Source: Escherichia phage vB-Eco-KMB35
Length of the DNA stretch: 43,891 bases
Strand: one strand, 5' to 3'
Sequence record: OR525704.1
How positions within the stretch are numbered: position 1 is the stretch's first letter; each line of letters opens with the position of its first letter. The translations under genes were made by a program, and so were the position numbers. Below, piece by piece: positions 1 to 43,891 of the stretch. The notes under the pieces are model-generated. The model made no database searches. It saw only the letters and a program-made list of their open reading frames with translations, and had not been told where the DNA came from.

Positions 1-1
1 C

Positions 2-1228
2 GGTATGCATTGCAAGTTTCCGGCATTCGTAGCTGGCTTCGGTACGGGTAAATCCGAAGTTATGTGCAACTCTGCACTACTCGACAGCATGGAAGGTGGT
101 AGCGATTCTATCATCGCCATGTATGAGCCGACTTATGACCTGGTGCGCCTCATCCTTGCACCGCGTATGGAAGAAAAGCTCACCGACTGGGGTATCCGGT
201 ACAAATACAACAAGTCTGACAACATAATCTATACGTCTTCCGGACAATTTGGGGATTTTGTTCTGCGTACACTTGATAATCCAGCACGAATCGTTGGCTA
301 CGAATCGTTTCGTGCGAAAATCGACGAGTTGGACACCCTTAACATGGAGCACGCCGAGCACGCGTGGAACAAAGTCATCGCCCGTAACCGCCAGTTGCCG
401 CGGACATATAAACCTATTACACCGAAACCTGCTAATACCGTTTCCGTGTTCACTACCCCGGAAGGATTCCGTTTCGTACATGACCGCTGGGTAGTCAAAA
501 AGAATCCAGGCTACGAGATGATTCAGGCGTCCACCCTGTCTAACCCGTTCCTGCCAGAAGATTATGTGCAGTCGTTACGCGACACATACCCAGGTCAGTT
601 GATTGACGCCTACATCAACGGCGAGTTCGTCAACCTGACGGCGGGGACTGTCTATTACGCCTATGACCGCAGGAAAAACAGCAGCCGCGAAACAATAAAA
701 CCAGGCGAGACTCTGTATATCGGGCAGGACTTTAACGTAGGCCACATGGCTAGTACAGTTTACGTGCAACGTGGCAAAGTCTGGCATGCAGTCGCCGAGT
801 TGGTGGATATGTTCGATACGCCCGATGTGGTGAGAGCCGTAACAGAGCGCTGGAAAAGTAAGGGCCACTATATCGTTATGTACCCCGACGCAAGCGGTAA
901 AAACCGTAAAAGTAACAACGCCAGCACATCTGATATTGCCCAGTTACAGCAGGCCGGCTTCGAAGTGCGCGCTAAATCGACAAACCCACCGGTTAAAGAC
1001 CGCGTAGCGGCGATGAATAAGGCGCTTGAATCTGGTATGGTCATGATTAATGAACAGGCTTGCCCTGTTACCGCACGATGCCTGGAGCAACAGGCTTACG
1101 ACAAGAACGGCGAACCGGATAAATCAGGCGGTGTGGACCACCAGAATGATGGAACCACATACCCTATCGCGTATGAAATGCCGATTCGCAAACCAGTTAT
1201 TAACGTCCCGGTGACTTTCGCACTTTAA
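2..1228 (+). CDS. terL: Terminase large subunit, C-terminal 408 codons; 5' end is at 43848..43891 if the genome is circularly joined
   Basis: ORF open from window position 2; N-terminal GFGTGKS Walker A-like motif; precedes portal gene; follows terS across the window junction. Confidence 0.8.
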   Translation, partial: GMHCKFPAFVAGFGTGKSEVMCNSALLDSMEGGSDSIIAMYEPTYDLVRLILAPRMEEKLTDWGIRYKYNKSDNIIYTSSGQFGDFVLRTLDNPARIVGYESFRAKIDELDTLNMEHAEHAWNKVIARNRQLPRTYKPITPKPANTVSVFTTPEGFRFVHDRWVVKKNPGYEMIQASTLSNPFLPEDYVQSLRDTYPGQLIDAYINGEFVNLTAGTVYYAYDRRKNSSRETIKPGETLYIGQDFNVGHMASTVYVQRGKVWHAVAELVDMFDTPDVVRAVTERWKSKGHYIVMYPDASGKNRKSNNASTSDIAQLQQAGFEVRAKSTNPPVKDRVAAMNKALESGMVMINEQACPVTARCLEQQAYDKNGEPDKSGGVDHQNDGTTYPIAYEMPIRKPVINVPVTFAL

Positions 1229-1240
1229 GAGGATTATTCA

Positions 1241-2722
1241 ATGTTAACTATGAACGGTCAGAATCAGGGTGTTAAGACAAAACACCGGGAATGGCTGCAT
1301 CACTTCGATAAATGGCAGAAGGTACGCCACGCTCTTGAAGGCGACCTTATCCGCTATCTGCGCAACGTCGGGAAGAACGAGCCTGACCAGACCTACGCAG
1401 CACAGCGACAGGAAGAATACGAGAACGGCGCTATCTGCTACAATTTCACCAAACGCACGCTGGCGGGGATGACGGGGTCAGTGATGCGCAAAGACCCTGA
1501 GCAGATTATCCCGCCTGAACTTGAGTACCTGTTGCACAACGCTGACGGTTCAGGTGTCGGGCTGTGGCAGCACGCGCAGGATACGCTGATGGAGATTAAC
1601 TCGATAGGCCGTGGCGGGTTGCTGGTGGACGCCCCGGAAACAGCCGCAGCAACGGCGGCAGAGCAGAACGCGGGATTATTAAACCCGGTAATCGCATTCT
1701 ATACCGCGGAGAACATTATCAACTGGAGACTCACCCGCATCGGTTCAGTGAACCGCGTGACGATGGTTGTATTGCGTGAGGCATGGGAATACTCGGAACC
1801 AGGCGCTGAGTTTGAAACAAAATTCGGCGAGCAATACCGCGTCCTTGACCTGATTGACGGTCGCTACCGCCAGCGCATCTACCGCTTCGATGCCGAAGGT
1901 GGCGCACAGGATGAAGTAATCGAAATCTTCCCGGAACTCGGCGAACAGTTGCGCGGTAAAATCCCGTTCACGTTCATTGGCGCAAGCAACAACGACGCCA
2001 CTATAGACGATGCGCCTTTACTGCCGTTAGCTGAGCTAAATATAGGACACTTCAGAAATTCGGCCGATGTGGAAGAGGCCAGCTTTATAGTAGGTCAACC
2101 GACACTGTTCATTGCCCCCGGCGAGAACATGAGCATGGAGCAGTGGAAAGAAGCCAACCCACACGGCATACGCATGGGGTCGCGTTCAGGCCACAACATC
2201 GGCTCCGGCGGCAATGCGTTTCTGGTTCAGGCGGCGGAAACTAACCTCGCCAAACAGAATATGCTGGATAAAGAGAATCAGGCCATCCAGATTGGCGCGC
2301 AGCTTATCACCCCGACGCAGCAAATCACCGCTGAATCGGCACGGCTGCAACGCGGCGCCGACACGTCAGTCATGGCAACAATAGCACGTAATGTAAGCAT
2401 GGCGTATACCGATGCGTTGCGCTGGGTTGCGGGTATGCTTGGGCTTAGTGAAGATACTGAGATTGAGTTCAAGCTGAATATGGAATTCTTCCTGCAACCT
2501 ATGACAGCTCAGGACCGCGCTCAGTGGATGGCGGATATTAACGCTGGCCTGCTACCCGCCACCGCTTACTATGCTGCGTTGCGCAAGGCAGGTGTGACTG
2601 ACTGGACAGATGAGGACATTCAGAACGCTATTGAAGACGCACCTCTGCCGTTGGGTTCTGTTGCTCAGGTAGCGGGAGAGATTCCGCAGTCGGCGCAGCA
2701 ACAGGACACCACTCAGCAGTAA
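1241..2722 (+). CDS. Portal protein
   Basis: 493-aa ORF directly after terL, ATG with RBS, size and position typical of portal. Confidence 0.8.
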   Translation: MLTMNGQNQGVKTKHREWLHHFDKWQKVRHALEGDLIRYLRNVGKNEPDQTYAAQRQEEYENGAICYNFTKRTLAGMTGSVMRKDPEQIIPPELEYLLHNADGSGVGLWQHAQDTLMEINSIGRGGLLVDAPETAAATAAEQNAGLLNPVIAFYTAENIINWRLTRIGSVNRVTMVVLREAWEYSEPGAEFETKFGEQYRVLDLIDGRYRQRIYRFDAEGGAQDEVIEIFPELGEQLRGKIPFTFIGASNNDATIDDAPLLPLAELNIGHFRNSADVEEASFIVGQPTLFIAPGENMSMEQWKEANPHGIRMGSRSGHNIGSGGNAFLVQAAETNLAKQNMLDKENQAIQIGAQLITPTQQITAESARLQRGADTSVMATIARNVSMAYTDALRWVAGMLGLSEDTEIEFKLNMEFFLQPMTAQDRAQWMADINAGLLPATAYYAALRKAGVTDWTDEDIQNAIEDAPLPLGSVAQVAGEIPQSAQQQDTTQQ

Positions 2723-2732
2723 GTTCACCTAT

Positions 2733-2755
2733 AGCCCCGAAAGGGGCTTTCTTAT
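2733..2755 (+). terminator. Hairpin agcccc-gaaa-ggggct followed by ttctt after portal gene
   Basis: Perfect 6-bp GC stem with tetraloop and T-rich tail. Confidence 0.5.
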
Positions 2756-2758
2756 AGT

Positions 2759-3835
2759 ATGCTATTAACTTTAGCGCCACAGGGTTTATCTATGAGCTTA
2801 CTTACATCCCTAATCAGCCATCAGATATGGCTGCAACGCACCGCATCCGGTGAAGTGAAAGACCTCACGCCGTTCATTCAGGAGATAAGGGATGAAATCA
2901 AACGGCAGGTGCTGTTATTCGGTGACGACGGTCGCAGCACTGCGCGACTGAATAAACTGTTACGCGACCTGGAAGAAGCACTAACCGGTATTACGGGTGA
3001 CTGGCAAACAAAGCTAACAGACGACCTTAAGGAACTGGCGGCGTACGAGGCTGAGTGGAACGTAAAGACACTGACCGCCAACGTAGACGCGGAATTTGTT
3101 ACGCCTACCGCTGAGCAGGTATGGGCCGCTGCCGAGTTTCAACCATTATCATTGAGCGACAAGCCCGTTGATTTCACTAAGCTGATGGACGGCTGGGGTG
3201 AAACGGAAGTAGCACGTCTTGTAACTGGAGTTAAGATGGGCTTTGTGCAAGGTCAAACCACACGGCAGATTGTTAAGAATGTTGTTGGCGCTGGTGGACT
3301 AGCCGACATCTCAGAACGTAACGCGACTACGGTAATCCGCACCGCGCTGTCCCACGTATCCAACGAGGCCCGTAACGAGACGTACCGCCAGAACGACGAC
3401 ATCATCGAGAAATATGAGTGGGTGTCAACTTTGGACAGCCGTACCAGCACGATTTGCAGGGCCAGAGACGGAATGACGTGGGAAATCGGTAAAGGTCCGA
3501 TGCCACCAGCCCATCCTAATTGCCGAAGTACCACTGCACCGGTAATCAGTTCAGAGTTCGACTTCCTTGATAAAGGCGCAAAACGTGCGGCTAAGGGTGC
3601 GGACGGCGGTACTCAGGTAAGCGCAGACACCACCTATTACGAGTTCCTGAAACAACAACCAGCATGGTTTCAGGACCAGGCGCTCGGTCCTGTTCGCGGT
3701 AAGATTTTCCGTAACAGCGGTATATCGCCGGAAGAGTTTCGCGTAATATCTGTAGATGGTTTCGGGAATCCGCTCACGCTTAAGCAGATGGCGGAACTCG
3801 ATAAACGTGTTGCTGATTATCTGAAAGGGGAATAA
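2759..3835 (+). CDS. Head morphogenesis protein (MuF / SPP1 gp7-like minor head protein)
   Basis: 358-aa ORF after portal; position and size typical of MuF-like proteins. Confidence 0.6.
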   Translation: MLLTLAPQGLSMSLLTSLISHQIWLQRTASGEVKDLTPFIQEIRDEIKRQVLLFGDDGRSTARLNKLLRDLEEALTGITGDWQTKLTDDLKELAAYEAEWNVKTLTANVDAEFVTPTAEQVWAAAEFQPLSLSDKPVDFTKLMDGWGETEVARLVTGVKMGFVQGQTTRQIVKNVVGAGGLADISERNATTVIRTALSHVSNEARNETYRQNDDIIEKYEWVSTLDSRTSTICRARDGMTWEIGKGPMPPAHPNCRSTTAPVISSEFDFLDKGAKRAAKGADGGTQVSADTTYYEFLKQQPAWFQDQALGPVRGKIFRNSGISPEEFRVISVDGFGNPLTLKQMAELDKRVADYLKGE

Positions 3836-4296
3836 TGATGGGCTTTTTCAAAGTAACTGACGTACCGTCTCGTCGCGTAGTCCAGTACGCCCGCGTGTCT
3901 GGCTCTGGCGAGAACGTGGTATTTATTGAGGACGAAAGTGTACTCGGTACACCGGTAGATGATATGCCGTTTGCAGATAAAACCGGTATTGCGTTGCCCG
4001 CCGCCGGTATGCTTTATGAAATTCCGTATCTGGCGGACGCTGGCGACGTGTATTTCTCTGCGCAACCGCAGGACGCTGAACTGGCGGGCGGCAGCGCAAC
4101 CATCACTGTCGAGGTTAAGGCAGGCAAAGCGCCGTATTCTCTGACCTGGTACAAAGACGGTAAGGAAGTGGTGAATGCGCCTGAGGAGGCTCTGTCTCTG
4201 ACGGTTAATGCGGTCGGCGAATACTTCGTTAAAGTTACTGATGCCGATGGAGTAGAGGCGGTAAGCAAAGCGGCGAAGGTTACTAAGCCAGAATGA
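3835..4296 (+). CDS. Ig-like domain protein (possible head decoration or minor structural protein)
   Basis: 153 aa; motif TWYKDGKEV typical of bacterial Ig-like domains; start overlaps previous stop (TAATGATG). Confidence 0.5.
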   Translation: MMGFFKVTDVPSRRVVQYARVSGSGENVVFIEDESVLGTPVDDMPFADKTGIALPAAGMLYEIPYLADAGDVYFSAQPQDAELAGGSATITVEVKAGKAPYSLTWYKDGKEVVNAPEEALSLTVNAVGEYFVKVTDADGVEAVSKAAKVTKPE

Positions 4297-4297
4297 T

Positions 4298-4326
4298 AAA
4301 AGGCCCCATTATGGGGCCTTAGTTTT
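4298..4326. terminator. Bidirectional hairpin ggcccc-attat-ggggcc between convergent genes
   Basis: GC stem flanked by A-run upstream and ttagtttt downstream. Confidence 0.6.
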
Positions 4327-4529
4327 CAACGGAATCTTGTGTTTAAATCCTGCTCATGGACAACCCTCAGAACAGTGTCATAATCCCCGTATCTTCCAGG
4401 TTCAAATATATCTAATGCCTTGTAAGCAGACATTGCGTCAGGGAAAACCTGCAGAACCTTTTTAACCCGGCACAAGTCACCGTCGAACTCTTCATCGAAC
4501 TCTTGAACTACTTCGCAAATTGCATACAT
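4326..4529 (-). CDS. Hypothetical small acidic protein (67 aa), reverse-oriented moron-like gene
   Basis: ATG at 4529 preceded by GGAGGTG RBS and the 32-bp promoter element; ends at bidirectional terminator. Confidence 0.6.
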   Translation of the reverse strand: MYAICEVVQEFDEEFDGDLCRVKKVLQVFPDAMSAYKALDIFEPGRYGDYDTVLRVVHEQDLNTRFR

Positions 4530-4553
4530 TTTTCACCTCCTGTTTAAGTTAAC

Positions 4554-4585
4554 TGAATAGTACCCTATTATATTGGGGTGTGCAA
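4554..4585 (-). promoter_or_regulatory. Promoter element family A (TTGCAC-N17-TACTAT), copy 1
   Basis: Minus-strand sense ttgcacaccccaatataatagggtactattca; 32 nt identical to 13678..13709; directly upstream of gene 4326..4529. Confidence 0.6.
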
Positions 4586-4651
4586 ACTATTTATTTACGT
4601 ATTCCAGTTATTCCTCCGAATTGTAAATGTTGGAATAAACTATTCGAATAG

Positions 4652-4680
4652 TTGACTTTTCACTAAAAATATGATAAGCT
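4652..4680 (+). promoter_or_regulatory. Putative sigma70-like promoter TTGACT-N17-TAAGCT
   Basis: Hexamers at 4652-4657 and 4675-4680 with a 17-nt AT-rich spacer. Confidence 0.3.
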
Positions 4681-4858
4681 CCACCTGAGCTTGTGAAGTA
4701 TGAACAAGCGACCGCGGCGCGGGCAGGTAACGGAGCGGGACGTAAGTCCTGAGTGTAGTTACGCTGACGCGTTCGGAAGGGCCATACTCTATTGCTTGTG
4801 TAAAAAGTAACTGGTTTACTGAGATTACGCCGTTTCTATGTTTAAATGATAAGGACTA

Positions 4859-4888
4859 GCGCCCCGCTTTATGGCGGGGCTTTACTTA
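4859..4888 (+). terminator. Intrinsic terminator gccccgc-tttatg-gcggggc then tttacttat
   Basis: 7-bp GC stem and T-rich tail just upstream of the Rz start. Confidence 0.55.
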
Positions 4889-4904
4889 TCGAGAAAGGGG
4901 AAAC

Positions 4905-5291
4905 ATGAATCTTAAAGCAACTGTCGTAGCAGGAGCATGTTTCATCATCCTGGTTTACGCACACGGCATCTACCAGTATCGCAGCGGATGGAACGAAGGC
5001 CGGGCTAATCTCGTTTCGCAGCAACAGCAGAAAGCACAGGCTGAGTTAGCGAAGAAAACACAACGGCAGCAGCAGGATGAATCGAAGGCCGCCGCCGCTG
5101 ACAACGAAGGCAAGACGAAATCAGAGGTGATTACCCGTGAAGTCGTTAAGTACATTAAAACGCCTGGTCGCAGCGTGTGCACTTTTGACCCTGAGCGCGT
5201 GCAGCTCAAGTCCCGCGCCGTCGCCAACGCCAATTCCATCCCCGGATACGACGATGATGCAGCCGCCGTGCAAACTGGCGCAGCCAAGTAG
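4905..5291 (+). CDS. Rz-like inner-membrane spanin (i-spanin)
   Basis: 128 aa; N-terminal TM helix (VVAGACFIILVYAHGIY), Q/A/K-rich coiled coil, periplasmic Cys; overlapping +1-frame lipoprotein gene. Confidence 0.7.
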   Translation: MNLKATVVAGACFIILVYAHGIYQYRSGWNEGRANLVSQQQQKAQAELAKKTQRQQQDESKAAAADNEGKTKSEVITREVVKYIKTPGRSVCTFDPERVQLKSRAVANANSIPGYDDDAAAVQTGAAK

Positions 5292-5400
5292 CGACGCTGA
5301 TGAGGATTTGGCCGTCGACGTTCAGAATGCTGAATGCGTACGGCAACTGAGACTGAAAGTGTTCATGTTGCAGGATTACGTGAGGAATATTCTGGAATAG
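5137..5400 (+). CDS. Rz1-like outer-membrane lipoprotein spanin (o-spanin)
   Basis: 87 aa; signal peptide with lipobox LSAC, proline-rich mature part (SPAPSPTPIPSP); starts inside Rz in another frame and extends past it. Confidence 0.65.
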   Translation: MKSLSTLKRLVAACALLTLSACSSSPAPSPTPIPSPDTTMMQPPCKLAQPSSDADEDLAVDVQNAECVRQLRLKVFMLQDYVRNILE

Positions 5401-5482
5401 TTGCCTTGCATGTTGGAATAATTTATTCTTGACATGTAAATCCGGGTGGCCCGGATTCCAACGTCCAGGGGACATACTGACT

Positions 5483-6184
5483 ATGAATCGTTTTTTACGT
5501 TATCCGTTCCAGGAAGAAGCTGGAGCAGAAGATAAAGCTGGTGGCGGTGACGCTCCTAAAATGTTCACCGCTGAAGAAGTTCAGGCGCTGATTGAGAAAG
5601 AAGTTGCCGGGCTTAAGGCTAATCAGGAAGCATTGTTGGCGGAGAAGAAAGAAGCCGCTCGCAAAGCAAAAGAGGCCGAAGAAGAACGGCAGCGCGCGCA
5701 CCAGGAGGCGTTAAAAGCCGCTGGTAAGATGGATGAGTTCGAAAAGACGATTCGTAGCCAGTACGACCCTGTGTTAGCCGAGAAAGACGGTCGCATCTCC
5801 AGAATGGCAGAGCGTATCCTCGGCAGCGAACGTAAAGCGGTGCTAGGCTCTTTCGCGGGTGACTTTATTACCCCAGAAGCAGTGGACATTCTTGCGCCGT
5901 TCGTTAAGACTGAGTTCGAAGGCGATGATGTGGTTACTAAGTTTGTTGGTGCAGACGGTAACGTAATCACGACTGACCCGGAACAGTTCCGCAAATACCT
6001 GCGCGAACACAAGGCGTTTTCGCATTTGATCAAAGCAAATGCAGCTTCCGGCGGCGGGGCTTCCGGTAGCAAAGGCGGCGGGGCCGCACCAGCGTTTAAA
6101 GACATGAGTGAAGCAGAGCGTTTAGCCCTGTATAAATCGAACCCTGCCGAATTTGAACGGCAACTTAAAGCCCTGAGGAAATAA
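5483..6184 (+). CDS. Scaffolding protein
   Basis: 233 aa from ATG 5483 (track ORF uses upstream TTG); Ala/Glu/Lys-rich helical protein immediately upstream of major capsid gene. Confidence 0.6.
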   Translation: MNRFLRYPFQEEAGAEDKAGGGDAPKMFTAEEVQALIEKEVAGLKANQEALLAEKKEAARKAKEAEEERQRAHQEALKAAGKMDEFEKTIRSQYDPVLAEKDGRISRMAERILGSERKAVLGSFAGDFITPEAVDILAPFVKTEFEGDDVVTKFVGADGNVITTDPEQFRKYLREHKAFSHLIKANAASGGGASGSKGGGAAPAFKDMSEAERLALYKSNPAEFERQLKALRK

Positions 6185-6186
6185 TA

Positions 6187-7236
6187 ATGGCAATTACCAC
6201 TATCGGCGATATCGTAACTGGCAACATCCCGGTCCTGGCGTCTTATATGACCGAGGACCCGGTAGAAAAAACCGCGTTCTTCCAGTCTGGTATTCTGACC
6301 CCGACCCCGTACGCTGCCGAGATTGCCCGCGGCCCGTCCAACGTCGCTAATATTCCTTTCTGGAAAGCGATTGATACCTCTATCGAGCCGAACTACTCGA
6401 ACGACGTATACCAGGACATCGCCACCCCGCGTAACGTGCAGACCGGCGAGATGATGGCGCGCGTTGCGTACCTGAACGAAGGTTTCGGTCAGGCGGATTT
6501 GACCGTTGAACTGACCAGCCAGAACCCGCTGCAATCCGTAGCGTCACGTCTGGATAACTTCTGGCAGCGTCAGGCACAACGCCGTCTGATTGCTACCGCG
6601 CTCGGGCTGTACAATGGCAACGTAGCCGCTACCGACGCATACCACGAGCAGAATGACATGGTAATCGACGTGTCTGCTACTCTGGGCTTCGATGCGGGCG
6701 CGTTCATCGACGCCACCCAGACTATGGGCGATGCTCTGATGGGCAACGGCGGTGAAGTGCTGGGGGCTATCGCGATGCATAGCTTCGTTTATGCGCAGGC
6801 ACGTAAGCAGCAGCTTATCGACTTCATCCGTGACGCGGACAACAACACCATGTTCGCCACCTACCAGGGCTACCGCGTGATTGTTGACGACAGCATGACC
6901 GTAGTCGGCACTGGCCCGACCCGTAAGTTCATCTCCATCATCTTCGGCAACGGCGCTATCGGTTACGGTGAAGGTTCACCGTCCAACCCGCTGGAATACG
7001 AGCGCGAAGCGTCCCGCGGCAACGGCGGCGGCGTTGAAACCCTGTGGACCCGTAAGACCTGGTTGCTACATCCGTTTGGTTACAGCTTCACCAGTGCAGT
7101 AATCACTGGCAACGGCACCGAGACTACCCCGCGCTCTGCTTCCTGGCAGGACCTGGCGAACGCCTCCAACTGGAACCGTGTGGTTGACCGCAAGCACGTA
7201 CCGATTGCCTTCCTGGTAACTGGTGTCGGTGCTTAA
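6187..7236 (+). CDS. Major capsid protein
   Basis: 349 aa, follows scaffold, strong terminator downstream, high-expression codon pattern. Confidence 0.75.
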   Translation: MAITTIGDIVTGNIPVLASYMTEDPVEKTAFFQSGILTPTPYAAEIARGPSNVANIPFWKAIDTSIEPNYSNDVYQDIATPRNVQTGEMMARVAYLNEGFGQADLTVELTSQNPLQSVASRLDNFWQRQAQRRLIATALGLYNGNVAATDAYHEQNDMVIDVSATLGFDAGAFIDATQTMGDALMGNGGEVLGAIAMHSFVYAQARKQQLIDFIRDADNNTMFATYQGYRVIVDDSMTVVGTGPTRKFISIIFGNGAIGYGEGSPSNPLEYEREASRGNGGGVETLWTRKTWLLHPFGYSFTSAVITGNGTETTPRSASWQDLANASNWNRVVDRKHVPIAFLVTGVGA

Positions 7237-7252
7237 GGTTAAGCTATAATCG

Positions 7253-7280
7253 AGAGGGACTTCGGTCCCTCTTTTCATTT
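7253..7280 (+). terminator. Hairpin agagggac-ttcg-gtccctc followed by ttttcattt after capsid gene
   Basis: Perfect GC-rich stem, tetraloop, T-run. Confidence 0.65.
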
Positions 7281-7295
7281 ACTAAGAGGTAAATT

Positions 7296-7595
7296 ATGGC
7301 TAAGACCGGAAAAGGCTTGCCGCGCAGCCTTCAGAATGTCGACTTCGGTGACTTTGATATCCCAGTCACGCCTGCTACTACCAGCGTAGTTGGTGGGGTT
7401 AAAAAGTCAGCTACTGTAGCCGCCCCCGCGGCCATTACCGCTGCCGCCGGGTCGCAGTCCGCTGCGGACCCGACTAAGACCGAGTTCGATGCCCTTGTAG
7501 CCGAGTACAACAAACTTCGAACTGATGTAACCGCGCTGCGCACTACCGTAGCAAATCTGTTGACTGCGCTTAAAAATGCAGGAACTGTAAGCTAA
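7296..7595 (+). CDS. Hypothetical Ala-rich structural protein
   Basis: 99 aa, RBS AAGAGG upstream; between capsid gene and Ig-like protein. Confidence 0.5.
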   Translation: MAKTGKGLPRSLQNVDFGDFDIPVTPATTSVVGGVKKSATVAAPAAITAAAGSQSAADPTKTEFDALVAEYNKLRTDVTALRTTVANLLTALKNAGTVS

Positions 7596-7607
7596 AGGAG
7601 CTTAAAA

Positions 7608-7958
7608 ATGGTTGATGTAATCAAACGTCGTATTACTGGTGTTTCTGATGATTCTCCTGCCGATGGTCAGGTTGAAATCGATATGGCGAATATCTCGCCC
7701 GCATCTTTTTCTACCGCACTTGCCGCTACCACTACCAAGTCTACGGGGCAGACGATGACTCTTACCGTAGCCGTAACTGGCGGTCTGGCCCCGTACACAT
7801 ACCAGTGGTACAAAGATAACAACGCTATCCCAGGCGCTACCGCCGCCACCTACGAGAAAACTTCGCTCGCTACTACCGATTCCGGTACGTATAAAGTGGT
7901 TGTCCACGATGTATATGGTAATATTATCTCCAGCAGCACCGTAGCAACTGTATCTTAA
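7608..7958 (+). CDS. Ig-like domain protein (possible capsid decoration)
   Basis: 116 aa; motif YTYQWYKDNNAIPGATAATYEKTS resembles bacterial Ig-like domains. Confidence 0.5.
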   Translation: MVDVIKRRITGVSDDSPADGQVEIDMANISPASFSTALAATTTKSTGQTMTLTVAVTGGLAPYTYQWYKDNNAIPGATAATYEKTSLATTDSGTYKVVVHDVYGNIISSSTVATVS

Positions 7959-7994
7959 TACCGCGGCCCTTCGGGGCCGTAATAAGGAAAGGTC

Positions 7995-8174
7995 ATGGCA
8001 GATAATTATGTAATCCGCGAAAAGTACACCCACGTTGATGTTGTTGACGGTCAGGTTATGCCCGTTCGCGGTGTTGTAGAAGCGGATGAACTGGTAGCGG
8101 TTCAACCGGACAACGAAGAAGCGCACAACAACGGCGGTGGCACTAAGCGTCGCCGCCGTAAGTCAGAGGAATAA
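7995..8174 (+). CDS. Hypothetical small protein with basic C-terminus
   Basis: 59-aa ORF (below track cutoff), RBS AAGGAAAGG, ends GGTKRRRRKSEE. Confidence 0.4.
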   Translation: MADNYVIREKYTHVDVVDGQVMPVRGVVEADELVAVQPDNEEAHNNGGGTKRRRRKSEE

Positions 8175-8177
8175 TTT

Positions 8178-8690
8178 ATGCCGCTAATCGTGGAAACTGG
8201 GGCAATCGTCCCGAATGCCGACAGTTACATTAGTCTGGCTGACGCCCGCGCGTTAGCGGCTAATTATGGCCTTGAGCTACCGGAAGACGATACCGCCGCG
8301 GAGGTGGCCTTGCGTAACGGCGCCACTTATGTCGGGCTTGCGGAACCGCAGATGTGCGGTCGCCGGGTATCCGCCGAACAGTCTCTGGCGTACCCACGTA
8401 CGGGAACAACACTGAACGGCTTCACTGTAGCGGATAATGATATTCCGTCGCAGTTAATCCGGGCGCAGGTAATCGCCGCTGTTACATATGGCGCAGGAAC
8501 TGATGTTCGGGCTAACTCTGATGGGCGTTCCGTGCAGACTGAGCGCGTAGAAGGCGCGGTGACCGTGACATACTTCAACAACGGCAACAGCGGAGCTACA
8601 ACTGCGATTACCGCCGCGGACGACGCTTTACGCCCGTTACTGTGCAGCGGTCTTAACAATGGCTTCTCATTTAACGTGTACCGGGGTTAA
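8178..8690 (+). CDS. Head-tail connector / adaptor protein (putative)
   Basis: 170 aa; position between head and tail genes. Confidence 0.45.
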   Translation: MPLIVETGAIVPNADSYISLADARALAANYGLELPEDDTAAEVALRNGATYVGLAEPQMCGRRVSAEQSLAYPRTGTTLNGFTVADNDIPSQLIRAQVIAAVTYGAGTDVRANSDGRSVQTERVEGAVTVTYFNNGNSGATTAITAADDALRPLLCSGLNNGFSFNVYRG

Positions 8691-8692
8691 AA

Positions 8693-9307
8693 ATGGCGAA
8701 AACTAAGGCAGAGATGTTTACCCTTATCGGTGCAAATCTCCCCGATAACACTACCGGACTTATTACCCCCGCTGCATTGCGTGAGGTAATGACGCAGATG
8801 GCGGACTCACCTATTTACGCCACTCCAGGCGTTAAAGAGGTTGAAGTTCTCCGTGCCGCGTCGACAGTAGCACAAGCGCCTACCGCGGTAGATACGGCAT
8901 TGCAGGTATCGTTCGGCTCTGCGAAGGGCAGCGCATCTGATCCGGTAATGATTAATGCTGCGGGGCTGGTTACGTTCAACACCGCAGGTAACTATGCCGT
9001 TCGCATCAAGTTACAGGCGGGCCGCACTGGCGCTAGCGGAACCTCTATCTTGCTATCGCGCATTCTGGTTAATGGCGCACAATACGGCTCTCCCGCAGCA
9101 ACTAAGCTGGTAAGTGCTGATATTACAATCCCGATTGAATCCCGCGTCGTTATTAACCCAACAGCAGGCCAGACATTCGCAGTTCAGATTATGCGAGATA
9201 GCGCCGGGACTAACTTCGGCGGCGTATATCCGCAAGCGGCTACCGTAACCGCATGGGGTACTGCACCATCCGCACTACTGGTTATTTCGAGACTGGAGGC
9301 TGCGTAA
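8693..9307 (+). CDS. Structural protein of unknown function
   Basis: 204 aa, tightly packed in structural operon. Confidence 0.45.
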   Translation: MAKTKAEMFTLIGANLPDNTTGLITPAALREVMTQMADSPIYATPGVKEVEVLRAASTVAQAPTAVDTALQVSFGSAKGSASDPVMINAAGLVTFNTAGNYAVRIKLQAGRTGASGTSILLSRILVNGAQYGSPAATKLVSADITIPIESRVVINPTAGQTFAVQIMRDSAGTNFGGVYPQAATVTAWGTAPSALLVISRLEAA

Positions 9308-9438
9308 TGCGTAAAATAATTAATATGTGGATTAACTCTGATTTTTTGTGGAAGTACGAATTTTTGGTATCAGTGTTTGCGATGGTGTCAACAACAGCTC
9401 TAATTATATTTTTAGCGGTTTGCGGGGAGTCAACATGA
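9307..9438 (+). CDS. Small hydrophobic peptide (43 aa, one predicted TM helix)
   Basis: ATG overlaps upstream stop (TAATG); sequence FLVSVFAMVSTTALIIFLAVC; lies in a markedly AT-rich island. Confidence 0.35.
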   Translation: MRKIINMWINSDFLWKYEFLVSVFAMVSTTALIIFLAVCGEST

Positions 9439-9794
9439 GCACCGCGTTCAGTAAACGTATGCAAGGCGTGGGTACACGCCTGTTAACCAAATTCGGTAGC
9501 ACGGTATCTCTGATTCGCGCTGGCTCGAAAGTGTGGGATGAAGTTCTCGGTGAGTACGTCTGGTCTGCGGATGAAGTGTTGCCGTTGAAGGCCGTTCCGG
9601 TTCCTGTTAATGCGGGTCTGGTGAACGGTACGACGATTCAGGCTGGTGACATGATTGTTAAAGCCGATTACAGCGTCGTTCCTAAGATGGAAGACAAAGT
9701 GCAATTCGGCGGCGAGCAATGGTCCGTCGTAGCCATTGAGAAGAAGGTGGTTAACGATGATGTTGTGGCCTACTTTATTCAGGTGAGAAAATGA
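9435..9794 (+). CDS. Head-tail joining protein (putative)
   Basis: 119 aa from ATG 9435 with GGGGAG RBS; gene order analogous to lambda FII. Confidence 0.45.
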   Translation: MSTAFSKRMQGVGTRLLTKFGSTVSLIRAGSKVWDEVLGEYVWSADEVLPLKAVPVPVNAGLVNGTTIQAGDMIVKADYSVVPKMEDKVQFGGEQWSVVAIEKKVVNDDVVAYFIQVRK

Positions 9795-10291
9795 GTTTCG
9801 CGCTGGACGTCTCTAAGTTCGTGGAAAAGGCGAAGAAGAACCCTGAGAAGGTGATGCGTCAGGTGTCTATCAAGCTGTTTTCCGCTATTATAAAGGCGAG
9901 TCCGGTAGATACTGGTCGGTTTCGCATGAACTGGATGGCATCTGGCGGTACTCCTGCTTCCGGTACGAGTCGCGGTACCGACCCTAGCGGGGCTAACGCA
10001 ATAAGCGCTATGGTTTCTACGGTGTCAGGTTTACCTGACTGGAGCGAGTTTACCCTGACAAATAACCTGCCGTATGCGGAAGTTATAGAGTTCGGGGGCT
10101 ACGCTACTGGCTTCCACGGCCCTAAGCGCCCTTCTAACTTAGGCTCTAAATTTGTTGGCCCATTGAGGCCGAAAGCGCCCAGCAGAACAACCACAGACGG
10201 ATATTCCCTTCAGGCTCCGCAAGGTGTTGTCCGGGTTAACGTTCAGCGATTCAATAAACTGCTCGAAGAAGAAGCGAGGAAGTATAAATAA
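9791..10291 (+). CDS. Tail completion protein (putative)
   Basis: 166 aa; overlapping start/stop with neighbours; gene order. Confidence 0.45.
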   Translation: MSFALDVSKFVEKAKKNPEKVMRQVSIKLFSAIIKASPVDTGRFRMNWMASGGTPASGTSRGTDPSGANAISAMVSTVSGLPDWSEFTLTNNLPYAEVIEFGGYATGFHGPKRPSNLGSKFVGPLRPKAPSRTTTDGYSLQAPQGVVRVNVQRFNKLLEEEARKYK

Positions 10292-10704
10292 TGGGCTACT
10301 TTGAGGACTTAACAAAAGCGTTCGATGTTCCGCTGGTAGCCTTCGGAACCGCCAACGGCATCAAGGTTGCGCTTGAAAACATCGACGCGCCGACGTCAAC
10401 CGATACGCCGTATCTGGCGAGTTACATGCTACTGGCAGATACTGAGCAGGCGGATTTGTTCTTCACTGAGCAACGCTCTGGTATTTATCAGGTAGACATT
10501 AACTACGCATCGGTGAAAGGTAGCGCGCCAATCAATAAAATGGCAGACTTACTTAACACGGCGTTTAAAGCGGGTAAGTCATTTTCGCGTAACGACATCT
10601 GCGCCGAGGTTCAATCGGTTAGCCTGGGGCCGCTGATTGTAGAAAACGGATGGGCCAAACGGCCATTGTCAATTAACTTTATAGCATTCACCAAGAGGCT
10701 GTGA
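10291..10704 (+). CDS. Tail terminator protein (putative)
   Basis: 137 aa, immediately upstream of major tail protein gene. Confidence 0.45.
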   Translation: MGYFEDLTKAFDVPLVAFGTANGIKVALENIDAPTSTDTPYLASYMLLADTEQADLFFTEQRSGIYQVDINYASVKGSAPINKMADLLNTAFKAGKSFSRNDICAEVQSVSLGPLIVENGWAKRPLSINFIAFTKRL

Positions 10705-10706
10705 AT

Positions 10707-11873
10707 ATGGCTACAACTCCTTTTAAGGGCGCGAATACCGCGCAATTCTATGTGGCGGAAGTGACCCCGGGTGTAACACCGACTAACCCGGTCTGGTCAC
10801 CATTACGTAACACGGGCGGTGTTCCTGCCATTACCCGCGACACGCTGACCTCCAACGAACTGGACGGCAGCCGTGAAACTACATCCATCCGCACCGGTAA
10901 CAAACAGGTTAGCGGTGAATACGCAATTGAGCTTAGCTCTAAAAGCCAGGACGACTGGTTAGCCGGGGCTTTAGGCTCTACGTGGCAGGCTGGCGCATCT
11001 CTGTCAGGGTTATCGATTACCGTCGCACCGGCTGGCAAGACGTTCACACGTGCCACCGGCAGCTTTATCACTGACGGAGTTGTGGTAGGCGACCTGATTG
11101 CGTTTACCGACTTAACAGGCGATAACGCAAAACCATTTATCGTTACTGCAGTAACAGCTACGGTCGTTACTGGTGCTGGTATCCAACACACCCTGACCAC
11201 CGAGACAAAAACTAGTAAGGCTAAAACTGGCGACACGCTGGAAACCGGTAACACGTGTAAGACGTTCTCTATCCTTACCTGGTACAAAGGCCAGTGCGGC
11301 GGCACTGACGCGTACACGTTAACCAAAGGCGTGGAAGTTTCTGGTTTCACTATTGAGCAGTCAGTTAACGCTATGGTAACCGGCAGCTTCCCATTCATCG
11401 GTCGCAGTCAGGAGATTCTCACTACGCCGCCGACCGGTTCCAACTTCTCATCTATTACTTTTGGTGATGAGCCATTCTCTTCGGTTGACGTTTCCGTGTT
11501 CGATGGCTCTACGCCGTTGCGTTGTGATAGCCTTACCATCACCAACGACAACAGCGCGTCCGCACAGTTCGAACTCGGCAACTCTAACGTTGCGTTTGTG
11601 GAACGTAGCCGCGCAGCTAACACCTTCTCCATCTCCGGTAAGCTGTATGACATGGCTATGATTCAGAAGTTTATCAACGAACAGCAGGTAGAGATTAACT
11701 CTATTCTGGCGGGGGTAAACGGGGCTATGTCTTTCAGTTTGAAACGTGCGGAGCTTACGGCAGTTACCCCAGAGATTGGCGGACCTGAGTCAATCACTCA
11801 GTCCATTGAAGGCCAGGCTACTGGCAACCAGTACCAGTCGTCTATTGTTATTCAGCGTATCACCTACGCATAA
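10707..11873 (+). CDS. Major tail protein
   Basis: 389 aa from ATG 10707 (RBS AAGAGG 8 nt upstream); position before chaperone/tape-measure genes; terminator downstream. Confidence 0.6.
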   Translation: MATTPFKGANTAQFYVAEVTPGVTPTNPVWSPLRNTGGVPAITRDTLTSNELDGSRETTSIRTGNKQVSGEYAIELSSKSQDDWLAGALGSTWQAGASLSGLSITVAPAGKTFTRATGSFITDGVVVGDLIAFTDLTGDNAKPFIVTAVTATVVTGAGIQHTLTTETKTSKAKTGDTLETGNTCKTFSILTWYKGQCGGTDAYTLTKGVEVSGFTIEQSVNAMVTGSFPFIGRSQEILTTPPTGSNFSSITFGDEPFSSVDVSVFDGSTPLRCDSLTITNDNSASAQFELGNSNVAFVERSRAANTFSISGKLYDMAMIQKFINEQQVEINSILAGVNGAMSFSLKRAELTAVTPEIGGPESITQSIEGQATGNQYQSSIVIQRITYA

Positions 11874-11875
11874 AA

Positions 11876-11904
11876 CTAAGGCCCCGAAAGGGGCCTTTTT
11901 TATT
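11876..11904. terminator. Bidirectional terminator ggcccc-gaaa-ggggcc followed by ttttttatt
   Basis: Perfect stem-loop between convergent major tail gene and minus-strand cassette. Confidence 0.7.
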
Positions 11905-12133
11905 ACTCATCAATGTTACTCCTGTACTCCCGTAACTTTTCCAGACTTTCAATTGCTTCCGCTAAGTCGGTTCCGGTGTCCTTGTGTCCACGTAAACCCA
12001 TGCACAATAGCTTCTTCAATGCGTGCTGTAACGCCGGGTCGCGGATGTCGAAAGCGCGGAGCACATCATAAACGTCTACTGTCATAGTGCTGCCGTGAGT
12101 GTTTGTCATTGTTCGGTTGTATTTTGAAGTCAT
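11903..12133 (-). CDS. Hypothetical protein (76 aa), last gene of reverse cassette
   Basis: ORF overlapping stop of upstream gene (12130), ends at terminator. Confidence 0.5.
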   Translation of the reverse strand: MTSKYNRTMTNTHGSTMTVDVYDVLRAFDIRDPALQHALKKLLCMGLRGHKDTGTDLAEAIESLEKLREYRSNIDE

Positions 12134-13260
12134 CCCAGCATCTCCGGTGAAATAGTTAAACGTGCGACCTCGCCATATTCGGCGCTATAAGTAATTACAT
12201 TTGCACTACGGCCTGACATCCACCCGCCGCGGGAGGCATAGGCGTCTTTAGCCGCTAAGGTGCGGTGTTGCTCAACAATCATGTTACGGCTTTCTACAAT
12301 CTTCTGGTGGTGCAGGTGGCCTACGTGGGCGTAGCTATAGACACTCTCACCGAACGCTTTGCGGAATTTGGCAATCATAACCGGTTCGATAGCATCGAAT
12401 CGCGCCTTATGCCCGTGGTGAAAGAACAACGTCGTTTTTCCGTGTTGCACCATCTTGTAAACATCCGGCGACGTATCGACAATCACTCGGCTGTCGTTCG
12501 AATATAAAACTGTGAACATTTCAGCCAGCCATACAGAGCCTACAGGGTCATGGTTCCCCTGTACGATAAGCAAGCGAACATTTTTATGTTTAACCAGTGC
12601 CATATCTACAACACGGCGTACCATACGAATCATGTAGCGGACGAGTTTCTGGTAGCGAGTGTCTGCGTCCAACACGTGACGCGACTCAGGTGTAACGGCA
12701 TCCAGACTATCGAAGTGCGCGAAATCACCCAGCAGGTTAATAACTCCTGTTCCTGCATCCGGTGCTTTCTGAAACGCCGCGTCGAACCAACGAGAGAACA
12801 GGTCTTCCGCAATCTTTATATCCCAGTCGTCGCCGCTCTCGTCGGCCCAGGCAAGCATACCGAGATGGAAATCAGATACCGTGTAAAGATTGAGTAGCTT
12901 GTCGTCGCGTTTGGCTCGAGTCGCTTTAGCCGGCGCAACTGGCGTAATCTCTGACTTCATGCCTTCAATCACGGCTTTCATCAACTCGACCTGACGTTCA
13001 GCGTCGGTGTCTGTCTTAACCCATTGCAACTTAGTATTGCCGAACTCGTCTACCAGAGACGACGTCCCTTTAATCTTGTAGCCGTCTGGGACAAGGTGGC
13101 TAACGTCACGCCCGTGGCCTACACCTTTCTTAGCCAGCTTCGCTTTACGGATACGAATAACTCGGTCTGAGATGCCGTATTTACGGGCGATGTCTACATT
13201 CTTCATCCCGGCGTTCAATTCTTCCTGTAACTGTTCGTCGGTTATTTTCTTCTGGGCCAT
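12130..13260 (-). CDS. HTH-domain / calcineurin-like metallophosphoesterase fusion protein
   Basis: 376 aa; N-terminal HTH (NVDIARKYGISDRVIRIRKAK); phosphoesterase motifs SDFHLG, LGDFAHFD, GNHD, HHGH, GHLHH in canonical order. Confidence 0.6.
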   Translation of the reverse strand: MAQKKITDEQLQEELNAGMKNVDIARKYGISDRVIRIRKAKLAKKGVGHGRDVSHLVPDGYKIKGTSSLVDEFGNTKLQWVKTDTDAERQVELMKAVIEGMKSEITPVAPAKATRAKRDDKLLNLYTVSDFHLGMLAWADESGDDWDIKIAEDLFSRWFDAAFQKAPDAGTGVINLLGDFAHFDSLDAVTPESRHVLDADTRYQKLVRYMIRMVRRVVDMALVKHKNVRLLIVQGNHDPVGSVWLAEMFTVLYSNDSRVIVDTSPDVYKMVQHGKTTLFFHHGHKARFDAIEPVMIAKFRKAFGESVYSYAHVGHLHHQKIVESRNMIVEQHRTLAAKDAYASRGGWMSGRSANVITYSAEYGEVARLTISPEMLG

Positions 13261-13325
13261 GCTTACTTCCTCGTGTTTAGGATTTGTCCTATTTAACCAC
13301 AGTGGATTCCTTTAAATAAAGGCAA

Positions 13326-13652
13326 CTATTTACTTTCTGCGCCTATCGCCCACCCTGTCATTACCATTTGCAGACGGGTGGCTGTCAGTAGGCTATAGAA
13401 AGCATCTCCGTTTTTCTCTACCGAACGTATCACTGTGTAGGTTACGGCCTGCGGGGGTAGGCCCGATTTACCAACCTCCACGGCGGCCTCACACTCGCGA
13501 ACTGTAGAGTCCTTGAACGCCTTTACAATAGTAGGGTCGGCTTTATCAAGCACACCAGAAGTCATAAGAACAGATTCACTAAATACCTGTTCGCACGGGG
13601 CTCCAAAAGTAGCAAAAGACATAAAACCCAGAGCTAGTACTAATTTACGCAT
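13326..13652 (-). CDS. Secreted/periplasmic protein (108 aa) with N-terminal signal peptide
   Basis: MRKLVLALGFMSFATFGA signal-like N-terminus; promoter element directly upstream. Confidence 0.55.
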   Translation of the reverse strand: MRKLVLALGFMSFATFGAPCEQVFSESVLMTSGVLDKADPTIVKAFKDSTVRECEAAVEVGKSGLPPQAVTYTVIRSVEKNGDAFYSLLTATRLQMVMTGWAIGAESK

Positions 13653-13677
13653 AATTATTTCCTCAGTAAGTTACATG

Positions 13678-13709
13678 TGAATAGTACCCTATTATATTGG
13701 GGTGTGCAA
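13678..13709 (-). promoter_or_regulatory. Promoter element family A, copy 2 (identical to 4554..4585)
   Basis: 32-nt exact repeat; TTGCAC-N17-TACTAT in minus-strand sense, upstream of 13652 start. Confidence 0.6.
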
Positions 13710-13816
13710 GTAGTGTGCTAGAATAAGTTTGCGCCTAGTGTCGCACACGAAAAGCGGGTGGTTCCCGCCTGGCGCATTAACCATAACCAGTAACCTCTTA
13801 ACCAAAGGACTAAAGA

Positions 13817-14233
13817 ATGAAACTTTCTGATTTCTATTTTGCCGACCGCCACGCCGCCGGTACTAAAATGCCTATCCTTCTGCCCAGTGGTAAAGATTCC
13901 GGTGAATGGTTGCAGGTCATCGGCCCCGATTGTGACGCTGGTGTTCGTGCGGGCCGTGCCTACACCACGGCAATTCGACGCCTTACGGAAGAACTTGCGC
14001 CATTAGATAAAGAGTGCGAGGCGCTGAATAACTGGGCGCGCTATAATGATGAGAAGGGCTGGCGGGTGATGGACCTGAACAAGCAGCTTGCCGTGGAAAT
14101 CGTCACCGGTTGGTCATTCGACGAACCATTCAGCAAAGAGGCGCTTGCTAACCTGTTCGACCAGTACAGTGGGTTGGCAGAGGCCGTAGTTAAGCATCAC
14201 ACCGATAGCCGTGAGAAACTCTCGGAAAAGTAA
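13817..14233 (+). CDS. Tail assembly chaperone (G-like)
   Basis: 138 aa immediately upstream of tape measure gene; overlapping -1 frame ORF downstream. Confidence 0.6.
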   Translation: MKLSDFYFADRHAAGTKMPILLPSGKDSGEWLQVIGPDCDAGVRAGRAYTTAIRRLTEELAPLDKECEALNNWARYNDEKGWRVMDLNKQLAVEIVTGWSFDEPFSKEALANLFDQYSGLAEAVVKHHTDSREKLSEK

Positions 14234-14595
14234 AAGCGCTGTATGAATTTGCGCAATGGTGCTTTGTCGACCGCCACAAACGTAAGCAATTCGACGACAT
14301 CGCGGCGGGCCACCAGGCGGCTTTGATTGCAATGGGCGTGATTAAAGAACCGCAGATGAAAGAAGCGACGGGGCCGGAATGCCCCGTTTCTCTTATCGAC
14401 GTGTTCGAGAAATACCGTGCCATTAAATTCCTACAGCGCGAAACAGATGATACTATCGTTATAATCCCGCGCGATGCGCTCAAATGGCAAGATTTGGTAG
14501 CGTTTCGTGATGTCGCCGGTTACGGCATAAGTTTGTTCGAAGCCGAGGTTATCATGGGCTTAGACGGAATATTTGAGGGCAGAGAAGATGGCTGA
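14215..14595 (+). CDS. Tail assembly chaperone frameshift extension (GT-like), reached by -1 frameshift near GGAAAAG 14224..14230
   Basis: Frame-1 ORF open from 14215 to 14595, overlaps chaperone 3' end and ends at tape-measure start; slippery A-rich run. Confidence 0.45.
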   Translation, partial: ETLGKVKALYEFAQWCFVDRHKRKQFDDIAAGHQAALIAMGVIKEPQMKEATGPECPVSLIDVFEKYRAIKFLQRETDDTIVIIPRDALKWQDLVAFRDVAGYGISLFEAEVIMGLDGIFEGREDG

Positions 14596-16900
14596 TACGG
14601 CTTCCCTAATTGCCAGAGTAAAAACAGAAGGCGCTGATGTAGCCGCTAAACAGCTTGACGCTATGGCGGCATCCGCAGACCGTGCGGACACATCCGTAAA
14701 CAAACTAACGCCGGATGTTAATAAAGTAAACTCCGCTACGTCTAAAGCGGCTTCTGACGGTTTCGCTAAATTCCGTAACGCCGCCGGGCAGGTAGGCTTC
14801 CAGGTGCAGGACATGGTCGTCCAGTTGCAGTCCGGTACGTCAGCATTTGTGGCAATAGGCCAGCAAGGTTCGCAACTTGCGGGTGCTTTCGGCCCTGGTG
14901 GTGCTGTGCTTGGGGCCGTAATCGCACTAGCGTCGGCTGTTGGTGGAGTACTGTATAAATCACTAACCGAAGCAGAAGGCAGTTCAAAAGACCTCGAAGC
15001 CGCGCAGAAACAGTTAAAAGATACTTTCCAGCAAACGGCATCTGGCTCTCTCGAGCTGACAGACGGCCTTATCCAGCTTACCCAAATCAGCAGAGAAGCA
15101 GCGGAGACTCAGCTTGCTCTGGCTAAGGCTAACGCGGACCTTATCGCGCAGCAAACCGCTAAAGCTGTTCGTGAAGATGCCGAATCATGGGAAACGTGGA
15201 AAGCCTCCACGGCATCGGCGATTAGCCAGTATGATGCATTAGTCTCTAAGGGCGCAGATGTAGGCGACACATTAGAAAAACTCGGCGGCACTTACGAGGG
15301 CAACATCGTAGGCGTCAACATGCTGGCGCAGAATATCGCGGAGCTTAGCAGTAAGTTCGGAGTTAACCGTGACCAGGCGCTGGAGATGATAGCGGCGCAG
15401 AGTGCGTTTAACAAAGAGCCAACCGCCGAGAATGCCCGTCGCATCGCCGATGTGTTTACCGACTGGCTCGGTAACACAAAACAGTTGAACCCGGAACTTA
15501 TCCGCCTGACGGACAACGCCAACAAGAACGCCACGGCACTGGAGAACGCGGAGAAGTCAGCAAACGCGGCGGCAGAGGCCCAAAAGAATCTTGGTCGCAA
15601 CGTCAACTCAACCACGCAGAGATTCCAGGAACAGAACGAAGCTATCGTCAAAAACCAGCAAATCGCCATCTTAAGCGACCGTGAGCGTATCCGGGCGCAA
15701 GCTGAACTTGATAAACAGGCGTTCGCTAAACGTGAAGCCGTCACCAAAGAACAGATAGCCGCGTATAATGCGGCCCGCGACGCGGAAGCGCAGCAAGACA
15801 TCGCCCGCATTGACAAGACCGAGAAAGAGAAGGCCGACCGCGAGGCTAAATCGAACGAGGAACGTCTGGCGGCACAAGCCAAACGCGAAGAAACAGCGGC
15901 ACAACGTCAGAAAAAAGCGGCGGAAGATTTCCTGGCTACTGTCGACCGCACAACCGGAGACGAAATTTCACGTATCACAGCGGCAGAAGAACAGAAACTG
16001 GCGAAACTTGAAGAGTTCAACCGCGCCGGAACGATAAGCCAGCAGCAGTACGAAAACGCCAAAACTCAAATTATGCTCACCGCCGAGCAGGCCAGACAGG
16101 AAGAACTGGATAAGAAAAGAAAAGAGCAGCAGGAAAAGCAGCAGAAAGGCGACGACTTCATGGCCCAGATTATGGGTCAGAACGCCGCTGAGCTTGAGCT
16201 TCTCGACATCCAGGAACAGCAGAAACTGTCGGTAGCAGATAAGTACCGCGAGCAGGGTTTGATTAGTGAGAAGCAGTATCAGGCTGCGCTTAATGCCATC
16301 AACGAGCAGTACGCCACGAAGCGTGCCGACGCAACGGCAACGGCCTTCGGTAACATGGCCTCAAACATCGGTTCGGCTTTGGGCGAGGCTTCTGGCGCGT
16401 ACAAGGCATTCGCTATCGTGCAGGCCACTATAGCCACGTACACCGCGGCTATTGAGGCGTATAAGTCAACAGCGGCTATCCCTGTAGTTGGCCCGTTCCT
16501 GGCTCCTGTAGCTGCCGCTGCTGCCGTTGGGGCGGGTATGGCGCAGATTTCCGCTATCAGGTCCGCACGTGAACAGGGCGGACAGTTATCCGCGGGGCAG
16601 GCTTCAACCATCGCCGAACGCGGTAAACCAGAAGTTATCATGCCCGCTGGTGCGTCACGTGTACGCACCGCACAGCAGATGAAAGAAATTATGGGGCAAA
16701 ACGGGTCTTCTTCCGGACCGTCTAATGTTACTATCGTAAACAACACGAGTTCTCAAATCGGCAACGTATCCACTGAGCAAGATGATGAAGGCCGTTTGCG
16801 TATCATCATCGAGGAGCAAGTGGCTGCCTCTTTGCAGAACAGTAACAGTAAGATTAGCAAGGCCCGCAAGGCCACAAGAAATGCGCCGGGGTTTAAATAA
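14588..16900 (+). CDS. Tail tape measure protein
   Basis: About 770 aa, long Ala/Gln/Glu/Lys-rich helical protein after chaperone pair. Confidence 0.8.
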   Translation: MADTASLIARVKTEGADVAAKQLDAMAASADRADTSVNKLTPDVNKVNSATSKAASDGFAKFRNAAGQVGFQVQDMVVQLQSGTSAFVAIGQQGSQLAGAFGPGGAVLGAVIALASAVGGVLYKSLTEAEGSSKDLEAAQKQLKDTFQQTASGSLELTDGLIQLTQISREAAETQLALAKANADLIAQQTAKAVREDAESWETWKASTASAISQYDALVSKGADVGDTLEKLGGTYEGNIVGVNMLAQNIAELSSKFGVNRDQALEMIAAQSAFNKEPTAENARRIADVFTDWLGNTKQLNPELIRLTDNANKNATALENAEKSANAAAEAQKNLGRNVNSTTQRFQEQNEAIVKNQQIAILSDRERIRAQAELDKQAFAKREAVTKEQIAAYNAARDAEAQQDIARIDKTEKEKADREAKSNEERLAAQAKREETAAQRQKKAAEDFLATVDRTTGDEISRITAAEEQKLAKLEEFNRAGTISQQQYENAKTQIMLTAEQARQEELDKKRKEQQEKQQKGDDFMAQIMGQNAAELELLDIQEQQKLSVADKYREQGLISEKQYQAALNAINEQYATKRADATATAFGNMASNIGSALGEASGAYKAFAIVQATIATYTAAIEAYKSTAAIPVVGPFLAPVAAAAAVGAGMAQISAIRSAREQGGQLSAGQASTIAERGKPEVIMPAGASRVRTAQQMKEIMGQNGSSSGPSNVTIVNNTSSQIGNVSTEQDDEGRLRIIIEEQVAASLQNSNSKISKARKATRNAPGFK

Positions 16901-18300
16901 TGAGCGACTTATATTTCCCACGTAGCCTTAAGCCGGTGGTATCGAAAGGCTACTCAATGACCAGACGCAACAACGTCTGGAGTGTAGATTTAGCCGGTGG
17001 CGGAGTGCGTCAAGGCCGTGACACGTATTATGATGTGTTCCCAATAAGCGTAACCCTGATTACATCTGCACTAGGGCGACAGGCGTTCCTGTCGTTCCTT
17101 GAGAAAGTGGACGGCGGCGCGTCAAGTTTCTGGATGGCGCATGACTTCGGCATGGGTATTGAAGATTATCAGGTAACCATCACGTCCACCATCGCGGAGT
17201 CCACCGAAGACGGCATTAACTGGACGATTACTTTCACGGCAACCGCCGAGAAATCCCCGTTCCAGGACCAAGAGAACCAGTGCCTGATTAACAATCTTCC
17301 AGATTTGTACGGTTGTTACGGGGATTGTCTGGGTAGTTTCCTGAAAATATACGCGAACTACGAGACTACGTTCCCGCGCATCTGGAGCAATGAAGGGCCT
17401 GCCGGGCATCCACCGATTAACCTTCTGGCGTCGACTCTTGATAGCCGCATTGTTTACGACGGGCCACAGGTTTACTACATCAACCGAAATGGCAATCTTG
17501 TGCAGTCCGCCACTAATGAATGGCCTCTTACGTTTATCGATGGAGTTGCTGTTGGGCGTGTACCACCGGAAAAGGCGGCTACCAATGTGGTAGAACATTC
17601 TAACAACTTACTATCTACATCATTTTCACGTACCAGAACAACAACCACGGCGAGTTCTTTGGCGTTATTCCAAGAAACTTATGCTGCTAAATTAACCGCA
17701 ACGTCGGTATCAGGTAACCATTATATAAACCAGATGGTGGCTCCCGCACCGGGAACAAGGTATTCTCTTAGCGCTATCATGAAAGCAGATGAGTACCAGT
17801 CGGCAGCGGTAGTCATCGGCAACCGAGCCGCTTTAGATAATTTCCAGTATGCCTATGTTGACTTAGCCTCCGGCTATTTGATATCAGGCGACACCTCAAG
17901 GTCGTTCGTAAGCAATCTTGGTGGTGGGTGGTATCACGTTTCAATGTCAGCGGACACTAACGACTCCGGCGGATTGATTTATTCGCAGATAAACATGTTG
18001 TCGCCGTCTAACTCCCTCACCTTCACAGGGGATGATGTCAGTGGGTTCAATGTGGCTCTAATTCAATTGGAGGCATCGCCATTTGCCACATCGCCAATAG
18101 TAACCGATGCGTCACCGGTAACCAGACACACGGCATCGGCAAAAGTAGCAATGAACGGCGCAACAAGCATCGACATTACCTATTCAGACGGCTCCGTGAT
18201 AAACGTTCAGGCTGTTGACGGTTACGCCTCCATACCCCAAGCGGATTCGGCGTGGGGTAGTAAGTACATCACTCGTATTGATTTTAATGTGGACGGTTAA
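16900..18300 (+). CDS. Distal tail protein, lambda gpM-like N-terminus with about 340-aa C-terminal extension
   Basis: N-terminal FLSFLEKVDGGASSFWMA resembles gpM FLEEHGGWKSFLW region (recollection); follows tape measure. Confidence 0.5.
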   Translation: MSDLYFPRSLKPVVSKGYSMTRRNNVWSVDLAGGGVRQGRDTYYDVFPISVTLITSALGRQAFLSFLEKVDGGASSFWMAHDFGMGIEDYQVTITSTIAESTEDGINWTITFTATAEKSPFQDQENQCLINNLPDLYGCYGDCLGSFLKIYANYETTFPRIWSNEGPAGHPPINLLASTLDSRIVYDGPQVYYINRNGNLVQSATNEWPLTFIDGVAVGRVPPEKAATNVVEHSNNLLSTSFSRTRTTTTASSLALFQETYAAKLTATSVSGNHYINQMVAPAPGTRYSLSAIMKADEYQSAAVVIGNRAALDNFQYAYVDLASGYLISGDTSRSFVSNLGGGWYHVSMSADTNDSGGLIYSQINMLSPSNSLTFTGDDVSGFNVALIQLEASPFATSPIVTDASPVTRHTASAKVAMNGATSIDITYSDGSVINVQAVDGYASIPQADSAWGSKYITRIDFNVDG

Positions 18301-18303
18301 TTT

Positions 18304-18819
18304 ATGAGCCAGGAATCTGTAGAAGCCGCCTATCGCCGTAAGCTGGCCTCAAATCCCGACGGCGAGATGGACTACATCACGTTGCAAATCAGCCACCCGT
18401 TGTTGTCAAAGACGTACTATCTTGTTCGTGGGCTACAGGAACTTACGGCGACACTGGAAACCGGCGAAACTATCACATTCGAACCCACCCCGATGGAGGC
18501 GTCGGGGGCCGCTAACAACAGTGATATGGACCAGACGACCACGTTTACTTTACCGGATATCCTCAATCAACTTGATGATGAGATGGATAAAATCCCAATG
18601 GGCAATACGGAGTTGCCGAAGTTCGTATTTCGCCGTTACGTCAGCACCGACCTGTCTTATCCGGCGGACGGCCCTGTCGTGTACGAGTTACAGGCCATCA
18701 ACCAGGAGAAGGGCGAGTTCTCTGCGGATGTCGGTACACCTATGCTGAACCAACGAAGCACTGGTATACTGATGACACCTAAAGAGATACCGTTATTACG
18801 CGGCCTGTTGACTACATGA
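18304..18819 (+). CDS. Minor tail protein
   Basis: 171 aa, gene order in tail-tip module. Confidence 0.45.
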   Translation: MSQESVEAAYRRKLASNPDGEMDYITLQISHPLLSKTYYLVRGLQELTATLETGETITFEPTPMEASGAANNSDMDQTTTFTLPDILNQLDDEMDKIPMGNTELPKFVFRRYVSTDLSYPADGPVVYELQAINQEKGEFSADVGTPMLNQRSTGILMTPKEIPLLRGLLTT

Positions 18820-19181
18820 ATATTAACGACTACACGGGAATACCTTACGACTTTCGCAAACGTAATTGCTGGCATCACGTGCGCATTGTCCGCGCGGATG
18901 CCGGGTTAGAAACCCCAGCGTTCGACGTTGCAAGCCCAACGGCGATTAACGAAGCGTTCGACGAAGGACATCGCAACACGAAGGGACTTACAAAAATTGA
19001 TAAGCCTGAAAACTTCTGTGCGGTGCTTATGGGGTATCGCCGCGGCGGTCGTATCGTGTGGCACGCAGGAGTTTACTTCGACGGGATGGTGAGCCATTGC
19101 GAGCTTGCTTCCCGTCAGGTACGGCTTGACAGGCTGGCGGATCTCAGAGACACGTACACGGAGATTGAATTTTGGCGATAA
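18816..19181 (+). CDS. Tail assembly protein with NlpC/P60-like Cys-His signature (gpK-like)
   Basis: 121 aa; conserved C and H residues (NCWHH, HAGVY, SHCE); gene order. Confidence 0.45.
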   Translation: MNINDYTGIPYDFRKRNCWHHVRIVRADAGLETPAFDVASPTAINEAFDEGHRNTKGLTKIDKPENFCAVLMGYRRGGRIVWHAGVYFDGMVSHCELASRQVRLDRLADLRDTYTEIEFWR

Positions 19182-21739
19182 TCCTGCACTACACGCGAAA
19201 CGCTGATGGCGCTTTCAACCGTACAAAACACGTCGGGATGCCGATGGAGTTTGTCGTTAACCGTATCCCGGACGGCGTTCCGGTACGCGTCTATCTTGGC
19301 GAGATTGGTGATGATACTGATGTTACAGACGACTTCGACGCGCTCAAAGACGAGGACGCCGTGTACCACATTATTGAGGGCGCTGGCGGCGGCATTGGCG
19401 ACGCCATCGGGAGTGTATTCAGTTTCATCCTTAAGCCAATCGCCAAATTGTTCGGGCTAAACACAGCGGCTAACGCTAATTATTCCGCTACCAACAATCA
19501 GGCTACGTCGCCTAACAACAGTCTCACCGACCGCTCAAACAAGCCACGACCTTATGAGCGTTCCTATGATATCTGCGGGACAGTGCAGACCATCCCCAAT
19601 GACCTGATGCAGACATATAAGGTGTTTAATGCCGCGGGTGCGCTTATTGAATATGCGTACTATGACGCCGGTCGAGGGTATCTGCATATTGAGGAAGACG
19701 GTGTAACTGAGGCAGATACCCGAATCAGCGAGATAACTGGCTCGTCGGTGACGGTGTATTCTCCTTACACTTCGCCGAATAACACCAGCACACCACAATT
19801 GCGTATCGGCGACCCTATAGACCAGAAATTGTACGTTACATTTAAAAACGCCGATGTCGATGGCGCTGTTCTTCCCGCCCCTAATGATATCGCTATAGAC
19901 GTGCAGGACTACACTGTCCAGCGGCAGGGAACAACCGGCGTTGTAGTAGGCGATGACGCTGGTTTCGATGAGTTTTTGGCGGTCGGGGACCTGGCATACT
20001 TCGATAACGTATATGCAGATACAACCCCAGGGTCTTTGGGTAATGAGGTTAACCTGGACGGGAGGTACACGGTTCTTTCGGTTAGTGAAACCACCCTTAT
20101 TGTGGACGTCAGTACAAATCAATCAGTATGGAACCAGCTAGGGGCGTCTGTGTGGTTTATAGGTGAAGAGGGTAACCATCTTATAGGCCCGGCGGACACT
20201 TACGCGGCTTCTCTCTCTGAATGGGCGTACATCACCCGCGGTACTGTCGACCGTGTTGTAGCCAATGTCGCCGCCAGCAACGGCATGTATAAATACAACG
20301 GCGACTATAACCGCGCTTCTGTGACGGTGGAACTGCAATACCAGATGGTCGACGAGTTGAAACAACCTGTAGGTGATGTATTTACCGTACAAGGAACCGT
20401 AACAGGCCGGAACACGGATTACACAGGGATTACTCTTTACGGAAGTTTACCAACTGCTTCCAGATTCCGCGCCCGTATGCGTCGTGTTTCTGACACCGAT
20501 AAAGATTTTGAAGGTACTGTTAGTGACGAGGTTACTTTCACTAATCTGTACGGACAGTCACTGGACACAACACCGCACTACGGCAACCGCACTACGGTGC
20601 ACTGCGCCCGTAAACAAACACCACGTGCGGCGGAGGTGTCCGAACCGGAACTGCGCATGATTGCTACTGAGATGTGTTACAAATACTTAGGCAATGGGGT
20701 GTTCGATACAGTAATGACCCCAAATACGCAGGCTGTGCAATCGCTAATCAGACTGGCGCGCGACCCGGCGGTTGGCAATCTGGAGCTGACAACAGCAAAC
20801 ATGGACAAGTTACTCGCCGTGCAGGAAGAAATCGAGTCCTATTTCGGAAGTAAGTTAGCAGGTCAGTTCTGCTACACGTTCGACGACTACGACACAACCA
20901 TGCAGGACATAGTTCAGACCATAGCGGAAGCCGAGTTTTGTACTGCGTACCGTAAAGGTGCGGATATTATGCTGCGATTCGACCGTCCGGTTGCAGGGCC
21001 TGAGATGGTGTTCACTCACCGTAGCAAAACTACCGGTACAGAGAAATGGACCCGCACGTTCAACGATTCGACAACCTACGATAGCCTGTCGTTCTCGTAT
21101 ATCGACCCGGATACTAACGTACAGGAAACGATTTATATCCCGGAAGAACTCGGAGCAAACACCGAGGAATATGAATCGAAGGGCGTACGTAACTATCAGC
21201 AGGCATATTGGCTGGCGTGGCGTCGCTACCAGCGCAACGCGTTAAGTAAAGTTGTCGTAGAGTTCGAAGCTACCGAAGAGGGGGCACTCGCTACACCGGG
21301 CGGCGTAATCAGCGTGGTTAAAGGCTCACGCATCGCGCCGCAGGATGGTTATGTTGTTGCCGTTAACGGGCTTACGCTTACGCTGTCTCAGCCAGTTACG
21401 TTTACCCCCGGAGACGACCACTCCATCATCCTCAAGAAGCGCGATGGCTCTGTGCAGAGTATCTCGGTTATCAAAGGAAGCCACGACCGCGAGGTGATTA
21501 TGCTCTCCGCGCCGGAAGAAGCAATCTACACGGGGAATAGCGCGCTAAAAACTGAGTTTTCATTCGGCAACGAAGCAAGGCATAATGCCCAGAAGATAGT
21601 TGTTTCTTCAATCGACCCCGGCGACGACCGCACGGTCAAGATTACGGGCTACAACTATGATGACGGATTCTATAAATACGACGGCGTCGCGCCATACGGC
21701 AGCGGTTTCTCCGACGGATTCAGCAATGGTTTTAATTAA
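19172..21739 (+). CDS. Tail tip / host specificity protein (gpI-like N-terminus fused to J-like body)
   Basis: 855 aa; Gly-rich GAGGGIGDAIGSVFSFILKP segment like gpI C-terminus; start uncertain (TTG 19172 or ATG 19238). Confidence 0.5.
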   Translation: MAIILHYTRNADGAFNRTKHVGMPMEFVVNRIPDGVPVRVYLGEIGDDTDVTDDFDALKDEDAVYHIIEGAGGGIGDAIGSVFSFILKPIAKLFGLNTAANANYSATNNQATSPNNSLTDRSNKPRPYERSYDICGTVQTIPNDLMQTYKVFNAAGALIEYAYYDAGRGYLHIEEDGVTEADTRISEITGSSVTVYSPYTSPNNTSTPQLRIGDPIDQKLYVTFKNADVDGAVLPAPNDIAIDVQDYTVQRQGTTGVVVGDDAGFDEFLAVGDLAYFDNVYADTTPGSLGNEVNLDGRYTVLSVSETTLIVDVSTNQSVWNQLGASVWFIGEEGNHLIGPADTYAASLSEWAYITRGTVDRVVANVAASNGMYKYNGDYNRASVTVELQYQMVDELKQPVGDVFTVQGTVTGRNTDYTGITLYGSLPTASRFRARMRRVSDTDKDFEGTVSDEVTFTNLYGQSLDTTPHYGNRTTVHCARKQTPRAAEVSEPELRMIATEMCYKYLGNGVFDTVMTPNTQAVQSLIRLARDPAVGNLELTTANMDKLLAVQEEIESYFGSKLAGQFCYTFDDYDTTMQDIVQTIAEAEFCTAYRKGADIMLRFDRPVAGPEMVFTHRSKTTGTEKWTRTFNDSTTYDSLSFSYIDPDTNVQETIYIPEELGANTEEYESKGVRNYQQAYWLAWRRYQRNALSKVVVEFEATEEGALATPGGVISVVKGSRIAPQDGYVVAVNGLTLTLSQPVTFTPGDDHSIILKKRDGSVQSISVIKGSHDREVIMLSAPEEAIYTGNSALKTEFSFGNEARHNAQKIVVSSIDPGDDRTVKITGYNYDDGFYKYDGVAPYGSGFSDGFSNGFN

Positions 21740-21751
21740 AGAGGACTCTAT

Positions 21752-23932
21752 ATGTCAAGCGGATGCGGTGACGTTTTAAGCCTGGTGGATTTACAAACCG
21801 CCAAGAAACACCAGATTTTCGAGGCCGAGGTTATCACCGGTAAAGCTGGCGGTGTAGCTACGGGTGCTGATATTGATTACGCAACTAATCAGGTTACGGG
21901 ACAGACACAGAAGACGTTGCCAGCCGTGTTGCGTGACGCCGGGTTCAGACCTGCGCCATTCACATTCGAAACAGGTGGGACTTTGGGCGTTAACGACGCT
22001 GACCTGGCGGTGTTGTGGCCAGGGCCATCAGGCGACGGCAACTATTATGCATGGAAAGGTGCCCTGCCAAAAACCATCCCGGCATCTTCAACCCCGGCGT
22101 CTACGGGCGGAGTAGGCCAGACCGCATGGGTTGCCGTTAGTGAAGCTGCATTGCGCCGTGATTTGGCCCTAAGCACTGGCGCAGGGTTAGTTGGGACAAC
22201 ATCCGGCAGGACCGTACAGGCAGAGTTTGACTACCGCAAGACTCAAGCAGCAAAAACAGAGATAAACATACTTGACTACCTTCCGGATAACGTGATCGCG
22301 GCGCTAAACGATGTTAACGCGTCAAAAGCTCTAGGAAGCGTAAGGACATACATTGAGCAGGCTTTAGCGGCAGCAACGAGCGCGAATATCGGTACGGGGG
22401 TTACTTTACGTTTCCCGGCTGGGTTCTTTTGGCTTGATTCTACTCTTAACCTACCTCGTAGGACGCGTATTATCGGGGTCTATCCAGAAACATATTTCAT
22501 GGCGCTCCCTAGCTTCACTGGCACTAACGTAATTGCTGGCGCTACAGGGCCTGCTATCGTCGCTATTGATAATTCAGGGCAAGACCCGTTTTATATTGAA
22601 GGTTTCCAGATAAACGCAGATGGTTCACAGCCGAATGTGGTTGGACTTCACATTGGCGGCTGCCGTAATGCTGTCGTCCGCCGGGTATCCGTATCCGGTA
22701 CCTTCGATGCTGGTGTTGTTATCCACCCTAAAAACGCAACATCTGGAGACGTAGAGAACCTTGAATTAAGCCATGTATGGACCTTAGGCGGGGGGCTTGT
22801 GCTCCGGTCTAATACCGCTATTACCCGCGGCAATTTAACAGGTCTGTCATTCCGGGATTGCATGTTCTTCAGTACAATCGACAACAACCCATCATGGGCG
22901 ACATCCGGTAACCCTAGTATTAGGTTCTCCTGCCATGTAGACCGACAGATTTTTGCATGTACATTCGACCGCGTTGGCTGGGCGAGCCGTGCGACATACG
23001 CCATCTACTCAGAAAGTCTTGCTGGAGATACCGCGTCAGACGTAAAAGGTTTCCGAGATATTCATTTCTCAGATTTCCACGGAGAAGCGCATAACGCCGA
23101 CGGCTCTCTAACATCAGATTGTACGTTCGCTCTTCTCACAAAGATGCGGAACAGCACATTTACTAACATCCAACGCTCCGGCGCTGTGACTCGCGGCGGT
23201 ATTATCATGGATGGGTGCGAATACGTAACATTCAACTCAGTATCGTTTGCGGACCCTAATATCACAACAGGAACAACGGCACCCATTTGTGTATACCAGA
23301 ACTCCACCAACAGATTTAATAGATTTATTAACTGTGACTTAACAGATGCAACCGGAAGTATGTTTGATTTAGCTGGTTGGACTATAGCCCAGAGTGTTAT
23401 GTATTATTTTAAAGGTTTATTTTGGGATGATAGCGGAACCAGTATATGGGAAAGCGAACAGATGTCTTCTACGCCGCGAGTACTGTTTCACCGAGCGGCG
23501 CTAAACCAAAGTAACGGCAGCGGATACCCACAGCAGTCGGGGGTGACTATGGCGACATCGGGTGATAACTTGCAAGTTACTTTCGCGAGAGACGCCACTA
23601 CAAAACTGTTTACTATCCCAATAACTTCGGCGTCAGGAGCTTTTAATAACCAAGACCGAGTGTATGTCTTATTCCGCCATCAGTTCACTAGCTATGGAAC
23701 TAATACGGTTGTAAAAATTGGACTAGGAAACTCTTATGTAACCATATCCCCTCAGAGTGGGAGTGATTATTTTGCGGCTATTAGCCTTAAAAGAAGTCAG
23801 GCTACAAGTTTTAACATTCAAGTTATATACAGCGGTGCATCTGCCGATTGTGGAATTCTAATTCGAGATTTAGTAATTTCTGACAGGATGCCGTGGGCGC
23901 CAAACTTCACCAAATCCTTACTTTGCGATTAA
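21752..23932 (+). CDS. Tailspike / tail fibre receptor-binding protein, probable beta-helix (possible depolymerase)
   Basis: 726 aa, last structural gene; body rich in repetitive G/N/T/S beta-strand-like segments. Confidence 0.55.
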   Translation: MSSGCGDVLSLVDLQTAKKHQIFEAEVITGKAGGVATGADIDYATNQVTGQTQKTLPAVLRDAGFRPAPFTFETGGTLGVNDADLAVLWPGPSGDGNYYAWKGALPKTIPASSTPASTGGVGQTAWVAVSEAALRRDLALSTGAGLVGTTSGRTVQAEFDYRKTQAAKTEINILDYLPDNVIAALNDVNASKALGSVRTYIEQALAAATSANIGTGVTLRFPAGFFWLDSTLNLPRRTRIIGVYPETYFMALPSFTGTNVIAGATGPAIVAIDNSGQDPFYIEGFQINADGSQPNVVGLHIGGCRNAVVRRVSVSGTFDAGVVIHPKNATSGDVENLELSHVWTLGGGLVLRSNTAITRGNLTGLSFRDCMFFSTIDNNPSWATSGNPSIRFSCHVDRQIFACTFDRVGWASRATYAIYSESLAGDTASDVKGFRDIHFSDFHGEAHNADGSLTSDCTFALLTKMRNSTFTNIQRSGAVTRGGIIMDGCEYVTFNSVSFADPNITTGTTAPICVYQNSTNRFNRFINCDLTDATGSMFDLAGWTIAQSVMYYFKGLFWDDSGTSIWESEQMSSTPRVLFHRAALNQSNGSGYPQQSGVTMATSGDNLQVTFARDATTKLFTIPITSASGAFNNQDRVYVLFRHQFTSYGTNTVVKIGLGNSYVTISPQSGSDYFAAISLKRSQATSFNIQVIYSGASADCGILIRDLVISDRMPWAPNFTKSLLCD

Positions 23933-23936
23933 AACT

Positions 23937-23962
23937 AAGGCCCCTTTTGGGGCCTTTTCTCT
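23937..23962. terminator. Bidirectional terminator ggcccc-tttt-ggggcc then ttttctc
   Basis: Perfect stem-loop between convergent tailspike gene and minus-strand replication operon. Confidence 0.7.
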
Positions 23963-24098
23963 ACTCTTCTGATAACTTCTCCAGTACAAACGCCAGTTGC
24001 GCATTAGCGGCATCTCTCTGCTGACGTAGTCGTAGAACCTCTTCTTCGAGTTCCTTGATACGTTTTTGCAATGCTGGAATCGGGGCTATGATGTTCAT
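23961..24098 (-). CDS. Small coiled-coil protein (45 aa)
   Basis: ORF below track cutoff; heptad-like KRIKELEEEVLRLRQQRDAANAQLAFVLEKL. Confidence 0.35.
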   Translation of the reverse strand: MNIIAPIPALQKRIKELEEEVLRLRQQRDAANAQLAFVLEKLSEE

Positions 24099-24280
24099 TT
24101 CTCACCTTCGCTTTTCTTGAAGCTGCGCTTTATGTCCGGCAGCGTGTAACATCGTGACTTTTCATATTTACCGTTCGAGCTTACTAAAACAAAGCTGTTG
24201 CCGTCTTTTGATATGTACTCGATGGTGAAAGTATTGAATGAGCGTATGCTGTATATTTCATCGCCAACATTAAGTTTCAT
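24095..24280 (-). CDS. Hypothetical protein (61 aa)
   Basis: Start overlaps helicase stop; translationally coupled. Confidence 0.45.
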   Translation of the reverse strand: MKLNVGDEIYSIRSFNTFTIEYISKDGNSFVLVSSNGKYEKSRCYTLPDIKRSFKKSEGEK

Positions 24281-25701
24281 TTCTTACCTCGTCTCTTCAT
24301 GTAATTAAGCAACTCTTCCTGTACCGATTTTTTCTCGTCCGTACGCGCGGCAACAACCTCGTCCAGCGTGTCTTTAGCGACGATATGATAGAGGAACACC
24401 GGGCGCTCGTGTCCCGCCTGTTTCTGGCGGACCGGGCCTATGCGCTCAACAACCTGTAAATAGTGCTCAAGGTTCCACCCTTGCGAAATAAACGCCAGAT
24501 GATGTCCGCCGTCCTGTAAATTCAAACCATGACCAGCTGACGCAGGATGCACGCATAAGATTTCGATTTCGCCACGGTTCCACGCTTCCATCTGCTTATT
24601 ACCCTTCGCACCTTTAGCAAACGCCTGTGCTTGCGGGAATCGCTTAAGGATACGCTCCAGTTCGTGCTTGAACTGATAAGCCACCAGTAACGGCGCACCT
24701 TGTAGCTCCTCAACAATTGACTCGAGCGCATCCAGTTTCGTGTCGTGCACTTTCTCCCAGTCTTTGGTTGCTTCTCCGTCGTCACCCGTCACATACACGG
24801 CACCGGAAGCAATCTGCAAACACTTAGACGTCTTCGCTGCCGCGTTAGCCGCTTCAACTTCCCCGCTCTCCAGTTCCGCGAATAACTTTTCCTCCATATC
24901 GATGTACGCCTGACGCGCTTTCTTCGGCAGGTCGATTTCAACAGGTACGATAACCGGCGCTTCGCATCCGAACCACTCAGCGGCGTCAATCGTGAGACTG
25001 ATGTCCTTCATCTTCTGGTGGATTTCAGTATCCGCACCCGGGCGGGCGTGGTATTCGCGCGCCATAGCAGATTTGCCCTTCTGCACCGAGTTAAACCAGC
25101 GGTCGGTGAATGCCGTGTACGAAGAACCGAGGCGCTCGCCCGCGTCGATAAACCAGTTCTGTCCCCACAAGTCCTTGAGGCCGTTAGGCGATGGTGTACC
25201 TGTCAGGTTGATAAAACGCTTAACCTTTCCGAACGCCACTCTACTAAGCGCCTTCGCCCGCTTGCTGCCGCCTGAACGGCTGCGGAATGACTTCAGTTTC
25301 GTGCTTTCATCGGCAACGATAACGGTAAAAGGCCAGTCGTCTTTGCCGTAGTAGTCAATCAACCACTCTATTACCTCATAGTTCGTGCACACCACGTTAG
25401 CGTCCGACTCCAGCGCCGCGATGCGGCGCTTCTCTGAACCGGTCGCGTCTACGACACGCAGACATGGGAAATTCCACTTAGTTTGTTCCGCCGGCCATGT
25501 GCCTGATGCAACGCGCAACGGGGCGAGGATTAACACGCGGTCCTCTTCTGTAAGCTGCCCGTTGCGGAACAGTCGGTTTAATGTCCACAGTACGCTGCCA
25601 GTCTTCCCGGCGCCCATGCTCGCCCAAATATTACAGCGATGGTGCCGCAACATGAACGAAGTCATTAGCTTCTGGTATTCGCGCCTTTGAAACTTACTCA
25701 T
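24277..25701 (-). CDS. SNF2/DEAD-like superfamily 2 helicase
   Basis: 474 aa; Walker A GAGKTGS, DExx box VIVADESTK, C-terminal helicase domain. Confidence 0.75.
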   Translation of the reverse strand: MSKFQRREYQKLMTSFMLRHHRCNIWASMGAGKTGSVLWTLNRLFRNGQLTEEDRVLILAPLRVASGTWPAEQTKWNFPCLRVVDATGSEKRRIAALESDANVVCTNYEVIEWLIDYYGKDDWPFTVIVADESTKLKSFRSRSGGSKRAKALSRVAFGKVKRFINLTGTPSPNGLKDLWGQNWFIDAGERLGSSYTAFTDRWFNSVQKGKSAMAREYHARPGADTEIHQKMKDISLTIDAAEWFGCEAPVIVPVEIDLPKKARQAYIDMEEKLFAELESGEVEAANAAAKTSKCLQIASGAVYVTGDDGEATKDWEKVHDTKLDALESIVEELQGAPLLVAYQFKHELERILKRFPQAQAFAKGAKGNKQMEAWNRGEIEILCVHPASAGHGLNLQDGGHHLAFISQGWNLEHYLQVVERIGPVRQKQAGHERPVFLYHIVAKDTLDEVVAARTDEKKSVQEELLNYMKRRGKK

Positions 25702-26488
25702 TTACGGCCCCCATGAACGCCTTTATAAATTCAGCGGCTACTTGCGGGACGATAGCATTGCCGTAACCGCGCAATCGTCCCACTCTGGCGGGTACCCCAT
25801 TAGCCAGCGGGAATGTGCTGGGTTCAACTGGCCTGAATTTTCCATCCCGGCATCCGAGCCAGTCAGCATCTGACCAGAACCCGTTAGGCGGATTGGCTGT
25901 GTCAGAGATGCCTCTGTTTGCAGATTGTGGCCCCCGTTCCTGCCCTGATGGCCTGCTCCCGCCGAGTTGTTCGCACACGGTGTTGGCCAGTTGCTGCGCT
26001 CCGAAGAACAATCGATTCCTTTTGTGCGGTGCGCCGACGCTACAAGCTGGGAGTACGGCAAACCCGACGGCGTAGTCTTCTCTTTCCAGGTGAGTTTGTA
26101 AATCGCACATCCACGATTTTGCAATTGCTGCCGCAACCTGCTCCCCAAAGATGACTGGAGGGTGGCACTCGCTGATGAGGTCGAGGAGCACAGGTGCGAG
26201 GTGTCTCTGGTCGAACTGTCCGAGTTGCTTTCCTGCCGTGCTAAACGGTTGGCAAGGCGGACTTCCCGTCCATATAGGCGTATCTTCAGAAACTCCCGCA
26301 AGTCTGAGCGCGAGAGGCCAGCCGCCGATACCCGCGAAAAAATGACACTGGGTGAACCCGTCAAGGTCTTCTGGCTTAACTTCGGTAATGCTTCTTTCAT
26401 CTACAACTCCAAAAGGTATGTGACCCTGTTTTATCAACTCACGCAGCCACGCGGCTGCGCCTTTATCCCATTCATTGTAATAGTTCAT
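25694..26488 (-). CDS. DNA (cytosine-5) methyltransferase
   Basis: 264 aa; motif I FAGIGGW, motif [13 protein letters not shown], QxRxR-like KRNRLFF, C-terminal GNAIVP. Confidence 0.7.
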
Positions 26489-26676
26489 TTCGCCACCAGC
26501 ACCAGCTCTTTACGCCCGAACGCCGTAACGTTACCCGTTACATCTTCGATAACCAGTTTACCGTTCGACTCGACGAACACCGTATCAACGGCAACAGGTT
26601 GACGTGTCTTAACGTTGAAAATCATGTCACCCGGTACGATGTCACGTGCTGGTTTGCGGTCGTATTCGTGTTTCAT
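26485..26676 (-). CDS. Hypothetical protein (63 aa)
   Basis: RBS AAGGAA; overlaps methyltransferase start. Confidence 0.45.
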   Translation of the reverse strand: MKHEYDRKPARDIVPGDMIFNVKTRQPVAVDTVFVESNGKLVIEDVTGNVTAFGRKELVLVAK

Positions 26677-26706
26677 TTCTCAATTCCTTATATTGTTGGT
26701 GTGTGA

Positions 26707-26994
26707 TTAACTATAATAGCCCGCTATTAGGTCGTCAACCTGTTTAAACGAACCAACGACAAAAACATTTGCACCACGTTTACGCATCCGCTCGTGCTCT
26801 CGTAACTGGTGCGGGTCCGGCTTCGTGTTTTCGTCTTTCTTAACCTCGACGAACCAGATGATGCCACCAGGGAGAATTACCAGCAGGTCGGGGGCGCCGG
26901 AGCGCCCCTCATAAGACAGCTTACGAACGAGGCCACCAATGGCCTCGAATCGCTCTTTTGCGTATTTCTGCACGCGCCCCTCAGGCGTACTCAT
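26707..26994 (-). CDS. VRR-NUC domain nuclease
   Basis: 95 aa; PDLLVI...VEVKK PD-(D/E)XK-type motif. Confidence 0.7.
   Translation of the reverse strand: MSTPEGRVQKYAKERFEAIGGLVRKLSYEGRSGAPDLLVILPGGIIWFVEVKKDENTKPDPHQLREHERMRKRGANVFVVGSFKQVDDLIAGYYS
26709..26738 (-). promoter_or_regulatory. Promoter element family B (minus-strand TTGACG-N17-TATAGT) overlapping the 3' end of the VRR-NUC gene
   Basis: 30-nt element aactataatagc-NNN-ctatt-NNNN-cgtcaa shared with 30898 and 33447. Confidence 0.45.
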
Positions 26995-27075
26995 CTATAC
27001 ACCCCTCACGTTTCGTATGTTCAGTACCGCAGCGCGGACAGATTCGACAGTCTTCTTCATAAAACCAGTAGATTT

Positions 27076-27207
27076 TCATTCCAGCACCCACAGATAAATT
27101 GCGATGAACATGCCCAATATGGCAACCATCATGCCGTATTGACCCTCGTGACAGTAGACACCGGCAGCAAATCCCGCCAGTACCGCGATAATCAGTTTAC
27201 TTGGCAT
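27076..27207 (-). CDS. Small membrane peptide (43 aa)
   Basis: Strong AAGGAG RBS; hydrophobic sequence LIIAVLAGFAAGVY...MMVAILGMFIAIYLWVL. Confidence 0.45.
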   Translation of the reverse strand: MPSKLIIAVLAGFAAGVYCHEGQYGMMVAILGMFIAIYLWVLE

Positions 27208-27892
27208 CTCTACATTCTCCTTCAGGCCACCTATTAGGAAAAGACGGTATATGTGAAACTTCTCTCGCCGCTTTTATTCTTTTAATGGCGGGACCTATCT
27301 CCGTAACCATTTCAATGAATGTAAACCGGTGTCCTCTGGTAAGATTACATGTCTGACAACAAGAAACGCAGTTAGATACTATGTGCCCGCTTGTATTATC
27401 TATGCGGTCTACCCCGACTTTTGTAGTGCTTCCGCAATAATGGCATGGCTGTGATATTAGTTTAATAACGCTTTCCAGTGTTAAATCGCAGATAAGCCCT
27501 TTTCCTGAATCTGCTCTTTTGTATCCTAACAAAAGCGCGTACGCCCGCGTCCTTTGGTCCTTATTCACCAGTTCCCTGCGTTGCTTGTTGAGACACTCCC
27601 GGCAATCTTTCCTGATATGAGAGCCATTACTTTTATTTCCTTTCCTGAAGTTTTCCTCTGTTAAAGGTTTTACCTCCCCACACTTTCTGCATTTAACAGG
27701 CTTCCCAGTGAAAACATACCAAGGGCTTTCTCGTCTGGATTTACCTTGTAATTTAAGTTTTTCGTCATACTTTTCCTTCCTGTTAGCATTTACACACTCT
27801 TTACACCAGCGTTGCAGCCCGAGGCGCGTTGACTTTGAAAAATACTCTGTAGTCGCCGGTTTATCTTCGCCGCATCTTGAACACTTTTTCAT
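27197..27892 (-). CDS. HNH endonuclease with two N-terminal CxxC zinc-ribbon repeats (homing-endonuclease-like)
   Basis: ATG 27892 with GGAG RBS; repeated C-R/K-CGE-KP...C-E-C modules; C-terminal CHYCG...DRIDN...H HNH motif. Confidence 0.7.
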   Translation of the reverse strand: MKKCSRCGEDKPATTEYFSKSTRLGLQRWCKECVNANRKEKYDEKLKLQGKSRRESPWYVFTGKPVKCRKCGEVKPLTEENFRKGNKSNGSHIRKDCRECLNKQRRELVNKDQRTRAYALLLGYKRADSGKGLICDLTLESVIKLISQPCHYCGSTTKVGVDRIDNTSGHIVSNCVSCCQTCNLTRGHRFTFIEMVTEIGPAIKRIKAAREVSHIPSFPNRWPEGECRDAK

Positions 27893-27902
27893 TAATAACT
27901 CC

Positions 27903-27939
27903 AAAAAAAAAAATACCGACATAGCCATTATATCGGTAT
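27903..27939 (-). terminator. Minus-strand intrinsic terminator: hairpin ataccga/tcggtat followed by T11
   Basis: 11-nt A-run on + strand (27903..27913) adjacent to 7-bp inverted repeat, just 3' of DNA polymerase gene. Confidence 0.6.
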
Positions 27940-27971
27940 TTACATTTTCTACAACGTATTTCCTAAATCTA

Positions 27972-30152
27972 CTACTTGGCGTATCTGTACATTTCGCTAC
28001 CTTCTGCTACAAGAGGGAACCCCTCCGCCCATTCTGGTAATTCGCACATCAATCGCTCAAGCTCTGCGACATTGTATTCCGGCGTATCTGGAGTTTCGCA
28101 GATAATCTCATCGTGGACATGAAGTACAATTGGATAACCGTTTGCTTCTACGTTCAGCAGCGCGTTGGCCAGCAAATCACGGCACAACGCCTGAGTGCAG
28201 TTTTCCACCAGTTTACCAGAGTAGGTGTACTGGAAGCCCCACTGCCGGGTTAACTGGTTTTCGCCCTGGTACTTGATGCGCACGTTAGTAGACACCTTTC
28301 CATCTTCGTCTGTCTCTTTCGACACACTTAATCCGACGCCCGGGTATGACATAACGCGACCCGACGGCAACGTCATGCGCAACCACCAGCCCGCGACTTT
28401 GTCGCCGTTGTTGTCTGTCTCTATGTTACGCGAAAACTTAACGCCTCGCGGTCCTGCGGTGAACTCTTTACCTGGATTGCGGATAGCGGCCATAGCTGCG
28501 TCTTCAATATCTCGCCAGAAAGCTACTGTTTCAGGGTGTGACTCTCGCCACATACGCTTGATAGCGTCACAGGTACGCCACACTTTCTTATCAAGAATAT
28601 ACGATGGTCGGTCATCCTTCTCCCCGGGTCGCGGCGGTCGCTTGGCTTCCTGAATACGTGCCCATTCATAGCCGCGTGCAGTAGCCGCCCAGATGTGGTC
28701 CGGGAAAGTACCGTCCATTGTTTTTGACATATCAACAAGGTCAAGTCCGAGGTTCTTAGCAAACTGAACGAAAGCGCCAACACCACCAGCGTAGCCGAGG
28801 CCAAGCTCGCAGGCTTTACCAATCTGGCGCAAGTCTTTGCGTTCCTTCTTAATGTAATCCGGCTCCATGCCGAACATCTTACCCGCGGTTACACAGTAAA
28901 TGTCCAGCCCGGCGCGGAACGTATCTAGCGCGGTTTCTTCGCCTGCCAGCCACGCAAGCCCCCGACCTTCAACGTTAGAGTAATCGGCGACGACAAACTT
29001 TTTTCCGGCTTCCGGGATAATGCAGCTACGCACCGTCGATGCCGTTAGCTTAGCGACATCGAAACGGCGATGCGCGCGGCCCTTAAGTAACGCTGAAATA
29101 CCTTTATCCAGTTCATCATCGTGATAGTACCCACGCGCGAGGTTCTGCGGCTGAAATCCTTTACCGGCAAATCGTAATGTACGCTTGGCTCCGCCGTACT
29201 GAATGCAACCACGACGGCGGTCGTCCGACGAGCGCCCTAACAGCAGCGGGTTATATTTCGTTGACGCTGTGGACGCGGCCCCGAGGCGCATTTCGATAAT
29301 CGCGCGGGCGTCGTCCGGTAAATCATCGTCCGCCAGCAGGTCGTTAAGCGTTGACTTCTGTGCATTGTGTATGCGGTGCGCGGGCGCAAGTTCACGCAGA
29401 ATCGGAAGGAAGTCTTTACCGGTAAGCGAGCCGCCGTATTTACGTTGAGCTTCTTCCTGTAACTGTGCCTTGTGCTTCTCTACGGCTTCAATCGCGGCTT
29501 CCGCCAGTGCGACGTCAACCTTAAATCCGCGGTCGTTGATTAACTGGTCAAGTTCCAGTACACGGTCTTCGAATTCGGAGTTACCCCACCGCGGCAGCTT
29601 ATGGAACACTTCACGCATCGCTGTGATGTCACTCACGGCATACTTGATAAACAGCGCCCACTCATCCGGGTGCGTTTCCGCGGTATAGCGGCGGATTTTG
29701 TAGTTCTTCGGCGTCGGTTTAGAGAAACGCTTAATCAGAGCCTTGCCGCGTTTATCTTTCGCGTTGTCTGCAGACACGCCCAGCACTTCGCACAGCGCAT
29801 CAAGAGAACCCGGCAGCGCGTGACGGAACGCCCAAATCATAGTATCAATGGTGTTGCTTACCGGAATATCAAAGCCCCAGCAGTGCTTCATGACGAGCCT
29901 ATCGAAAAGTCCACCGTTGTGCCACACCATCTTGATGCGGCTGTTGGGCTTAACAAGGCGGCGCAGTGCGCGGTGTAAATCCCCCGGCATGTCGCTGCCG
30001 TCGGTGCAATCCCATACCCGCACAGGTTCGTCGTCAAAAGCATATGTACAGATAAGCACTTCGGTTGACGGGTGTTCGGCGTAAGCGTAAGAACCGACTT
30101 TCTTCAAATCGGCTTCTGAGAATGTTTCAAAGTCTAAGAACAGGTAACTCAT
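27972..30152 (-). CDS. Family A DNA polymerase with N-terminal 3'-5' exonuclease domain
   Basis: 726 aa; exo motif FLDFETFS; polymerase motifs DYSNVEGR (A), RQIGKACELGLGYAGG (B), HVHDEI (C). Confidence 0.9.
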   Translation of the reverse strand: MSYLFLDFETFSEADLKKVGSYAYAEHPSTEVLICTYAFDDEPVRVWDCTDGSDMPGDLHRALRRLVKPNSRIKMVWHNGGLFDRLVMKHCWGFDIPVSNTIDTMIWAFRHALPGSLDALCEVLGVSADNAKDKRGKALIKRFSKPTPKNYKIRRYTAETHPDEWALFIKYAVSDITAMREVFHKLPRWGNSEFEDRVLELDQLINDRGFKVDVALAEAAIEAVEKHKAQLQEEAQRKYGGSLTGKDFLPILRELAPAHRIHNAQKSTLNDLLADDDLPDDARAIIEMRLGAASTASTKYNPLLLGRSSDDRRRGCIQYGGAKRTLRFAGKGFQPQNLARGYYHDDELDKGISALLKGRAHRRFDVAKLTASTVRSCIIPEAGKKFVVADYSNVEGRGLAWLAGEETALDTFRAGLDIYCVTAGKMFGMEPDYIKKERKDLRQIGKACELGLGYAGGVGAFVQFAKNLGLDLVDMSKTMDGTFPDHIWAATARGYEWARIQEAKRPPRPGEKDDRPSYILDKKVWRTCDAIKRMWRESHPETVAFWRDIEDAAMAAIRNPGKEFTAGPRGVKFSRNIETDNNGDKVAGWWLRMTLPSGRVMSYPGVGLSVSKETDEDGKVSTNVRIKYQGENQLTRQWGFQYTYSGKLVENCTQALCRDLLANALLNVEANGYPIVLHVHDEIICETPDTPEYNVAELERLMCELPEWAEGFPLVAEGSEMYRYAK

Positions 30153-30171
30153 TATTTTTGACCCCTAGTAA

Positions 30172-30198
30172 AAAGGCCCAATGAAGGGCCTTAGTTAA
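30172..30198 (-). terminator. Hairpin aggccc/gggcct with T-run in minus-strand sense, between SSB-like and polymerase genes
   Basis: Inverted repeat followed on minus strand by ttttt. Confidence 0.45.
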
Positions 30199-30212
30199 AA
30201 TTGATTCAGATA

Positions 30213-30839
30213 TTAGCGGCGACGACGTTCACGGCGCGGTGCTTCATCTTCTTCGTCATCTTCCAGGTCATTGACGCTCGCGGCGACTTTAGAACCGCCG
30301 AACGCTTTGCCTTCGCCAACGTATTTAATCGCCAGCAGGTTAACGCCGAGGACTTTGTATTTCTGGCTGAACCAGATTTCAACGCTTACGTTAGCTAAGC
30401 ATCCGCTGTAAACCTGTTCACCTTCAATCTGTTCGCCGTCTACGTTGAAGTCCTGCTCTACCTGAGTCTCACCTTTTTTAGAGGTTACAATCAGCGGCTG
30501 TTTCTGTGCCTTCGCTTTGAAGTAGAAGCCTTCCGGGAAGTCTTCAAACGGATTGTCGCGCTCGGCAATGTCTTTAATCGCGCATTTATCCATGTGCTTA
30601 CCTTCACCGTAGTTGGACTTCATCCATTTCTCGGCAGCGGCTGCGCCTAACGCTTCTTCAACTACAGCGTAAACGGTGTCGTAGAGTGCATCGATTTGAG
30701 CATGGTCAGACGGCAGGATGATAGTCGCGCTGTACTGGCCTTTAGTGATTGAGCCATCATCGTTTTCACGGTCTTTTTCACGTTCAAATACGTTAACCCA
30801 AGCAGTGTTTACTTTACGCAGATTCAGTTTAATACCCAT
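30213..30839 (-). CDS. Single-strand DNA-binding-like protein (DUF2815-like, from memory)
   Basis: 208 aa; acidic C-terminal tail DLEDDEEDE; position next to polymerase and nuclease genes. Confidence 0.5.
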   Translation of the reverse strand: MGIKLNLRKVNTAWVNVFEREKDRENDDGSITKGQYSATIILPSDHAQIDALYDTVYAVVEEALGAAAAEKWMKSNYGEGKHMDKCAIKDIAERDNPFEDFPEGFYFKAKAQKQPLIVTSKKGETQVEQDFNVDGEQIEGEQVYSGCLANVSVEIWFSQKYKVLGVNLLAIKYVGEGKAFGGSKVAASVNDLEDDEEDEAPRRERRRR

Positions 30840-30897
30840 CGTGATTTCTCGCTTTTAAGTTTCGTTTACTCCGGGAAGCTGCCCGGTCAGTGATTAG

Positions 30898-30927
30898 AAC
30901 TATAATAGCTAACTATTCAGGTGTCAA
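30898..30927 (-). promoter_or_regulatory. Promoter element family B (minus-strand TTGACA-N17-TATAGT)
   Basis: Near-consensus hexamers, 17-nt spacer, about 60 nt upstream of gene start 30839. Confidence 0.6.
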
Positions 30928-31116
30928 ATAAAATTTCGCAATACGGACTATGTTCTCGAAATCATTCATATCAACGGGTTCGAATTCATCCTCCACATGG
31001 TTGTATCGCACCATCGTGCCGTTCAGGAACGTAAACGATTCCGAATGGATATAACCGCCCCAGCGCCATATCATCACAAAATCTTTATCTGTGGGCATTT
31101 CATTTACTTGAATCAT
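30913..31116 (-). CDS. Hypothetical protein (67 aa)
   Basis: ORF with start overlapping upstream stop. Confidence 0.4.
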   Translation of the reverse strand: MIQVNEMPTDKDFVMIWRWGGYIHSESFTFLNGTMVRYNHVEDEFEPVDMNDFENIVRIAKFYLTPE

Positions 31117-32354
31117 TCTAAATCCTCCTCTGTTACCCTATTCCACTCAGGACGTTTGTCGTCTGCCGTTGCAACACATGGTGCGCCTGGCTTACGGGTA
31201 ATGAAGTCTTTCAGTTCTTCTTCCGGTATGACTTTAACCGCTTCGGTTGGCGTCATGAGCACTTGCTTCATTAGCGCTATGCCATACTTGCCAGCCACTT
31301 TCTCTGCGTCTTTCCACGCACGATTGCCCGGGCGGCCCTCAACCAGCTTGTACCCCGGCACTTTCTTACCGGAATGCAACGCGGTGGCCATCGCTTTCTC
31401 AACCTTGTCGATGTGCTGGCGCAACAACGGCAACTTCTCATATTCAGCTACGAGTTGCTCCGGCGTAAGTTCCAGCGCAAAGTCGTCCTCCAGTTCTTCC
31501 GCCAGTACAGAGTTAACGGTTTTTGTACGCGCGGCACACTGTTCAGAGAACCGACACCACTGACAACCATCTACAGACGGCTTGAAATCAGATGCTTTCA
31601 GGTTCTTCTTACCGCGGAAATACGCATCAAGCGCCAACAGTGCACGTTTCTTGGCAAACTTAGCGAACAGTTCAAGGCCTTCAACCGAGATGTCCCACTC
31701 CGACGCGCCGCCAGTGTACGGCTGGAAGATTACCAGACGAACAACTGTTATGTTATAACGTCTCTTGAGTCGGCGATAAACACCGAGAGCGTAAAGCATA
31801 AGCTGTTTGTTTTCTTTCGCTTCGACACGATGCCGCCCGGTTTTCAGGTCGCCGATAATGAGCATGTGCTCGTCGGTGTTTGCCAGTTCCTGTACAGCAA
31901 CGAGGTCAGCGGTTCCGAACGTCTCAACGCCTTCATACCCCGGATGCAATACCTCAGTAAGATTGACACGCATTTCCAGCTTGGCGTAAGTCGCTACGTC
32001 TATAATCGCTTTGCAGTAGTCGGTGTACTTGCGCACCTGCTCAATCATGTCCGCCGTAATCAGTACCGCGCCTTTCATCGGGCTGATTAGCGCCTTAATC
32101 TGACCTTTACCCTCATCCAGCACGTAAGCACCGACTTCACGTTCTAACGGCAGCGCAGTGCCACGGATATAGGCGTTTAGGTGCACTTCTGCGATTGTAT
32201 GGCATGCGGTCCCCGTAACGGCAGCTTTACCTGACGTGTTAGGAATATCTTTTTCACAGGCCAGTGATGCACTGCACGTCAGCCACTTCTTAGCACCTGA
32301 CGGCGACAATAAGGCGTGCACATCATTATTGCCACCGCGTTCTTTTAGAATCAT
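31113..32354 (-). CDS. PD-(D/E)XK-type nuclease (DUF2800-like, from memory)
   Basis: About 413 aa from ATG 32354 (RBS GGGAGAA); IGDLKTG...EAKENKQLMLYALG nuclease-like motifs; adjacent to SSB-like and polymerase genes. Confidence 0.55.
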   Translation of the reverse strand: MILKERGGNNDVHALLSPSGAKKWLTCSASLACEKDIPNTSGKAAVTGTACHTIAEVHLNAYIRGTALPLEREVGAYVLDEGKGQIKALISPMKGAVLITADMIEQVRKYTDYCKAIIDVATYAKLEMRVNLTEVLHPGYEGVETFGTADLVAVQELANTDEHMLIIGDLKTGRHRVEAKENKQLMLYALGVYRRLKRRYNITVVRLVIFQPYTGGASEWDISVEGLELFAKFAKKRALLALDAYFRGKKNLKASDFKPSVDGCQWCRFSEQCAARTKTVNSVLAEELEDDFALELTPEQLVAEYEKLPLLRQHIDKVEKAMATALHSGKKVPGYKLVEGRPGNRAWKDAEKVAGKYGIALMKQVLMTPTEAVKVIPEEELKDFITRKPGAPCVATADDKRPEWNRVTEEDLE

Positions 32355-32623
32355 GCTCTGTTCTCCCACTGGTCAATTAAATGCCGTGTCTTGTGGTCGC
32401 AATGTAAGGCCCATCCATACATCGACTCGAAGACATAAAAGTCGGGCTTGGCGAATGTCGTGCGTTTAATCCGCGACACGTGACGACCTATATCTTTAGG
32501 ACGCGGTACTTTGCCTAAGTACGCCATCTCTTCCATCTGGTGCGCACCGGACGGCGCACGCAACAGCCACAACGCCTCTGTGTTATCCCGCCTGTCTACG
32601 GCGCGGTAGAGTTGGTAAATCAT
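32351..32623 (-). CDS. Hypothetical protein (90 aa)
   Basis: ORF translationally coupled to nuclease gene. Confidence 0.45.
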   Translation of the reverse strand: MIYQLYRAVDRRDNTEALWLLRAPSGAHQMEEMAYLGKVPRPKDIGRHVSRIKRTTFAKPDFYVFESMYGWALHCDHKTRHLIDQWENRA

Positions 32624-32666
32624 ATTTCCGCCCCTCCGTTAAAGCGGCCCGAAGGCCGCCTGATAG

Positions 32667-33167
32667 TTATTCTTCTTCGAAATACTTGTTCTTGATTGCT
32701 GTCAAGCGTTCCAGGTATTCAGCCAGGTCTTCGTCTTTAATCGCTGCAATCTTCATTTTCTTACCTGTGAACTCTTCCAGCAGTTCATCAGAATCATCGC
32801 ACGCGGCATCGCTCGGACCTTCGTTAATTGCATCGTCGATAGCCTGAATCTGGTCGCGCAGAGACTTATAGTCTACTTCTTCTTTCTCTTCTTCCGGCTC
32901 TGGCGTCGTTTCCTCTACTTTAGCTTTACGCGGCTTGCGTTTTGGCTTCTCTTCTTCTGCCGGTTTAGTGTCAACGATGTCTTCACCTTCTGCCGGGATT
33001 TCTTTTGTTGCTTCTTCAGCGCACTCAGCTACCGCTTCTTTGGTGTACGATACAGTCTCTACTTCCAGCGGCGCGGCAACCTGAACAACTTGTTTCGCAC
33101 TGTTCGCGGCAATCAGTTCATGTGCAACTACGAAACGTTCCAGCAATACTAAGAATTTCTCTAACAT
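32667..33167 (-). CDS. Highly acidic protein (166 aa)
   Basis: E/K-rich low-complexity centre (EEEKPKRKPRKAKVEETTPEPEEEKEE). Confidence 0.5.
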   Translation of the reverse strand: MLEKFLVLLERFVVAHELIAANSAKQVVQVAAPLEVETVSYTKEAVAECAEEATKEIPAEGEDIVDTKPAEEEKPKRKPRKAKVEETTPEPEEEKEEVDYKSLRDQIQAIDDAINEGPSDAACDDSDELLEEFTGKKMKIAAIKDEDLAEYLERLTAIKNKYFEEE

Positions 33168-33191
33168 TTGTTTCTCTCCTGTTTGTGTAAG

Positions 33192-33419
33192 TTACTCACC
33201 GTCGCCTTCAGTAAGGCTATCGTCTATTAGTTCAAATTTACCGTTTGAGTGTTGAATAGCTTCTTGCCCGCAATGGTCACAGACAACAAGTTTATCGAAC
33301 CCATCAAACTCATCCCCTACTACGCAAGAAAGTACAAATTTATGTTTTGTGCACACTTCTTGCGGAGCGCCGAAAATTGCTCGAAAACCTTTAGCTATGG
33401 CCCCAGTGATTGTGTTCAT
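33192..33419 (-). CDS. Small zinc-ribbon protein (75 aa)
   Basis: CxxC-like Cys pairs (C..C...C..C); RBS GAGAGGGG; first gene downstream of promoter 33447..33476. Confidence 0.5.
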   Translation of the reverse strand: MNTITGAIAKGFRAIFGAPQEVCTKHKFVLSCVVGDEFDGFDKLVVCDHCGQEAIQHSNGKFELIDDSLTEGDGE

Positions 33420-33446
33420 ATCTGCCCCTCTCGTTTGGTATGGGCT

Positions 33447-33476
33447 AACTATAATAGCGAACTATTCACATGTCAA
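33447..33476 (-). promoter_or_regulatory. Promoter element family B (minus-strand TTGACA-N17-TATAGT), early leftward promoter
   Basis: Consensus hexamers with 17-nt spacer; palindromic core TAATAG-N4-CTATTC. Confidence 0.6.
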
Positions 33477-33540
33477 TGGGCTTTTCTAAAATAATTAATA
33501 TGGTACTATTCACATATCAACTGACTAAGGAGTAATTGAC

Positions 33541-33756
33541 ATGCAACCATCTGAACTAGGTATCCGTGTAGAACAACGCCGTAAAGAACTCGGCATCTCC
33601 CAGCGCCGTTTGGCGGCCCTGACCGGCGTTTCCCAGGGCGCGATTAACCAACTGGCACTTGGAGTAACTCAGGACGTCCGCCCGGCAACGCTGTTCAAAC
33701 TGGCGGAAGTTCTGGAAGTAGACGCCAAGTGGCTGGCGTTAGGTGAAGGGGCTTAA
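33541..33756 (+). CDS. Cro/XRE-family helix-turn-helix transcriptional regulator
   Basis: 71 aa; LGISQRRLAALTGVSQGAINQL HTH; divergent from replication operon; AAGGAG RBS. Confidence 0.7.
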   Translation: MQPSELGIRVEQRRKELGISQRRLAALTGVSQGAINQLALGVTQDVRPATLFKLAEVLEVDAKWLALGEGA

Positions 33757-33773
33757 AGCCCCTTTCTTTTTAC

Positions 33774-36008
33774 CTATTCCAAATCCTCCTCTGTCACCAC
33801 CAGCATCTCATTTGGTTCGTATAGTGTCTTCGGCCTTAATCTATCCCCTATTCTTTCGGGTATACGATATGTTCTCGGTACTACTTCGCCGTTAGCATCG
33901 CAACCAAGCATTAGTTCTCCATCTTTCAACATTTTATCAAGATGGGTGTTAGTCACAGAGAAGTCACCGGAACGAGCCACTATCTGCTGCTGAGTAAAAC
34001 CGCGACCTGTGTCATCTGACTGTTGCAGGTCTTCCAGTGCCGAAAGTATTGACTCCTTCCTTACTTCATCCCTGCCGCGTTTAACTTCTTCCTTTACTTT
34101 TTGCTTACCTTCTTTCGTCAACCCTTCTTCCCGCTCTTTCTCCTCGTCAGTTTTGAACGGCTCGAAACCCCACGGCATCAACACAAGCGCCTTGTGTGGT
34201 TCAGGCAGGTCCAGGTTTACGATTGTGCCGTATTCCTCTGTGCTACCCAGGAACTCAACCGCTCGGTATTCTTTAGGCGGCGGCGCTTCACGGAACTGTA
34301 CCGACTCCAGCACCATGCCAACCGTCTTCTGCTGAGGCCCGTGCTTGAATTTCGAGTGATATACGTTTATCTGACGGTCGGTTGCACGTTCGATTGTCAG
34401 TTCCACGTCAACACCCGCATACAGCGCCCCACTGCCGCGTGCTTTCTTTCCACCCTTCGGCGTATGGTGGACAACGCCTACTGCGGCTTTAGTTGCATCG
34501 CGTACTTCTTTCAGAATGGCGATAACTTTACCCATGCCGATTGCTGTTGATGAACTGTTCTCGTCGAACTTATCAATCGTCAGGGCCAGCGTCTGGTTAA
34601 GGGTGTCGAAGGCAACCATGCCAATAGGTTCATCCCCTGCGGTTTCGCGCATTAACTTAATCAGGCTTTTAAGTTTGCCGACTTCGCCCATATCGATGAC
34701 GTGTACATAATCTTTACCTTCCCCGCCATATTTAGCCGCTAGTGCATCAATACGGGTGCGTGTAGCTGCGCCACCCTCACCATCAATATAGAAATGGTGG
34801 CAACGCTGGGTATCCGCCCCCGCAAACCGGTACCCGGCGGCGCTCAGGTACATCATCCCCAGCGTATAGAATGATTTGTACGTGCCAGATTCCCCGACGA
34901 TATCCCATATACAATCTGATGGCATGTACCCTTCAACGACGAAATCAGCCTTTACCGGCTCCGGTAACTCGTCCCCCTCTGAGTCCTCCTCTGAGTCCTC
35001 GTCGTCTTCCAGGTCGTCGAGGCTGCAAGTTACTGGGTCCTCGTTCTCTGTGCGGTGTAGTTCTTCAATCTCTTCATCCGGTAAATCAGGCAGAGCCGCA
35101 CGAATGCTGTTAATACTGATAGGTTGCTTGTCTACGTTAAGCTCGTCTGGCAGGCCGCACATACGCAGGGCCAAATGCTGTCGGCGGTTAAGCTCGGTGC
35201 AAGCGCCGTTGTTTGTATGCTGGCACACAAAGCGCACTTCTTTACCATCAAGCATGATGCTTGTGGAGCCTTTGCCTGTATGCAGATGTTCGTTAGGACA
35301 TGGGACTTCGTACCCGCGCCCGGAAGATAAAGCGTCAAGGCCAAGCTCGGCTTCGCAGAAATGCGCTATATCAGCGTTAAGCCCATACTCATCGGCGGCA
35401 AGTGTCTTAACTTCACGTTTACTCAACCCCATCTCTTCGGCTTTCTTGATGTACCGCTCGGCACGGATAACACGCCCTTCTGTAACCGTTATCTTTGACT
35501 CTCTATGTGGCAGATAGATAAGGCGGTTGCCGTCTTCCGTGCAGTGGTCACGCAAGGCTTCATCTATTTCTAACTCTGCACAAATAGCCCGTTGGACCAT
35601 CCACGCATCGTTAGAGTTAAACGGCGTGCGAGCCGGTACGAGAACGCGGAAGGCGTAATCACCGTTTTTACACACATGCTGATGCGATGCCGTTGTATGC
35701 AGAATATTGAAGAACGGTGCGTTCTTGAATTTGCGGGTAAGGTCGCGGTACTGAGTACGGTTGAGATGGTCAAAATCGAACTTAACCACACTGTCTTCCA
35801 GAATAGCGTTCTTACGGCGACCGCCAACAGGCGCAATAGCTTTCTGTTTAATCTTGGCCGCGTCGTACTCTTCCTTAGTCCATGACGGGTCCACGGATAA
35901 ACGCTTCGATGTATCGCAGACATACTCCACAAACTGCTCGAGCGGCATCTCACGCGCTACAGGGTTTTTATCGAATGTGTTACGCAGCGTTGCAAAAACA
36001 ATATTCAT
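33774..36008 (-). CDS. Bifunctional DNA primase-helicase
   Basis: 744 aa; central zinc-binding CPNEHLH...C...C; C-terminal RecA/DnaB-like Walker A GESGTYKS. Confidence 0.7.
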   Translation of the reverse strand: MNIVFATLRNTFDKNPVAREMPLEQFVEYVCDTSKRLSVDPSWTKEEYDAAKIKQKAIAPVGGRRKNAILEDSVVKFDFDHLNRTQYRDLTRKFKNAPFFNILHTTASHQHVCKNGDYAFRVLVPARTPFNSNDAWMVQRAICAELEIDEALRDHCTEDGNRLIYLPHRESKITVTEGRVIRAERYIKKAEEMGLSKREVKTLAADEYGLNADIAHFCEAELGLDALSSGRGYEVPCPNEHLHTGKGSTSIMLDGKEVRFVCQHTNNGACTELNRRQHLALRMCGLPDELNVDKQPISINSIRAALPDLPDEEIEELHRTENEDPVTCSLDDLEDDEDSEEDSEGDELPEPVKADFVVEGYMPSDCIWDIVGESGTYKSFYTLGMMYLSAAGYRFAGADTQRCHHFYIDGEGGAATRTRIDALAAKYGGEGKDYVHVIDMGEVGKLKSLIKLMRETAGDEPIGMVAFDTLNQTLALTIDKFDENSSSTAIGMGKVIAILKEVRDATKAAVGVVHHTPKGGKKARGSGALYAGVDVELTIERATDRQINVYHSKFKHGPQQKTVGMVLESVQFREAPPPKEYRAVEFLGSTEEYGTIVNLDLPEPHKALVLMPWGFEPFKTDEEKEREEGLTKEGKQKVKEEVKRGRDEVRKESILSALEDLQQSDDTGRGFTQQQIVARSGDFSVTNTHLDKMLKDGELMLGCDANGEVVPRTYRIPERIGDRLRPKTLYEPNEMLVVTEEDLE

Positions 36009-36133
36009 TTCTTTTTCTCCGCACGTTCTAAGGCTTCCTGCATACGGCGCATTGCGCGGTTCATCTTTACCGGTGCGAAGAAGTCAGCGCCGTGTTTCTG
36101 TCGGCGCAGCTGTGGAACTATTAACTTCGTCAT
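36005..36133 (-). CDS. Small basic protein (42 aa)
   Basis: ORF below track cutoff; AAGGA RBS; stop overlaps primase start (ATGA). Confidence 0.35.
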   Translation of the reverse strand: MTKLIVPQLRRQKHGADFFAPVKMNRAMRRMQEALERAEKKK

Positions 36134-36202
36134 TGTATAATCCTTGTGCTTACTTTGATGATTTGTGCTTTGGCCCCGACGTTCTTGCGTTGGGGTTTCT
36201 TT

Positions 36203-36493
36203 TTACCGTTTAGCCAACCCTTCCAGCAAATTTTTATACTCTTCAAAATATTCCTCGACCAAATCATCGCCGAAATAGAAGTCGATATACTCGAGATTAT
36301 CTCTTACGTTAAGCGATGCCGACATGGTGCTTAGTTGGCGTAAGCTAATTAGCTTCATTTCTGTTTCTACGCAGAAAGGCCGGTAGGTATCAAGATGGCA
36401 AGAGATATTGAAGCATAAAGCGAACTCTCCGGCCACGGAGTGAACCATATACACTTCGTTTTCTGCTTTATTGTGGAAAATTACGCCTTTCAT
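36203..36493 (-). CDS. Hypothetical protein (96 aa)
   Basis: ORF in replication operon, overlaps upstream gene stop. Confidence 0.45.
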   Translation of the reverse strand: MKGVIFHNKAENEVYMVHSVAGEFALCFNISCHLDTYRPFCVETEMKLISLRQLSTMSASLNVRDNLEYIDFYFGDDLVEEYFEEYKNLLEGLAKR

Positions 36494-36672
36494 TTCACGT
36501 TCTCCTTAATCCATGCTTCGACTTTATTACGGTCAAATGTTCCCGGTAAACGGCGGCCCATAACCTTAATACAGCAGTCAGGGAATTTGCCGCTGCGCAA
36601 CCAGTTATTAATGGTCTGACGTGTCACCCCGATACGCTCGGCTACCTCATTCTGTGTCATGTAATGTTGCAT
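36490..36672 (-). CDS. AlpA/excisionase-like HTH DNA-binding protein
   Basis: 60 aa from ATG 36672 (RBS AGGGGA); MTQNEVAERIGVTRQTINNWLRSGKFP matches AlpA-type HTH pattern. Confidence 0.6.
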   Translation of the reverse strand: MQHYMTQNEVAERIGVTRQTINNWLRSGKFPDCCIKVMGRRLPGTFDRNKVEAWIKENVK

Positions 36673-36703
36673 TTTTATATCCCCTGTTTGTTTAGTGAAA
36701 CCG

Positions 36704-36732
36704 AGTATAGGATAGCGGGAATGTAAAAGCAA
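36704..36732 (-). promoter_or_regulatory. Minus-strand promoter TTGCTT-N17-TATACT for the leftward early operon
   Basis: Hexamers (read on minus strand) with 17-nt spacer about 30 nt upstream of AlpA-like gene. Confidence 0.45.
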
Positions 36733-36769
36733 CCAATCCCTGCAATATTTAATCTTTACAAAAAAGTTA

Positions 36770-36799
36770 TTGAAAGTTCTTGACACATGTTTGTATAAT
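36770..36799 (+). promoter_or_regulatory. Plus-strand promoter TTGAAA-N18-TATAAT
   Basis: Consensus -10, good -35, TG adjacent to -10; divergent from the minus promoter. Confidence 0.5.
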
Positions 36800-36805
36800 G
36801 GTTTT

Positions 36806-37026
36806 GGGACTTGTATATATTACGGAGTTGACGAACCCTCCCCGAGGGATTCGTCAACCCCTCCCAGACAGCTGAGATGCTTGCCTTGTGGTTTAAGGAT
36901 AAGTGTATCTAAATCTCATTTAAAGAAGTAACCCGCTGAAATATCTACTGTTTCTTAATGTGCCGTAGATTCGCAACCGTAAAAATGTAACGATTATTGG
37001 GCAGGCTTAGGGCCTGCCCTTTAGTT
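36806..37026 (+). ncRNA. Candidate small non-coding RNA (promoter to terminator, no ORF)
   Basis: About 220 nt between promoter 36770..36799 and terminator 36999..37026; 13-bp imperfect hairpin 36828..36857; longest ORFs 10-11 codons. Confidence 0.35.
36999..37026 (+). terminator. Intrinsic terminator gggcaggc-ttagg-gcctgccc then tttagtt
   Basis: Perfect 8-bp GC stem with T-rich tail. Confidence 0.6.
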
Positions 37027-37091
37027 ACCAAGTAATAAGAATAAAGGCACAACAGTTTCGAAAGAATCACAACGGCAACGTAACTATTCTC

Positions 37092-37123
37092 TTGCACACC
37101 CCAACATAATAGGATACTATTCA
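37092..37123 (+). promoter_or_regulatory. Promoter element family A (TTGCAC-N17-TACTAT), copy 3, rightward early promoter
   Basis: 30/32 identity to copies at 4554 and 13678 in opposite orientation; 30 nt upstream of ORF 37155. Confidence 0.6.
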
Positions 37124-37154
37124 CTTATCGAAACGAGACAGAGGAGTGAGGGTT

Positions 37155-37346
37155 ATGTTTAAGAAGGGTCAGTTGGTTATAACTAAACGCGGAGGGCAAT
37201 ATGTATTAGTGTTGCAGGACGAGAGCGAGTATGACGAGGATAATCTGGTTGACGTATGGGGTCTGGTAAGAAAGAAAACTGGGTTCGCCTCACGCGATAA
37301 TTTAGAACTCATCGGCAACAATTTTAAATTCAAAGGGGCGAAGTGA
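37155..37346 (+). CDS. Hypothetical small protein (63 aa)
   Basis: ATG with GAGGAG RBS. Confidence 0.5.
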   Translation: MFKKGQLVITKRGGQYVLVLQDESEYDEDNLVDVWGLVRKKTGFASRDNLELIGNNFKFKGAK

Positions 37347-37582
37347 TGCAAATCATAATTACGGATAACACAGTTGCCTACGAAAAAGGTGGCGACAATA
37401 CTCTGGAAAGAATAGGCGTAAATATAGGTGACGTTTTTGATGTGCTTGGTACTGTATCAGGCGGTTGGTGGATTAAGGTTGGACGCAACAAAGTGCCAGT
37501 AACTAAGGCCGAAGCGGAAATATACACAACGGCATCGAATCATGATGCTCGTGCCAACGACTCTGAGGGAGGTTGCCGTTAA
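37346..37582 (+). CDS. Hypothetical small protein (78 aa), paralog of next gene
   Basis: Start overlaps upstream stop; shares I-ITD...GV-GD-F-V pattern with 37582..37773. Confidence 0.5.
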   Translation: MQIIITDNTVAYEKGGDNTLERIGVNIGDVFDVLGTVSGGWWIKVGRNKVPVTKAEAEIYTTASNHDARANDSEGGCR

Positions 37583-37773
37583 TGAGAATTCGTATAACTG
37601 ATGTTGATTATGTGGACCCGCGCGATGGTGACGATTTGTCGCTTAGTTACTGGGGAGTTTCGGTAGGTGATGAGTTTGAGGTTTCCCTTGCTGGTTCCGA
37701 TATGTTCATTATCGAATGTGACGCCGGATATGTGGTTGTGCACTCCTGTGAGTGTGAGGTTCTGGAGGACTAA
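37582..37773 (+). CDS. Hypothetical small protein (63 aa), paralog of previous gene
   Basis: TAATG overlap; RBS GAGGGAGG. Confidence 0.5.
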   Translation: MRIRITDVDYVDPRDGDDLSLSYWGVSVGDEFEVSLAGSDMFIIECDAGYVVVHSCECEVLED

Positions 37774-37776
37774 GTT

Positions 37777-37920
37777 ATGAGAGGAGCATTTGAACGGTGG
37801 GCCGTAGTCGAGGGTCTGCCGGTTAACAAGGGTTCGAAGAAAGAGTACCTGAACGTTAAGACGCGTCTCGCGTGGCGGGCGTGGAAAGCTGGTGTGCAAA
37901 CGGTGGTGAATACGAGGTGA
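37777..37920 (+). CDS. Hypothetical small protein (47 aa)
   Basis: ORF below track cutoff filling the gap between neighbours. Confidence 0.35.
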   Translation: MRGAFERWAVVEGLPVNKGSKKEYLNVKTRLAWRAWKAGVQTVVNTR

Positions 37921-37923
37921 GAT

Positions 37924-38112
37924 ATGAGCGAGTGGATTAAGTGTAGCGAGCGGATGCCAGAAGAGCTTGAGGATGTACTGGTTACTGATGGTAGGTCCGT
38001 AGAAGTTATGTACCTCAGATTCGGCCTCTGGTACGTAACATCCCCGGATTCTGCTATTTGTGGGGATGAGGTTACACACTGGATGCCGTTACCAGAACCG
38101 CCGGAAGTGTGA
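37924..38112 (+). CDS. DUF551-like small phage protein (from memory)
   Basis: 62 aa; MSEWIKCSERMPE...HWMPLPEPP pattern. Confidence 0.5.
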   Translation: MSEWIKCSERMPEELEDVLVTDGRSVEVMYLRFGLWYVTSPDSAICGDEVTHWMPLPEPPEV

Positions 38113-38259
38113 TGTTCAATAGTTTGGGATTTTACTGTGTGACTTACGCTGCTACACAGCAGCGTATCATTTTTCTCATTTTTGTTCTATTTCACCAAAC
38201 GCAACAATCGAAGCGACTATTGCAGGAGACGCAACAATACAAACACCAATAAAATTTAC

Positions 38260-38291
38260 TTGCACACTAATATAGAGTAGGCTACTATTCA
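38260..38291 (+). promoter_or_regulatory. Promoter element family A variant (TTGCAC-N17-TACTAT), copy 4
   Basis: Same hexamers and spacing; TACTATTCA core; 28 nt upstream of ORF 38320. Confidence 0.5.
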
Positions 38292-38319
38292 TTTACACAA
38301 ACGAGAGGAGAGACAGAAT

Positions 38320-38469
38320 ATGGTTACTTTGATGATTATGGAATTCGAAAACAGCGCCGCAACTTATCGCGAGATGACTATGGCGCAGGCGTACCGCCTG
38401 GCCTCGAACGGCAACTTCTACAAGGCTCAAATCATCAATGAGTTCGGGGTAATTGACTATGAATTTTAG
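38320..38469 (+). CDS. Hypothetical small protein (49 aa)
   Basis: ORF below track cutoff, preceded by conserved leader aaacgagaggagagacaga. Confidence 0.4.
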   Translation: MVTLMIMEFENSAATYREMTMAQAYRLASNGNFYKAQIINEFGVIDYEF

Positions 38470-38731
38470 AAGCTACACCGTGACCGTTGATTTTGAGGGG
38501 CTGGAGTTGCCCCTCCCTAACAACTACAGGTATATAACTCGTGACCGTTTCGGGTTTATTCAGGGGTGGCGGAACAAACCTACAGACACTGAGTTCGGGA
38601 TGTCTGGCGGCGAAGAGTTGCCGATCACTTTCGGGCATCAGAGTAGTCACGAAGAGCTTAAAACGGTGATTCGTAAGTATCGCCGCCGCGGTAACACGGG
38701 GCTTATAGCAATAACAGGCGCTGTTGAATAA
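38459..38731 (+). CDS. Hypothetical protein (90 aa)
   Basis: ATG overlapping upstream gene end. Confidence 0.45.
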   Translation: MNFRSYTVTVDFEGLELPLPNNYRYITRDRFGFIQGWRNKPTDTEFGMSGGEELPITFGHQSSHEELKTVIRKYRRRGNTGLIAITGAVE

Positions 38732-38748
38732 ACGAGAGGAGAGACAGA

Positions 38749-39174
38749 GTGAACACTAAAAACGAAGTATTCGAGTACCTGATTGACCAACTACGGCAGC
38801 AGGTGAACAACAGCCCGTACAAGCAACAGTGCGAAGACCTGGCGCACGAGGTGTTGTCACTCAAGAATCAGTTACGTGATGCTTCGGCGCAGATTAAGGA
38901 GTTGCATCTGGCTCTGGCCCAAGCTACGGGTGACGTGGAGGCGTATAAACTTATCCGCAAAGGTGGGTACGTTTCCGCAGGCCAGCGCTACGTGGTTGGC
39001 GAACATGCGCCCGGGCCAACGGTAAATTGTCGGTGCACACAGACGCCTGTACCGCCGGAGCAATCTGGTTGCCGTAAGGAAGATACGCAGGAGTGCCGCC
39101 ACGACTTTGAATACATATACCCTGAAAGCGGGGTGCACCGTCATTGTATTAAATGTGGATGGATAACCGAATGA
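38749..39174 (+). CDS. Hypothetical protein with C-terminal Cys-rich zinc-finger-like region (141 aa)
   Basis: GTG start after the same 19-nt leader as 38320; CRC...C...C...H..CIKC cluster. Confidence 0.5.
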   Translation: MNTKNEVFEYLIDQLRQQVNNSPYKQQCEDLAHEVLSLKNQLRDASAQIKELHLALAQATGDVEAYKLIRKGGYVSAGQRYVVGEHAPGPTVNCRCTQTPVPPEQSGCRKEDTQECRHDFEYIYPESGVHRHCIKCGWITE

Positions 39175-39374
39175 CCAGCATCCTCTTTATCTGGGTACTG
39201 TCCGCAGGCCAGATGCAACTCGCGGCATCAGAAACGTTTTACTCGATGGAGGCGTGCCAGTCAGCGGCACGCGCCGCTGAGAACGCGCACTTTCTGTTTC
39301 AGGGTGACAAGCCCAACGATTCAGAGGTACGCGCTATCTGCTCACCTAAGCGACTTGGAAAACAGGAGAAATAA
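39171..39374 (+). CDS. Small protein with signal-peptide-like N-terminus (67 aa)
   Basis: ATGA overlap with upstream gene; N-terminus MTSILFIWVLSAGQMQLAAS. Confidence 0.45.
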   Translation: MTSILFIWVLSAGQMQLAASETFYSMEACQSAARAAENAHFLFQGDKPNDSEVRAICSPKRLGKQEK

Positions 39375-39375
39375 C

Positions 39376-39579
39376 ATGGTACAGAGATATTCTAAGTATG
39401 GGTCCGACAACCATTTCATTGACCGCCACGGGAAGTGGGTTAAGTTTGAGGACTACCAGAATCTTGACCTAAAGCTGTTGGAAGTTGAAGCCGAGTTACA
39501 GAAATACAAGGACCAGTTCCCGGATTACGTCGAGTGCGCGAACTGTGGGTCAGTTACACATGTGGGAGGGGTGGAGTGA
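39376..39579 (+). CDS. Hypothetical small protein (67 aa), paralog of next gene
   Basis: RBS AGGAGAA; shares MV-RY...G-WV--EDY--L--KL-E with 39579..39758. Confidence 0.5.
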   Translation: MVQRYSKYGSDNHFIDRHGKWVKFEDYQNLDLKLLEVEAELQKYKDQFPDYVECANCGSVTHVGGVE

Positions 39580-39758
39580 TGGTGCATAGATACGAAAACG
39601 ACCACGGCGATATGTTTCAGGCCGCGGGAGGGCGCTGGGTCCTATACGAAGACTACGCGGAGCTGGCGCGTAAACTGCGCGAGCTTGCTAAGCAGGTAGT
39701 AAACAGTCCGTGCGACTGGAAGACGGATGAATTAGCGCGCGAGATTCTGGACCTATGA
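39579..39758 (+). CDS. Hypothetical small protein (59 aa), paralog of previous gene
   Basis: ATG overlapping upstream stop (TGATG). Confidence 0.45.
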   Translation: MVHRYENDHGDMFQAAGGRWVLYEDYAELARKLRELAKQVVNSPCDWKTDELAREILDL

Positions 39759-40048
39759 GCCTTGCAACTGACATCCTGAAACGGAGCGGCCTTGCGCCGC
39801 TGTCGCCGAGAGCGAACACACGAATATACAAGCGCCGCCGTAATGCGCTGTACCCTGAGATTCAGGCCAGACGCAAAGCAGTCCGCGCCTGCGGATTCCA
39901 GAACGGAAAGGCCGTGAATCTCGGTGAGTTTAAAACAAAGGAACGTGCGGCTATCGCTAATCGGTTATTTAATTACTGGAAATCGCTGGGTTATGAAGAT
40001 ATTCCGACGAAACCACAGAGACGACAATACATCTGGCGTCATAAATAA
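39755..40048 (+). CDS. Small basic protein, possible AP2-like DNA-binding domain
   Basis: 97 aa; NGKAVNLGEFKTKERAAIANRLF resembles AP2/HNH-associated DNA-binding motif (weak). Confidence 0.35.
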   Translation: MSLATDILKRSGLAPLSPRANTRIYKRRRNALYPEIQARRKAVRACGFQNGKAVNLGEFKTKERAAIANRLFNYWKSLGYEDIPTKPQRRQYIWRHK

Positions 40049-40078
40049 ACCGTTATTAAGATAATTCCTAACCGTGCT

Positions 40079-40118
40079 ATCCTCCAGTTACTGCATACTT
40101 AATACGCACCTGGAGGAT
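40079..40118 (+). promoter_or_regulatory. RNA hairpin sequestering the holin Shine-Dalgarno (atcctccag ... ctggaggat)
   Basis: 9-bp perfect inverted repeat; 3' arm contains GGAGGA located 6 nt before TTG start at 40124. Confidence 0.4.
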
Positions 40119-40123
40119 TCATC

Positions 40124-40432
40124 TTGGATAAATTTACTGAAACAGTGACAGGCTGGCTTCTCGCTGCCGCACTAGCCGGAGGGGTAATCGGACTAAGGCA
40201 ACATAAGTCCGCTATTTCCGGCCCTATCGACGGCTTCTGCTTTATTGCAACTGGCTTCACTTGCGCCGTATTTGGCGCACCTCTCGCAGCTCAATGGTTT
40301 GGAATCACGGGCGACCGTGAAATCGCAGGCCTGGGCTTCATTATCGCTATTCTCTGGATGCCTATCTATTCCCGTCTGTCCGGTATCGTCGCCGGAGAAT
40401 ACATCGCACGTCGAGGAGGCCCGGATGAATGA
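40124..40432 (+). CDS. Holin (three predicted TM segments), TTG start
   Basis: 102 aa with three hydrophobic helices; immediately upstream of second TM protein and endolysin. Confidence 0.6.
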   Translation: MDKFTETVTGWLLAAALAGGVIGLRQHKSAISGPIDGFCFIATGFTCAVFGAPLAAQWFGITGDREIAGLGFIIAILWMPIYSRLSGIVAGEYIARRGGPDE

Positions 40433-40697
40433 GTTATTCTGGTTCTGCGGTATGCTGGCAATCGGAGGCACATCGCTGTTTAATGTGTATCATCCCAGCG
40501 TTGACGACGGGCTATTTGGCCGGGTGCTCTATATCCTGACTGCTATTGTCTGCGCCGCAGGATGTATCCACCTGTTACAGGGCAGCATGTCTCCGACGCT
40601 GCCTGAGACATTAATCACATTAGTTGCGCTGCGCCAGATTCGTCAGGCGTGGCTGTCATACGGAGGACATAAGCGTGTCTCGAAATATTTCAGATAA
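40425..40697 (+). CDS. Second holin-like / antiholin membrane protein (two TM segments)
   Basis: 90 aa from ATG 40425 overlapping holin stop (ATGAATGA); two hydrophobic helices. Confidence 0.5.
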   Translation: MNELFWFCGMLAIGGTSLFNVYHPSVDDGLFGRVLYILTAIVCAAGCIHLLQGSMSPTLPETLITLVALRQIRQAWLSYGGHKRVSKYFR

Positions 40698-41163
40698 TGG
40701 ATTGCATTTCACCGCTGCGTTCGAGGGATTCCGCGGAACTGCATACCGCGCTACGCCGAACGAGAAGTACCTGACTATCGGGTACGGGCACTATGGGCCG
40801 GACGTAACCCCGGGTAAGACCATCACACCGGGGCAAGGCCTCCTGTTACTGAATCGCGATATGGCTAAGGCCGTAGCTGCGGTTGATGTGGCGGCACACC
40901 ATTCGCTGACACAGGCACAGTTCGACGCTGTGTGCGACCTGGTCTATAACGCCGGTGCTGGTGTGATTGCAGCTGCTACCGGCACAGGAAAGGCGCTGCG
41001 TTCTGGTGACATCGCGACACTGCGGGCTAAACTGGCGCTGTTTATCAACCAGAACGGCAAACCGTTACTTGGTCTGCGCCGCCGTACTGCCGGGCGTCTT
41101 GCACTGTTTGACGGCAAGCCGTGGCAGGAGGCGGAGGCCATTGGGCGCGCGGTGAAAGGTTGA
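40675..41163 (+). CDS. Endolysin, T4 E-like lysozyme (glycoside hydrolase family 24-like)
   Basis: GTG 40675 with GGAGGA RBS; FEGFRGTAYRATPNEKYLTIGYGH matches T4 lysozyme EG-R--Y-D--G--TIG-GH catalytic region. Confidence 0.8.
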   Translation: MSRNISDNGLHFTAAFEGFRGTAYRATPNEKYLTIGYGHYGPDVTPGKTITPGQGLLLLNRDMAKAVAAVDVAAHHSLTQAQFDAVCDLVYNAGAGVIAAATGTGKALRSGDIATLRAKLALFINQNGKPLLGLRRRTAGRLALFDGKPWQEAEAIGRAVKG

Positions 41164-41229
41164 CACCTGAGACTAATCCGACGATACTTAAATCACCCCC
41201 TGTTCCATACCTCTGCTCTCCAGTTTTAT

Positions 41230-41260
41230 CCCGGCCCTGACCCAGCCGGGATTTTTTTTA
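41230..41260 (+). terminator. Intrinsic terminator cccggc-cctgaccca-gccggg followed by T8
   Basis: GC stem plus long T-run after endolysin. Confidence 0.7.
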
Positions 41261-41281
41261 TCTATTTTCTGCAATGACTAG

Positions 41282-41310
41282 TTGACTATTACCTACGACC
41301 CTATTATATT
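41282..41310 (+). promoter_or_regulatory. Promoter TTGACT-N17-TATATT
   Basis: Good -35 and -10 hexamers with 17-nt spacer directly after terminator. Confidence 0.5.
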
Positions 41311-41343
41311 TACTCCATCGACAACGAGAACGGAGTAGAGAAG

Positions 41344-41647
41344 ATGAGTAACGTACAGACAATCGCAATAACCGAGGAACTTGAAGCCAAATGTATCGCA
41401 TGGACTATGGGTAATGACCAGGTTGCTATGCGTAAATTTCCAATGAAAATCACAGACATCGAAGCGTAATGACCAGGTTGCTATGCGTAAATTTCCAATG
41501 AAAATCACAGACATCGAAGCATTCAAAGATGCACAACTGATGGCACGTATTGCCGTTGGCAACCTGAGCAACAATATCCCGGCGGACGCGTTCTGGTTCG
41601 CTGCTATGCAGACACTGAAAGCAGCTTATGCAGGAGAGAAGAAATGA
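41344..41647 (+). pseudogene. Small gene split by a 55-bp tandem duplication (N-fragment 41344..41469, C-fragment restart 41483..41647)
   Basis: Removing one 55-bp copy restores a single 82-codon ORF; with both copies the frame shifts and stops at TAA 41467. Confidence 0.55.
41411..41520 (+). repeat. Perfect tandem direct repeat, 2 x 55 bp
   Basis: 41411..41465 identical to 41466..41520; flanking bases differ. Confidence 0.95.
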
Positions 41648-41841
41648 AAGTTAAAGCCGCTAAAATTCTCTGGTTAGCCGCCCTTGACTATGTCACAGAG
41701 GGTAAAGTGTATGATGTATACAACCCGACAGCTACTGGTTTCGGTTATATAGACTCCGACGACGACTGCCATATTTTCATAGACTTTGGTAACGATGACG
41801 GTGATGGTTTCCACGGCGTTAAATGGGAGGTTGTAGAATGA
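41644..41841 (+). CDS. Hypothetical small acidic protein (65 aa)
   Basis: ATG overlapping upstream stop. Confidence 0.5.
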   Translation: MKVKAAKILWLAALDYVTEGKVYDVYNPTATGFGYIDSDDDCHIFIDFGNDDGDGFHGVKWEVVE

Positions 41842-41999
41842 GCGAACAAGGTCAAGTAAGCCAACCATTACGAGTAGGCCGTAAGGTGAGTCACACCCCG
41901 TTCCCGACACGCGAGGAACTGATGAAACGTAACAGTTTCCCTGGGCCGGACAAGAACAAGTATCTCAACCGCATGTGGGGAGAGCGTAAAAATGACTGA
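41838..41999 (+). CDS. Hypothetical small protein (53 aa)
   Basis: ORF below track cutoff; RBS GGGAGG; ATGA overlaps at both ends. Confidence 0.4.
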   Translation: MSEQGQVSQPLRVGRKVSHTPFPTREELMKRNSFPGPDKNKYLNRMWGERKND

Positions 42000-42177
42000 C
42001 CGTGAATATGAAAAGATGATGGTAGAGGCCGTTAACGGCGGCGTAGACATTAGCCACGTGATGTGCGTCCTGAATAATAAAATCGCGGTAGCCGAGCAAA
42101 TGGTGGAGTCGCTTTATGAGACGCGCCGCGAACTGATTAACCGCTTCAACCTGAACAAAGGTGACACCAATGCCTAA
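41992..42177 (+). CDS. Hypothetical small protein (61 aa)
   Basis: Translationally coupled ORF. Confidence 0.45.
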   Translation: MTDREYEKMMVEAVNGGVDISHVMCVLNNKIAVAEQMVESLYETRRELINRFNLNKGDTNA

Positions 42178-42469
42178 AATCACAATTGCATCGCTCGAGC
42201 GCCGTATTATGGTGCTTGAGTCGGAGAAACAGACGTTAGGCGGGCAACTGTCAATTAACGGTGAGTTTCAACTGGAGGCGTATAAAGAACTTCTAGAGGC
42301 GTTTAAAGAGCTACAAGCCATCGCGTCTGACATAGAAAATATGATTGGATTGTTGCAATCCGGGGAGTGGGCCGAACACTGCACTAAATCGGCGTTAGGA
42401 AAACGGCTTGAGACGGAGATTACTGACATGCTGAGTTGTCTTGTTGAGGCGCCAGATGAGCACGCCTGA
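42170..42469 (+). CDS. Hypothetical coiled-coil protein (99 aa)
   Basis: ATG 42170; heptad-like helical sequence. Confidence 0.45.
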   Translation: MPKITIASLERRIMVLESEKQTLGGQLSINGEFQLEAYKELLEAFKELQAIASDIENMIGLLQSGEWAEHCTKSALGKRLETEITDMLSCLVEAPDEHA

Positions 42470-42638
42470 GCCGGTAGTTATCGATGGCGTCCTGTGGAAA
42501 CCTTACTCGGTTAACCACATCGACGCCGATGGGAAGAAGTTCAGTTTCTACATTTTTGCGATTAGCCGTGAGCACGCTGCGTGTGTAGTAGACGATATAC
42601 GAGAAACGGCGTGGCTTGGCGATGAGATAGTGGGGTGA
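42456..42638 (+). CDS. Hypothetical small protein (60 aa)
   Basis: ATG 42456 overlapping upstream gene. Confidence 0.45.
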   Translation: MSTPEPVVIDGVLWKPYSVNHIDADGKKFSFYIFAISREHAACVVDDIRETAWLGDEIVG

Positions 42639-42642
42639 GAGC

Positions 42643-42726
42643 ATGAGTCTTGAGGTTGTTATAAGTCTGGTTGGTCTTAGTTACTTCATTGGGCTATTGG
42701 TCGGTTTTCTGTGGGGTAGATACTAA
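42643..42726 (+). CDS. Very small hydrophobic peptide (27 aa, single TM helix)
   Basis: MSLEVVISLVGLSYFIGLLVGFLWGRY; coupled to flanking ORFs. Confidence 0.3.
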   Translation: MSLEVVISLVGLSYFIGLLVGFLWGRY

Positions 42727-42896
42727 TGTTCAGCGACATCAACGCAGCAATCGAAGAAGCAATCTGGCGCCGTTACAACGGCGAGCAACAGCGTCACTTC
42801 TGCCTGGTGCAACGTGGTAACATGGTCGCCGTGGTGCAGGACCGCGATAACAAATATCCGAATGCGATGTGGACAACGAGGAATTTCTTAGGATGA
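42726..42896 (+). CDS. Hypothetical small protein (56 aa)
   Basis: ORF below track cutoff; TAATG overlap with preceding peptide ORF. Confidence 0.35.
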   Translation: MFSDINAAIEEAIWRRYNGEQQRHFCLVQRGNMVAVVQDRDNKYPNAMWTTRNFLG

Positions 42897-43129
42897 TTAC
42901 CAGCATTCCTAACCTGATTAAAGAATATGGCACGATGGCCGAGACATGCCGACAAACCGGCATCAACGAAATGACTATTGCTAAGTACAGCAAAGATGTT
43001 AACTGCGATCGCCACGTAATTTTTAACAACCGTCTGATGACGCACGTTAAGACAAGCCCGGTGTTATTCACGCGCCGGGGTATCACTAAAACAGAGCAAC
43101 GCATTGCTAAAGAGGAGAGTGGGGAATGA
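42893..43129 (+). CDS. Small HTH-like DNA-binding protein upstream of small terminase
   Basis: 78 aa; AETCRQTGINEMTIAKYSK HTH-like segment. Confidence 0.4.
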   Translation: MITSIPNLIKEYGTMAETCRQTGINEMTIAKYSKDVNCDRHVIFNNRLMTHVKTSPVLFTRRGITKTEQRIAKEESGE

Positions 43130-43231
43130 GACTACTAGTCTTTCCGAATTCCTGGGCTATCGCCGTAGCTAACGACCATTACGGCGGCGACGGTAAACGA
43201 GCGCCACGCCACGGCCTATATAACTGATACA

Positions 43232-43255
43232 AGCCCTCTACGGAGGGCTTTTCTG
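43232..43255 (+). terminator. Hairpin agccctc-tacg-gagggct followed by tttct
   Basis: Perfect 7-bp stem, tetraloop, T-rich tail. Confidence 0.55.
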
Positions 43256-43348
43256 TACATCCCGCCCAATCCCCTTATATAATCCCTTTAGACGCGTAGG
43301 GCGCGTCTGGTGCGCTCTGATGGTCAGACGCATATGCAAGGGGATTCT

Positions 43349-43858
43349 ATGAAGCTGAAACTTAAGCAGCCATCGCCAGAGGTGGTACAAGCTGCACATG
43401 AAGAAGCTGTTAGCGCAAACCGTCGCCGTAAACGACCGCGCGGTAAACAGAGCCTTTATCAATCATCCCGTAATTCCGCCGCGTTGTGGGACCCGGGCTA
43501 TTGCGATGCACTAATCGAGTTCTTCGACCGCACGTCGTGGGAGCTTGTGCCTACGTCTAAGGGTGACGAACGCCCGCTGATTCAGGATAAACCACCGTCA
43601 CTGGCCCGCTTCGCCTTACACATCGGAGTCACTATCCCGATTATTAAGCTTTGGCTGCGTGAGATTCCCGCATTTGCAGAAGCCTATGAAACGGCGCAGG
43701 CGCTGGAAGAGGCGTACTTCACCGAGACAGGGGCCGCGGGCATCTCTGCTACGTTTGCTGCTGCGAAACTGGGGTTGAATAAAACAGTTGTCGCCGAAGA
43801 AGTACGCGACGAGCCAATCAGCGAAGTAACAATTAAGGTGGTGTCCGGTGAACGTTAA
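43349..43858 (+). CDS. terS: Terminase small subunit (putative)
   Basis: 169 aa from ATG 43349 (RBS AAGGGG); basic N-terminal region RRRKRPRGK; immediately precedes and overlaps terL start. Confidence 0.5.
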   Translation: MKLKLKQPSPEVVQAAHEEAVSANRRRKRPRGKQSLYQSSRNSAALWDPGYCDALIEFFDRTSWELVPTSKGDERPLIQDKPPSLARFALHIGVTIPIIKLWLREIPAFAEAYETAQALEEAYFTETGAAGISATFAAAKLGLNKTVVAEEVRDEPISEVTIKVVSGER

Positions 43859-43891
43859 TATCACGGCAACGGAGCCGCAAGGCGCGTTTCT
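43848..43891 (+). CDS. terL: Terminase large subunit, first 15 codons (continues at window position 2)
   Basis: GTG 43848 with AAGGTGG RBS 6 nt upstream; reading frame is continuous across the window junction into ORF 2..1228. Confidence 0.6.
   Translation, partial: MNVNITATEPQGAF

Follow-up and report, generated by a model that had tools for sequence, protein, structure and literature searches.

A candidate immediate-early structured non-coding RNA and its exchangeable cassettes in the early control region of Kagunavirus and Jerseyvirus phages

RNAs that run from a promoter to a premature terminator in the 5′ region of a gene have been validated in the virulent Pseudomonas phages phiKZ, PAK_P3, LUZ19, and YuA by ONT-cappable-seq and Northern blotting (PMC10914365). 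Like the locus described here, these 5′UTR sRNAs belong to virulent phages, have their own promoters, comprise 100–200 nt of non-coding sequence, and end at a terminator upstream of a gene; both they and the locus are conserved within a genus, and their function is not known. A strong constitutive promoter, a non-coding leader of about 200 nt, an intrinsic terminator, an operon, and an adjacent regulator gene are also found in the PR′-tR′ unit of lambda (the 194-nt “6S” RNA and Q) and in the PalpB-tB unit (AlpA; PMC7969949, PMC9371919). CI of P4, C4 of P1 and P7, OOP of lambda, and Sar of P22 share with the locus their nature as small structured RNAs in control regions beside regulator or replication genes; the alleles of C4 and CI differ between related phages and set specificity. 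ColE1 RNA II and the transcription-primed origins of T7 and T4 are similar in having a promoter-driven structured transcript near replication genes, and the variation of 5′ stem-loops between relatives through compensatory changes is a likeness to the ColE1 RNA II type. Very few non-coding RNAs are known from virulent coliphages.

The locus lies at positions 36770–37026 of the sequence of Escherichia phage vB-Eco-KMB35 (OR525704.1), the whole 43,891 nt of which are referred to below as the window. In our opinion, it is best explained as a candidate immediate-early, structured non-coding RNA of about 220 nt made by the host polymerase, an explanation to which we give an even chance. The RNA is described neither in Rfam nor in the searchable literature. 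From the sequence we infer that the unit is transcribed, where its transcript starts and ends, and that the RNA acts in trans.

The phage is a virulent siphovirus of the genus Kagunavirus, 99.4–99.7% identical to NicoleGrasset_Bas72 and LotteLoewe_Bas71 over the 1 kb around 36770–37026. This 1-kb stretch has matches in 448 phage records, predominantly of Salmonella and Escherichia phages, and in none of 5,426 complete E. coli genomes; the single match among GTDB species representatives is in a Taishania scaffold and is probably a phage contaminant. For this reason, a prophage or host origin of the locus was rejected. The locus occupies a 482-bp gap between the ATG of an alpA-like gene (36672, minus strand) and the next ATG on the plus strand (37155). 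The leftward early/replication operon, on the minus strand, encodes a 60-aa HTH_17 “AlpA-like” protein (36490–36672), small ORFs, and a 744-aa AAA_25 helicase-primase, the gene of which is about 0.7 kb to the left of the locus. The top Pfam match of the HTH protein is HTH_17 (E = 1.6e-8), and the protein falls into phrog_66, “excisionase and transcriptional regulator”; in the transcriptome of a related phage, its gene belongs to a set of only four early genes. The rightward early operon, on the plus strand, starts at ATG 37155 with the ribosome-binding site (RBS) GGAG at 37143 and consists of small genes without known function.

The plus-strand promoter TTGAAA-N18-TATAAT at 36770–36799 (−35 at 36770–36775, −10 at 36794–36799) is present as claimed in the initial annotation and agrees with the sigma-70 consensus at 11 of 12 positions. 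It is the sole match of at least 11/12 on the plus strand of the 43.9-kb window. Both strands together contain three such matches, against 0.34 expected from shuffles, and the remaining two are operator-bearing promoters of leftward operons. Transcription from 36770 is predicted to start at about 36806–36809. Back to back with this promoter, 37 bp away, is that of the divergent alpA-like/replication operon, read from the sequence as TTGCTT-N17-TATACT (36704–36732, minus strand). It should be noted that promoter-like and terminator-like matches as classes are not enriched in the 3-kb region (5 versus 4.9 expected and 6 versus 3.0, respectively); the significance of the observation thus comes from the quality of the promoter and its conservation in relatives, not from class enrichment.

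The family-A promoter previously placed at 37092 is real as well: TTGCAC-N17-TACTAT (37092–37120, plus strand) occurs in three near-identical copies in the window. It bounds the RNA unit and is outside the RNA proper. An operator-like palindrome, AATAGgataCTATT (37108–37121), overlaps its −10 element. More generally, the palindrome AATAG-N4-CTATT is found in or beside the −10 region of six window promoters, namely those of family A (4556, 13680, 37108) and the minus-strand promoters of the form TTGACR-N17-TATAGT (26715, 30904, 33453); these agree with the “phage promoter” consensus published for fBC-Eco01. The palindrome is absent from the RNA promoter at 36770 and from the alpA promoter. For this reason, we regard the latter two as probably unregulated, immediate-early host promoters, and the palindrome-bearing promoters as probably controlled by a phage-encoded regulator.

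The window’s allele begins with a 5′ hairpin, hairpin 1, which had been noted at 36828–36857 and was located by us at 36827–36858. It has 14 bp, a CCC loop, and one bulged A (−23.8 kcal/mol, z = −5.3), the stem being formed by GUUGACGAA/UUCGUCAAC together with CCCUC/GAGGG, and is unchanged in nine phages with the same 5′ sequence type (W) barring one loop substitution. Directly 3′ of it is the C/U-rich segment CCCCUCCC; C/U-rich segments occur in every allele and are a generic feature. Hairpin 2 (CUUG-CCUU ... AAGG-A-UAAG, 36880–36903) contains a substitution hot spot at 36884–36889 with the alleles CCTTGT, CCTTGG, TTTTAG, and CCCAAC. The change of CC to TT at 36884–36885 preserves the pairing with AAGG as G·U, on the plus strand only, while CCCAAC disrupts two pairs. 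The AU-rich central region that follows (36904–36986) is largely unpaired according to the alignment and the folds, and contains motifs weakly common to all alleles: one like (G/C)TCTATT, one like AAGTNAC..GAT, and TGCCGT (36961).

At the 3′ end of the unit is a terminator-like hairpin, GGGCAGGC(U)/(G)GCCUGCCC (36999–37019), with a 9-bp stem containing seven G-C pairs and a 3-nt loop (−18.3 kcal/mol, z = −3.6). The stem is flanked by GUAAC/GUUAC and UA/UA, which extend the hairpin to 36987–37028, and is followed by the tail UUUAGUUACC, UUUAGUU in the RNA (37020–37026). The intrinsic terminator proposed for 36999–37026 is thus borne out by the sequence: the segment has the GC-rich stem of at least 5 bp, the short loop, and the U-rich tract of a Rho-independent terminator, and its U-tract is short and weak. 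In relatives, a C-G pair of the hairpin is replaced by U-A in four sequences and one A-U pair by G·U; loop and internal-loop bases vary. The 225-nt RNA 36806–37030 folds with −71.4 kcal/mol (z = −4.1), and z ranges from −2.6 to −5.8 in all alleles except one, both strands folding better than shuffles. Rightward transcription from upstream is implied, since a plus-strand terminator would otherwise make no sense, and 36770 is the only plus-strand promoter upstream of it.

We consider the locus to be non-coding. The ORFs inside the predicted transcript have only about 10–11 codons, as reported initially, and none of them is conserved; the list of ORFs also holds TTG-initiated ones of 53 aa (36770..) and 31 aa (36780..), which begin within the promoter. 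MLALWFKDKCI (36877..) and MCRRFATVKM (36957..) lack a Shine–Dalgarno (SD) sequence, are changed or truncated in relatives (to 2 codons in L026), and are missing from the other cassettes described below. The annotation of Bas72 has two minus-strand CDSs in the gap (Bas72_0055/0056). The longer minus-strand CDS, 36945–37124, has its GTG start inside the family-A promoter and corresponds to 0, 35, 38, 43, 59 ... 108 aa in relatives. A protein-coding reading, including that of Bas72_0055/0056, was rejected, since the ORFs vary and none is conserved. Of the two products suggested earlier for the promoter-to-terminator unit, a small RNA or a leader peptide, the non-coding unit thus stands as a candidate sRNA. 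The leader peptide, and with it a leader-peptide attenuator, was rejected because the short ORFs have neither an RBS nor conservation.

Fifty distinct versions of the intergenic region were gathered from relatives; the sequences came from annotated phage records, from IMG/VR loci found via the HTH protein or via a universal 21-mer, from metagenome contigs, and from one GTDB scaffold. Throughout Kagunavirus and Jerseyvirus the architecture is kept, while the sequence is replaceable. In every allele, a plus-strand promoter resembling the sigma-70 type occurs together with structured non-coding sequence and a GC hairpin. There are five mutually unalignable 5′ cassettes, designated W (that of the window), J, Jerseyvirus, K/G, and M2, and three 3′ cassettes, M1 (that of the window, common to Jerseyvirus), M0, and M2; eight 5′ × 3′ combinations were seen, which amounts to free reassortment. 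Each 5′ cassette has exactly one plus-strand promoter of the form TTGAxx-N16-18-TAnnnT (TTGAAA-18-TATAAT; TTGACA-17-TAAGGT or TAAGTT; TTGACT-17-TAAGCT after TGn; TTGACA-16-TAAAAT). In the 3′ cassettes, a GC-rich hairpin precedes a T-containing tail in every case, the hairpins being GGGCAGGC.., GGGGTGGGC.. within a long AGAGUAC/GUACUCU-UUUU hairpin, and GGUGCCUUCGGCACC.

The intergenic region measures 446–483 bp in most relatives and about 620–690 bp in three. Its first 64 bp (“module A,” 36673–36736, with the alpA promoter) track the alpA allele, and its last 95 bp or so (module D, the family-A promoter, and the RBS) are nearly universal. Phages that are only 89–93% identical over the flanking kilobase share about 98% identity in the W-type region. 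That all cassettes belong to the same RNA family is suggested by position, architecture, and a few short shared motifs. Judged from these sequences, the locus is position-conserved and cassette-variable throughout Kagunavirus and Jerseyvirus. Poor conservation of sequence and structure in relatives, which according to the initial annotation would speak against a small RNA, was not observed at the level of architecture, and one allele covaries; the sequence itself does differ between cassettes.

This covariation was found with a covariance model built on the 117-nt 5′ stem-loop of the J cassette. The model scores all J alleles at 88–148 bits and all Jerseyvirus alleles at 32–38 bits (E ~1e-5 to 1e-4), and finds none of the W, K, G, and M2 cassettes, so that homology of all cassettes by way of the model was rejected. 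In the 25-sequence J/Jerseyvirus alignment, which was fitted to the covariance model and for that reason favors structure, 18 of the 34 pairs of the 34-bp stem-loop show double-sided changes, among them the whole ten-pair apical helix; 95.6% of cells pair, and the covariation score is 0.461 as against 0.165 in shuffles (0/500) and at most 0.093 with slid partners, a large effect nonetheless. In the helices of this alignment, G·U occurs in 34 cells in 4 columns and A·C in 10 cells in 2 columns. The excess of G·U in these curated helices leans toward a plus-strand RNA; no strand asymmetry is seen among 1×1 mismatches in folds restricted to Watson–Crick pairs (10 G·U versus 11 A·C). The W cassette is nearly invariant in nine phages whose flanks differ by 7–11% and hence offers no double-sided changes by which its fold could be tested. 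In the M1 block, 1 of 28 pairs is compensatory (C-G to U-A) and two wobble changes fall in the terminator stem, its other proposed helices being invariant. A closing helix of M1, GUGCC/GGCAC, is unsupported, with two A·C disruptions versus one wobble.

If the candidate RNA is real, host sigma-70 RNA polymerase would initiate at about 36806, at the strongest plus-strand promoter of the genome, right after DNA entry. The transcript, of about 215–220 nt, would consist of the 5′ hairpin, the small second hairpin, the AU-rich single-stranded center, and the extended 3′ GC hairpin, and a substantial share of the transcripts would terminate at UUUAGUU (37020–37026). The product would be an RNA rather than a protein, and its role would probably be regulatory or host-directed, exerted via the single-stranded C/U-rich and AU-rich segments and the hairpins.

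Searches for a known family or target give the following picture. With Rfam 15 at the gathering threshold, there is no match in the whole window, including C4/CI, IsrK, 6S, int-alpA, riboswitches, and ribozymes; at E ≤ 10, the segment 36400–37400 has only sub-threshold chance matches of 16–25 bits, compared with cut-offs of 35–90, and five other alleles and the Jerseyvirus region have none. No tRNA or tmRNA was found. No stretch of 12 nt or more is complementary to other parts of the phage genome, and 10–11-mers are at chance level, so that a long antisense target within the phage genome was rejected. Hfq-dependent trans-acting sRNAs typically end in a terminator hairpin followed by a long unbroken U-tail. 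With its short U-tract, UUUAGUU, the predicted RNA is unlikely to have a classical 3′ end of this type; the (ARN)5-like sequence AGUAAUAAGAAUAAA is 3′ of the terminator and outside the predicted RNA. Readings of the locus as a CRISPR-repeat mimic (Racr-like) or as an IHF site were inspected by eye and found no support. A packaging site was also rejected: Jerseyviruses use headful packaging that starts at a P1-like pac site, and in a Kagunavirus no termini could be found.

One allele other than the window’s does have a possible target. In the M2 3′ cassette, the allele of phage Golestan among others, sequence antisense to the 5′ UTR and SD region of the first early gene is split between the two flanks of the hairpin, CUCACUC-A-CUCU ... 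GUUUCGUUUCG pairing with CGAAACGAGAC-AGAG-GAGUGAG over 22 nucleotides (p = 0.002–0.011). In the M0 cassette, TCACTCCGCTG faces TCACTCCTCTG with p ~0.04–0.05 when taken alone, and this anti-RBS complementarity was counted as not significant. The W/M1 allele has only GAUAAGUG (36898–36905) against CACUUAUC (37122–37129), which is not significant either (p ~0.07–0.1).

Sequence conservation does not stop at the predicted 3′ end. The M1 block (36958–37054, plus strand) is 94–100% identical between Kagunavirus and Jerseyvirus, with a mean column identity of 96% over 19 distinct sequences, while the alpA genes of the same two genera are only about 78% identical. Some GenBank records begin within this block. 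M1 remains conserved for about 30 nt 3′ of the U-tract, through 37029–37054 (CAAGTAATAAGAATAAAGGCACAAC), which makes the predicted 3′ end of the RNA uncertain. A hypervariable 8-nt linker follows (37055–37062), AGTTTCGA in the window and CCTTCCCT, CCCTACCT, or a deletion in relatives. Next comes the module D hairpin, AGAAU-CACA-ACG-GCAA-CGU-AACU-AUUCU (37063–37090; GNRA loop, z = −3.0), which is near-universal in the subfamily and the outer stem of which covaries in Jerseyviruses (GAAU/AUUC to GAAC/GUUC and GGAC/GUUC). Conservation in the segment 37027–37054 and in module D equals that in the body of the RNA. Moreover, ACGGCA of module D (37072) is complementary to TGCCGT (36961), and neither hexamer is missing from any of the three 3′ cassettes, with an unphased spacing of 95–113 nt between them; DNA looping or a dimeric operator was rejected for this pair in view of the unphased spacing and of the frequency of the hexamer genome-wide. 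The weak U-tract, the conserved 37027–37054 and module D, and the retention of TGCCGT and ACGGCA suggest that some transcripts read through the terminator. The elements 3′ of the terminator are possibly part of a longer RNA, or else DNA sites serving the family-A promoter. An RNA extended by read-through might serve as a leader, which corresponds to the attenuator that had been considered as an alternative in the initial annotation.

A leader or attenuator acting in cis is accordingly the main rival of the candidate RNA, a possible reading that we nevertheless doubt. The promoter at 36770 would be a second promoter of the rightward early operon, 36806–37154 its structured 5′ leader, and 36999–37026 a regulated or partial terminator; the RNA of about 220 nt would be a by-product, like the 194-nt PR′-tR′ transcript of lambda. 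Besides the weak U-tract, which predicts read-through, and the high conservation 3′ of the terminator, the constant TGCCGT/ACGGCA pair is what would be expected of RNA pairing across a terminator, and in a read-through leader the split anti-SD copy of M2 would mask the RBS; only in M2, though, is anti-RBS complementarity significant, W/M1 having p = 0.07 and M0 not reaching significance. A conserved leader peptide is absent, and an independent conserved promoter (37092–37120) is located between the terminator and the first gene, which makes read-through unnecessary for expression of that gene. In one version of this reading, the neighboring small HTH protein would act like AlpA of P. aeruginosa or Q of lambda, enabling read-through. 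The terminator is indeed 130 nt upstream of ATG 37155, between a promoter and the first gene, and alpA-PalpB-tB has the same order of promoter, leader of about 200 nt, intrinsic terminator, and operon next to a gene for a small winged-HTH protein (PMC7969949). However, the AlpA-type binding element sits in the promoter spacer, and the spacers of the W, K/G, J, Jerseyvirus, and M2 promoters are unrelated, even though the W and K/G HTH proteins are 100% identical. Furthermore, the HTH protein is of the HTH_17 type without a match to PF05930 (Phage_AlpA), and no AlpA chain is among its PDB sequence matches.

We rank two further readings below the terminated leader: a transcript that activates an origin, and regulation purely at the DNA level. 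According to the former, the promoter and the AT-rich stretch would act like a primary origin of T7 or oriF/oriG of T4, the transcript opening or priming the DNA for the family-A polymerase and helicase-primase of the phage. The cumulative GC-skew minimum of the window falls at 36–37 kb, where transcription diverges and replication genes adjoin; the gene-orientation switch accounts for this minimum equally well. Segment 36904–36986 is AT-rich, 2-kb windows around it have a GC content as low as about 0.45, and conservation of the region at the DNA level equals that at the RNA level. However, iterons were rejected, as the region has no repeated 6–7-mers and only weak two-copy repeats. The five unalignable 5′ cassettes with compensatory stem changes fit an RNA structure better than a DNA unwinding element, and our search of the literature found no RNA, regulator site, or origin placed in this region. 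We see only a slim chance for an origin. Somewhat higher, yet still improbable, is the reading of the promoter, terminator, and conserved blocks as protein-binding or insulating DNA elements between divergent operons, the hairpins being terminators or operators and the transcript incidental. It is consistent with conservation past the predicted 3′ end, with the ambiguous strand test, and with the finding of neither an Rfam family nor a target in the phage genome; moreover, GAATAAAGGCAC recurs at a second site in some Jerseyviruses, either adjacent to a different hairpin or immediately 5′ of a promoter. Sites for DNA-binding proteins do not account, though, for the 18 double-sided compensatory stem pairs, the near-consensus promoter in every cassette, or the changes that preserve wobble pairing specifically on the plus strand.

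Guernseyvirinae (Kagunavirus and Jerseyvirus) are among the most often isolated phages for therapy and biocontrol of Salmonella and E. coli, and existing annotations either leave their early control region blank or fill it with spurious small CDSs. If real, a conserved structured RNA transcribed from a strong promoter during the first minutes of infection would add a new regulatory factor to this region. The most interesting leads are, in our opinion, the existence of allelic cassettes and, in one allele, an anti-RBS design. A further proposal, which we put forward as speculation and think unlikely to hold, is that of a modular immediate-early RNA, the 5′ and 3′ domains of which (at least 5 × 3 alleles) are exchanged as cassettes among phages of the same host and serve as specificity determinants. 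Such an RNA could counter a host defense or a competing phage, or could tune translation of the first early gene, the latter being suggested by the split antisense copy of the SD region in M2; it would parallel, at the RNA level, the protein arsenals that virulent phages encode as “hypervariable early genes.” The BASEL collection makes Kagunavirus genetics feasible on E. coli K-12, and cassette allelism offers allele swaps between near-identical phages. Even if the locus is only a terminated leader, the map of the divergent, operator-free immediate-early promoters and of the six AATAG-N4-CTATT promoters should aid genome engineering.

Compared with ColE1 RNA II and the T7 and T4 origins, the locus lacks a promoter for a counter-transcript, iterons, and signs of an RNA–DNA switch point, and the replication genes lie on the opposite strand. 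Compared with P4 CI, C4, OOP, and Sar, it has no Rfam match at E ≤ 10, no overlapping antisense gene, and no significant complementarity in the window’s allele; it belongs to a virulent phage, and its RNA would be about three times longer. Compared with PR′-tR′ and PalpB-tB, it has no conserved spacer element, a regulator of the HTH_17 type, and an independent promoter after the terminator. The Pseudomonas phage sRNAs, which were detected experimentally, belong to phages of other hosts and are unrelated in sequence, whereas the RNA of the locus is predicted from sequence; what sets the locus apart from them is the second promoter before the gene and the interchangeable cassettes of which the unit is built.

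Six sigma-70-like promoters in the window carry a 14-bp palindrome, AATAG-N4-CTATT, within or beside their -10 regions, with copies at 4556-4569, 13680-13693, 26715-26728, 30904-30917, 33453-33466 and 37108-37121. The promoters that bear it comprise three of family A (TTGCAC-N17-TACTAT) and three on the minus strand (TTGACR-N17-TATAGT). The palindrome is absent both from the promoter of the predicted noncoding RNA (36770-36799, +) and from that of alpA (36704-36732, -). Judged from sequence, it looks like an operator for a phage regulator. The cumulative GC skew of the window reaches its minimum at 36000-37000, where two gene blocks diverge. Elsewhere in the window, at 41411-41520, a 55-bp unit is perfectly duplicated in tandem, its two copies being 100% identical.

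Small ORFs have been annotated on the minus strand of the intergenic region, at 36756-36857 and 36945-37124, the GenBank records of Bas72, Bas74 and ORH_001 listing "hypothetical proteins" of 30-33 aa and 59 aa. The 59-aa ORF (36945-37124) is probably spurious, because it is not conserved among relatives and its start falls within a promoter. A sub-threshold Rfam match to the eukaryotic SNORD67 at 37224-37352 (25 bits against a cut-off of 35, E = 0.006), mostly within ORF 37155-37346, is regarded as a chance match.

Among nine phages that share the 5' cassette of the window (type W), the 480-bp intergenic region is almost invariant except at 36884-36889, a 6-nt substitution hot spot that occurs in four versions (CCTTGT, CCTTGG, TTTTAG and CCCAAC).

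Several database records have an end in or near the M1 block, which forms the 3' cassette of the window (36958-37054). The records of Salmonella phages celemicas and sidste start within it, and those of skrot and wast finish in or near it; the window positions concerned are about 36975-36980, with matches in MT074484.1 and NC_073219.1. Because packaging is headful, these ends probably reflect a convention of assembly or linearisation, not a physical end. The block is also present in a 19-kb scaffold, NZ_JACVEL010000022.1 (2020-2050 of locus L116), from an assembly of Taishania pollutisoli. The name does not suggest an enterobacterium, and the scaffold probably comes from a Jerseyvirus or Kagunavirus that contaminated the assembly.

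The homologous gap of Jerseyviruses extends to about 1 kb without ORFs longer than 45 aa, and within it the unit "GC hairpin - TTACC - N12 - GAATAAAGGCAC" occurs a second time, as exemplified by Salmonella phage vB_SenS-Ent2 (locus L003, 1380-1900). A GC-rich stretch at about 1500-1680 of this locus is probably structured; a search of the gap against Rfam returned no match.

In relatives with the alternative 3' cassette M2, the sequences on either side of the GGUGCCUUCGGCACC hairpin together make up an antisense copy, split in two, of the first rightward gene's 5' UTR and Shine-Dalgarno region, with 22 nt paired (p = 0.002-0.011). The copy is located at about 1500-1580 of locus L005 (phage Golestan), other M2-type loci being L010, L011 and L082. 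The left flank of this hairpin is a (CTCA)n microsatellite, present in 4 to 7 copies depending on the phage.

Follow-up and report, generated by a model that had tools for sequence, protein, structure and literature searches.

Two tandem pairs of small genes in the phage genome OR525704.1, which we call A1/A2 and B1/B2, are, as their alignments indicate, genuine and old duplicates, and the source of their variation among related phages appears to be the replacement of whole cassettes, in family B by combinatorial exchange of N- and C-modules, and not point divergence. The window analysed is the whole sequence of 43,891 nt, which is a complete Kagunavirus (Guernseyvirinae) genome with Bas72 as its nearest relative. 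What is seen here is phage mosaicism of a known and ordinary kind, in an unusually clean form. The explanation as a whole, which adds to old paralogy and cassette exchange the proposal that the encoded proteins are small binders, seems to us rather probable.

Two pairs of old paralogs

The small genes form two operons on the + strand, flanked by divergent replication genes and by the lysis cassette, and each operon starts with an identical sigma70-like motif, TTGCAC-N17-TACTAT. The first copy, P1 (37092..37120, + strand), lies upstream of the operon consisting of g1, A1, A2, g4 and a DUF551 gene, and the second, P2 (38260..38288, + strand), lies upstream of the B1/B2 operon, which continues towards the lysis genes. 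The 29-nt motif is present in four copies in the genome, with 0.14 expected by chance. P1 sits in a conserved island of 95-97% identity in about 22 of 25 related loci, and the annotation of fBC-Eco01 has a PHIRE ‘phage promoter’ at the equivalent position. Between the two operons, 3′ of the DUF551 gene, there is a terminator-like hairpin followed by a T-run (38145..38166, + strand), within an island that is 97-99% identical across about 22 loci. No terminator was found between the B operon and the lysis genes, into which it continues, so that early timing of the B operon is only conjectural. We infer early expression of the A and B genes only from their position and the two sigma70-like promoter motifs; in a published study of a Kagunavirus transcriptome we found no timing for the individual ORFs. 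Each of the four genes is preceded by a Shine-Dalgarno-like sequence and overlaps an adjacent gene at the stop and start codons, and the annotation of Bas72 has the same gene boundaries.

The first-pass annotation of this DNA had proposed that A1 (37346..37582) and A2 (37582..37773), and likewise B1 (39376..39579) and B2 (39579..39758), are tandem paralogs. Both proposals hold, in that all four are real ORFs and both alignments lie far above those of shuffled sequences, with z of about 8 and none of 5000 shuffles as good. A1 and A2 are 35% identical over 60 residues in BLASTP (E=3e-6), with a Smith-Waterman score of 58 (shuffles 22.9 +/- 4.2; z=8.3; 0/5000 as good). B1 and B2 are 43% identical over 37 residues (E=3e-6), with a score of 62 (shuffles 23.3 +/- 4.9; z=8.0; 0/5000), and their homology is confined to the N-terminal 37 or so residues. 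The motifs by which the pairs had been recognized are invariant columns of these alignments. The acidic C-termini ascribed to both A proteins, however, are found only in A2 (net charge -13, pI 4.05, ending in ECEVLED), whereas the tail of A1 is an unrelated boundary sequence. The two A proteins share a match to phrog_5684, and the two B proteins one to phrog_29624; A-versus-B cross pairs were no more similar than chance in the shuffle test. When 356 six-frame ORFs were compared all against all without prior selection, five pairs exceeded the threshold, among them the A and B pairs; of the other three, one consists of Ig-like structural proteins and two are by-products of a single 55-nt DNA duplication.

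Two explanations that dispense with protein ancestry have to be considered. The ORFs are short and match no Pfam family above its threshold, as might be expected if they were non-coding or their similarity were due to chance. This explanation, to which we assign practically no weight, is already refuted by the z values of about 8 against shuffles, by homologues that number in the hundreds, by dN/dS values far below 1, and by the ribosome-binding sites and translational coupling at these ORFs. Alternatively, the resemblance could reflect nucleic-acid signals conserved at the starts and borders of genes, since gene boundaries are conserved here at the DNA level and MVQRY and MRIRITD lie directly at start codons. 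This is very improbable, and already disfavoured, as the similarity extends over 37-60 residues with conservative substitutions at a nucleotide identity of only 49-57%, the GV-GD-F-V and G-WV-YEDY motifs are internal, and the model of the common A core, an SH3-like barrel, has high confidence.

Protein paralogy thus remains our reading of both pairs, but a recent local origin does not agree with the divergence of the paralogs, which share only 35-43% of their amino acids and about 49-57% of their nucleotides and are accordingly old. Moreover, a tail-less A1-like gene is also found in a different phage genus, which argues that the A duplication is old and not a recent local event.

Cassette slots and exchangeable modules

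Among related phages, the small-gene stretch consists of short boundary segments, 94-99% identical and present in nearly every genome, that alternate with gene interiors replaced wholesale. The gene g1 (37155..37346, + strand; phrog_12538), the upstream neighbour of A1, has invariant ends (MFKKGQLV ... LIGNNFKFK) and a hypervariable interior, of which there are at least seven variants, all of the same length. Although g1 has a weak SH3_2 match, we rejected it as a further SH3-like member of family A, since hhalign against the family gave a probability of 0.3%.

The body of A1 (residues 1-60; 37346..37525, + strand), which is the SH3-like beta-barrel paralogous to A2, occupies a polymorphic cassette slot. 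A1 is present in only 4 of 25 related loci, and the same slot elsewhere holds one of at least five other, unrelated inserts, or is empty; A1 is an optional cassette, one of at least six alternatives for its slot. Next to this body lies a 52-nt boundary element (37528..37579, + strand), which encodes the non-homologous tail of A1, TASNHDARANDSEGGCR, and carries the ribosome-binding site of A2, GAGGGAGG. Almost every related locus has the element, at 93-98% nucleotide identity, regardless of the gene upstream of it. Homology between A1 and A2 stops at about residue 60, and the last 18 residues of A1 lie outside the SH3-like domain and are predicted to be disordered (pLDDT ~58-61). A1 is an old copy whose disordered tail was inherited from the 3′ boundary sequence of the slot. 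We also considered the 52-nt element as a structured RNA and rejected this idea, since folding gave no signal (z=-0.6), an Rfam search of the element gave no match, and its small stems are not preserved in the variants of relatives.

A2 (+ strand), a very acidic SH3-like protein of 63 residues, is more widespread than A1; it occurs in at least four divergent allele types among relatives, with extremely variable interiors. Family A is predicted, in a high-confidence model, to form a stand-alone, small, five-stranded SH3-like beta-barrel of about 60 residues. No Pfam gathering threshold was reached by the family (SH3_2 scored 13.3 bits versus the required 21.8, and FeoA was unlisted at E<=1), and the best match in a PDB search with the family A profile, at E 0.015, was not significant. 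An ORF of vB_Ec-G8 (L040:2097-2351) reached an hhalign probability of only 18% against A2. Several long repeat proteins that match the A profile (P0231, P0234, P0245 and others) were discarded, as their matches are spurious and consist of multiple short stretches resembling GD-F-V.

In pair B, exchange extends to parts of genes. Members of family B share a plan of MVQRY, a hypervariable loop of 8-30 residues, GxWVxYEDY and a helix, followed by one of many unrelated C-modules. The N-module of B1 (39376..39465, + strand) is of the type common to B2 and consists of MVQRY, the variable loop SKYGSDNHFIDRH and GKWVKFEDY; its C-module, C1, AELQKYKDQFPDYVECANCGSVTHVGGVE (39490..39576, + strand), contains a single CxxC knuckle. 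The 3′ end of C1 holds the ribosome-binding site and the start overlap of B2, and C1 has 95-97% nucleotide identity in approximately 21-22 of 25 loci. The N-module of B2 (39579..39668, + strand) consists of MVHRY, the variable loop ENDHGDMFQAAG and GRWVLYEDY, and is followed by C2 (39669..39758, + strand, stop codon included), which ends in RKLRELAKQVVNSPCDWKTDELAREILDL, is unrelated to C1 and has phrog_37174 as its best PHROG.

Family B comprises at least 22 loop types, eight of which are paired with more than one C-module, and at least ten C-modules; the loop type of B2, for example, is paired with C1, C2, C3 and other C-modules in relatives. In-frame fusions of B1 and B2 also occur among relatives (P0118, L021), and a clean swap of the B2 N-module, at 39582-39700, is the sole difference between Bas72 and OR525704.1 within the small-gene stretch. 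These combinations indicate that N- and C-modules move from one tandem slot to the other as well as from phage to phage. A search for a template repeat, as in a DGR-like system, revealed no second copy of the B loops within 36400-41700. Confidence in the structural model of B1, in which a helix follows short strands, is low (pLDDT 64.6), so that the picture of a hairpin plus coiled coil is tentative, and a PDB search with the family B profile gave nothing significant.

Family A has 107 homologous proteins and family B has 403, and nearly all of them come from contigs of 42-46 kb. There were about 16 true family A representatives among 1.84 billion proteins, and the best 120 matches of the N-module profile to 5.8 billion proteins all belong to Guernseyvirinae. 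A scan of 185,579 bacterial and archaeal genomes with the C1 pattern gave one match, on a 6.2 kb contig of a metagenome-assembled genome. Both families appear to be almost confined to Guernseyvirinae; the N-module is also found on larger proteins, in lambdoid-type elements and on a 328-kb viral contig.

We propose that new alleles would arise during co-infection, through homologous recombination at the YEDY-LE joint and within the conserved boundaries, and not by point mutation. The conservation of the boundaries could, however, be due to dual coding or translational coupling instead of selection for recombination.

Selection and possible function

Diversifying selection on these genes, which the first-pass annotation had also invoked, is not what we observed. 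In pairwise, gene-wide Nei-Gojobori comparisons, restricted to alignable alleles, dN/dS was 0.10-0.45 for A1, 0.16-0.40 for A2, 0.24-0.29 for B1 and 0.18 for B2, so that all measurable values lie at 0.10-0.45 and none exceeds 1. Typical values for comparison genes were ~0.07 (g10), ~0.09 (g13), ~0.05 (holin) and ~0.03 (endolysin). Purifying selection acts on the alignable alleles of all four genes, with constraint relaxed 3-5 times relative to lysis and neighbouring genes, and the four genes therefore encode working proteins. It could still be argued that these are recent local duplications, in which positive diversifying selection drives divergence as part of an arms race, given that the homology and the tandem arrangement are real, that dN/dS is 3-5 times above that of lysis genes, and that the B loops and A2 interiors are extremely variable. 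We regard this as unlikely. The paralogs share only 35-43% amino-acid and about 50% nucleotide identity, another phage genus carries an A1-like gene, every measurable dN/dS is below 0.5, and the variants are discrete, pre-existing cassettes that are common to both slots and to different genomes.

With regard to function, the suggested role of the A and B genes in host takeover or anti-defence is a plausible hypothesis. A literature search found no functional, expression or interaction reports for any member of either family. In the BASEL phenotyping, Kagunavirus phages were highly sensitive to restriction-modification and variably sensitive to Old, which gives no hint that they strongly counteract the defence systems assayed; in a paper on the Kagunavirus EcoPhCCP1, machine learning singled out three small CDSs, not specified further, as Acr candidates. 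In the explanation that we prefer, old paralogs varied by cassette exchange, the small A and B proteins would most likely be non-enzymatic and bind host or defence proteins, and would be expressed from promoters of the host RNA polymerase. Family A would bind through the surface of its SH3-like barrel and family B would act as a coiled-coil dimer presenting the variable loop, and the polymorphism of both could reflect polymorphic targets.

A more specific possibility is that B1 and its C1-bearing relatives are Lar-like restriction alleviation proteins, in which a zinc-ribbon C-terminus would act against type I restriction and the N-module would serve dimerisation or targeting. Weak matches to the Pfam family PF14354 (Lar_restr_allev) occur in 26 of 50 family members, with a best, sub-threshold E of 0.029. 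Where a second CxxC extends C1, as in some relatives, the match improves to E 0.005 (17.5 bits, profile positions 14-56 of 58), and there are weak matches to phrog_3592, ‘Lar-like restriction alleviation protein’ (E ~6e-4 to 8e-4). However, all PF14354 scores are far below the cut-off (13-17 bits versus 28.6, with 13.1 bits for B1), B1 has one CxxC (CANC) versus the four cysteines of the ribbon and aligns over only 20 residues, and the second CxxC is present only in fused relatives (L005, P0186, P0285). Furthermore, B2 has neither a C1-type module nor a CxxC, and Kagunavirus phages are reported to be highly sensitive to restriction-modification. The Lar-like signal in B1 may be taken as only a lead, and the function itself as quite unlikely.

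It is also conceivable, although we would give it slightly less credence still, that family B is a natural combinatorial library, in which a two-strand clasp would display a loop for target recognition, attached to a dimerising helix and to interchangeable effector or inhibitor C-modules. If so, a lytic phage could use its tandem slots to hold two specificities at once, and to recombine them, in response to immunity proteins that are polymorphic among hosts, and the occurrence of the N-module on larger proteins would mark a widespread, undescribed recognition domain.

Four ‘hypothetical proteins’ thus become two defined families, whose architecture is predicted and whose mode of evolution is clear, and the locus offers an unusually tidy sub-gene example of cassette exchange at conserved boundaries in strictly lytic phages. 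The Kagunavirus group, which is now in the standard BASEL collection (Bas70-76), is of interest for phage engineering, and the near-isogenic pair of OR525704.1 and Bas72, differing here in the B2 N-module only, is a ready-made experiment. Should defence proteins prove to be bound by the B loop or the A barrel, the catalogue of alleles would map specificity directly.

Relation to known systems

In PHROGs, the genes fall into families 5684 and 10916 (A) and 29624 and 37174 (B), all of ‘unknown function’; paralogs and modules are spread over several families, and neither the modular architecture nor the slot structure is represented. Compared with SH3 domains and FeoA-type SH3-like proteins, family A is stand-alone and phage-encoded, with a very acidic member in A2, and has neither a proline-motif nor an iron-transport context. 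The locus resembles anti-defence and accessory islands in its small, acidic, fast-turnover ORFans, which lie behind host-type promoters and are polymorphic in content among close relatives, but differs in that no A or B member matches a known anti-defence protein.

Lar, which is reportedly a restriction-alleviation protein of the Rac prophage (PF14354), is similar in being a small phage-borne protein with a CxxCG knuckle, and its profile repeatedly gives weak matches to C1. However, C1 remains below threshold and corresponds to only half a zinc ribbon, and the N-terminal clasp and helix of family B are absent from Lar.

There is also a parallel in pattern with lambdoid phages, which are said to exchange mosaic segments at conserved boundaries, as in the modular theory of phage evolution. 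In both cases, variable genes lie between short, highly conserved junctions that are common to otherwise different genomes. Here, however, the pattern occurs in a strictly lytic siphovirus group and at sub-gene resolution, within the B genes, g1 and A2, and the conserved junctions are themselves translated into parts of proteins.

Two tandem paralog pairs in a block of small genes

Megablast with positions 36900-40100 of the window matched 376 phage records, almost all of them Escherichia or Salmonella Guernseyvirinae, and the closest, Escherichia phage NicoleGrasset_Bas72 (hereafter Bas72; 43,746 bp), aligns to 87% of the query at 96.5% identity. From this we identify the 43,891-bp window as a complete genome of the Kagunavirus type. 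Phages of this type are small siphoviruses that are strictly lytic and depend on O-antigen or capsule. The genus was placed in the new family Sarkviridae by a 2026 paper. The genes analysed here, A1 (37346-37582, 78 aa), A2 (37582-37773, 63 aa), B1 (39376-39579, 67 aa) and B2 (39579-39758, 59 aa), lie on the + strand within a block of small genes, which is flanked by divergent HTH and helicase-primase genes on the - strand and by a holin/endolysin cassette. Each has a Shine-Dalgarno-like sequence and overlaps the stop codon of its neighbour, and the same gene boundaries are annotated in Bas72.

The first-pass annotation had proposed that these genes form two tandem paralog pairs, and the alignments bear this out. 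A1 and A2 are 35% identical over 60 residues (BLASTP E=3e-6; Smith-Waterman z=8.3), B1 and B2 are 43% identical over 37 residues (E=3e-6; z=8.0), and for each pair 0 of 5000 shuffles aligned as well. Furthermore, A1 and A2 both match phrog_5684, and B1 and B2 both match phrog_29624. Smith-Waterman scores between A and B proteins were at chance relative to shuffles in all four cross comparisons. When the 356 six-frame ORFs of the window with at least 35 aa were compared all against all by BLASTP, five pairs emerged: A, B, an Ig-like structural pair, and two by-products of one 55-nt DNA duplication. A and B are two old paralog pairs, all of whose members fall in existing PHROGs of unknown function; a literature search found no paper addressing A1, A2, B1 or B2.

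The Ig-like proteins (3835-4296 and 7608-7958; Hoc-like decoration or tail Ig domain; E=3e-5) are paralogs too and form the third such pair of the genome. The 55-nt sequence is perfectly duplicated in tandem at 41411-41520 (two copies, 100% identical), and the resulting frameshift splits a small + strand gene into two ORFs (41344-41469 and 41483-41647). Only one copy is present in Bas72; the duplication is either very recent or an assembly artefact.

Family A and the A1 slot

Of 5.8 billion proteins searched with a profile of A1 and A2, 107 matched, and contigs of 42-46 kb carry nearly all of them. HMMER without a word index, run on 1.84 billion representatives, added only a handful of more distant members (58-69 aa); long repeat proteins also listed in that search are motif artefacts. 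No Pfam family scored above threshold with family A (SH3_2 reached 13.3 bits against a cut-off of 21.8), and a PDB profile search gave nothing significant. For the A1 ortholog in phage fFiEco02, an HHpred match to SH3/FeoA-like proteins was already recorded by the depositors in a GenBank note. Family A is a narrow family, and its members are predicted to be stand-alone SH3-like mini-barrels. The gene directly 5' of A1, g1 (37155-37346), is not detectable as a relative (hhalign probability 0.3%). A tail-less A1-like gene, which ends directly after the predicted barrel, is found in vB_Ec-G8, a Veterinaerplatzvirus-like siphovirus of a different genus (locus L040, 2801-2983). A1 and A2 thus diverged long ago, and family A has moved between phage genera. 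A possible A2-like ORF (L040, 2097-2351) lies two genes upstream, with an hhalign probability of only 18%.

The gap between g1 and A2 is filled in related loci by A1 or by a single unrelated insert, of which there are at least five kinds (most start MMEEL); where it is empty, g1 runs in frame into the tail. Every version finishes with the same 52 nt, AACGGCATCGAATCATGATGCTCGTGCCGACGACTCTGAGGGAGGTTGCCGT (37528-37579), at 93-98% identity in nearly all related loci, whatever gene lies upstream. This boundary element is translated as TASNHDARADDSEGGCR, the tail of whichever gene precedes it, and includes GAGGGAGG, the ribosome-binding site of the next gene; it gave no RNA folding signal (z=-0.6) and no Rfam match. 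Since the same 52 nt follow unrelated genes, the A1 tail is boundary sequence inherited from the slot and lies outside the duplicated domain. Thus, of the acidic C-termini previously ascribed to pair A, the claim stands for A2, which is strongly acidic (net -13), but not as a feature common to the pair, as the last 18 residues of A1 have no homology to A2.

In some relatives (loci L003, 1942-2148, and L032, 4116-4223), a small hydrophobic ORF, MMLVPTTLREVAVNNYPFILIISAVYVVHALWGLV, begins within the boundary element in the +1 frame and fills the insert ahead of A2. The window retains a remnant (~37541-37600, +1 frame) cut to ~19 codons, and frameshift and fusion products of this ORF are present in databases (proteins P0085, P0088 and P0238).

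Modular architecture of family B

A profile of B1 and B2 found 403 proteins on Guernseyvirinae-sized contigs. The modular build of the family accounts for their lengths of 48-117 aa: MVQRY is followed by 8-30 hypervariable residues, then by G-x-[WYF]-V-x-Y-E-D-Y-x-x-L, in some members by a coiled-coil insert (at least three types exist), and finally by a C-terminal module. Clustering of 153 members gave at least 22 loop types, 8 of which are paired with at least two different C-modules. A search with the N-module alone (MVQRY, loop and GxWVxYEDY) found at least 10 unrelated C-termini attached to the loop of the window's B2 (ENDHGDMFQ...) and the LLQGGLIGPHD loop. In 25 related loci, B genes occur singly or as a tandem pair; the first nearly always carries module C1 (AELQKYKDQFPDYVECANCGSVTHVEGVE), and the second carries C2, C3 or another module; in-frame B1-B2 fusions also occur (protein P0118, locus L021). 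Bas72 and the window have identical A1, A2 and B1, and their B2 genes differ only by a ~120-nt replacement encoding the N-module; one breakpoint lies at the B1/B2 junction and the other where the C2 module starts. This is a recent exchange of the B2 N-module. An AlphaFold model of low confidence (pLDDT 64.6) places a helix at residues 24-47, after short strands at the N-terminus.

The N-module, as M..[QK]RY ... G.[WF]V.YEDY..LE, also starts proteins of 143-164 aa with phrog_492-like C-termini, which adjoin ParB-like and Ead/Ea22-like genes on lambdoid-type contigs (L025, 3992-4486; L026, 3992-4423), and it forms the start of a 59-aa ORF on a viral contig of 328 kb (L022, 3995-4174). We regard it as very unlikely that the N-module serves in general as a scaffold displaying a hypervariable recognition loop, with combinatorial use against polymorphic host immunity.

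The C1 module could be Lar-like, as in restriction-alleviation proteins: in 26 of 50 members it matches Pfam Lar_restr_allev in the same way, below threshold (best E 0.029), relatives with a second CxxC extension reach E 0.005, and a PHROG annotated as Lar-like is also weakly matched. However, B1 has only one CxxC and scores less than half of the curated cut-off, B2 lacks C1, and the BASEL study reported that Kagunavirus-type phages are highly sensitive to restriction-modification systems, with variable sensitivity to Old. We consider the Lar-like reading improbable. A Cys-rich, zinc-ribbon-like module at the C-terminus of g9 (39060-39171), another small gene of the block, recurs in some relatives as an in-frame extension of the B1 C-terminus (locus L005, 4001-4303; proteins P0186 and P0285); modules thus move between different genes of the operon.

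Conserved islands, cassettes and selection

Mapping the 25 related loci on 36400-41300 showed that the region is organised as conserved islands and cassettes. The islands (37060-37170, 37300-37345, 37525-37590, 37750-37900, 38080-38310, 38740-38940, 39160-39390, 39490-39580 and 39730 onward) are present in ~20-24 of the 25 loci at ~90-99% identity. The replaced or barely alignable segments are the A1 body (4/25 loci), the A2 interior (7/25, ~70% identity), genes g7-g8 (5/25) and the B1 and B2 interiors (11-14/25, ~57-69%). An exact 19-nt direct repeat, AAACGAGAGGAGAGACAGA, which includes a ribosome-binding site, brackets the g7-g8 cassette (38299-38317 and 38730-38748), and fits gain or loss via recombination between the repeats. 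Like the paralog pairs, g1 has conserved ends (MFKKGQLV and LIGNNFKFK, both invariant) and a replaced interior, with at least seven mutually unalignable versions of the same length in relatives.

Pairwise Nei-Gojobori dN/dS between the window and alignable alleles was 0.10-0.45 for A1, 0.16-0.40 for A2, 0.24-0.29 for B1 and 0.18 for B2; by these ratios, the four are genuine coding genes, and purifying selection acts on them. Typical values over many pairwise comparisons were ~0.07 for g10, ~0.09 for g13, ~0.05 for the holin and ~0.03 for the endolysin, so this selection is weaker than on the lysis genes. The diversifying selection first suggested for the pairs is not supported: among alignable alleles, none of the four genes as a whole shows positive selection. 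The conspicuous diversity is instead the exchange of discrete cassettes already present elsewhere in the gene pool.

The genome has four copies of TTGCAC-N17-TACTAT, where chance would give 0.14. Two copies of this promoter-like 29-nt motif (TTGCACAC...TACTAT) are on the - strand (4557-4585 and 13681-13709), and two on the + strand head the A operon (37092-37120) and the B operon (38260-38288). The spacer is nearly the same throughout in three of the four, suggesting either promoters of a class specific to the phage or binding sites for a regulator. A terminator-like hairpin (38145-38166) separates the two operons; the stretch between B2/g13 and the holins yielded no terminator.

Taken together, the analysis shows two old pairs, an SH3-like family A, a modular family B, a region organised in islands and cassettes, a recently exchanged B2 N-module and purifying selection on the four genes. 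On this basis, the conserved boundary segments would serve as recombination sites during co-infection, host RNA polymerase would transcribe the genes from the predicted promoters, and the A and B proteins may be small and non-enzymatic and bind proteins of the host or its defences. We moderately favour this picture as a whole, and nearly all of its uncertainty lies in the functional part. In evolutionary terms, the region is a case of the modular mosaicism known classically from lambdoid phages, here at sub-gene resolution and in a lytic phage group.

Follow-up and report, generated by a model that had tools for sequence, protein, structure and literature searches.

In the modular theory of Susskind and Botstein, short conserved intergenic sequences lie at the borders of exchanged genes, where they have been proposed as guides for homologous recombination. 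For lambdoid and other mosaic phages, such conserved boundary or 'linker' sequences between modules were reportedly described by Clark et al. in 2001 in work on HK620. T4-type phages carry promoter-early stem-loop (PeSL) cassettes, which consist of a σ70 early promoter, a stem-loop, a Shine-Dalgarno (SD) sequence and a start codon and are repeated in variable regions; mini-circles arising when neighbouring cassettes recombine count among their features (Arbiol et al. 2010, PMC2839356; Comeau et al. 2014, PMC4122927). In strong σ70 early promoters of phages, such as T5 N25 and T7 A1, the first ∼20 transcribed bases are purine-rich, which supports escape; purine-rich initial transcribed sequences with GG or GA near +6 favour promoter escape in T5 N25 and others (PMC12464699, PMC5961368). 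In the Kagunavirus fBC-Eco01, the repeat tgAATAGTa-ccTATTat-T, present in seven copies per genome, was predicted by PHIRE to be a 'phage promoter' (PMC9825357).

To judge from sequence, PeSLs are the closest described system to the four promoter-leader cassettes analysed here, denoted P1-P4, to which they appear alike in working without being homologous. Both are short, repeated cassettes with a σ70-like promoter (identified here by sequence only) that end at an SD and a start codon; in the present cassettes, conservation stops at the ATG. Both stand in variable regions ahead of small genes of unknown function, both have (here at P1-P3) a terminator associated with the promoter, and both bound the indels and replacements seen between close relatives. 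In contrast to PeSLs, whose shared element is a G/C-rich stem-loop within the promoter, the shared element here is a purine-rich transcribed leader, and the sole element found within the promoters is a weak 5-bp A/T palindrome, AATAG-N4-CTATT. The terminators lie 23-95 nt upstream of the -35 box, whereas the PeSL stem-loop is integrated in the cassette. There are four to five leaders per genome compared with about 50 PeSLs concentrated in hyperplastic regions, and one leader copy is, unlike a PeSL, a joint without any promoter. The lineage differs as well: the present phages are Guernseyvirinae siphoviruses of ∼44 kb, and their cassettes have no sequence homology to the PeSLs of T4-type phages.

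Compared with the lambdoid linkers, the boundary described here has an identifiable expression function (promoter and 5′ UTR) and is repeated within one genome. With T5 N25 and T7 A1 it shares the purine-rich start; its sequence is not homologous to theirs and keeps AACGAGA as an exact word, and the effect on escape was reported for those systems. The PHIRE repeat of fBC-Eco01 corresponds to the element overlapping the -10 region of P1, P2, P4, P5, P6 and P7 in our genome. The fBC-Eco01 report covers the promoter/operator core only and mentions neither the AACGAGA leader nor a role as a joint (PMC9825357). More generally, the literature on promoters and transcriptomes of Kagunavirus, Jerseyvirus and Guernseyvirinae yielded software-predicted promoters only (the PHIRE motif), with no mapping of transcription start sites and no measurements of promoter activity or translation. 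The promoter core is therefore already known, and for the leader and its joint role we found no earlier description in this literature.

Leaders and promoters in the window

The window, that is, the whole stretch of 43,891 nucleotides analysed (Escherichia phage vB-Eco-KMB35, OR525704.1), is a near-complete genome of a Kagunavirus (Guernseyvirinae). A 4.7-kb query around the leader region matched 407 phage records, all of them Guernseyvirinae, the best being Escherichia phage NicoleGrasset_Bas72 (Bas72; 94% identity, 91% of the query covered). The window has about the length of one whole genome of this kind, the relatives measuring 41-45 kb. Between 24 and 36 kb lie leftward genes for replication and recombination, and rightward operons of small ORFs, together with the holin and endolysin genes, occupy 36.9-43.9 kb. 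Because an exonuclease, a Gp2.5-like SSB/annealing protein and a resolvase are all encoded by the phage, the means for short-homology recombination are present.

The 19-mer AAACGAGAGGAGAGACAGA (repeat family D11) occurs exactly at 38299-38317 and 38730-38748 in the whole window. No further match with up to three mismatches was found in the window, and no match at all was found in 100 dinucleotide-preserving shuffles. A search of the window for weaker copies with GAGAGGAGAGACAGA, again allowing three mismatches, returned only the two known ones; the full leader is thus not a general ribosome-binding site (RBS) of the internal genes. Copy 1 ends 2 nt before its ATG, and copy 2 directly adjoins the GTG of the following gene. 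Seventeen of the 19 bases are purines, and the SD core, AGGAG or GGAG at 7-9 nt from the start, reads as an ordinary one with 5-6 bp to the anti-SD.

The heptamer AACGAGA is present in nine copies on the two strands of the window, an unremarkable total given ∼5 expected from sequence length. Five of these nine lie at most 25 nt upstream of a start codon (37132, 38300, 38731 and 41323 on the plus strand, 33435 on the minus strand), and four begin 11-12 nt after the -10 hexamer of a σ70-like promoter; by our own estimate, ∼0.001 copies are expected by chance at such promoter-spaced positions. The proteins encoded behind the leaders belong to different PHROG families (4653, 6094, 12538, 32657) or to none. 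These results bear out the first-pass annotation in so far as it had reported an identical 19-mer at 38299 and 38730, related versions ahead of 37155, 41344 and, on the minus strand, 33419, and unrelated genes behind them.

The leader is, in four of five cases, what a predicted promoter (P1-P4, see the table) would transcribe first, and would therefore represent a promoter-proximal 5′ UTR rather than a free-standing RBS. The earlier proposal of a standardised RBS was right about the conserved leader but had overlooked the promoters of these four. All four promoters have a 17-nt spacer, are intergenic and point at the next gene; in each, the seventh base past the -10 box, where the start is expected, is an A. 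We infer that AACGAGA falls at about +6 to +13 of the transcript and that the whole leader would form a 5′ UTR of 22-30 nt. The -35 boxes of P1 and P2 match the consensus at three of six positions, and both promoters were missed by the consensus scan. A terminator-like hairpin precedes three of the promoters; that of P3 lies inside the conserved P3 block (conservation 0.83-0.93), those upstream of P1 and P2 lie outside the strongly conserved block, and P4 has no such hairpin.

Table. Coordinates of the predicted promoters, leaders, hairpins and genes (positions in the window; TSS, transcription start site)
Feature	Position	Strand	Remarks
P1	-35 TTGCAC 37092-37097; -10 TACTAT 37115-37120	+	11 nt to AACGAGA
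P1 leader	predicted TSS A37127; AACGAGA 37132-37138; GGAG 37143-37146; ATG 37155	+	
P2	-35 TTGCAC 38260-38265; -10 TACTAT 38283-38288	+	11 nt to AACGAGA
P2 leader (copy 1)	38299-38317; predicted TSS A38295; AACGAGA 38300-38306; AGGAG 38306-38310; ATG 38320	+	
P3	-35 TTGACT 41282-41287; -10 TATATT 41305-41310	+	12 nt to AACGAGA
P3 leader	predicted TSS A41317; AACGAGAACGGAGTAGAGAAG 41323-41343; ATG 41344	+	
P4	-35 TTGACA 33476-33471; -10 TATAGT 33453-33448	-	12 nt to AACGAGA
P4 leader	predicted TSS A33441; AACGAGAGGGGCAGAT 33435-33420; ATG 33419	-	
Terminator-like hairpin	36999-37019	+	∼75 nt upstream of P1 -35 box
Terminator-like hairpin	38145-38166	+	end of P1 operon; ∼95 nt upstream of P2 -35 box
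Terminator-like hairpin	41230-41259	+	CCCGGC...GCCGGG + T8; 23 nt upstream of P3 -35 box
X	38320..38469	+	49 aa, DUF7170/phrog_4653
Y	38462..38731	+	about 89 aa, phrog_1972
Leader copy 2	38730-38748	+	RBS of Z; SD core 38737-38741
Z	38749..39174	+	141 aa, phrog_6094, GTG start

In total, about eight related promoters and five leader copies are found in 43.9 kb. The leader stands behind three promoter cores (TTGCAC/TACTAT, TTGACT/TATATT and TTGACA/TATAGT), and related cores occur without it: the AACGAGA leader is absent at the P1-type TTGCAC...TACTAT sequences at ∼4585(-) and ∼13715(-), which precede isolated minus-strand genes, and at the P4-like promoter 30927(-). Leader and promoter core are therefore separable modules, and the fact that the P1-type copies are always directed at a gene supports the promoter reading.

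These additional promoters have some features of their own. The P1-type copies (TTGCACACCCCAATATAATAGGGTACTATTCA) span ∼4545-4585(-) and ∼13676-13716(-) within the plus-strand structural region, and have leaders without AACGAGA. The first is followed by a 67-aa ORF (4326..4529), the second by 13326..13652 and the gene of an SbcD-like exonuclease (12130..13260). The P4-like promoter at 30927(-), TTGACA-17-TATAGT, precedes the Gp2.5-like gene with a leader of ∼60 nt (30840-30927), which contains the hairpin CCGGGCAGCTTCCCGG, only degenerate copies of the box (AAACGAAAC and AAGCGAGAA) and no clear SD.

P2 overlaps the palindrome (A/G)ATAG-N4-CTATT. Its half-site TGAATAGT occurs seven times in the window compared with 0.83 expected, at 4554-4561(+), 13678-13685(+), 30912-30919(-), 33461-33468(-), 33505-33512(-), 37116-37123(-) and 38284-38291(-). 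In seven promoters, AATAG-N4-CTATT lies, in one orientation or the other, across the -10 region or the spacer. The palindrome matches the fBC-Eco01 consensus tgAATAGTa-ccTATTat-T (PMC9825357). No RNA polymerase of the phage's own can be recognised in this group, so the PHIRE element more probably acts as an operator inside promoters of the host type. Its appearance fits an operator for a small HTH protein (33541..33756 on the plus strand or 36490..36672 on the minus strand) better than a promoter for a phage polymerase.

Upstream of P1 lies a further, near-consensus promoter, TTGAAA-18-TATAAT at 36770-36799(+), with 11 of 12 matches. It is followed by ∼220 nt without a convincing ORF, and this region closes with the terminator hairpin listed for P1. 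The predicted transcript, 36806-37026, folds with -70.8 kcal/mol (z = -4.07; none of 200 shuffles folds as well), and ∼36948-37133 is 79-89% conserved even in Salmonella Jerseyviruses. No Rfam match was found for the predicted transcript, which is a possible phage small RNA.

The promoterless leader copy and the X-Y module

The two leader copies bound a module of two ORFs, X and Y (38320-38731), and copy 2 begins inside the TAA stop codon of Y. A promoter scan of 38600-38750 found no promoter-like site, and copy 2 is therefore promoterless. The two exact copies pointed out earlier are thus real, but that the second lacks a promoter and lies at the end of an inserted two-gene module had escaped notice.

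The order P2-leader-X-Y-leader-Z is found in the window, in Bas72 and in six further relatives. Two other relatives lack the X-Y module, and in these the P2 leader continues straight into the Z homologue. In Schulenburg, the order is P2-leader-X-Y-leader-K-Z, with the module ahead of a different gene, K, which in three other relatives stands directly behind the P2 leader. Since X-Y is present or absent and stands before different genes in the relatives, the 431-bp unit of two ORFs and one leader is, as far as gene order can tell, a module located between leader copies. The presence or absence of X-Y was read from listings of the loci, where it is clearer than in the global pairwise alignment of the window with one of the two relatives lacking the module; there, the single leader was aligned to copy 2 and no clean gap was seen.

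A promoterless second leader is also present in eight relatives, namely the six with the same gene order, Schulenburg and one more, with partly decayed AAC positions. Exact identity of the two 19-mers is limited to this genome and Bas72; in Schulenburg and three of the six, the two copies differ at one to four positions. Z is the first gene behind a promoter and an AACGAGA leader in other genomes, for example in the Salmonella Jerseyviruses 5sent1 and SHWT1, the latter of which reads TTGACG-17-TACTAT-11 nt-AACGAGAGGGG..ATG-Z. In many Salmonella records, the alignment to the query begins exactly at the first base of the leader.

As part of a reading in which the leader is both expression cassette and recombination joint, copy 2 is probably the right-hand joint of the X-Y module and doubles as the RBS of Z. 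It would be a promoterless leader left behind at the right end of the two-ORF module, now serving simply for the translation of Z.

The start of Z itself deserves a remark. Its first ∼27 nt (38749-38775; ATGAGTAACAAAAACGAAGTATTCGAG in most relatives) are nearly invariant even among alleles with an overall protein identity of only 35-60%, and the 5′ end of the gene is joined to many different upstream sequences (loci L018-L043). The 5′ end of Z seems to be a second recombination joint.

Conservation and mosaic breakpoints in relatives

Mean pairwise identity among 28 unique P2 regions, numbered from the first base of AACGAGA, was 0.84-0.95 at -50 to +9 and 0.80 at +10 to +19, and directly after the ATG it was 0.42 and then 0.29. 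In a gapped alignment, the block from -60 to +19 stands out as an 80-bp island with an identity of 0.87-0.92 in 27 relatives and with variable flanks on both sides. P3 behaves similarly: its mean pairwise identity was 0.86-1.0 from the -35 box to the start codon, compared with 0.29-0.42 after the ATG for P2 and P3, and the cassette is conserved from its terminator through the ATG. The first genes behind these cassettes are of at least 14 different kinds for P2 and at least 11 for P3. At the P4 site, most relatives have AACGAGAGGAGAGAAACAAATG, followed by at least three different first genes. The P1 leader is shared by 19 unique relatives, and in Kagunavirus the same gene always comes next.

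P2 is restricted to Kagunavirus (116 GenBank phage records), and the P3 cassette is present in 443 GenBank phage records, 325 of them from Salmonella phages. Several relatives had been retrieved by exact match to the leader, which inflates the apparent conservation; the claim therefore rests on the independently retrieved subsets, in which the leader is still seen. In the Salmonella Jerseyvirus 5sent1, whose selection did not depend on the motif, all 24 positions of the P3 leader are the same. When P3 was located by its -35 and -10 boxes only, AACGAGA was present in 25 of 27 unique copies and the whole leader in 23. AACGAGA is common to all leader classes, whereas the sequence that follows it is class-specific and is kept in both genera. 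A degenerate scan of the collection with TATAGT-N11-13-AACGAGAG returned, among the matches listed, mostly unrelated contigs.

The first-pass annotation had held that the leader itself is conserved and not the genes behind it, and had asked whether the motif is anything beyond an extended SD. The conservation of AACGAGA, outside the SD, in relatives and across two genera supports it on both points, but the role of the leader as a breakpoint throughout a phage group had been passed over. On the evidence of the alignments, the leader is a mosaic breakpoint of this group. Random illegitimate joints, of which selection retains those with functional expression signals, could likewise give breakpoints at the start codon and would look the same in these data; we infer that homology, rather than selection on random joints, places them.

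A further difference between the window and Bas72 concerns the gene that comes first after P3. Its frame is shifted by a perfect tandem duplication of 55 bp, 41411-41465/41466-41520(+), which is absent from Bas72; the gene encodes 83 aa in Bas72 and is split here into a 41-aa ORF (41344..41469) and a 54-aa ORF (41483..41647, starting MKITDIEAF). The MKITDIEAF form of the gene stands directly behind the P3 leader in other relatives. The duplication could be a real mutation or an assembly artefact.

Proposed function of the leader and competing explanations

We favour, with some reserve, the view that the 19-mer is the 5′ UTR module of the σ70-type promoters by which this phage recruits the host RNA polymerase, acting at once as a portable expression cassette and as a recombination joint. 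Transcription would start ∼5 nt upstream of the motif, and at its 5′ end the mRNA would read A(U/C)..(A)AACGAGA and continue in purines only, including a GGAG or AGGAG SD at 7-9 nt from the start codon. Such a purine-rich start of the transcript would aid escape of RNA polymerase from strong promoters, and the almost pyrimidine-free leader would fold neither on itself nor onto most coding sequences. Because a leader with almost no pyrimidines cannot fold, the RBS would stay open whatever gene stands behind it, which makes the cassette portable. These effects on promoter escape and translation are deduced from the sequence and the literature.

The computed structures are consistent with this proposal. 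The predicted 5′ ends of the P2 and P3 mRNAs gave z-scores of +1.64 and +1.94, respectively, with 197-199 of 200 shuffles folding at least as well. When the leaders were combined in silico with 32 foreign coding starts from relatives, opening the RBS required on average 2.5 kcal/mol with P2 and 3.7 kcal/mol with P3. Thirty upstream 27-mers used as controls had a mean of 6.7 and a minimum of 3.4 kcal/mol; a few of these segments are off by 1-2 nt from the true start, and they are treated as arbitrary 27-mers and not as native RBSs. The P1 and P4 leaders are not unusually open (6.2 and 5.2 kcal/mol). The notion of a standardised translation-initiation region is thus supported by an SD core at a regular distance from the start in an essentially unstructured leader and by the lowest computed opening energies being those of the P2 and P3 versions across the 32 downstream genes. 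Nothing points to the alternative raised together with it, a site for a translational regulator: there is no RNA structure, and a search of 30000-43891 at a permissive threshold gave no Rfam family above threshold, with three sub-threshold chance matches, none of them at the leaders.

As to the second role, the same block recurs in all genomes of the group, at several places in each, which would make it a joint for homologous recombination. Downstream genes would be exchanged, inserted or deleted by homologous recombination at a block of ∼20-80 bp, either by the phage exonuclease together with the Gp2.5-like annealing protein or by host functions.

A generic purine-rich, unstructured leader does not require the exact word AACGAGA, and this leaves room for a sequence-specific function. 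The exactly invariant heptamer in four leaders and two genera suggests sequence-specific recognition of some kind. One such idea can stand alongside the cassette and would complement it: the box, at about +6 to +13, would be recognised specifically and would thereby co-regulate the four operons. We regard this as possible and give it a minor share of our confidence. The box might be recognised by a phage or host factor that binds the DNA immediately past the start site, or by one that binds the mRNA 5′ end, such as a translational repressor or activator, a nuclease or a stability factor; in a variant, the single C-G step of AACGAGA would programme a pause during initial transcription. CG steps in initial transcribed sequences do slow promoter escape in parallel assays (PMC5961368), but no candidate binding protein was identified, and AACGAGA is not palindromic, forms no RNA structure and has no Rfam match. 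The heptamer is common to four leaders that are otherwise class-specific in Kagunavirus and Jerseyvirus, and because each class keeps its own tail across both genera, concerted evolution or gene conversion is an unlikely source of the shared word; yet P5, P6 and P7 have the same promoter cores without it. The AAC is changed in ∼4 of 7-8 promoterless copies (AGCGAGA, AGTGAGA, AGTGAGG) compared with 4 of 28 promoter-linked P2 copies, a comparison of few and phylogenetically linked sequences; the greater decay would fit a function tied to the promoter or the mRNA 5′ end. Carried further, AACGAGA would be a dedicated control site of the early and replication operons in all Guernseyvirinae by which four operons are switched together, a tentative suggestion to which we assign the same low weight. 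A phage or host factor might load there, or cause a pause, while acting on the polymerase during initial transcription; alternatively, the site would be bound at the extreme 5′ end of the mRNA. The promoterless copies would then be non-functional relics, free to decay.

It is unlikely that the leader is only an ordinary SD that hitch-hikes with duplicated or recombined promoters, the identity between 38299 and 38730 being the scar of a recent duplication. The ordinary SD core, the total AACGAGA count near expectation and the restriction of the identical 19-mers to this genome and Bas72, with drift elsewhere, agree with such an origin. Against it, the leader is kept behind three unrelated cores in two genera while spacers and neighbouring genes diverge. 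The identity of the P3 leader at all 24 positions between the E. coli and Salmonella phages also contrasts with flanking coding DNA that is ∼75-80% identical or unalignable, and the P2 and P3 mRNA 5′ ends are less structured than those of almost all shuffles.

That AACGAG acts as a σ70-dependent promoter-proximal pause element of the λ pR′ type, for loading of a Q-like antiterminator, we consider highly improbable. AACGAG matches the natural λ element AACGAT (+1 to +6) at five of six positions (PMC4005639). The box lies in the early transcribed region of promoters just downstream of terminators, and P3 stands upstream of packaging and structural genes, but the same box also precedes the leftward replication operon (P4), and no Q-like protein was identified. 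T(-7) and A(-11) of the -10 element are the bases most needed for binding by σ region 2. The one mismatch, G at position 6, falls at the position equivalent to T(-7); moreover, AACGAG matches TATAAT at only two of six positions, and none of the four leaders contains another TAnnnT-like hexamer. With the critical T missing, a σ70 pause was rejected as the main explanation. Two further candidates were discarded: a structured cis-regulatory RNA leader, given the lack of an Rfam match in 30000-43891 and leaders that fold less well than shuffles, and resemblances to Hfq (A-R-N repeats), CsrA (GGA in loops), IHF or DnaA-box sites, none of which fitted when the leaders were inspected by eye.

The leader is real and not a chance feature, and its explanation as a fairly ordinary expression cassette and joint is coherent and rather conventional. 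If genes are exchanged at a fixed promoter-leader joint, as proposed, this would account for the turnover of the small genes of unknown function that head the early operons. The group affected comprises common E. coli and Salmonella phages with more than 440 sequenced genomes, which are used in phage therapy and as synthetic-biology chassis. The leaders offer precise anchors for the annotation of start codons and operon starts. The natural cassette of ∼80 bp, a promoter with a non-folding leader that tolerates many different downstream genes, is compact, and its position is an obvious place at which payload genes could be engineered into Kagunavirus genomes. That regulatory cassettes double as recombination joints, the idea put forward for PeSLs, would thereby extend from large T4-type myoviruses to small siphoviruses.

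A separate observation concerns the leftward replication and recombination genes. The helicase-primase (33774..36008, minus strand) and the exonuclease (31113..32369, minus strand) share the acidic C-terminal tail VTEEDLE*; the underlying 23-nt repeat, at 33774-33797(-) and 31113-31136(-), has an identity of 91% (families D4 and D9). By analogy with the acidic C-terminal tails of the T7 replication proteins, VTEEDLE* may be a shared docking motif for a common partner.

Follow-up and report, generated by a model that had tools for sequence, protein, structure and literature searches.

The holin gene of Escherichia phage vB-Eco-KMB35 (OR525704.1) has its Shine-Dalgarno (SD) sequence buried in the 3' arm of a conserved RNA hairpin, and the DNA encoding the 5' arm of that hairpin overlaps an extended -10-like promoter motif. 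We consider it an even call that this arrangement is of the T4 gene e type, in which RNA reading through from upstream genes would be locked and a promoter-initiated lysis mRNA would not include the 5' arm. The window analysed here is the whole stretch of 43,891 nt, and all positions refer to it unless another genome is named. An earlier note on this DNA had pointed out the hairpin and the weak TTG start codon; the main claim that we add to it, a promoter inside the hairpin, is put forward as an inference from sequence.

The lysis cassette and its surroundings

This region identifies KMB35 as a Kagunavirus, with 99.7% identity to Escherichia phage MarieHeimVoegtlin_Bas70 (PQ850619; hereafter Bas70) and matches to about 130 further Kagunavirus genomes. 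The genus belongs to the Guernseyvirinae, which are virulent siphoviruses. Three genes make up the lysis cassette, all on the plus strand: the holin gene (40124..40432, 102 aa, with its TTG start at 40124-40126), whose product belongs to PHROG 2359 (E = 1e-29 over residues 1-95); the gene for a second membrane protein (40425..40697, 90 aa, PHROG 2508 'holin'), the ATG of which overlaps the end of the holin gene; and the endolysin gene (40675..41163), which starts with GTG and encodes a Phage_lysozyme domain (PF00959). Pfam searches with the holin, the second membrane protein and an upstream 97-aa protein returned zero matches, and three transmembrane domains were predicted by the depositors of near-identical holin proteins.

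A terminator-like hairpin followed by T8 (41230..41259, plus strand), read from the sequence, closes the cassette; it was missed by a simple terminator scan because its loop is 9 nt long. Two promoter matches occur around this end of the cassette. One, TTGACA-17-GATACT at 41160-41188, spans the end of the endolysin gene, and the other, a near-consensus TTGACT-17-TATATT at 41282-41310, lies 3' of the terminator and is the predicted driver of the next block of small genes. At the other end, upstream of the holin, 18 nt on the plus strand (aaa ccg tta tta aga taa, 40047..40064) represent a remnant of an HslV-like peptidase gene, namely of its 3' end, which in relatives reads ...aaa caa cta tta gga taa at the equivalent place. 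About half of the related phages have a complete HslV-like gene in the interval from the 97-aa gene to the holin, and it has been lost in the KMB35 lineage.

TTG is the start codon of the holin gene

The earlier note had stated that the holin gene has no in-frame ATG near its 5' end and that TTG 40124 is its best start, and both statements held. The holin reading frame opens after TAA 40100-40102, its first ATG, GTG or TTG codon is the TTG at 40124-40126, situated 6 nt past the final A of GGAGGA, and its sole in-frame ATG is codon 79. Only 3 of the 83 Bas70 genes start with TTG. The codon is nevertheless kept in all 80 Kagunavirus loci that we compared, and it is annotated as the start of the lysis gene in both Bas70 and fKuEco01; in the RefSeq record of Raoultella phage RP180, the start is annotated seven codons later, at the GTG equivalent to 40145. 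The holin family, collected by a HMMER scan of 1.84 billion representative proteins, is small. In its alignment the N-terminus MDKF of KMB35 falls at the same place as MNKY, MSKY and MDDKY in homologues, with Dhillonvirus holins opening ATG GAT AAG CTA (MDKL) and Jersey-like J2 holins ATG GAC GAT AAA (MDDK). Because these ATG-started homologues have a matching N-terminus at the homologous position, we take the TTG as the genuine start and uphold this call against the RP180 annotation.

A dual start at TTG 40124 and GTG 40145 was considered and rejected: the GTG (codon 8) is GTA in 2 of the 80 loci, the codon is absent in homologues, residues 2-7 of the KMB35 holin read DKFTET, and the ATG-started homologues are without a second start. 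Weak starts recur in the holin family, with TTG used in Kagunavirus, in a more distant relative (L048) and in Scapp, and GTG in Jersey J1 and LIET2. The TTG would attenuate holin initiation a second time, on top of the hairpin.

Three further observations concern start codons in related sequences. On a Tsm2-like IMG/VR contig (L135, 295-303) the holin ATG has changed to ATT, and an in-frame TTG one codon upstream, also present in relatives, may serve as the start. In Bas70, a 33-codon ORF with a TTG start (36258-36359, minus strand) has the most strongly paired SD region of the 83 genes (0.94), and may be another start locked by a hairpin, or else a questionable gene call. Also in Bas70, at 14379-15157, the annotation gives the second 'tail assembly chaperone' CDS a CTG start, 6 nt past the end of the first; this has the look of the usual programmed frameshift (G/GT type), with its two frames entered as separate genes.

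A stable hairpin sequesters the Shine-Dalgarno sequence

The 5' arm of the hairpin (AUCCUCCAG, 40079..40087) mimics an anti-Shine-Dalgarno sequence and is the perfect reverse complement of the 3' arm (CUGGAGGAU, 40110..40118), which holds the SD GGAGGA (40112-40117). The resulting 9 bp include 6 G-C pairs and enclose a loop of 22 nt (UUACUGCAUACUUAAUACGCAC, 40088..40109) that would provide the 5' leader of any promoter-initiated mRNA; all three elements lie on the plus strand. The coordinates that the earlier note had given for the arms, the SD and the TTG, as well as the 6-nt spacing, were exact throughout. A lower helix of 3 bp (40074-76 with 40120-22) extends the pairing close to the TTG.

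The isolated hairpin folds at -14.2 kcal/mol at 37 °C. A local fold of 61 nt reaches -16.7 kcal/mol, which 5 of 200 shuffles equalled (z = -2.65), and in a 171-nt context the overall z is only -0.38, yet the hairpin persists. In every context containing both arms the predicted pairing probability of the SD is at least 0.99, and the holin SD ranks third by pairing probability among the 83 annotated genes of the near-identical Bas70 genome. The window contains 10 perfect 9-bp inverted repeats with loops of 3-40 nt, compared with 7.4 ± 3.1 in first-order Markov simulations. A perfect repeat of this length is not above chance by itself; what is above chance is its placement on the SD, together with its conservation.

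Several other identities were examined for this structure and set aside. A permissive Rfam search of 39900-40300 matched no family; its sole hit, STnc500 on the minus strand, scored 13.7 bits against a gathering score of 44 and was taken as a sub-threshold chance hit. An RNA thermometer of the ROSE or fourU type was rejected in view of the perfect 9-bp helix with 6 G-C pairs, its -14.2 kcal/mol at 37 °C and the lack of an Rfam match. The KMB35 hairpin is not an intrinsic (Rho-independent) terminator either, because it combines a 22-nt loop with the absence of a U-tract (ggattcatcTTG); the terminator scan did not list it, and its tail reads TCATCTTGG.

We then computed the cost of opening positions -16 to +3 relative to the start codon, which amounts to 14.0 kcal/mol in read-through RNA versus 8.1 kcal/mol in RNA beginning at 40090. 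The relief in the shorter RNA is partial because the SD (GGAGG, 40112-40116) is still predicted to pair there, with CUUCU at 40157-40161 in holin codons 12-13. In most relatives, the computed relief on loss of the 5' arm ranges from 4 to 18 kcal/mol, and in L048 it is zero.

These values bear on the function that the earlier note had proposed, namely that a weak start codon and an occluded ribosome-binding site (RBS) together act as a brake on holin translation. The TTG and the hairpin are real. As a constant brake, the proposal implies that the functional lysis mRNA has both arms, with the hairpin and the TTG slowing holin synthesis and thereby setting the lysis time; the large A/U-rich loop would then act as a ribosome standby site. 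It agrees with the conservation of hairpin and TTG, with the recurrence of non-ATG starts in the holin family, with the failure of a simple scan to detect a strong intergenic promoter, and with an invariant single-stranded loop that could be a standby platform. However, for a lysis protein that is essential, an opening cost of about 10-14 kcal/mol seems excessive. By the hairpin-stability rule of de Smit and van Duin, such a cost would cut independent initiation by many orders of magnitude, and a constant brake on the only mRNA is disfavoured because a stem of this stability lies well outside the range that merely tunes initiation; at about 14 kcal/mol the stem is closer to a lock. Nor does a constant brake account for a -10 hexamer that is fixed at the 5' arm in all lineages, or for the conversion of the hairpin, in relatives, into a full terminator with a U-tract before the start codon. 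We regard this part of the proposal as possible, if rather unlikely.

The hairpin is conserved as RNA across Kagunavirus and beyond

Conservation was assessed in 80 Kagunavirus loci (64 haplotypes) drawn from IMG/VR, GenBank phages and metagenomes. Nucleotide diversity was 0.004 in each arm and likewise in the spacer with the start codon, and 0.02 in the loop, compared with 0.34 at third and 0.032 at second positions of holin codons, placing the arms 80-fold below neutral-like sites. Among the 64 haplotypes, a near-invariant block extends from approximately 40073 to 40147 and takes in the loop as well as the synonymous positions in codons 1-7; common polymorphisms in its vicinity are limited to 40059, 40071 and 40077. 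Rare variants within the element include A40086G in one locus (L042), giving a G.U pair in the stem, and T40111C in a single haplotype (L106), breaking one stem pair. In a locus of the Salmonella-phage type (L032), six loop bases are changed and the stem is lengthened to at least 13 bp.

L048, with a holin 67% identical to that of KMB35, retains the TTG and has an unrelated 15-nt loop and a different upstream spacer. Its 5' arm reads AUCCUCUGG, in which C->U and A->G changes produce U.G and G.U pairs with an unchanged 3' arm, and its lower helix (equivalents of 40074-76 with 40120-22) is likewise kept through one-sided changes. Because the L048 substitutions keep RNA pairing but not DNA symmetry, we conclude that the hairpin acts as RNA. 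Within Kagunavirus, stem covariation consists of one-sided (wobble) changes only and is too limited for a formal test, because 7 of the 9 pairs never vary. The suggestion in the earlier note of an SD-locking hairpin is thus borne out as a conserved, RNA-level feature, by the wobble pairs in L042 and L048 and by unrelated SD-bearing stems in other genera (see below).

The same data make it very improbable that the repeat is a DNA-level element, such as the operator of a dimeric repressor or a recombination boundary, or a chance repeat with no function. The number of 9-bp inverted repeats, taken alone, is within chance, and the block does form a mosaic junction in Salmonella phage VT223. Against this stand the C to T and A to G changes in the 5' arm, which preserve only RNA pairing and destroy the DNA symmetry, the classical short-loop hairpins of other lineages, some of them with U-tracts, and the 80-fold reduction in diversity. 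The VT223 case is an observation in its own right. This Jerseyvirus (L044, 1500-1760) carries the Kagunavirus element at ~95% identity, together with the first ~60 nt of a Kagunavirus holin. The holin remnant is a truncated ORF of 48 codons, the TG of the TGnTATCCT motif is CG in this copy and the last stem pair is broken; VT223's own holin, GTG-started and with a Jersey-type hairpin before it, comes next. In this phage the conserved block is a mosaic recombination junction, because the Kagunavirus piece lies ahead of the phage's own Jersey-type cassette.

The extent of the invariant block calls for separate consideration, since the invariance of the loop and of the synonymous sites in codons 1-7 is accounted for neither by a plain hairpin or a plain leader, nor by the lock or the brake model. 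One candidate explanation is regulated unlocking, in which a phage or host factor would bind the invariant loop or leader and open or stabilise the hairpin, in the manner of Mu Com-mom, coat-protein or RegA-type operators. In phage Mu, a stem-loop that the Com protein opens locks the start of mom, which is expressed late and is potentially toxic. The KMB35 holin resembles mom in having its start region locked in a stem-loop and differs from it in that no Com-like opener was identified. Such a factor would fit the conservation of the loop (diversity 0.02) and of codons 1-7, which is far higher than a plain hairpin or leader would need, and the different loop of the more distant L048. However, we found no candidate RNA-binding protein and no Rfam match, and the loops of the other genera are short and unrelated, so that this kind of unlocking appears improbable. 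We would give slightly more room, while still considering it unlikely, to the broader idea that the 75-nt block (40073-40147), which comprises the -10 hexamer, the two arms, the loop and codons 1-7, is a single regulated switch and not a passive lock, with exposure of the RBS controlled either in trans, by a factor from phage or host, or by a physiological signal. ppGpp could be such a signal, through its action on the G+C-rich discriminator to which the 5' arm gives rise.

A translated leader is another way in which the hairpin might be opened. A 24-codon ORF runs from GTG 40074 to TGA 40146-48, and ribosomes passing through the hairpin could melt it and couple holin initiation at TTG 40124 or GTG 40145. 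This ORF spans the invariant block almost exactly, its stop overlaps GTG 40145 as GTGA, and an ATG occupies the equivalent position of its start in L048 and Jersey J1. On the other hand, no SD precedes it, and it is cut by stops in L032 (TAA at the equivalent of 40107-09) and in RP180 (TCA to TAA, 40119-21). It reads GTG-ATA-TAG in Dhillonvirus, has a CTG codon in J2 and is missing in Tsm2-like phages; rare variants are without third-position bias, and GTG 40145 itself is replaced by GTA in the two loci mentioned above. We therefore see hardly any likelihood of coupling through this ORF.

A putative promoter overlaps the 5' arm

The extended -10-like motif TGcTATCCT (40075..40083, plus strand) has its hexamer at 40078-83, overlapping the 5' arm, and predicts a transcription start at about A40090. 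Both the TG and TATCCT are invariant in the 64 haplotypes, and the nucleotide between them (40077) is split approximately 50:50 between C and G. Two -35-like hexamers of KMB35, TTATTA (40053-58) and TTAAGA (40056-61), fall within the HslV-like remnant, and a position-weight scan picks TTAAGA with a 16-nt spacer. A simple sigma-70 scan found no promoter in the intergenic region because it demands a good -35.

In every lineage that has the hairpin, a -10-like TAnnnT hexamer adjoins or overlaps the 5' arm, in most cases behind a TGn; this placement recurs in 5-6 lineages. The motif is TGgTATCCT in L048, TGaTATAGT in Dhillon phages, TAATCT in Scapp, TATACT in Tsm2-like phages, and TGtTAATCT, TGaTAATCT or TGcTAACCT in Jersey phages. 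The 61-nt intergenic region of Tsm2-like phages consists of TTGCAG-18-TATACT, the hairpin and the start codon, with variable flanks on both sides. When the 120 nt upstream were scanned with the position-weight model, the hexamer site came out on top in 11 of 14 sequences, KMB35 among them, and the predicted +1 fell between -4 and +3 nt relative to where the 5' arm ends. The Kagunavirus match is weak, at 7-9 bits with a poor -35, and is equalled by 7-23% of shuffles (7% for KMB35). Moreover, five of the six hexamer bases are also under hairpin constraint, and the TG of the motif falls on a GTG or ATG codon in some lineages. The individual scores are modest; the evidence for a promoter comes from the repeated placement across lineages and not from the score.

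Two other motifs in this region were dismissed. GATAAT (40060-65) as an alternative -10 is GATACC in L048 and corresponds to the Gly/Arg-plus-stop of the HslV-like remnant. A 'GGATAAWTCC box' common to Kaguna and Jersey phages is likewise the C-terminal codon and stop of the upstream gene, and not a regulatory element.

The holin gene is located in a long rightward block of small co-directional genes, and no terminator-like sites were found between about 38166 and 40124. Read-through into the holin gene is plausible because the upstream genes are co-directional, without an intervening terminator, and a terminator follows only after the endolysin gene. Neither transcript maps nor holin translational control were found for these genera in the literature searched. 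From the sequence we infer an active promoter at the hexamer, its start site, read-through from upstream, and the resulting effects on translation and lysis time.

Put together, RNA reading in from the upstream small genes would form the hairpin, which would lock the holin RBS and so prevent premature holin synthesis. Transcription from the putative weak sigma-70 promoter of the extended -10 type (40075-83) would begin within the loop, at about 40090, giving a lysis mRNA without the 5' arm in which the SD would be much more accessible. This mRNA would cover all three genes of the cassette and end at the terminator (41230-59), and the TTG would keep initiation on it low. In Dhillon and Jersey J1 phages, the hairpin would also terminate the read-through RNA.

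The same layout occurs with unrelated stems in other phage genera

Where members of this holin family stand behind co-directional genes in small siphoviruses, a hairpin with the SD in its 3' arm is found just before the start codon, and the stems of the different genera are unrelated in sequence. Jersey J1 phages have CTCCGAAGG / CTTTCGGAG followed by a T-run and GTG, and Jersey J2 phages CTCCGTATGG / CCTATACGGAG with no T-run and an ATG, with one A-U to U-A compensatory pair relative to J1. The Dhillonvirus stem is GTCCCAGTGAG / CTTACTGGGAC, followed by T6 and ATG, and LM40P1 of this genus has an additional C-G base pair compared with Oekolampad. Scapp has GCCCC / GGGGC and a TTG start, and Tsm2-like phages show four different stems. 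The hairpins of Dhillonvirus and Jersey J1, which have a U-tract, qualify as intrinsic terminators; they occupy the same position as the KMB35 hairpin and, like it, hold the SD in the 3' arm.

No SD-locking hairpin was found at the RF1 holin homologue, where the upstream genes are divergent, or at the LIET2 homologue, which has a separate terminator and a TATAAT promoter. Searches for more distant relatives with P0019, P0020 and the Scapp holin against IMG/VR gave no matches.

Discussion

The closest parallel to the proposed arrangement is found in phage T4, where RBS hairpins of e, soc, 49 and I-TevI block translation of early read-through RNA, and late promoters within the hairpin DNA give translatable mRNA (McPheeters et al. 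1986, reviewed in PMC3014915). The KMB35 gene resembles T4 gene e in being a lysis gene whose SD is sequestered in a (here predicted) helix with an upstream 5' strand, in having a putative promoter element within the DNA of that 5' strand, so that the transcript would be without it, and in standing behind co-directional genes with no intervening terminator. It differs in that gene e encodes an endolysin and the KMB35 gene a holin with an added weak TTG start. KMB35 is furthermore a small siphovirus without T4-type late transcription, and its putative promoter is of the host sigma-70 extended -10 type, unlike the TATAAATA of T4.

A second point of reference is the lambda S gene, for which Blasi et al. 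(1989) and Chang et al. (1995) are said to have described an sdi stem-loop and a dual-start motif yielding the S107 antiholin and the S105 holin. As in lambda, where the stem-loop influences initiation and lysis timing, KMB35 has an RNA stem-loop at the site where translation of its holin is initiated. In contrast to lambda, where ribosomes are partitioned between two AUGs two codons apart, KMB35 has a single conserved TTG, and its stem is much more stable. The logic proposed here is therefore known from T4 and related to lambda sdi; what is added is its extension to holins in three genera of phages that are commonly isolated.

The timing of lysis determines burst size and fitness. Members of Kagunavirus, Jerseyvirus and Dhillonvirus are some of the most frequent isolates in work on E. 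coli and Salmonella therapy. In practical terms, the holin should be silenced when the cassette is cloned with its native leader, and the -10 hexamer, the stem and the start codon would offer three handles for engineering lysis time. If the block is a regulated switch, it would constitute a tunable lysis clock for virulent siphoviruses, conserved across Kagunavirus. If the T4-type model is true, the logic of a lock combined with an internal start would have evolved, or been retained, in small siphoviruses that use host sigma-70 promoters, and the same hairpin would be convertible into a terminator or a translational lock in different genera.

Follow-up and report, generated by a model that had tools for sequence, protein, structure and literature searches.

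The interrupted gene and its surroundings

The window considered here is the whole stretch of DNA that was analysed, namely the complete genome given in the 43,891-nucleotide record OR525704 of Escherichia phage vB-Eco-KMB35 (hereafter KMB35), an E. coli siphophage of the genus Kagunavirus (Guernseyvirinae) whose closest records are approximately 94–97% identical to it. Directly after the lysis cassette, in which the endolysin ORF (40624–41163) gave a Pfam match to Phage_lysozyme, the plus strand carries two short annotated ORFs. The first, of 41 aa (WQN07686.1; 41344–41469), extends from an ATG at 41344 to a TAA at 41467–41469 and corresponds to the N-terminal part of a gene cut short by a frameshift. 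The second, of 54 aa (WQN07687.1; 41483–41647), begins with an ATG at 41483, located 13 nt past the stop codon of the upstream ORF, and corresponds to the C-terminal part of the same gene, including the entire conserved core of its family (PHROG 2180). Between them these ORFs accommodate a direct repeat in which positions 41411–41465 and 41466–41520 are exactly identical. Removal of one copy produced a single 249-nt, 82-codon ORF, the real gene of this locus (41344–41647 on the plus strand as deposited; 41344–41592 in collapsed coordinates) and the first to follow the lysis cassette. A previous sequence-only reading had proposed a 41-codon ORF running from ATG 41344 to TAA 41467 as the product of a 55-bp frameshift, a restart at ATG 41483 giving a 54-aa fragment ending at 41647, and the recreation of an 82-codon gene on deletion of one copy; our reading of the ORFs agreed with the first two of these proposals, and the collapsed translation was indeed 82 aa in length.

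The same reading had reported two identical adjacent 55-bp units at 41411–41520, and these were confirmed by two routes: Tandem Repeats Finder returned an array with a period of 55, 2.0 copies, 100% matches and a score of 220, and our own scan of the whole window for perfect tandem duplications with periods of 8–399 bp recovered the 55-bp repeat alone. It was also the sole such Tandem Repeats Finder array in the 43,891 bases, a result with which repeat-family analysis agreed. The origin by chance of a perfect two-copy array of 110 nt in 44 kb is excluded, and the feature is consequently real in the deposited record. With unit boundaries marked by a slash, the array and its context read ..ACTATGG/GTAATGACC...CATCGAAGC/GTAATGACC...CATCGAAGC/ATTCAAAG.., and the junction between the copies reads ...ACATCGAAGC/GTAATGACCAGG... 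in the deposited record. Identity extended by 0 bases beyond the two copies on both sides (flanks TATGG/GTAAT and GAAGC/ATTCA), such that the junction microhomology was 0 bp, with no base common to either flank. The secondary structure of the repeat DNA was ordinary (z = +0.95), a value by which DNA secondary structure was ruled out as a cause of slippage.

Two candidate signals for transcription were located on the plus strand in the interval between the endolysin ORF and the interrupted gene. A terminator-like hairpin at 41230–41259, 3' of the endolysin gene, consists of CCCGGC, a 9-nt loop and GCCGGG followed by T8; it was read by eye, having been missed by the scan because its loop is longer than 8 nt, and on sequence grounds would mark the beginning of a new transcription unit. 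A putative sigma-70-like promoter at 41282–41310 (TTGACT, 17-nt spacer, TATATT) was detected by scanning with 10 of 12 matches and occupies a region conserved in relatives. This promoter-like sequence supports a predicted transcription of the gene by unmodified host RNA polymerase, and the description of the gene as 'early' in the sequence-only reading is consistent with it.

Several further observations were made on these and comparable signals elsewhere in the window. Four independent IMG/VR contigs of approximately 44 kb (L014, L015, L027 and L028), all from metagenome 3300045988, terminate at one end or the other precisely at the T-run that follows the endolysin hairpin, at a point equivalent to around position 41251 of the window, with T-run lengths of 8 to 11. 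These ends probably reflect a systematic contig break caused by the combination of hairpin and homopolymer, a physical end being the other possible source. A 30-nt motif (AACTATAATAGC..ACTATTCA..GTCAA) was found in four copies (26709–26738, 30898–30927, 33447–33476 and 37102–37131), and a perfect 32-nt repeat (TGAATAGTACCCTATTATATTGGGGTGTGCAA) in two (4554–4585 and 13678–13709). Both resemble the promoter 5' of the interrupted gene (CCCTATTATATT), and together they are likely to represent a family of conserved phage promoters.

Gene family and single-copy relatives

The collapsed 82-aa translation was 98.8% identical to the Bas71 gene, and aligned without gaps with the intact 249-nt CDSs of Bas70, Bas72, XY2, Golestan, NTEC3 and DUEC01. 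When used as a query, the 82-aa form matched PHROG 2180 with an E value of 2.8e-27, residues 29–82 aligning with profile positions 1–54 of 56; searches of Pfam, NCBIfam and the PDB with the interrupted gene gave no match, leaving PHROG 2180, a family of unknown function, as the only one recognised. The interrupted KMB35 gene is thus a member of PHROG 2180, the 49-aa 'MKITDIEAF...' family of the Guernseyvirinae, from the 49-aa members of which KMB35 and its close relatives differ in having 33 additional residues fused N-terminally to the core, which gives the 82-aa form.

The distribution of the family reflects this modular construction. Searches with tblastn located members in 624 phage records, at least 80% of the 82-aa form being covered in just 47 of them; residues 34–82 constituted the conserved part in most of these 624 homologous loci, and most homologues were 49 aa in length. 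Inspection of the ORFs at 42 IMG/VR loci distinguished three natural layouts: the 49-aa core alone, beginning MKITDIEAF...; a 65-aa upstream ORF beginning MSNV..., linked through TAATG to the 49-aa core; and the fused 82-aa form, which is that of the KMB35 clade. L019 (10001–10347) is one of the IMG/VR loci read for the architectures of the family, the Jerseyvirus members of which have a differing N-terminus of approximately 15 aa. As a group these architectures exemplify the fusion and fission of small genes among close relatives.

The copy number of the repeat in other phages was established with a 70-nt probe spanning the junction. Matches were obtained in 19 records, and in every one of the 15 that covered at least 80% of the probe the unit was present as a single copy, the probe aligning in two pieces whose combined span was only 54–55 bases. 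Alignment with Bas70, DUEC01, Golestan, NTEC3, Bas72 and XY2 gave a clean gap of 55 columns in 6/6 cases. The search for related genomes with a single-copy intact ORF, which the sequence-only reading had put forward as a check, was thereby answered in the affirmative for all of the relatives compared (15/15 probe records and 6/6 aligned genomes). No tandem duplication in this gene was present at any of the 42 IMG/VR loci, and a 32-mer across the junction had no match in IMG/VR, the JGI metagenomes or the GTDB genomes. Exact matches to the 41-aa and 54-aa products occurred in the NCBI record alone, and the collapsed 82-aa sequence was absent from the collection; neither the two fragments nor the collapsed protein were found in the Logan/ENA assemblies, and a look-up with the tailspike likewise yielded no contig. 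The searches thus brought to light no second, independent assembly made from the reads of this phage. Searches of E. coli genomes yielded no copy of the region, and a prophage origin was ruled out, the E. coli chromosomes containing nothing similar.

Assembly history and sibling genomes

The KMB35 record originates from a study published in 2024 (Arch Virol; PMC11162368), in which SPAdes 3.10.1 served as the assembler and was followed by 'genome zeroing' on a reference phage, K1G in the case of this genus; trimming of contig ends is unmentioned (PMC11162368). The record itself bears the mark of this second step. Its origin (1–70, plus strand) is at the 5' end of the large-terminase gene, represented by an ORF at 5–1228. 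The K1G record starts at the terminase ATG, that of KMB36, a second Kagunavirus from the same study, has 2 nt ahead of the homologous ATG, and that of KMB35 starts where its more divergent terminase begins to align with K1G, confirming that the KMB35 contig was re-opened on K1G. The large-terminase ORF can also be read in frame across the record ends (43848–43891 plus 1–1228) to the ATG at 5, from a GTG at 43848 that overlaps the end of a small-terminase-like ORF. This GTG is probably the start of the gene, and the record origin appears to cut the gene, leaving its first 16 codons at the opposite end of the sequence.

The period of the KMB35 repeat, 55, is exactly a standard SPAdes k-mer size. 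Automatic k selection by SPAdes for 2x300 reads, the format of the KMB35 MiSeq data, reaches 127, and an overlap of 55 bp would therefore imply a run option with 55 as its largest k, such as --sc, --meta or an explicit -k. Nothing of this kind is stated in the source paper (PMC11162368). Overlaps of k length at the ends of circular SPAdes assemblies are documented: a terminal overlap of 55 bp in phage 107 was 'manually removed' ahead of re-opening of the genome (PMC10281100), one copy of a 55-bp repeat present at both contig ends was taken out of phage Carin-5 (PMC12686479), and an overlap of 127 bp obtained with k = 127 was termed an assembly artefact (PMC9331655). With these cases the KMB35 repeat has in common its perfect identity, standard k length, circular assembly and arbitrary position; they differ in that their overlaps were recognised at the contig ends and removed, whereas in KMB35 rotation came first, leaving an internal tandem that was annotated as two genes. 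A further parallel is afforded by internal repeats of approximately 79 bp in short-read Shovill/SPAdes assemblies of przondoviruses, identified as artefacts by Sanger sequencing (PMC10438801). These were likewise made by the assembler, recurrent within a workflow and responsible for spurious gene disruption, but were approximately 79 bp rather than 55 bp in length, were located near true direct-terminal-repeat regions, and were proved experimentally, whereas the KMB35 case is argued by sequence comparison.

Seven genomes of the study, comprising KMB35 and six siblings, were scanned for perfect tandem duplications. Four of them, KMB35 included and three genera in all, each contained a single perfect 55-bp tandem duplication, the locus affected being unrelated from one genome to the next. 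In KMB36 (OR525703; Kagunavirus) the repeat begins at 41155 (41155–41264), inside a class II holin gene; in KMB41 (OR539216; Murrayvirus) it begins at 21484 (21484–21593); and in KMB47 (OR424385; Vectrevirus) at 41879 (41879–41988). A gene was interrupted in all four genomes, and in each case collapse of one copy restored the ORF. The 'putative holin' annotated in KMB36 lengthened from 83 aa to 102 aa, as found in the KMB35 holin ORF (40124–40432) and in other relatives; the second tail-fibre/tailspike ORF of KMB47 increased from 57 to 570 aa, its intact counterpart being annotated at 41782–43965 in KMB14; and the interrupted ORF of KMB41, at a site annotated with a pair of overlapping 'hypothetical protein' CDSs on the minus strand (21256–21522 and 21344–21715), increased from 123 to 134 aa. 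The site of the KMB36 repeat was single copy in KMB35 and eight other loci, and that of KMB41 in seven related Murrayvirus-like records. The 55-bp junctions of the siblings extended by just 0–1 base, as chance predicts.

The remaining three genomes were less uniform. KMB46 (OR525699; Warwickvirus) contained a perfect 50-bp tandem duplication beginning at 3371 (3371–3470), in a stretch free of annotation that follows the tail-fibre genes; this duplication may be a 55-bp overlap from one end of which 5 bases were trimmed before joining, while neither KMB14 (OR424384; Vectrevirus) nor KMB25 (OR424386; Tlsvirus) contained a perfect tandem duplication. A different feature was seen in KMB14, in the form of a 106-nt exact direct repeat (copies starting at 12870 and 13062; 12870–13167) around a 62-nt exact copy of 27642–27703; situated in a gap between annotated CDSs, it looks like a local misassembly.

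A control was provided by 48 related loci, totalling 638 kb, that had been fetched before the siblings. No 55-bp tandem was present among them, and the sole tandem duplication longer than 24 bp was one of 56 bp in Salmonella phage Jersey (KF148055/NC_021777; positions 8498–8613 of the fetched locus). It was apparent from these combined data that an exact 55-bp repeat in 4/7 genomes of one pipeline, distributed over three unrelated genera, has no plausible biological explanation; in addition, at least two of the 55-bp repeats fall in genes that are probably required by a plaque-forming phage.

Origin and implications of the duplication

The explanation which best accommodates these observations, and of which we are highly confident, is that the duplication is an artefact of assembly and finishing, consisting of an untrimmed 55-base SPAdes end overlap that was kept through rotation. 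Assembly artefact was one of the three options offered by the sequence-only reading, the emphasis of which was on the two biological ones, and is the one overwhelmingly favoured by the SPAdes k length of the repeat, the pipeline of SPAdes plus rotation, and the presence of 55-bp repeats in three siblings. Headful packaging has been predicted for the relative Shashou (PMC6776780), and a genome packaged in this manner is permuted and assembles as a circle. From the circularly permuted KMB35 genome SPAdes would have generated one contig whose first 55 bases were the same as its last 55 (k = 55). Rotation of this contig to the K1G start would then have joined the old ends head to tail, and with the overlap left untrimmed the 55-mer would be present twice in tandem at 41411–41520. 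Having landed within a gene, the join would introduce a false frameshift, 55 not being divisible by 3. We infer that the SPAdes run ended at k = 55, that the KMB35 contig was circular, and that the join is located at the 41465/41466 boundary. The first copy (41411–41465) would accordingly correspond to the closing 55 bases of the SPAdes contig, or to its opening 55 had that contig represented the opposite strand, and the second copy (41466–41520) to the other end of the contig.

The repeat combines a k-size length, perfect adjacent copies without microhomology, and a record produced by a de Bruijn graph assembler followed by rotation, with the same signature in sibling genomes at unrelated positions, its absence from relatives, and the disruption of a conserved gene. 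The points that tell against an artefact are that two of the seven genomes, KMB25 and KMB14, were free of tandem duplications, that the KMB46 duplication was 50 bp and not 55 bp, and that the phage group may itself contain natural duplications of such a length that shift the reading frame, the 56-bp one of Jersey being a possible case. The effect of the pipeline is therefore a frequent rather than a uniform one. The duplication is almost certainly not present in the phage itself, which most likely possesses one copy of the 55-bp unit, an intact 82-codon gene and a unit genome of 43,836 bp, the single copy being deduced.

The principal alternative is a real and very recent tandem duplication that became fixed in the sequenced stock, for example during plaque purification, a reading to which we attach only a slight probability. 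It would divide the gene into ORFs of 41 and 54 codons, and the core could then be translated by re-initiation 13 nt past the stop. The two copies are identical, as would be expected of a recent event, and the gene looks dispensable or modular, since conservation is mostly confined to residues 34–82, many homologues are only 49 aa in length and two-ORF layouts occur naturally; from this modularity, as seen in the core-only conservation and the natural arrangement of 65-aa ORF, TAATG and 49-aa core, it follows that a split could be tolerated. There is also the precedent of the frameshifting 56-bp tandem duplication in the phage Jersey record. Like that of KMB35 it is similar in size, composed of perfect copies, not a multiple of 3 in length, and responsible for splitting a small ORF, in this instance one located 5' of the holin which is divided into pieces of 98 and 43 aa; at least one relative, T102, seems to have the unit only once at the same site. 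The Jersey identity, however, runs 4 bp (CGGT) past the two copies, a footprint of slippage between short repeats, whereas the KMB35 repeat has no microhomology and is exactly 55 bp; because its length of 56 is even, the Jersey repeat is not a SPAdes k value. The microhomology in Jersey points to a natural event of the slippage type, or to an error of some other kind.

Set against a real duplication in KMB35 are a length exactly equal to a SPAdes k value, the recurrence of a perfect 55-bp repeat in three siblings, of three genera, that passed through the pipeline of the same laboratory (disrupting a holin, a tail fibre and one other coding region), and a junction that, unlike that of Jersey with its 4-bp extension, has zero microhomology. 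No short direct repeat of the type associated with slippage or microhomology-mediated duplication was found at the boundaries, and the junction was missing from every source of other isolates and metagenomes in which support for a natural duplication was sought, namely the phage collection, IMG/VR, the JGI metagenomes and the GTDB genomes. The proposal that a recent duplication had given rise to a pseudogene is thus opposed by the evidence from both the pipeline and the siblings. Even with the record taken at face value, 'pseudogene' would be too strong a label, because the 54-aa ORF retains the entire conserved core of the family. Were the duplication real, it would by chance have returned a fused 82-codon gene to a two-ORF layout resembling that of 65-aa ORF, TAATG and 49-aa core, and would offer a snapshot of small phage genes in the course of splitting and fusing, an outcome that we regard as very improbable.

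The other biological option raised by the sequence-only reading, a hotspot of copy number that toggles the gene on and off in the manner of phase variation, with one-copy and two-copy genomes coexisting, is considered to be extremely unlikely. In its favour is only the formal point that a 55-bp change in copy number shifts the reading frame. Two copies were found in no relative (15/15 probe records were single copy, and none of the 42 IMG/VR loci was duplicated), and there are neither flanking short repeats nor secondary structure to drive slippage. Collapse from two copies to one would be easy by recombination, but no mechanism is available to remake the same junction, and the sibling genomes account for the feature without recourse to biology.

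Short direct terminal repeats of a linear genome look like tandem repeats once the genome ends are joined, but that the 55-bp repeat is a genuine terminal repeat of a linear packaged genome joined in this way has almost no probability, and was ruled out by its position in a conserved ORF that is continuous in all of the relatives compared, by the headful packaging predicted for a relative (PMC6776780), and by the recurrence of the same 55-bp length in unrelated genera of the study, inside holin and tail-fibre genes.

With the duplication assigned to an untrimmed assembler overlap, there is nothing biological to pursue in it, and its value is practical. The record OR525704 is most likely 55 bp longer than the genome it describes (43,891 versus 43,836), and WQN07686.1 and WQN07687.1 are most likely two spurious proteins in place of a single protein of 82 aa. 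The same error appears to be present in at least three sibling records, namely OR525703, with its broken holin, OR539216, and OR424385, with its broken tail-fibre gene; OR525699, with its 50-bp duplication, may also be affected. Searching rotated phage records for perfect internal tandem repeats with a unit of 55, 77, 99 or 127 bp would provide a cheap and specific screen for errors of this type, and such k-length repeats should be filtered out before genome scans are used to call pseudogenes, phase-variable loci or duplications.

Follow-up and report, generated by a model that had tools for sequence, protein, structure and literature searches.

The window, by which we mean the whole stretch of DNA analysed here (43,891 nt), ends in the middle of a reading frame and begins in the middle of another. 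This raises the question whether the two are halves of a single terminase gene, terL, so that the window is a complete phage genome opened within a gene, or whether its ends reflect missing sequence, physical termini of the virion DNA or a shorter terL that does not reach across them. Comparison with related phages indicates that the window is almost certainly the complete genome (~43.9 kb) of a virulent E. coli siphovirus of the genus Kagunavirus (Guernseyvirinae), presumably a self-closing assembly that was opened 48 nt inside terL.

The terL reading frame across the window junction

The features that meet at the two ends of the window are the following.

43349..43858, plus strand: terS (small terminase); likeliest start ATG 43349, in an ORF that runs from GTG 43310
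43835..43841, plus strand: Shine-Dalgarno (SD) sequence of terL, AAGGTGG, read in the sequence; 6-nt spacer before the GTG
43848..43891, plus strand: 5' end of terL, from the GTG through codon 14 and two bases into codon 15; includes Q11 (Q motif)
1..1228, plus strand: remainder of terL; base 1 ends codon 15, stop TAA at 1226-1228

The first-pass annotation had placed a GTG at 43848-43850, with AAGGTGG 6 nt upstream of it and the terS stop overlapped, and every one of these coordinates is right to the base. The 44 nt from 43848 to 43891 comprise 14 codons plus CT; with base 1 of the window (C) this CT becomes CTC (Leu15), after which the frame reads GGT ATG CAT TGC AAG and onwards. The last 60 bases of the window end in CAATTAAGGTGGTGTCCGGTGAACGTTAATATCACGGCAACGGAGCCGCAAGGCGCGTTTCT. 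The frame of the last 44 nt had been said to continue in the ORF that is open at the window start, with VNVNITATEPQGAFL before the junction and GMHCKFPAFVAGFGTGKS after it, and it does so exactly as quoted. When 43848-43891 is joined to 1-1228, the result is a 1272-nt ORF of 423 aa plus stop, with zero internal stops. Its translation is VNVNITATEPQGAFLGMHCKFPAFVAGFGTGKS...VTFAL, followed by the stop codon, and residues 1-16 include the peptide NVNITATEPQGAFLGMHCK. GTG 43848 is the earliest possible start in this frame after the preceding in-frame stop. The stop codon of terS (TAA, 43856-43858) lies inside terL, giving an overlap of 11 nt between the two genes. Overlap of a terS stop with a terL start is an arrangement typical of translational coupling, and terS and terL of the window are probably coupled in this manner.

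Identity of the joined protein

The claim that terL crosses the junction also stands at the protein level, as the joined product is a bona fide TerL whose GTG start is conserved. Pfam Terminase_6N matches residues 24-233 (44.8 bits, cut-off 22) and Terminase_6C, the RNaseH-like nuclease domain, matches residues 255-404 (45.5 bits, cut-off 22.6). PHROG terminase families match the joined protein as well, and their alignments begin at residue 6, upstream of Met17. A profile made from the window protein and ten homologues (11 sequences, identity down to 22%) retrieved the solved TerL of Thermus phage D6E (5OE8; E 2.5e-20, profile positions 26-401), and further those of P74-26 (4ZNI; E 1e-16), T4 gp17 (3EZK/3CPE) and Sf6 gp2 (4IDH). 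A phmmer search of the PDB with TerL as a single sequence returned zero terminases and one spurious match, to a histidine kinase (E 0.15). The relationship to the solved proteins is remote and visible to profiles only, and the window TerL is shorter than T4 gp17, but all four share with it an ASCE ATPase with a Q motif, a Walker A and a Walker B DE, and a C-terminal RNaseH-like nuclease.

The expected motifs are strongly conserved. Walker A reads A26-GFGTGKS-33, with G27, G31 and K32 invariant in the 11-sequence alignment, and it aligns with the GKT/GKS of D6E, P74-26 and T4 gp17. The pair D123-E124 (the Walker B D and the catalytic E) is invariant in the same 11 sequences and aligns with the DE of the solved TerLs. 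Further along, D258, D311 and H395 are invariant and D398 is nearly so, and the C-terminal domain of the protein is a predicted RNaseH-like nuclease. Q11 sits 21 residues before the Walker A K32 and aligns with Y142-Q143 of T4 gp17 and V26-Q27 of the P74-26 TerL. The PQ is kept in distant homologues, being conserved in TerLs of Klebsiella, Caulobacter, Pseudoalteromonas and Vibrio phages. We take Q143 of T4 gp17 to be the adenine-binding glutamine of the ATPase centre. Q11 is encoded only if GTG 43848 is the start of terL.

Among related phages, the window TerL is 100% identical to that of Bas71 and shares 84-90% amino acid identity with TerLs of Jerseyvirus, Kenya-K51 included. Identity to the TerL of K1G, the prototype Kagunavirus, is only 54%. 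Since the window protein is near to Jerseyvirus and far from K1G, Kagunavirus contains two diverged kinds of terL, an indication that modules have been exchanged between genera.

A separate observation concerns the integrity of terL in other phages. In PHROGs, the two halves of the window-type TerL fall in different families, phrog_38319 for the N-terminal and phrog_10250 for the C-terminal one. In ZCEC5 (MK542015) the terL region aligns to window 1-1300 as two pieces that occupy 1566 nt against a query of 1300 nt, which implies an insert of ~266 nt. The annotated features beneath this alignment are two hypothetical proteins and a putative structural protein. Given the implied insert and the separate half-families, some relatives may have a terL that is split or interrupted.

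The start codon of terL

A second candidate start codon lies just beyond the junction.

5..7, plus strand: internal ATG (Met17); CTG in four Jerseyviruses; annotated as the start in some public records

If terL began at this ATG, the genome would have been opened in a short spacer between terS and terL, and no gene would cross the junction. ATG is a commoner start codon than GTG, and the ORF list of the window shows 5..1228 (407 aa), although it does so because the window ends cut the true terL ORF. The ATG is also used in public records: we read the terL annotation of 12 relatives, and two of them (22664BS2 and Golestan) have a 1224-nt terL that starts there, while the SHAK7858 record begins exactly at the ATG. 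The 1272-nt terL is annotated in 10 of the 12 (NTEC3, Bas72, Bas75, EM1, XY1, RP180, PST-H1, SGP007, S532 and S55).

Against the ATG stands its lack of conservation. The block of RBS, spacer and GTG is identical in all ten aligned relatives, including Jerseyviruses at ~82% nucleotide identity, whereas all four Jerseyviruses aligned have CTG (Leu) in place of the ATG, with GTG and RBS unchanged. The 37-nt stretch from the terS stop to the ATG moreover evolves as coding sequence in the terL frame, codon position 3 accounting for 10 of its 13 variable columns. The pattern downstream of the ATG matches this (32 of 35). The SD-like AAGG closest to the internal ATG is 13 nt upstream, so the ATG is left with no SD at a usable distance, and a TerL of 407 aa would be missing the conserved glutamine found opposite Q143 of T4 gp17 in the alignment. 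The CTG in Jerseyviruses, the codon-position-3 pattern, the distant SD and the loss of the Q motif largely refute a terL start at position 5, which we consider very improbable. Judged by these comparisons, the real start of terL is GTG 43848, not the ATG at position 5.

There is a similarly slight chance that both starts are used, yielding full-length TerL and a Met17 isoform without the Q motif, or that the break is a genuine pac cleavage site at the terS-terL boundary. If both starts were true, a shorter, Kagunavirus-specific Met17 isoform could modulate the packaging motor.

The opening point of the window and of related records

With GTG 43848 as the start, the genome is opened inside terL, as had been proposed, and the break is found 48 nt into the terL ORF and 4 nt before the internal ATG. 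Records of relatives are opened at a variety of points. Those of Bas70-76 have the initial base of the terS ORF as position 1, and the BASEL authors describe their genomes as linearised at the terminase gene or the start of its operon (PMC11990801). The record of K1G (NC_027993) begins with the start of terL, and its terS runs over the record origin. Golestan (MG099933 / NC_042084) was cut within the true terL, 10 nt beyond the terS stop, and its terL is annotated from the internal ATG; several records copy this orientation. SHAK7858 (OR594183) was opened precisely at the internal ATG. The window has the same kind of opening point as Golestan, SHAK7858 and K1G, but is cut 4 nt before the ATG. 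Its break falls in the same class, a presumably circular assembly having been linearised arbitrarily or to suit an annotation, and does not mark a biological end. The 4-nt offset may stem from re-orientation to a mis-called terL start, or may be arbitrary.

Several public Kagunavirus records, among them MG099933 (Golestan, a species exemplar), OR594183 and MZ234010, have a TerL short by 16 residues or are opened inside terL, and this 16-residue truncation is probably a propagating annotation artefact. OR594183.1 (vB_EcoM_SHAK7858) also carries the taxonomy line Autographiviridae; Studiervirinae; Kayfunavirus and the name 'EcoM'. Its DNA is ~92% identical to the window over ~70-77% of its length, and on this comparison the record looks mislabelled.

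It is even more improbable than an ATG start that the window ends are real physical termini inside terL, that is, cos ends or an exact DTR collapsed by the assembler. Some Kagunavirus records were indeed deposited as 'linear'. However, the many opening points among relatives (terS start, terL start, 10 nt past the terS stop, internal) favour arbitrary linearisation. The window ends also carry no terminal repeat, and no exact direct repeat of 5-400 nt is shared by them, but assemblers or curators normally trim end overlap, which makes the missing repeat uninformative. PhageTerm and restriction analyses of relatives either pointed to headful packaging or revealed no fixed ends (PMC10783031, PMC9825357, PMC6753286).

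Mode of packaging

Arbitrary linearisation of a circular assembly agrees with what has been reported for related phages. In the Kenyan Jerseyvirus K47, PhageTerm indicated P1-like headful packaging, the EcoRV pattern corresponded to a circular map and the undigested DNA ran as a broad band in PFGE (PMC10783031). Jerseyviruses are described as circularly permuted (PMC10608910), and PhageTerm predicts a headful/pac mechanism for two Guernseyvirinae-like phages of E. coli, Sciku and Shashou (PMC6753286, PMC6776780). In the Kagunavirus fBC-Eco01 no termini were found (PMC9825357), and terminal repeats are not reported for JSSK01 (PMC11641727). In the literature searched, we found no report of terminal redundancy in Kagunavirus, and the one paper there that combines Kagunavirus and headful packaging gives no termini for its phage of Kagunavirus size.

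Because its relatives package in this way, and with a TerL 89% identical to that of Jerseyvirus (range 84-90%), the window phage most likely uses headful packaging that is circularly permuted and terminally redundant. TerS would recognise a pac site on concatemeric DNA, TerL would cut and translocate the DNA, and a sequence-independent headful cut would then produce linear, terminally redundant and circularly permuted virion DNA. Headful packaging from concatemers would also be the reason why such assemblies are circular, without defined ends. When 42900-43891 was searched for pac-like repeats, only short two-copy matches of chance quality were obtained.

Junction continuity and genome completeness

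The first-pass annotation had further held that the genome is complete and that nothing is missing between the end and the start of the window, and both points are borne out. The junction is seamless in relatives and in IMG/VR contigs. When the last 700 and first 700 bases of the window were joined as a 1400-nt query, 122 records covered at least 80% of it, and it aligned as a single ungapped piece in many phage genomes (identity 99.1% in 22664BS2 and 98.1% in NTEC3). Base-level alignment over ±120 nt showed no indel at the junction in ten relatives, which were six E. coli or Raoultella Kagunavirus-like phages and four Jerseyviruses. A 41-nt exact junction pattern is present inside three IMG/VR contigs, and in two of the three the flanks align continuously to both window ends (L022 at 501/502, L023 at 4270/4271). 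This makes 12 independent sequences (10 relatives and 2 IMG/VR contigs) in which the junction is ungapped, and extra sequence between 43891 and 1 was seen in none of the relatives compared. The contiguity of end and start in all relatives is consistent with a circular assembly, and the window ends carry no overlap.

Over its full length the window is colinear with AnnaReinhart_Bas75 (Bas75; PQ850596), a circular record of 43,870 bp, with a rotation of 582 nt. In a blastn comparison with the whole of Bas75, window positions 1-25803 correspond to 583-26384, 43125-43309 to 43686-43870, and 43310-43891 to 1-582. The window junction (43891/1) is thus 582/583 of Bas75, with zero bases between. In total, 41,648 of the 43,891 window bases align to Bas75. 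The unaligned ~2.2 kb lies in small accessory-gene patches and includes the endonuclease VII-like gene at 27197-27928. Megablast aligned the first 25 kb to Bas75 in one piece at 93.9%, with the remaining window colinear, and overall identity is ~94% over ~95% of the window (a BLAST estimate, not VIRIDIC).

Other phages place the window in the same genus. vB_EcoS_XY2 is 94.9% identical to it across 98% of the first 25 kb, and matches were also obtained to NTEC3 and 22664BS2, which are assigned to Kagunavirus. The BASEL Kagunaviruses (Bas70-76), NTEC3, XY2 and 22664BS2 share the whole gene order of the window at ~94-96% nucleotide identity, together with its terS/terL overlap and GTG start. By BLAST estimate, nucleotide identity to other Kagunaviruses across the entire genome lies above the genus threshold of 70%. 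The Jerseyviruses K47/K51 and SETP7 have the GTG start, RBS and terS overlap of the window, but they belong to another genus, have Salmonella hosts and encode Leu (CTG) rather than Met at residue 17. The sequence collection searched contained no record at least 99% identical overall to the window.

The gene content is likewise that of a whole phage, with complete structural, replication and lysis sets. Gene functions were taken from the annotation of Bas75, which is colinear with the window ORFs. Packaging and head genes comprise terS, terL, portal, a Mu F-like head morphogenesis protein, scaffold and major head protein, and the tail genes encode connectors, tape measure and tailspike. Replication is represented by helicase, DNA polymerase, annealing protein, exonuclease and helicase-primase, and lysis by holins, endolysin and spanins. 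No tRNAs were found in the window.

That the window ends inside a gene is the single point in favour of a partial genome or of part of a larger replicon, whether a prophage or a sequence with an assembly gap where the ends meet, and this reading has next to no probability. As far as sequence comparison allows, it is refuted by colinearity along the whole window with complete genomes of 42.7-45.5 kb, by the exact junction at Bas75 582/583 and the 12 ungapped junctions, and by the lack of bacterial flanks and of hits among 5,426 complete E. coli genomes.

The terS region and other genes

Three further features flank the terminase genes.

43254..43283, plus strand: sigma-70-like promoter match, TGTACA-18-TATAAT; consensus scan, 10/12 matches
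1241..2722, plus strand: portal protein gene, directly 3' of terL; Bas75 homologue at 1823-3304 annotated as portal
2759..3835, plus strand: Mu F / SPP1 gp7-like head morphogenesis gene; Pfam Phage_Mu_F E 2.6e-13, phrog_241 'head morphogenesis' E 8e-156

The gene at 1241-2722 is annotated in relatives as portal or as a 62 kDa structural protein. The start of terS differs among public records, which use GTG 43310 (Bas phages), ATG 43334 (22664BS2 and Golestan) or ATG 43349 (NTEC3, where the annotated terS has 510 nt). The family phrog_3064 'terminase' (E 5e-75) matches from residue 14 of the ORF that begins at GTG 43310, and AAGGGG is found 5 nt upstream of ATG 43349. On the basis of this RBS and the start of the PHROG alignment, terS most likely starts at ATG 43349 (169 aa).

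The promoter match at 43254-43283 is a possible start of a packaging and morphogenesis operon. A rule-based scan for terminators upstream of terS passed no site. By eye, a GC-rich hairpin followed by TTTTCT can be seen at ~43231-43254, and a hairpin with a 7-bp stem (AGACGCG-TAGGG-CGCGTCT) at ~43289-43307. Hairpin, promoter match and second hairpin (43225-43310) could together mark an operon boundary, which, if true, would be a natural opening point for the genome.

Two genes of the replication region deserve mention. The minus-strand ORF at 27197-27928 (243 aa) matches endonuclease VII / HNH-type families (phrog_1035, E 7e-30) and has a Lar-like N-terminal match. It is located in a 791-nt stretch that is absent from Bas75 and adjoins the DNA polymerase gene (27972-30152), and it probably encodes a mobile homing endonuclease. 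The replication module also contains, at 25694-26488 on the minus strand, a gene for a C-5 cytosine DNA methyltransferase (Pfam DNA_methylase E 5e-16, phrog_363 E 1.5e-82). Even so, Kagunavirus phages are described in the BASEL paper as highly sensitive to restriction-modification systems (PMC11990801).

Consequences for the use of the genome

The opening of the window inside terL is a known effect of assembling and depositing the genomes of headful phages, here in a well-sampled genus, and involves no new biology. It does have consequences for annotation: gene calling on the window as given yields a TerL of 407 aa (5..1228) that is short by 16 residues and has lost the conserved glutamine. 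The window can be used as a complete Kagunavirus genome, but should first be rotated before genes are called on it, for instance to the terS start at 43349 or to the ORF start at 43310, which leaves terL intact.
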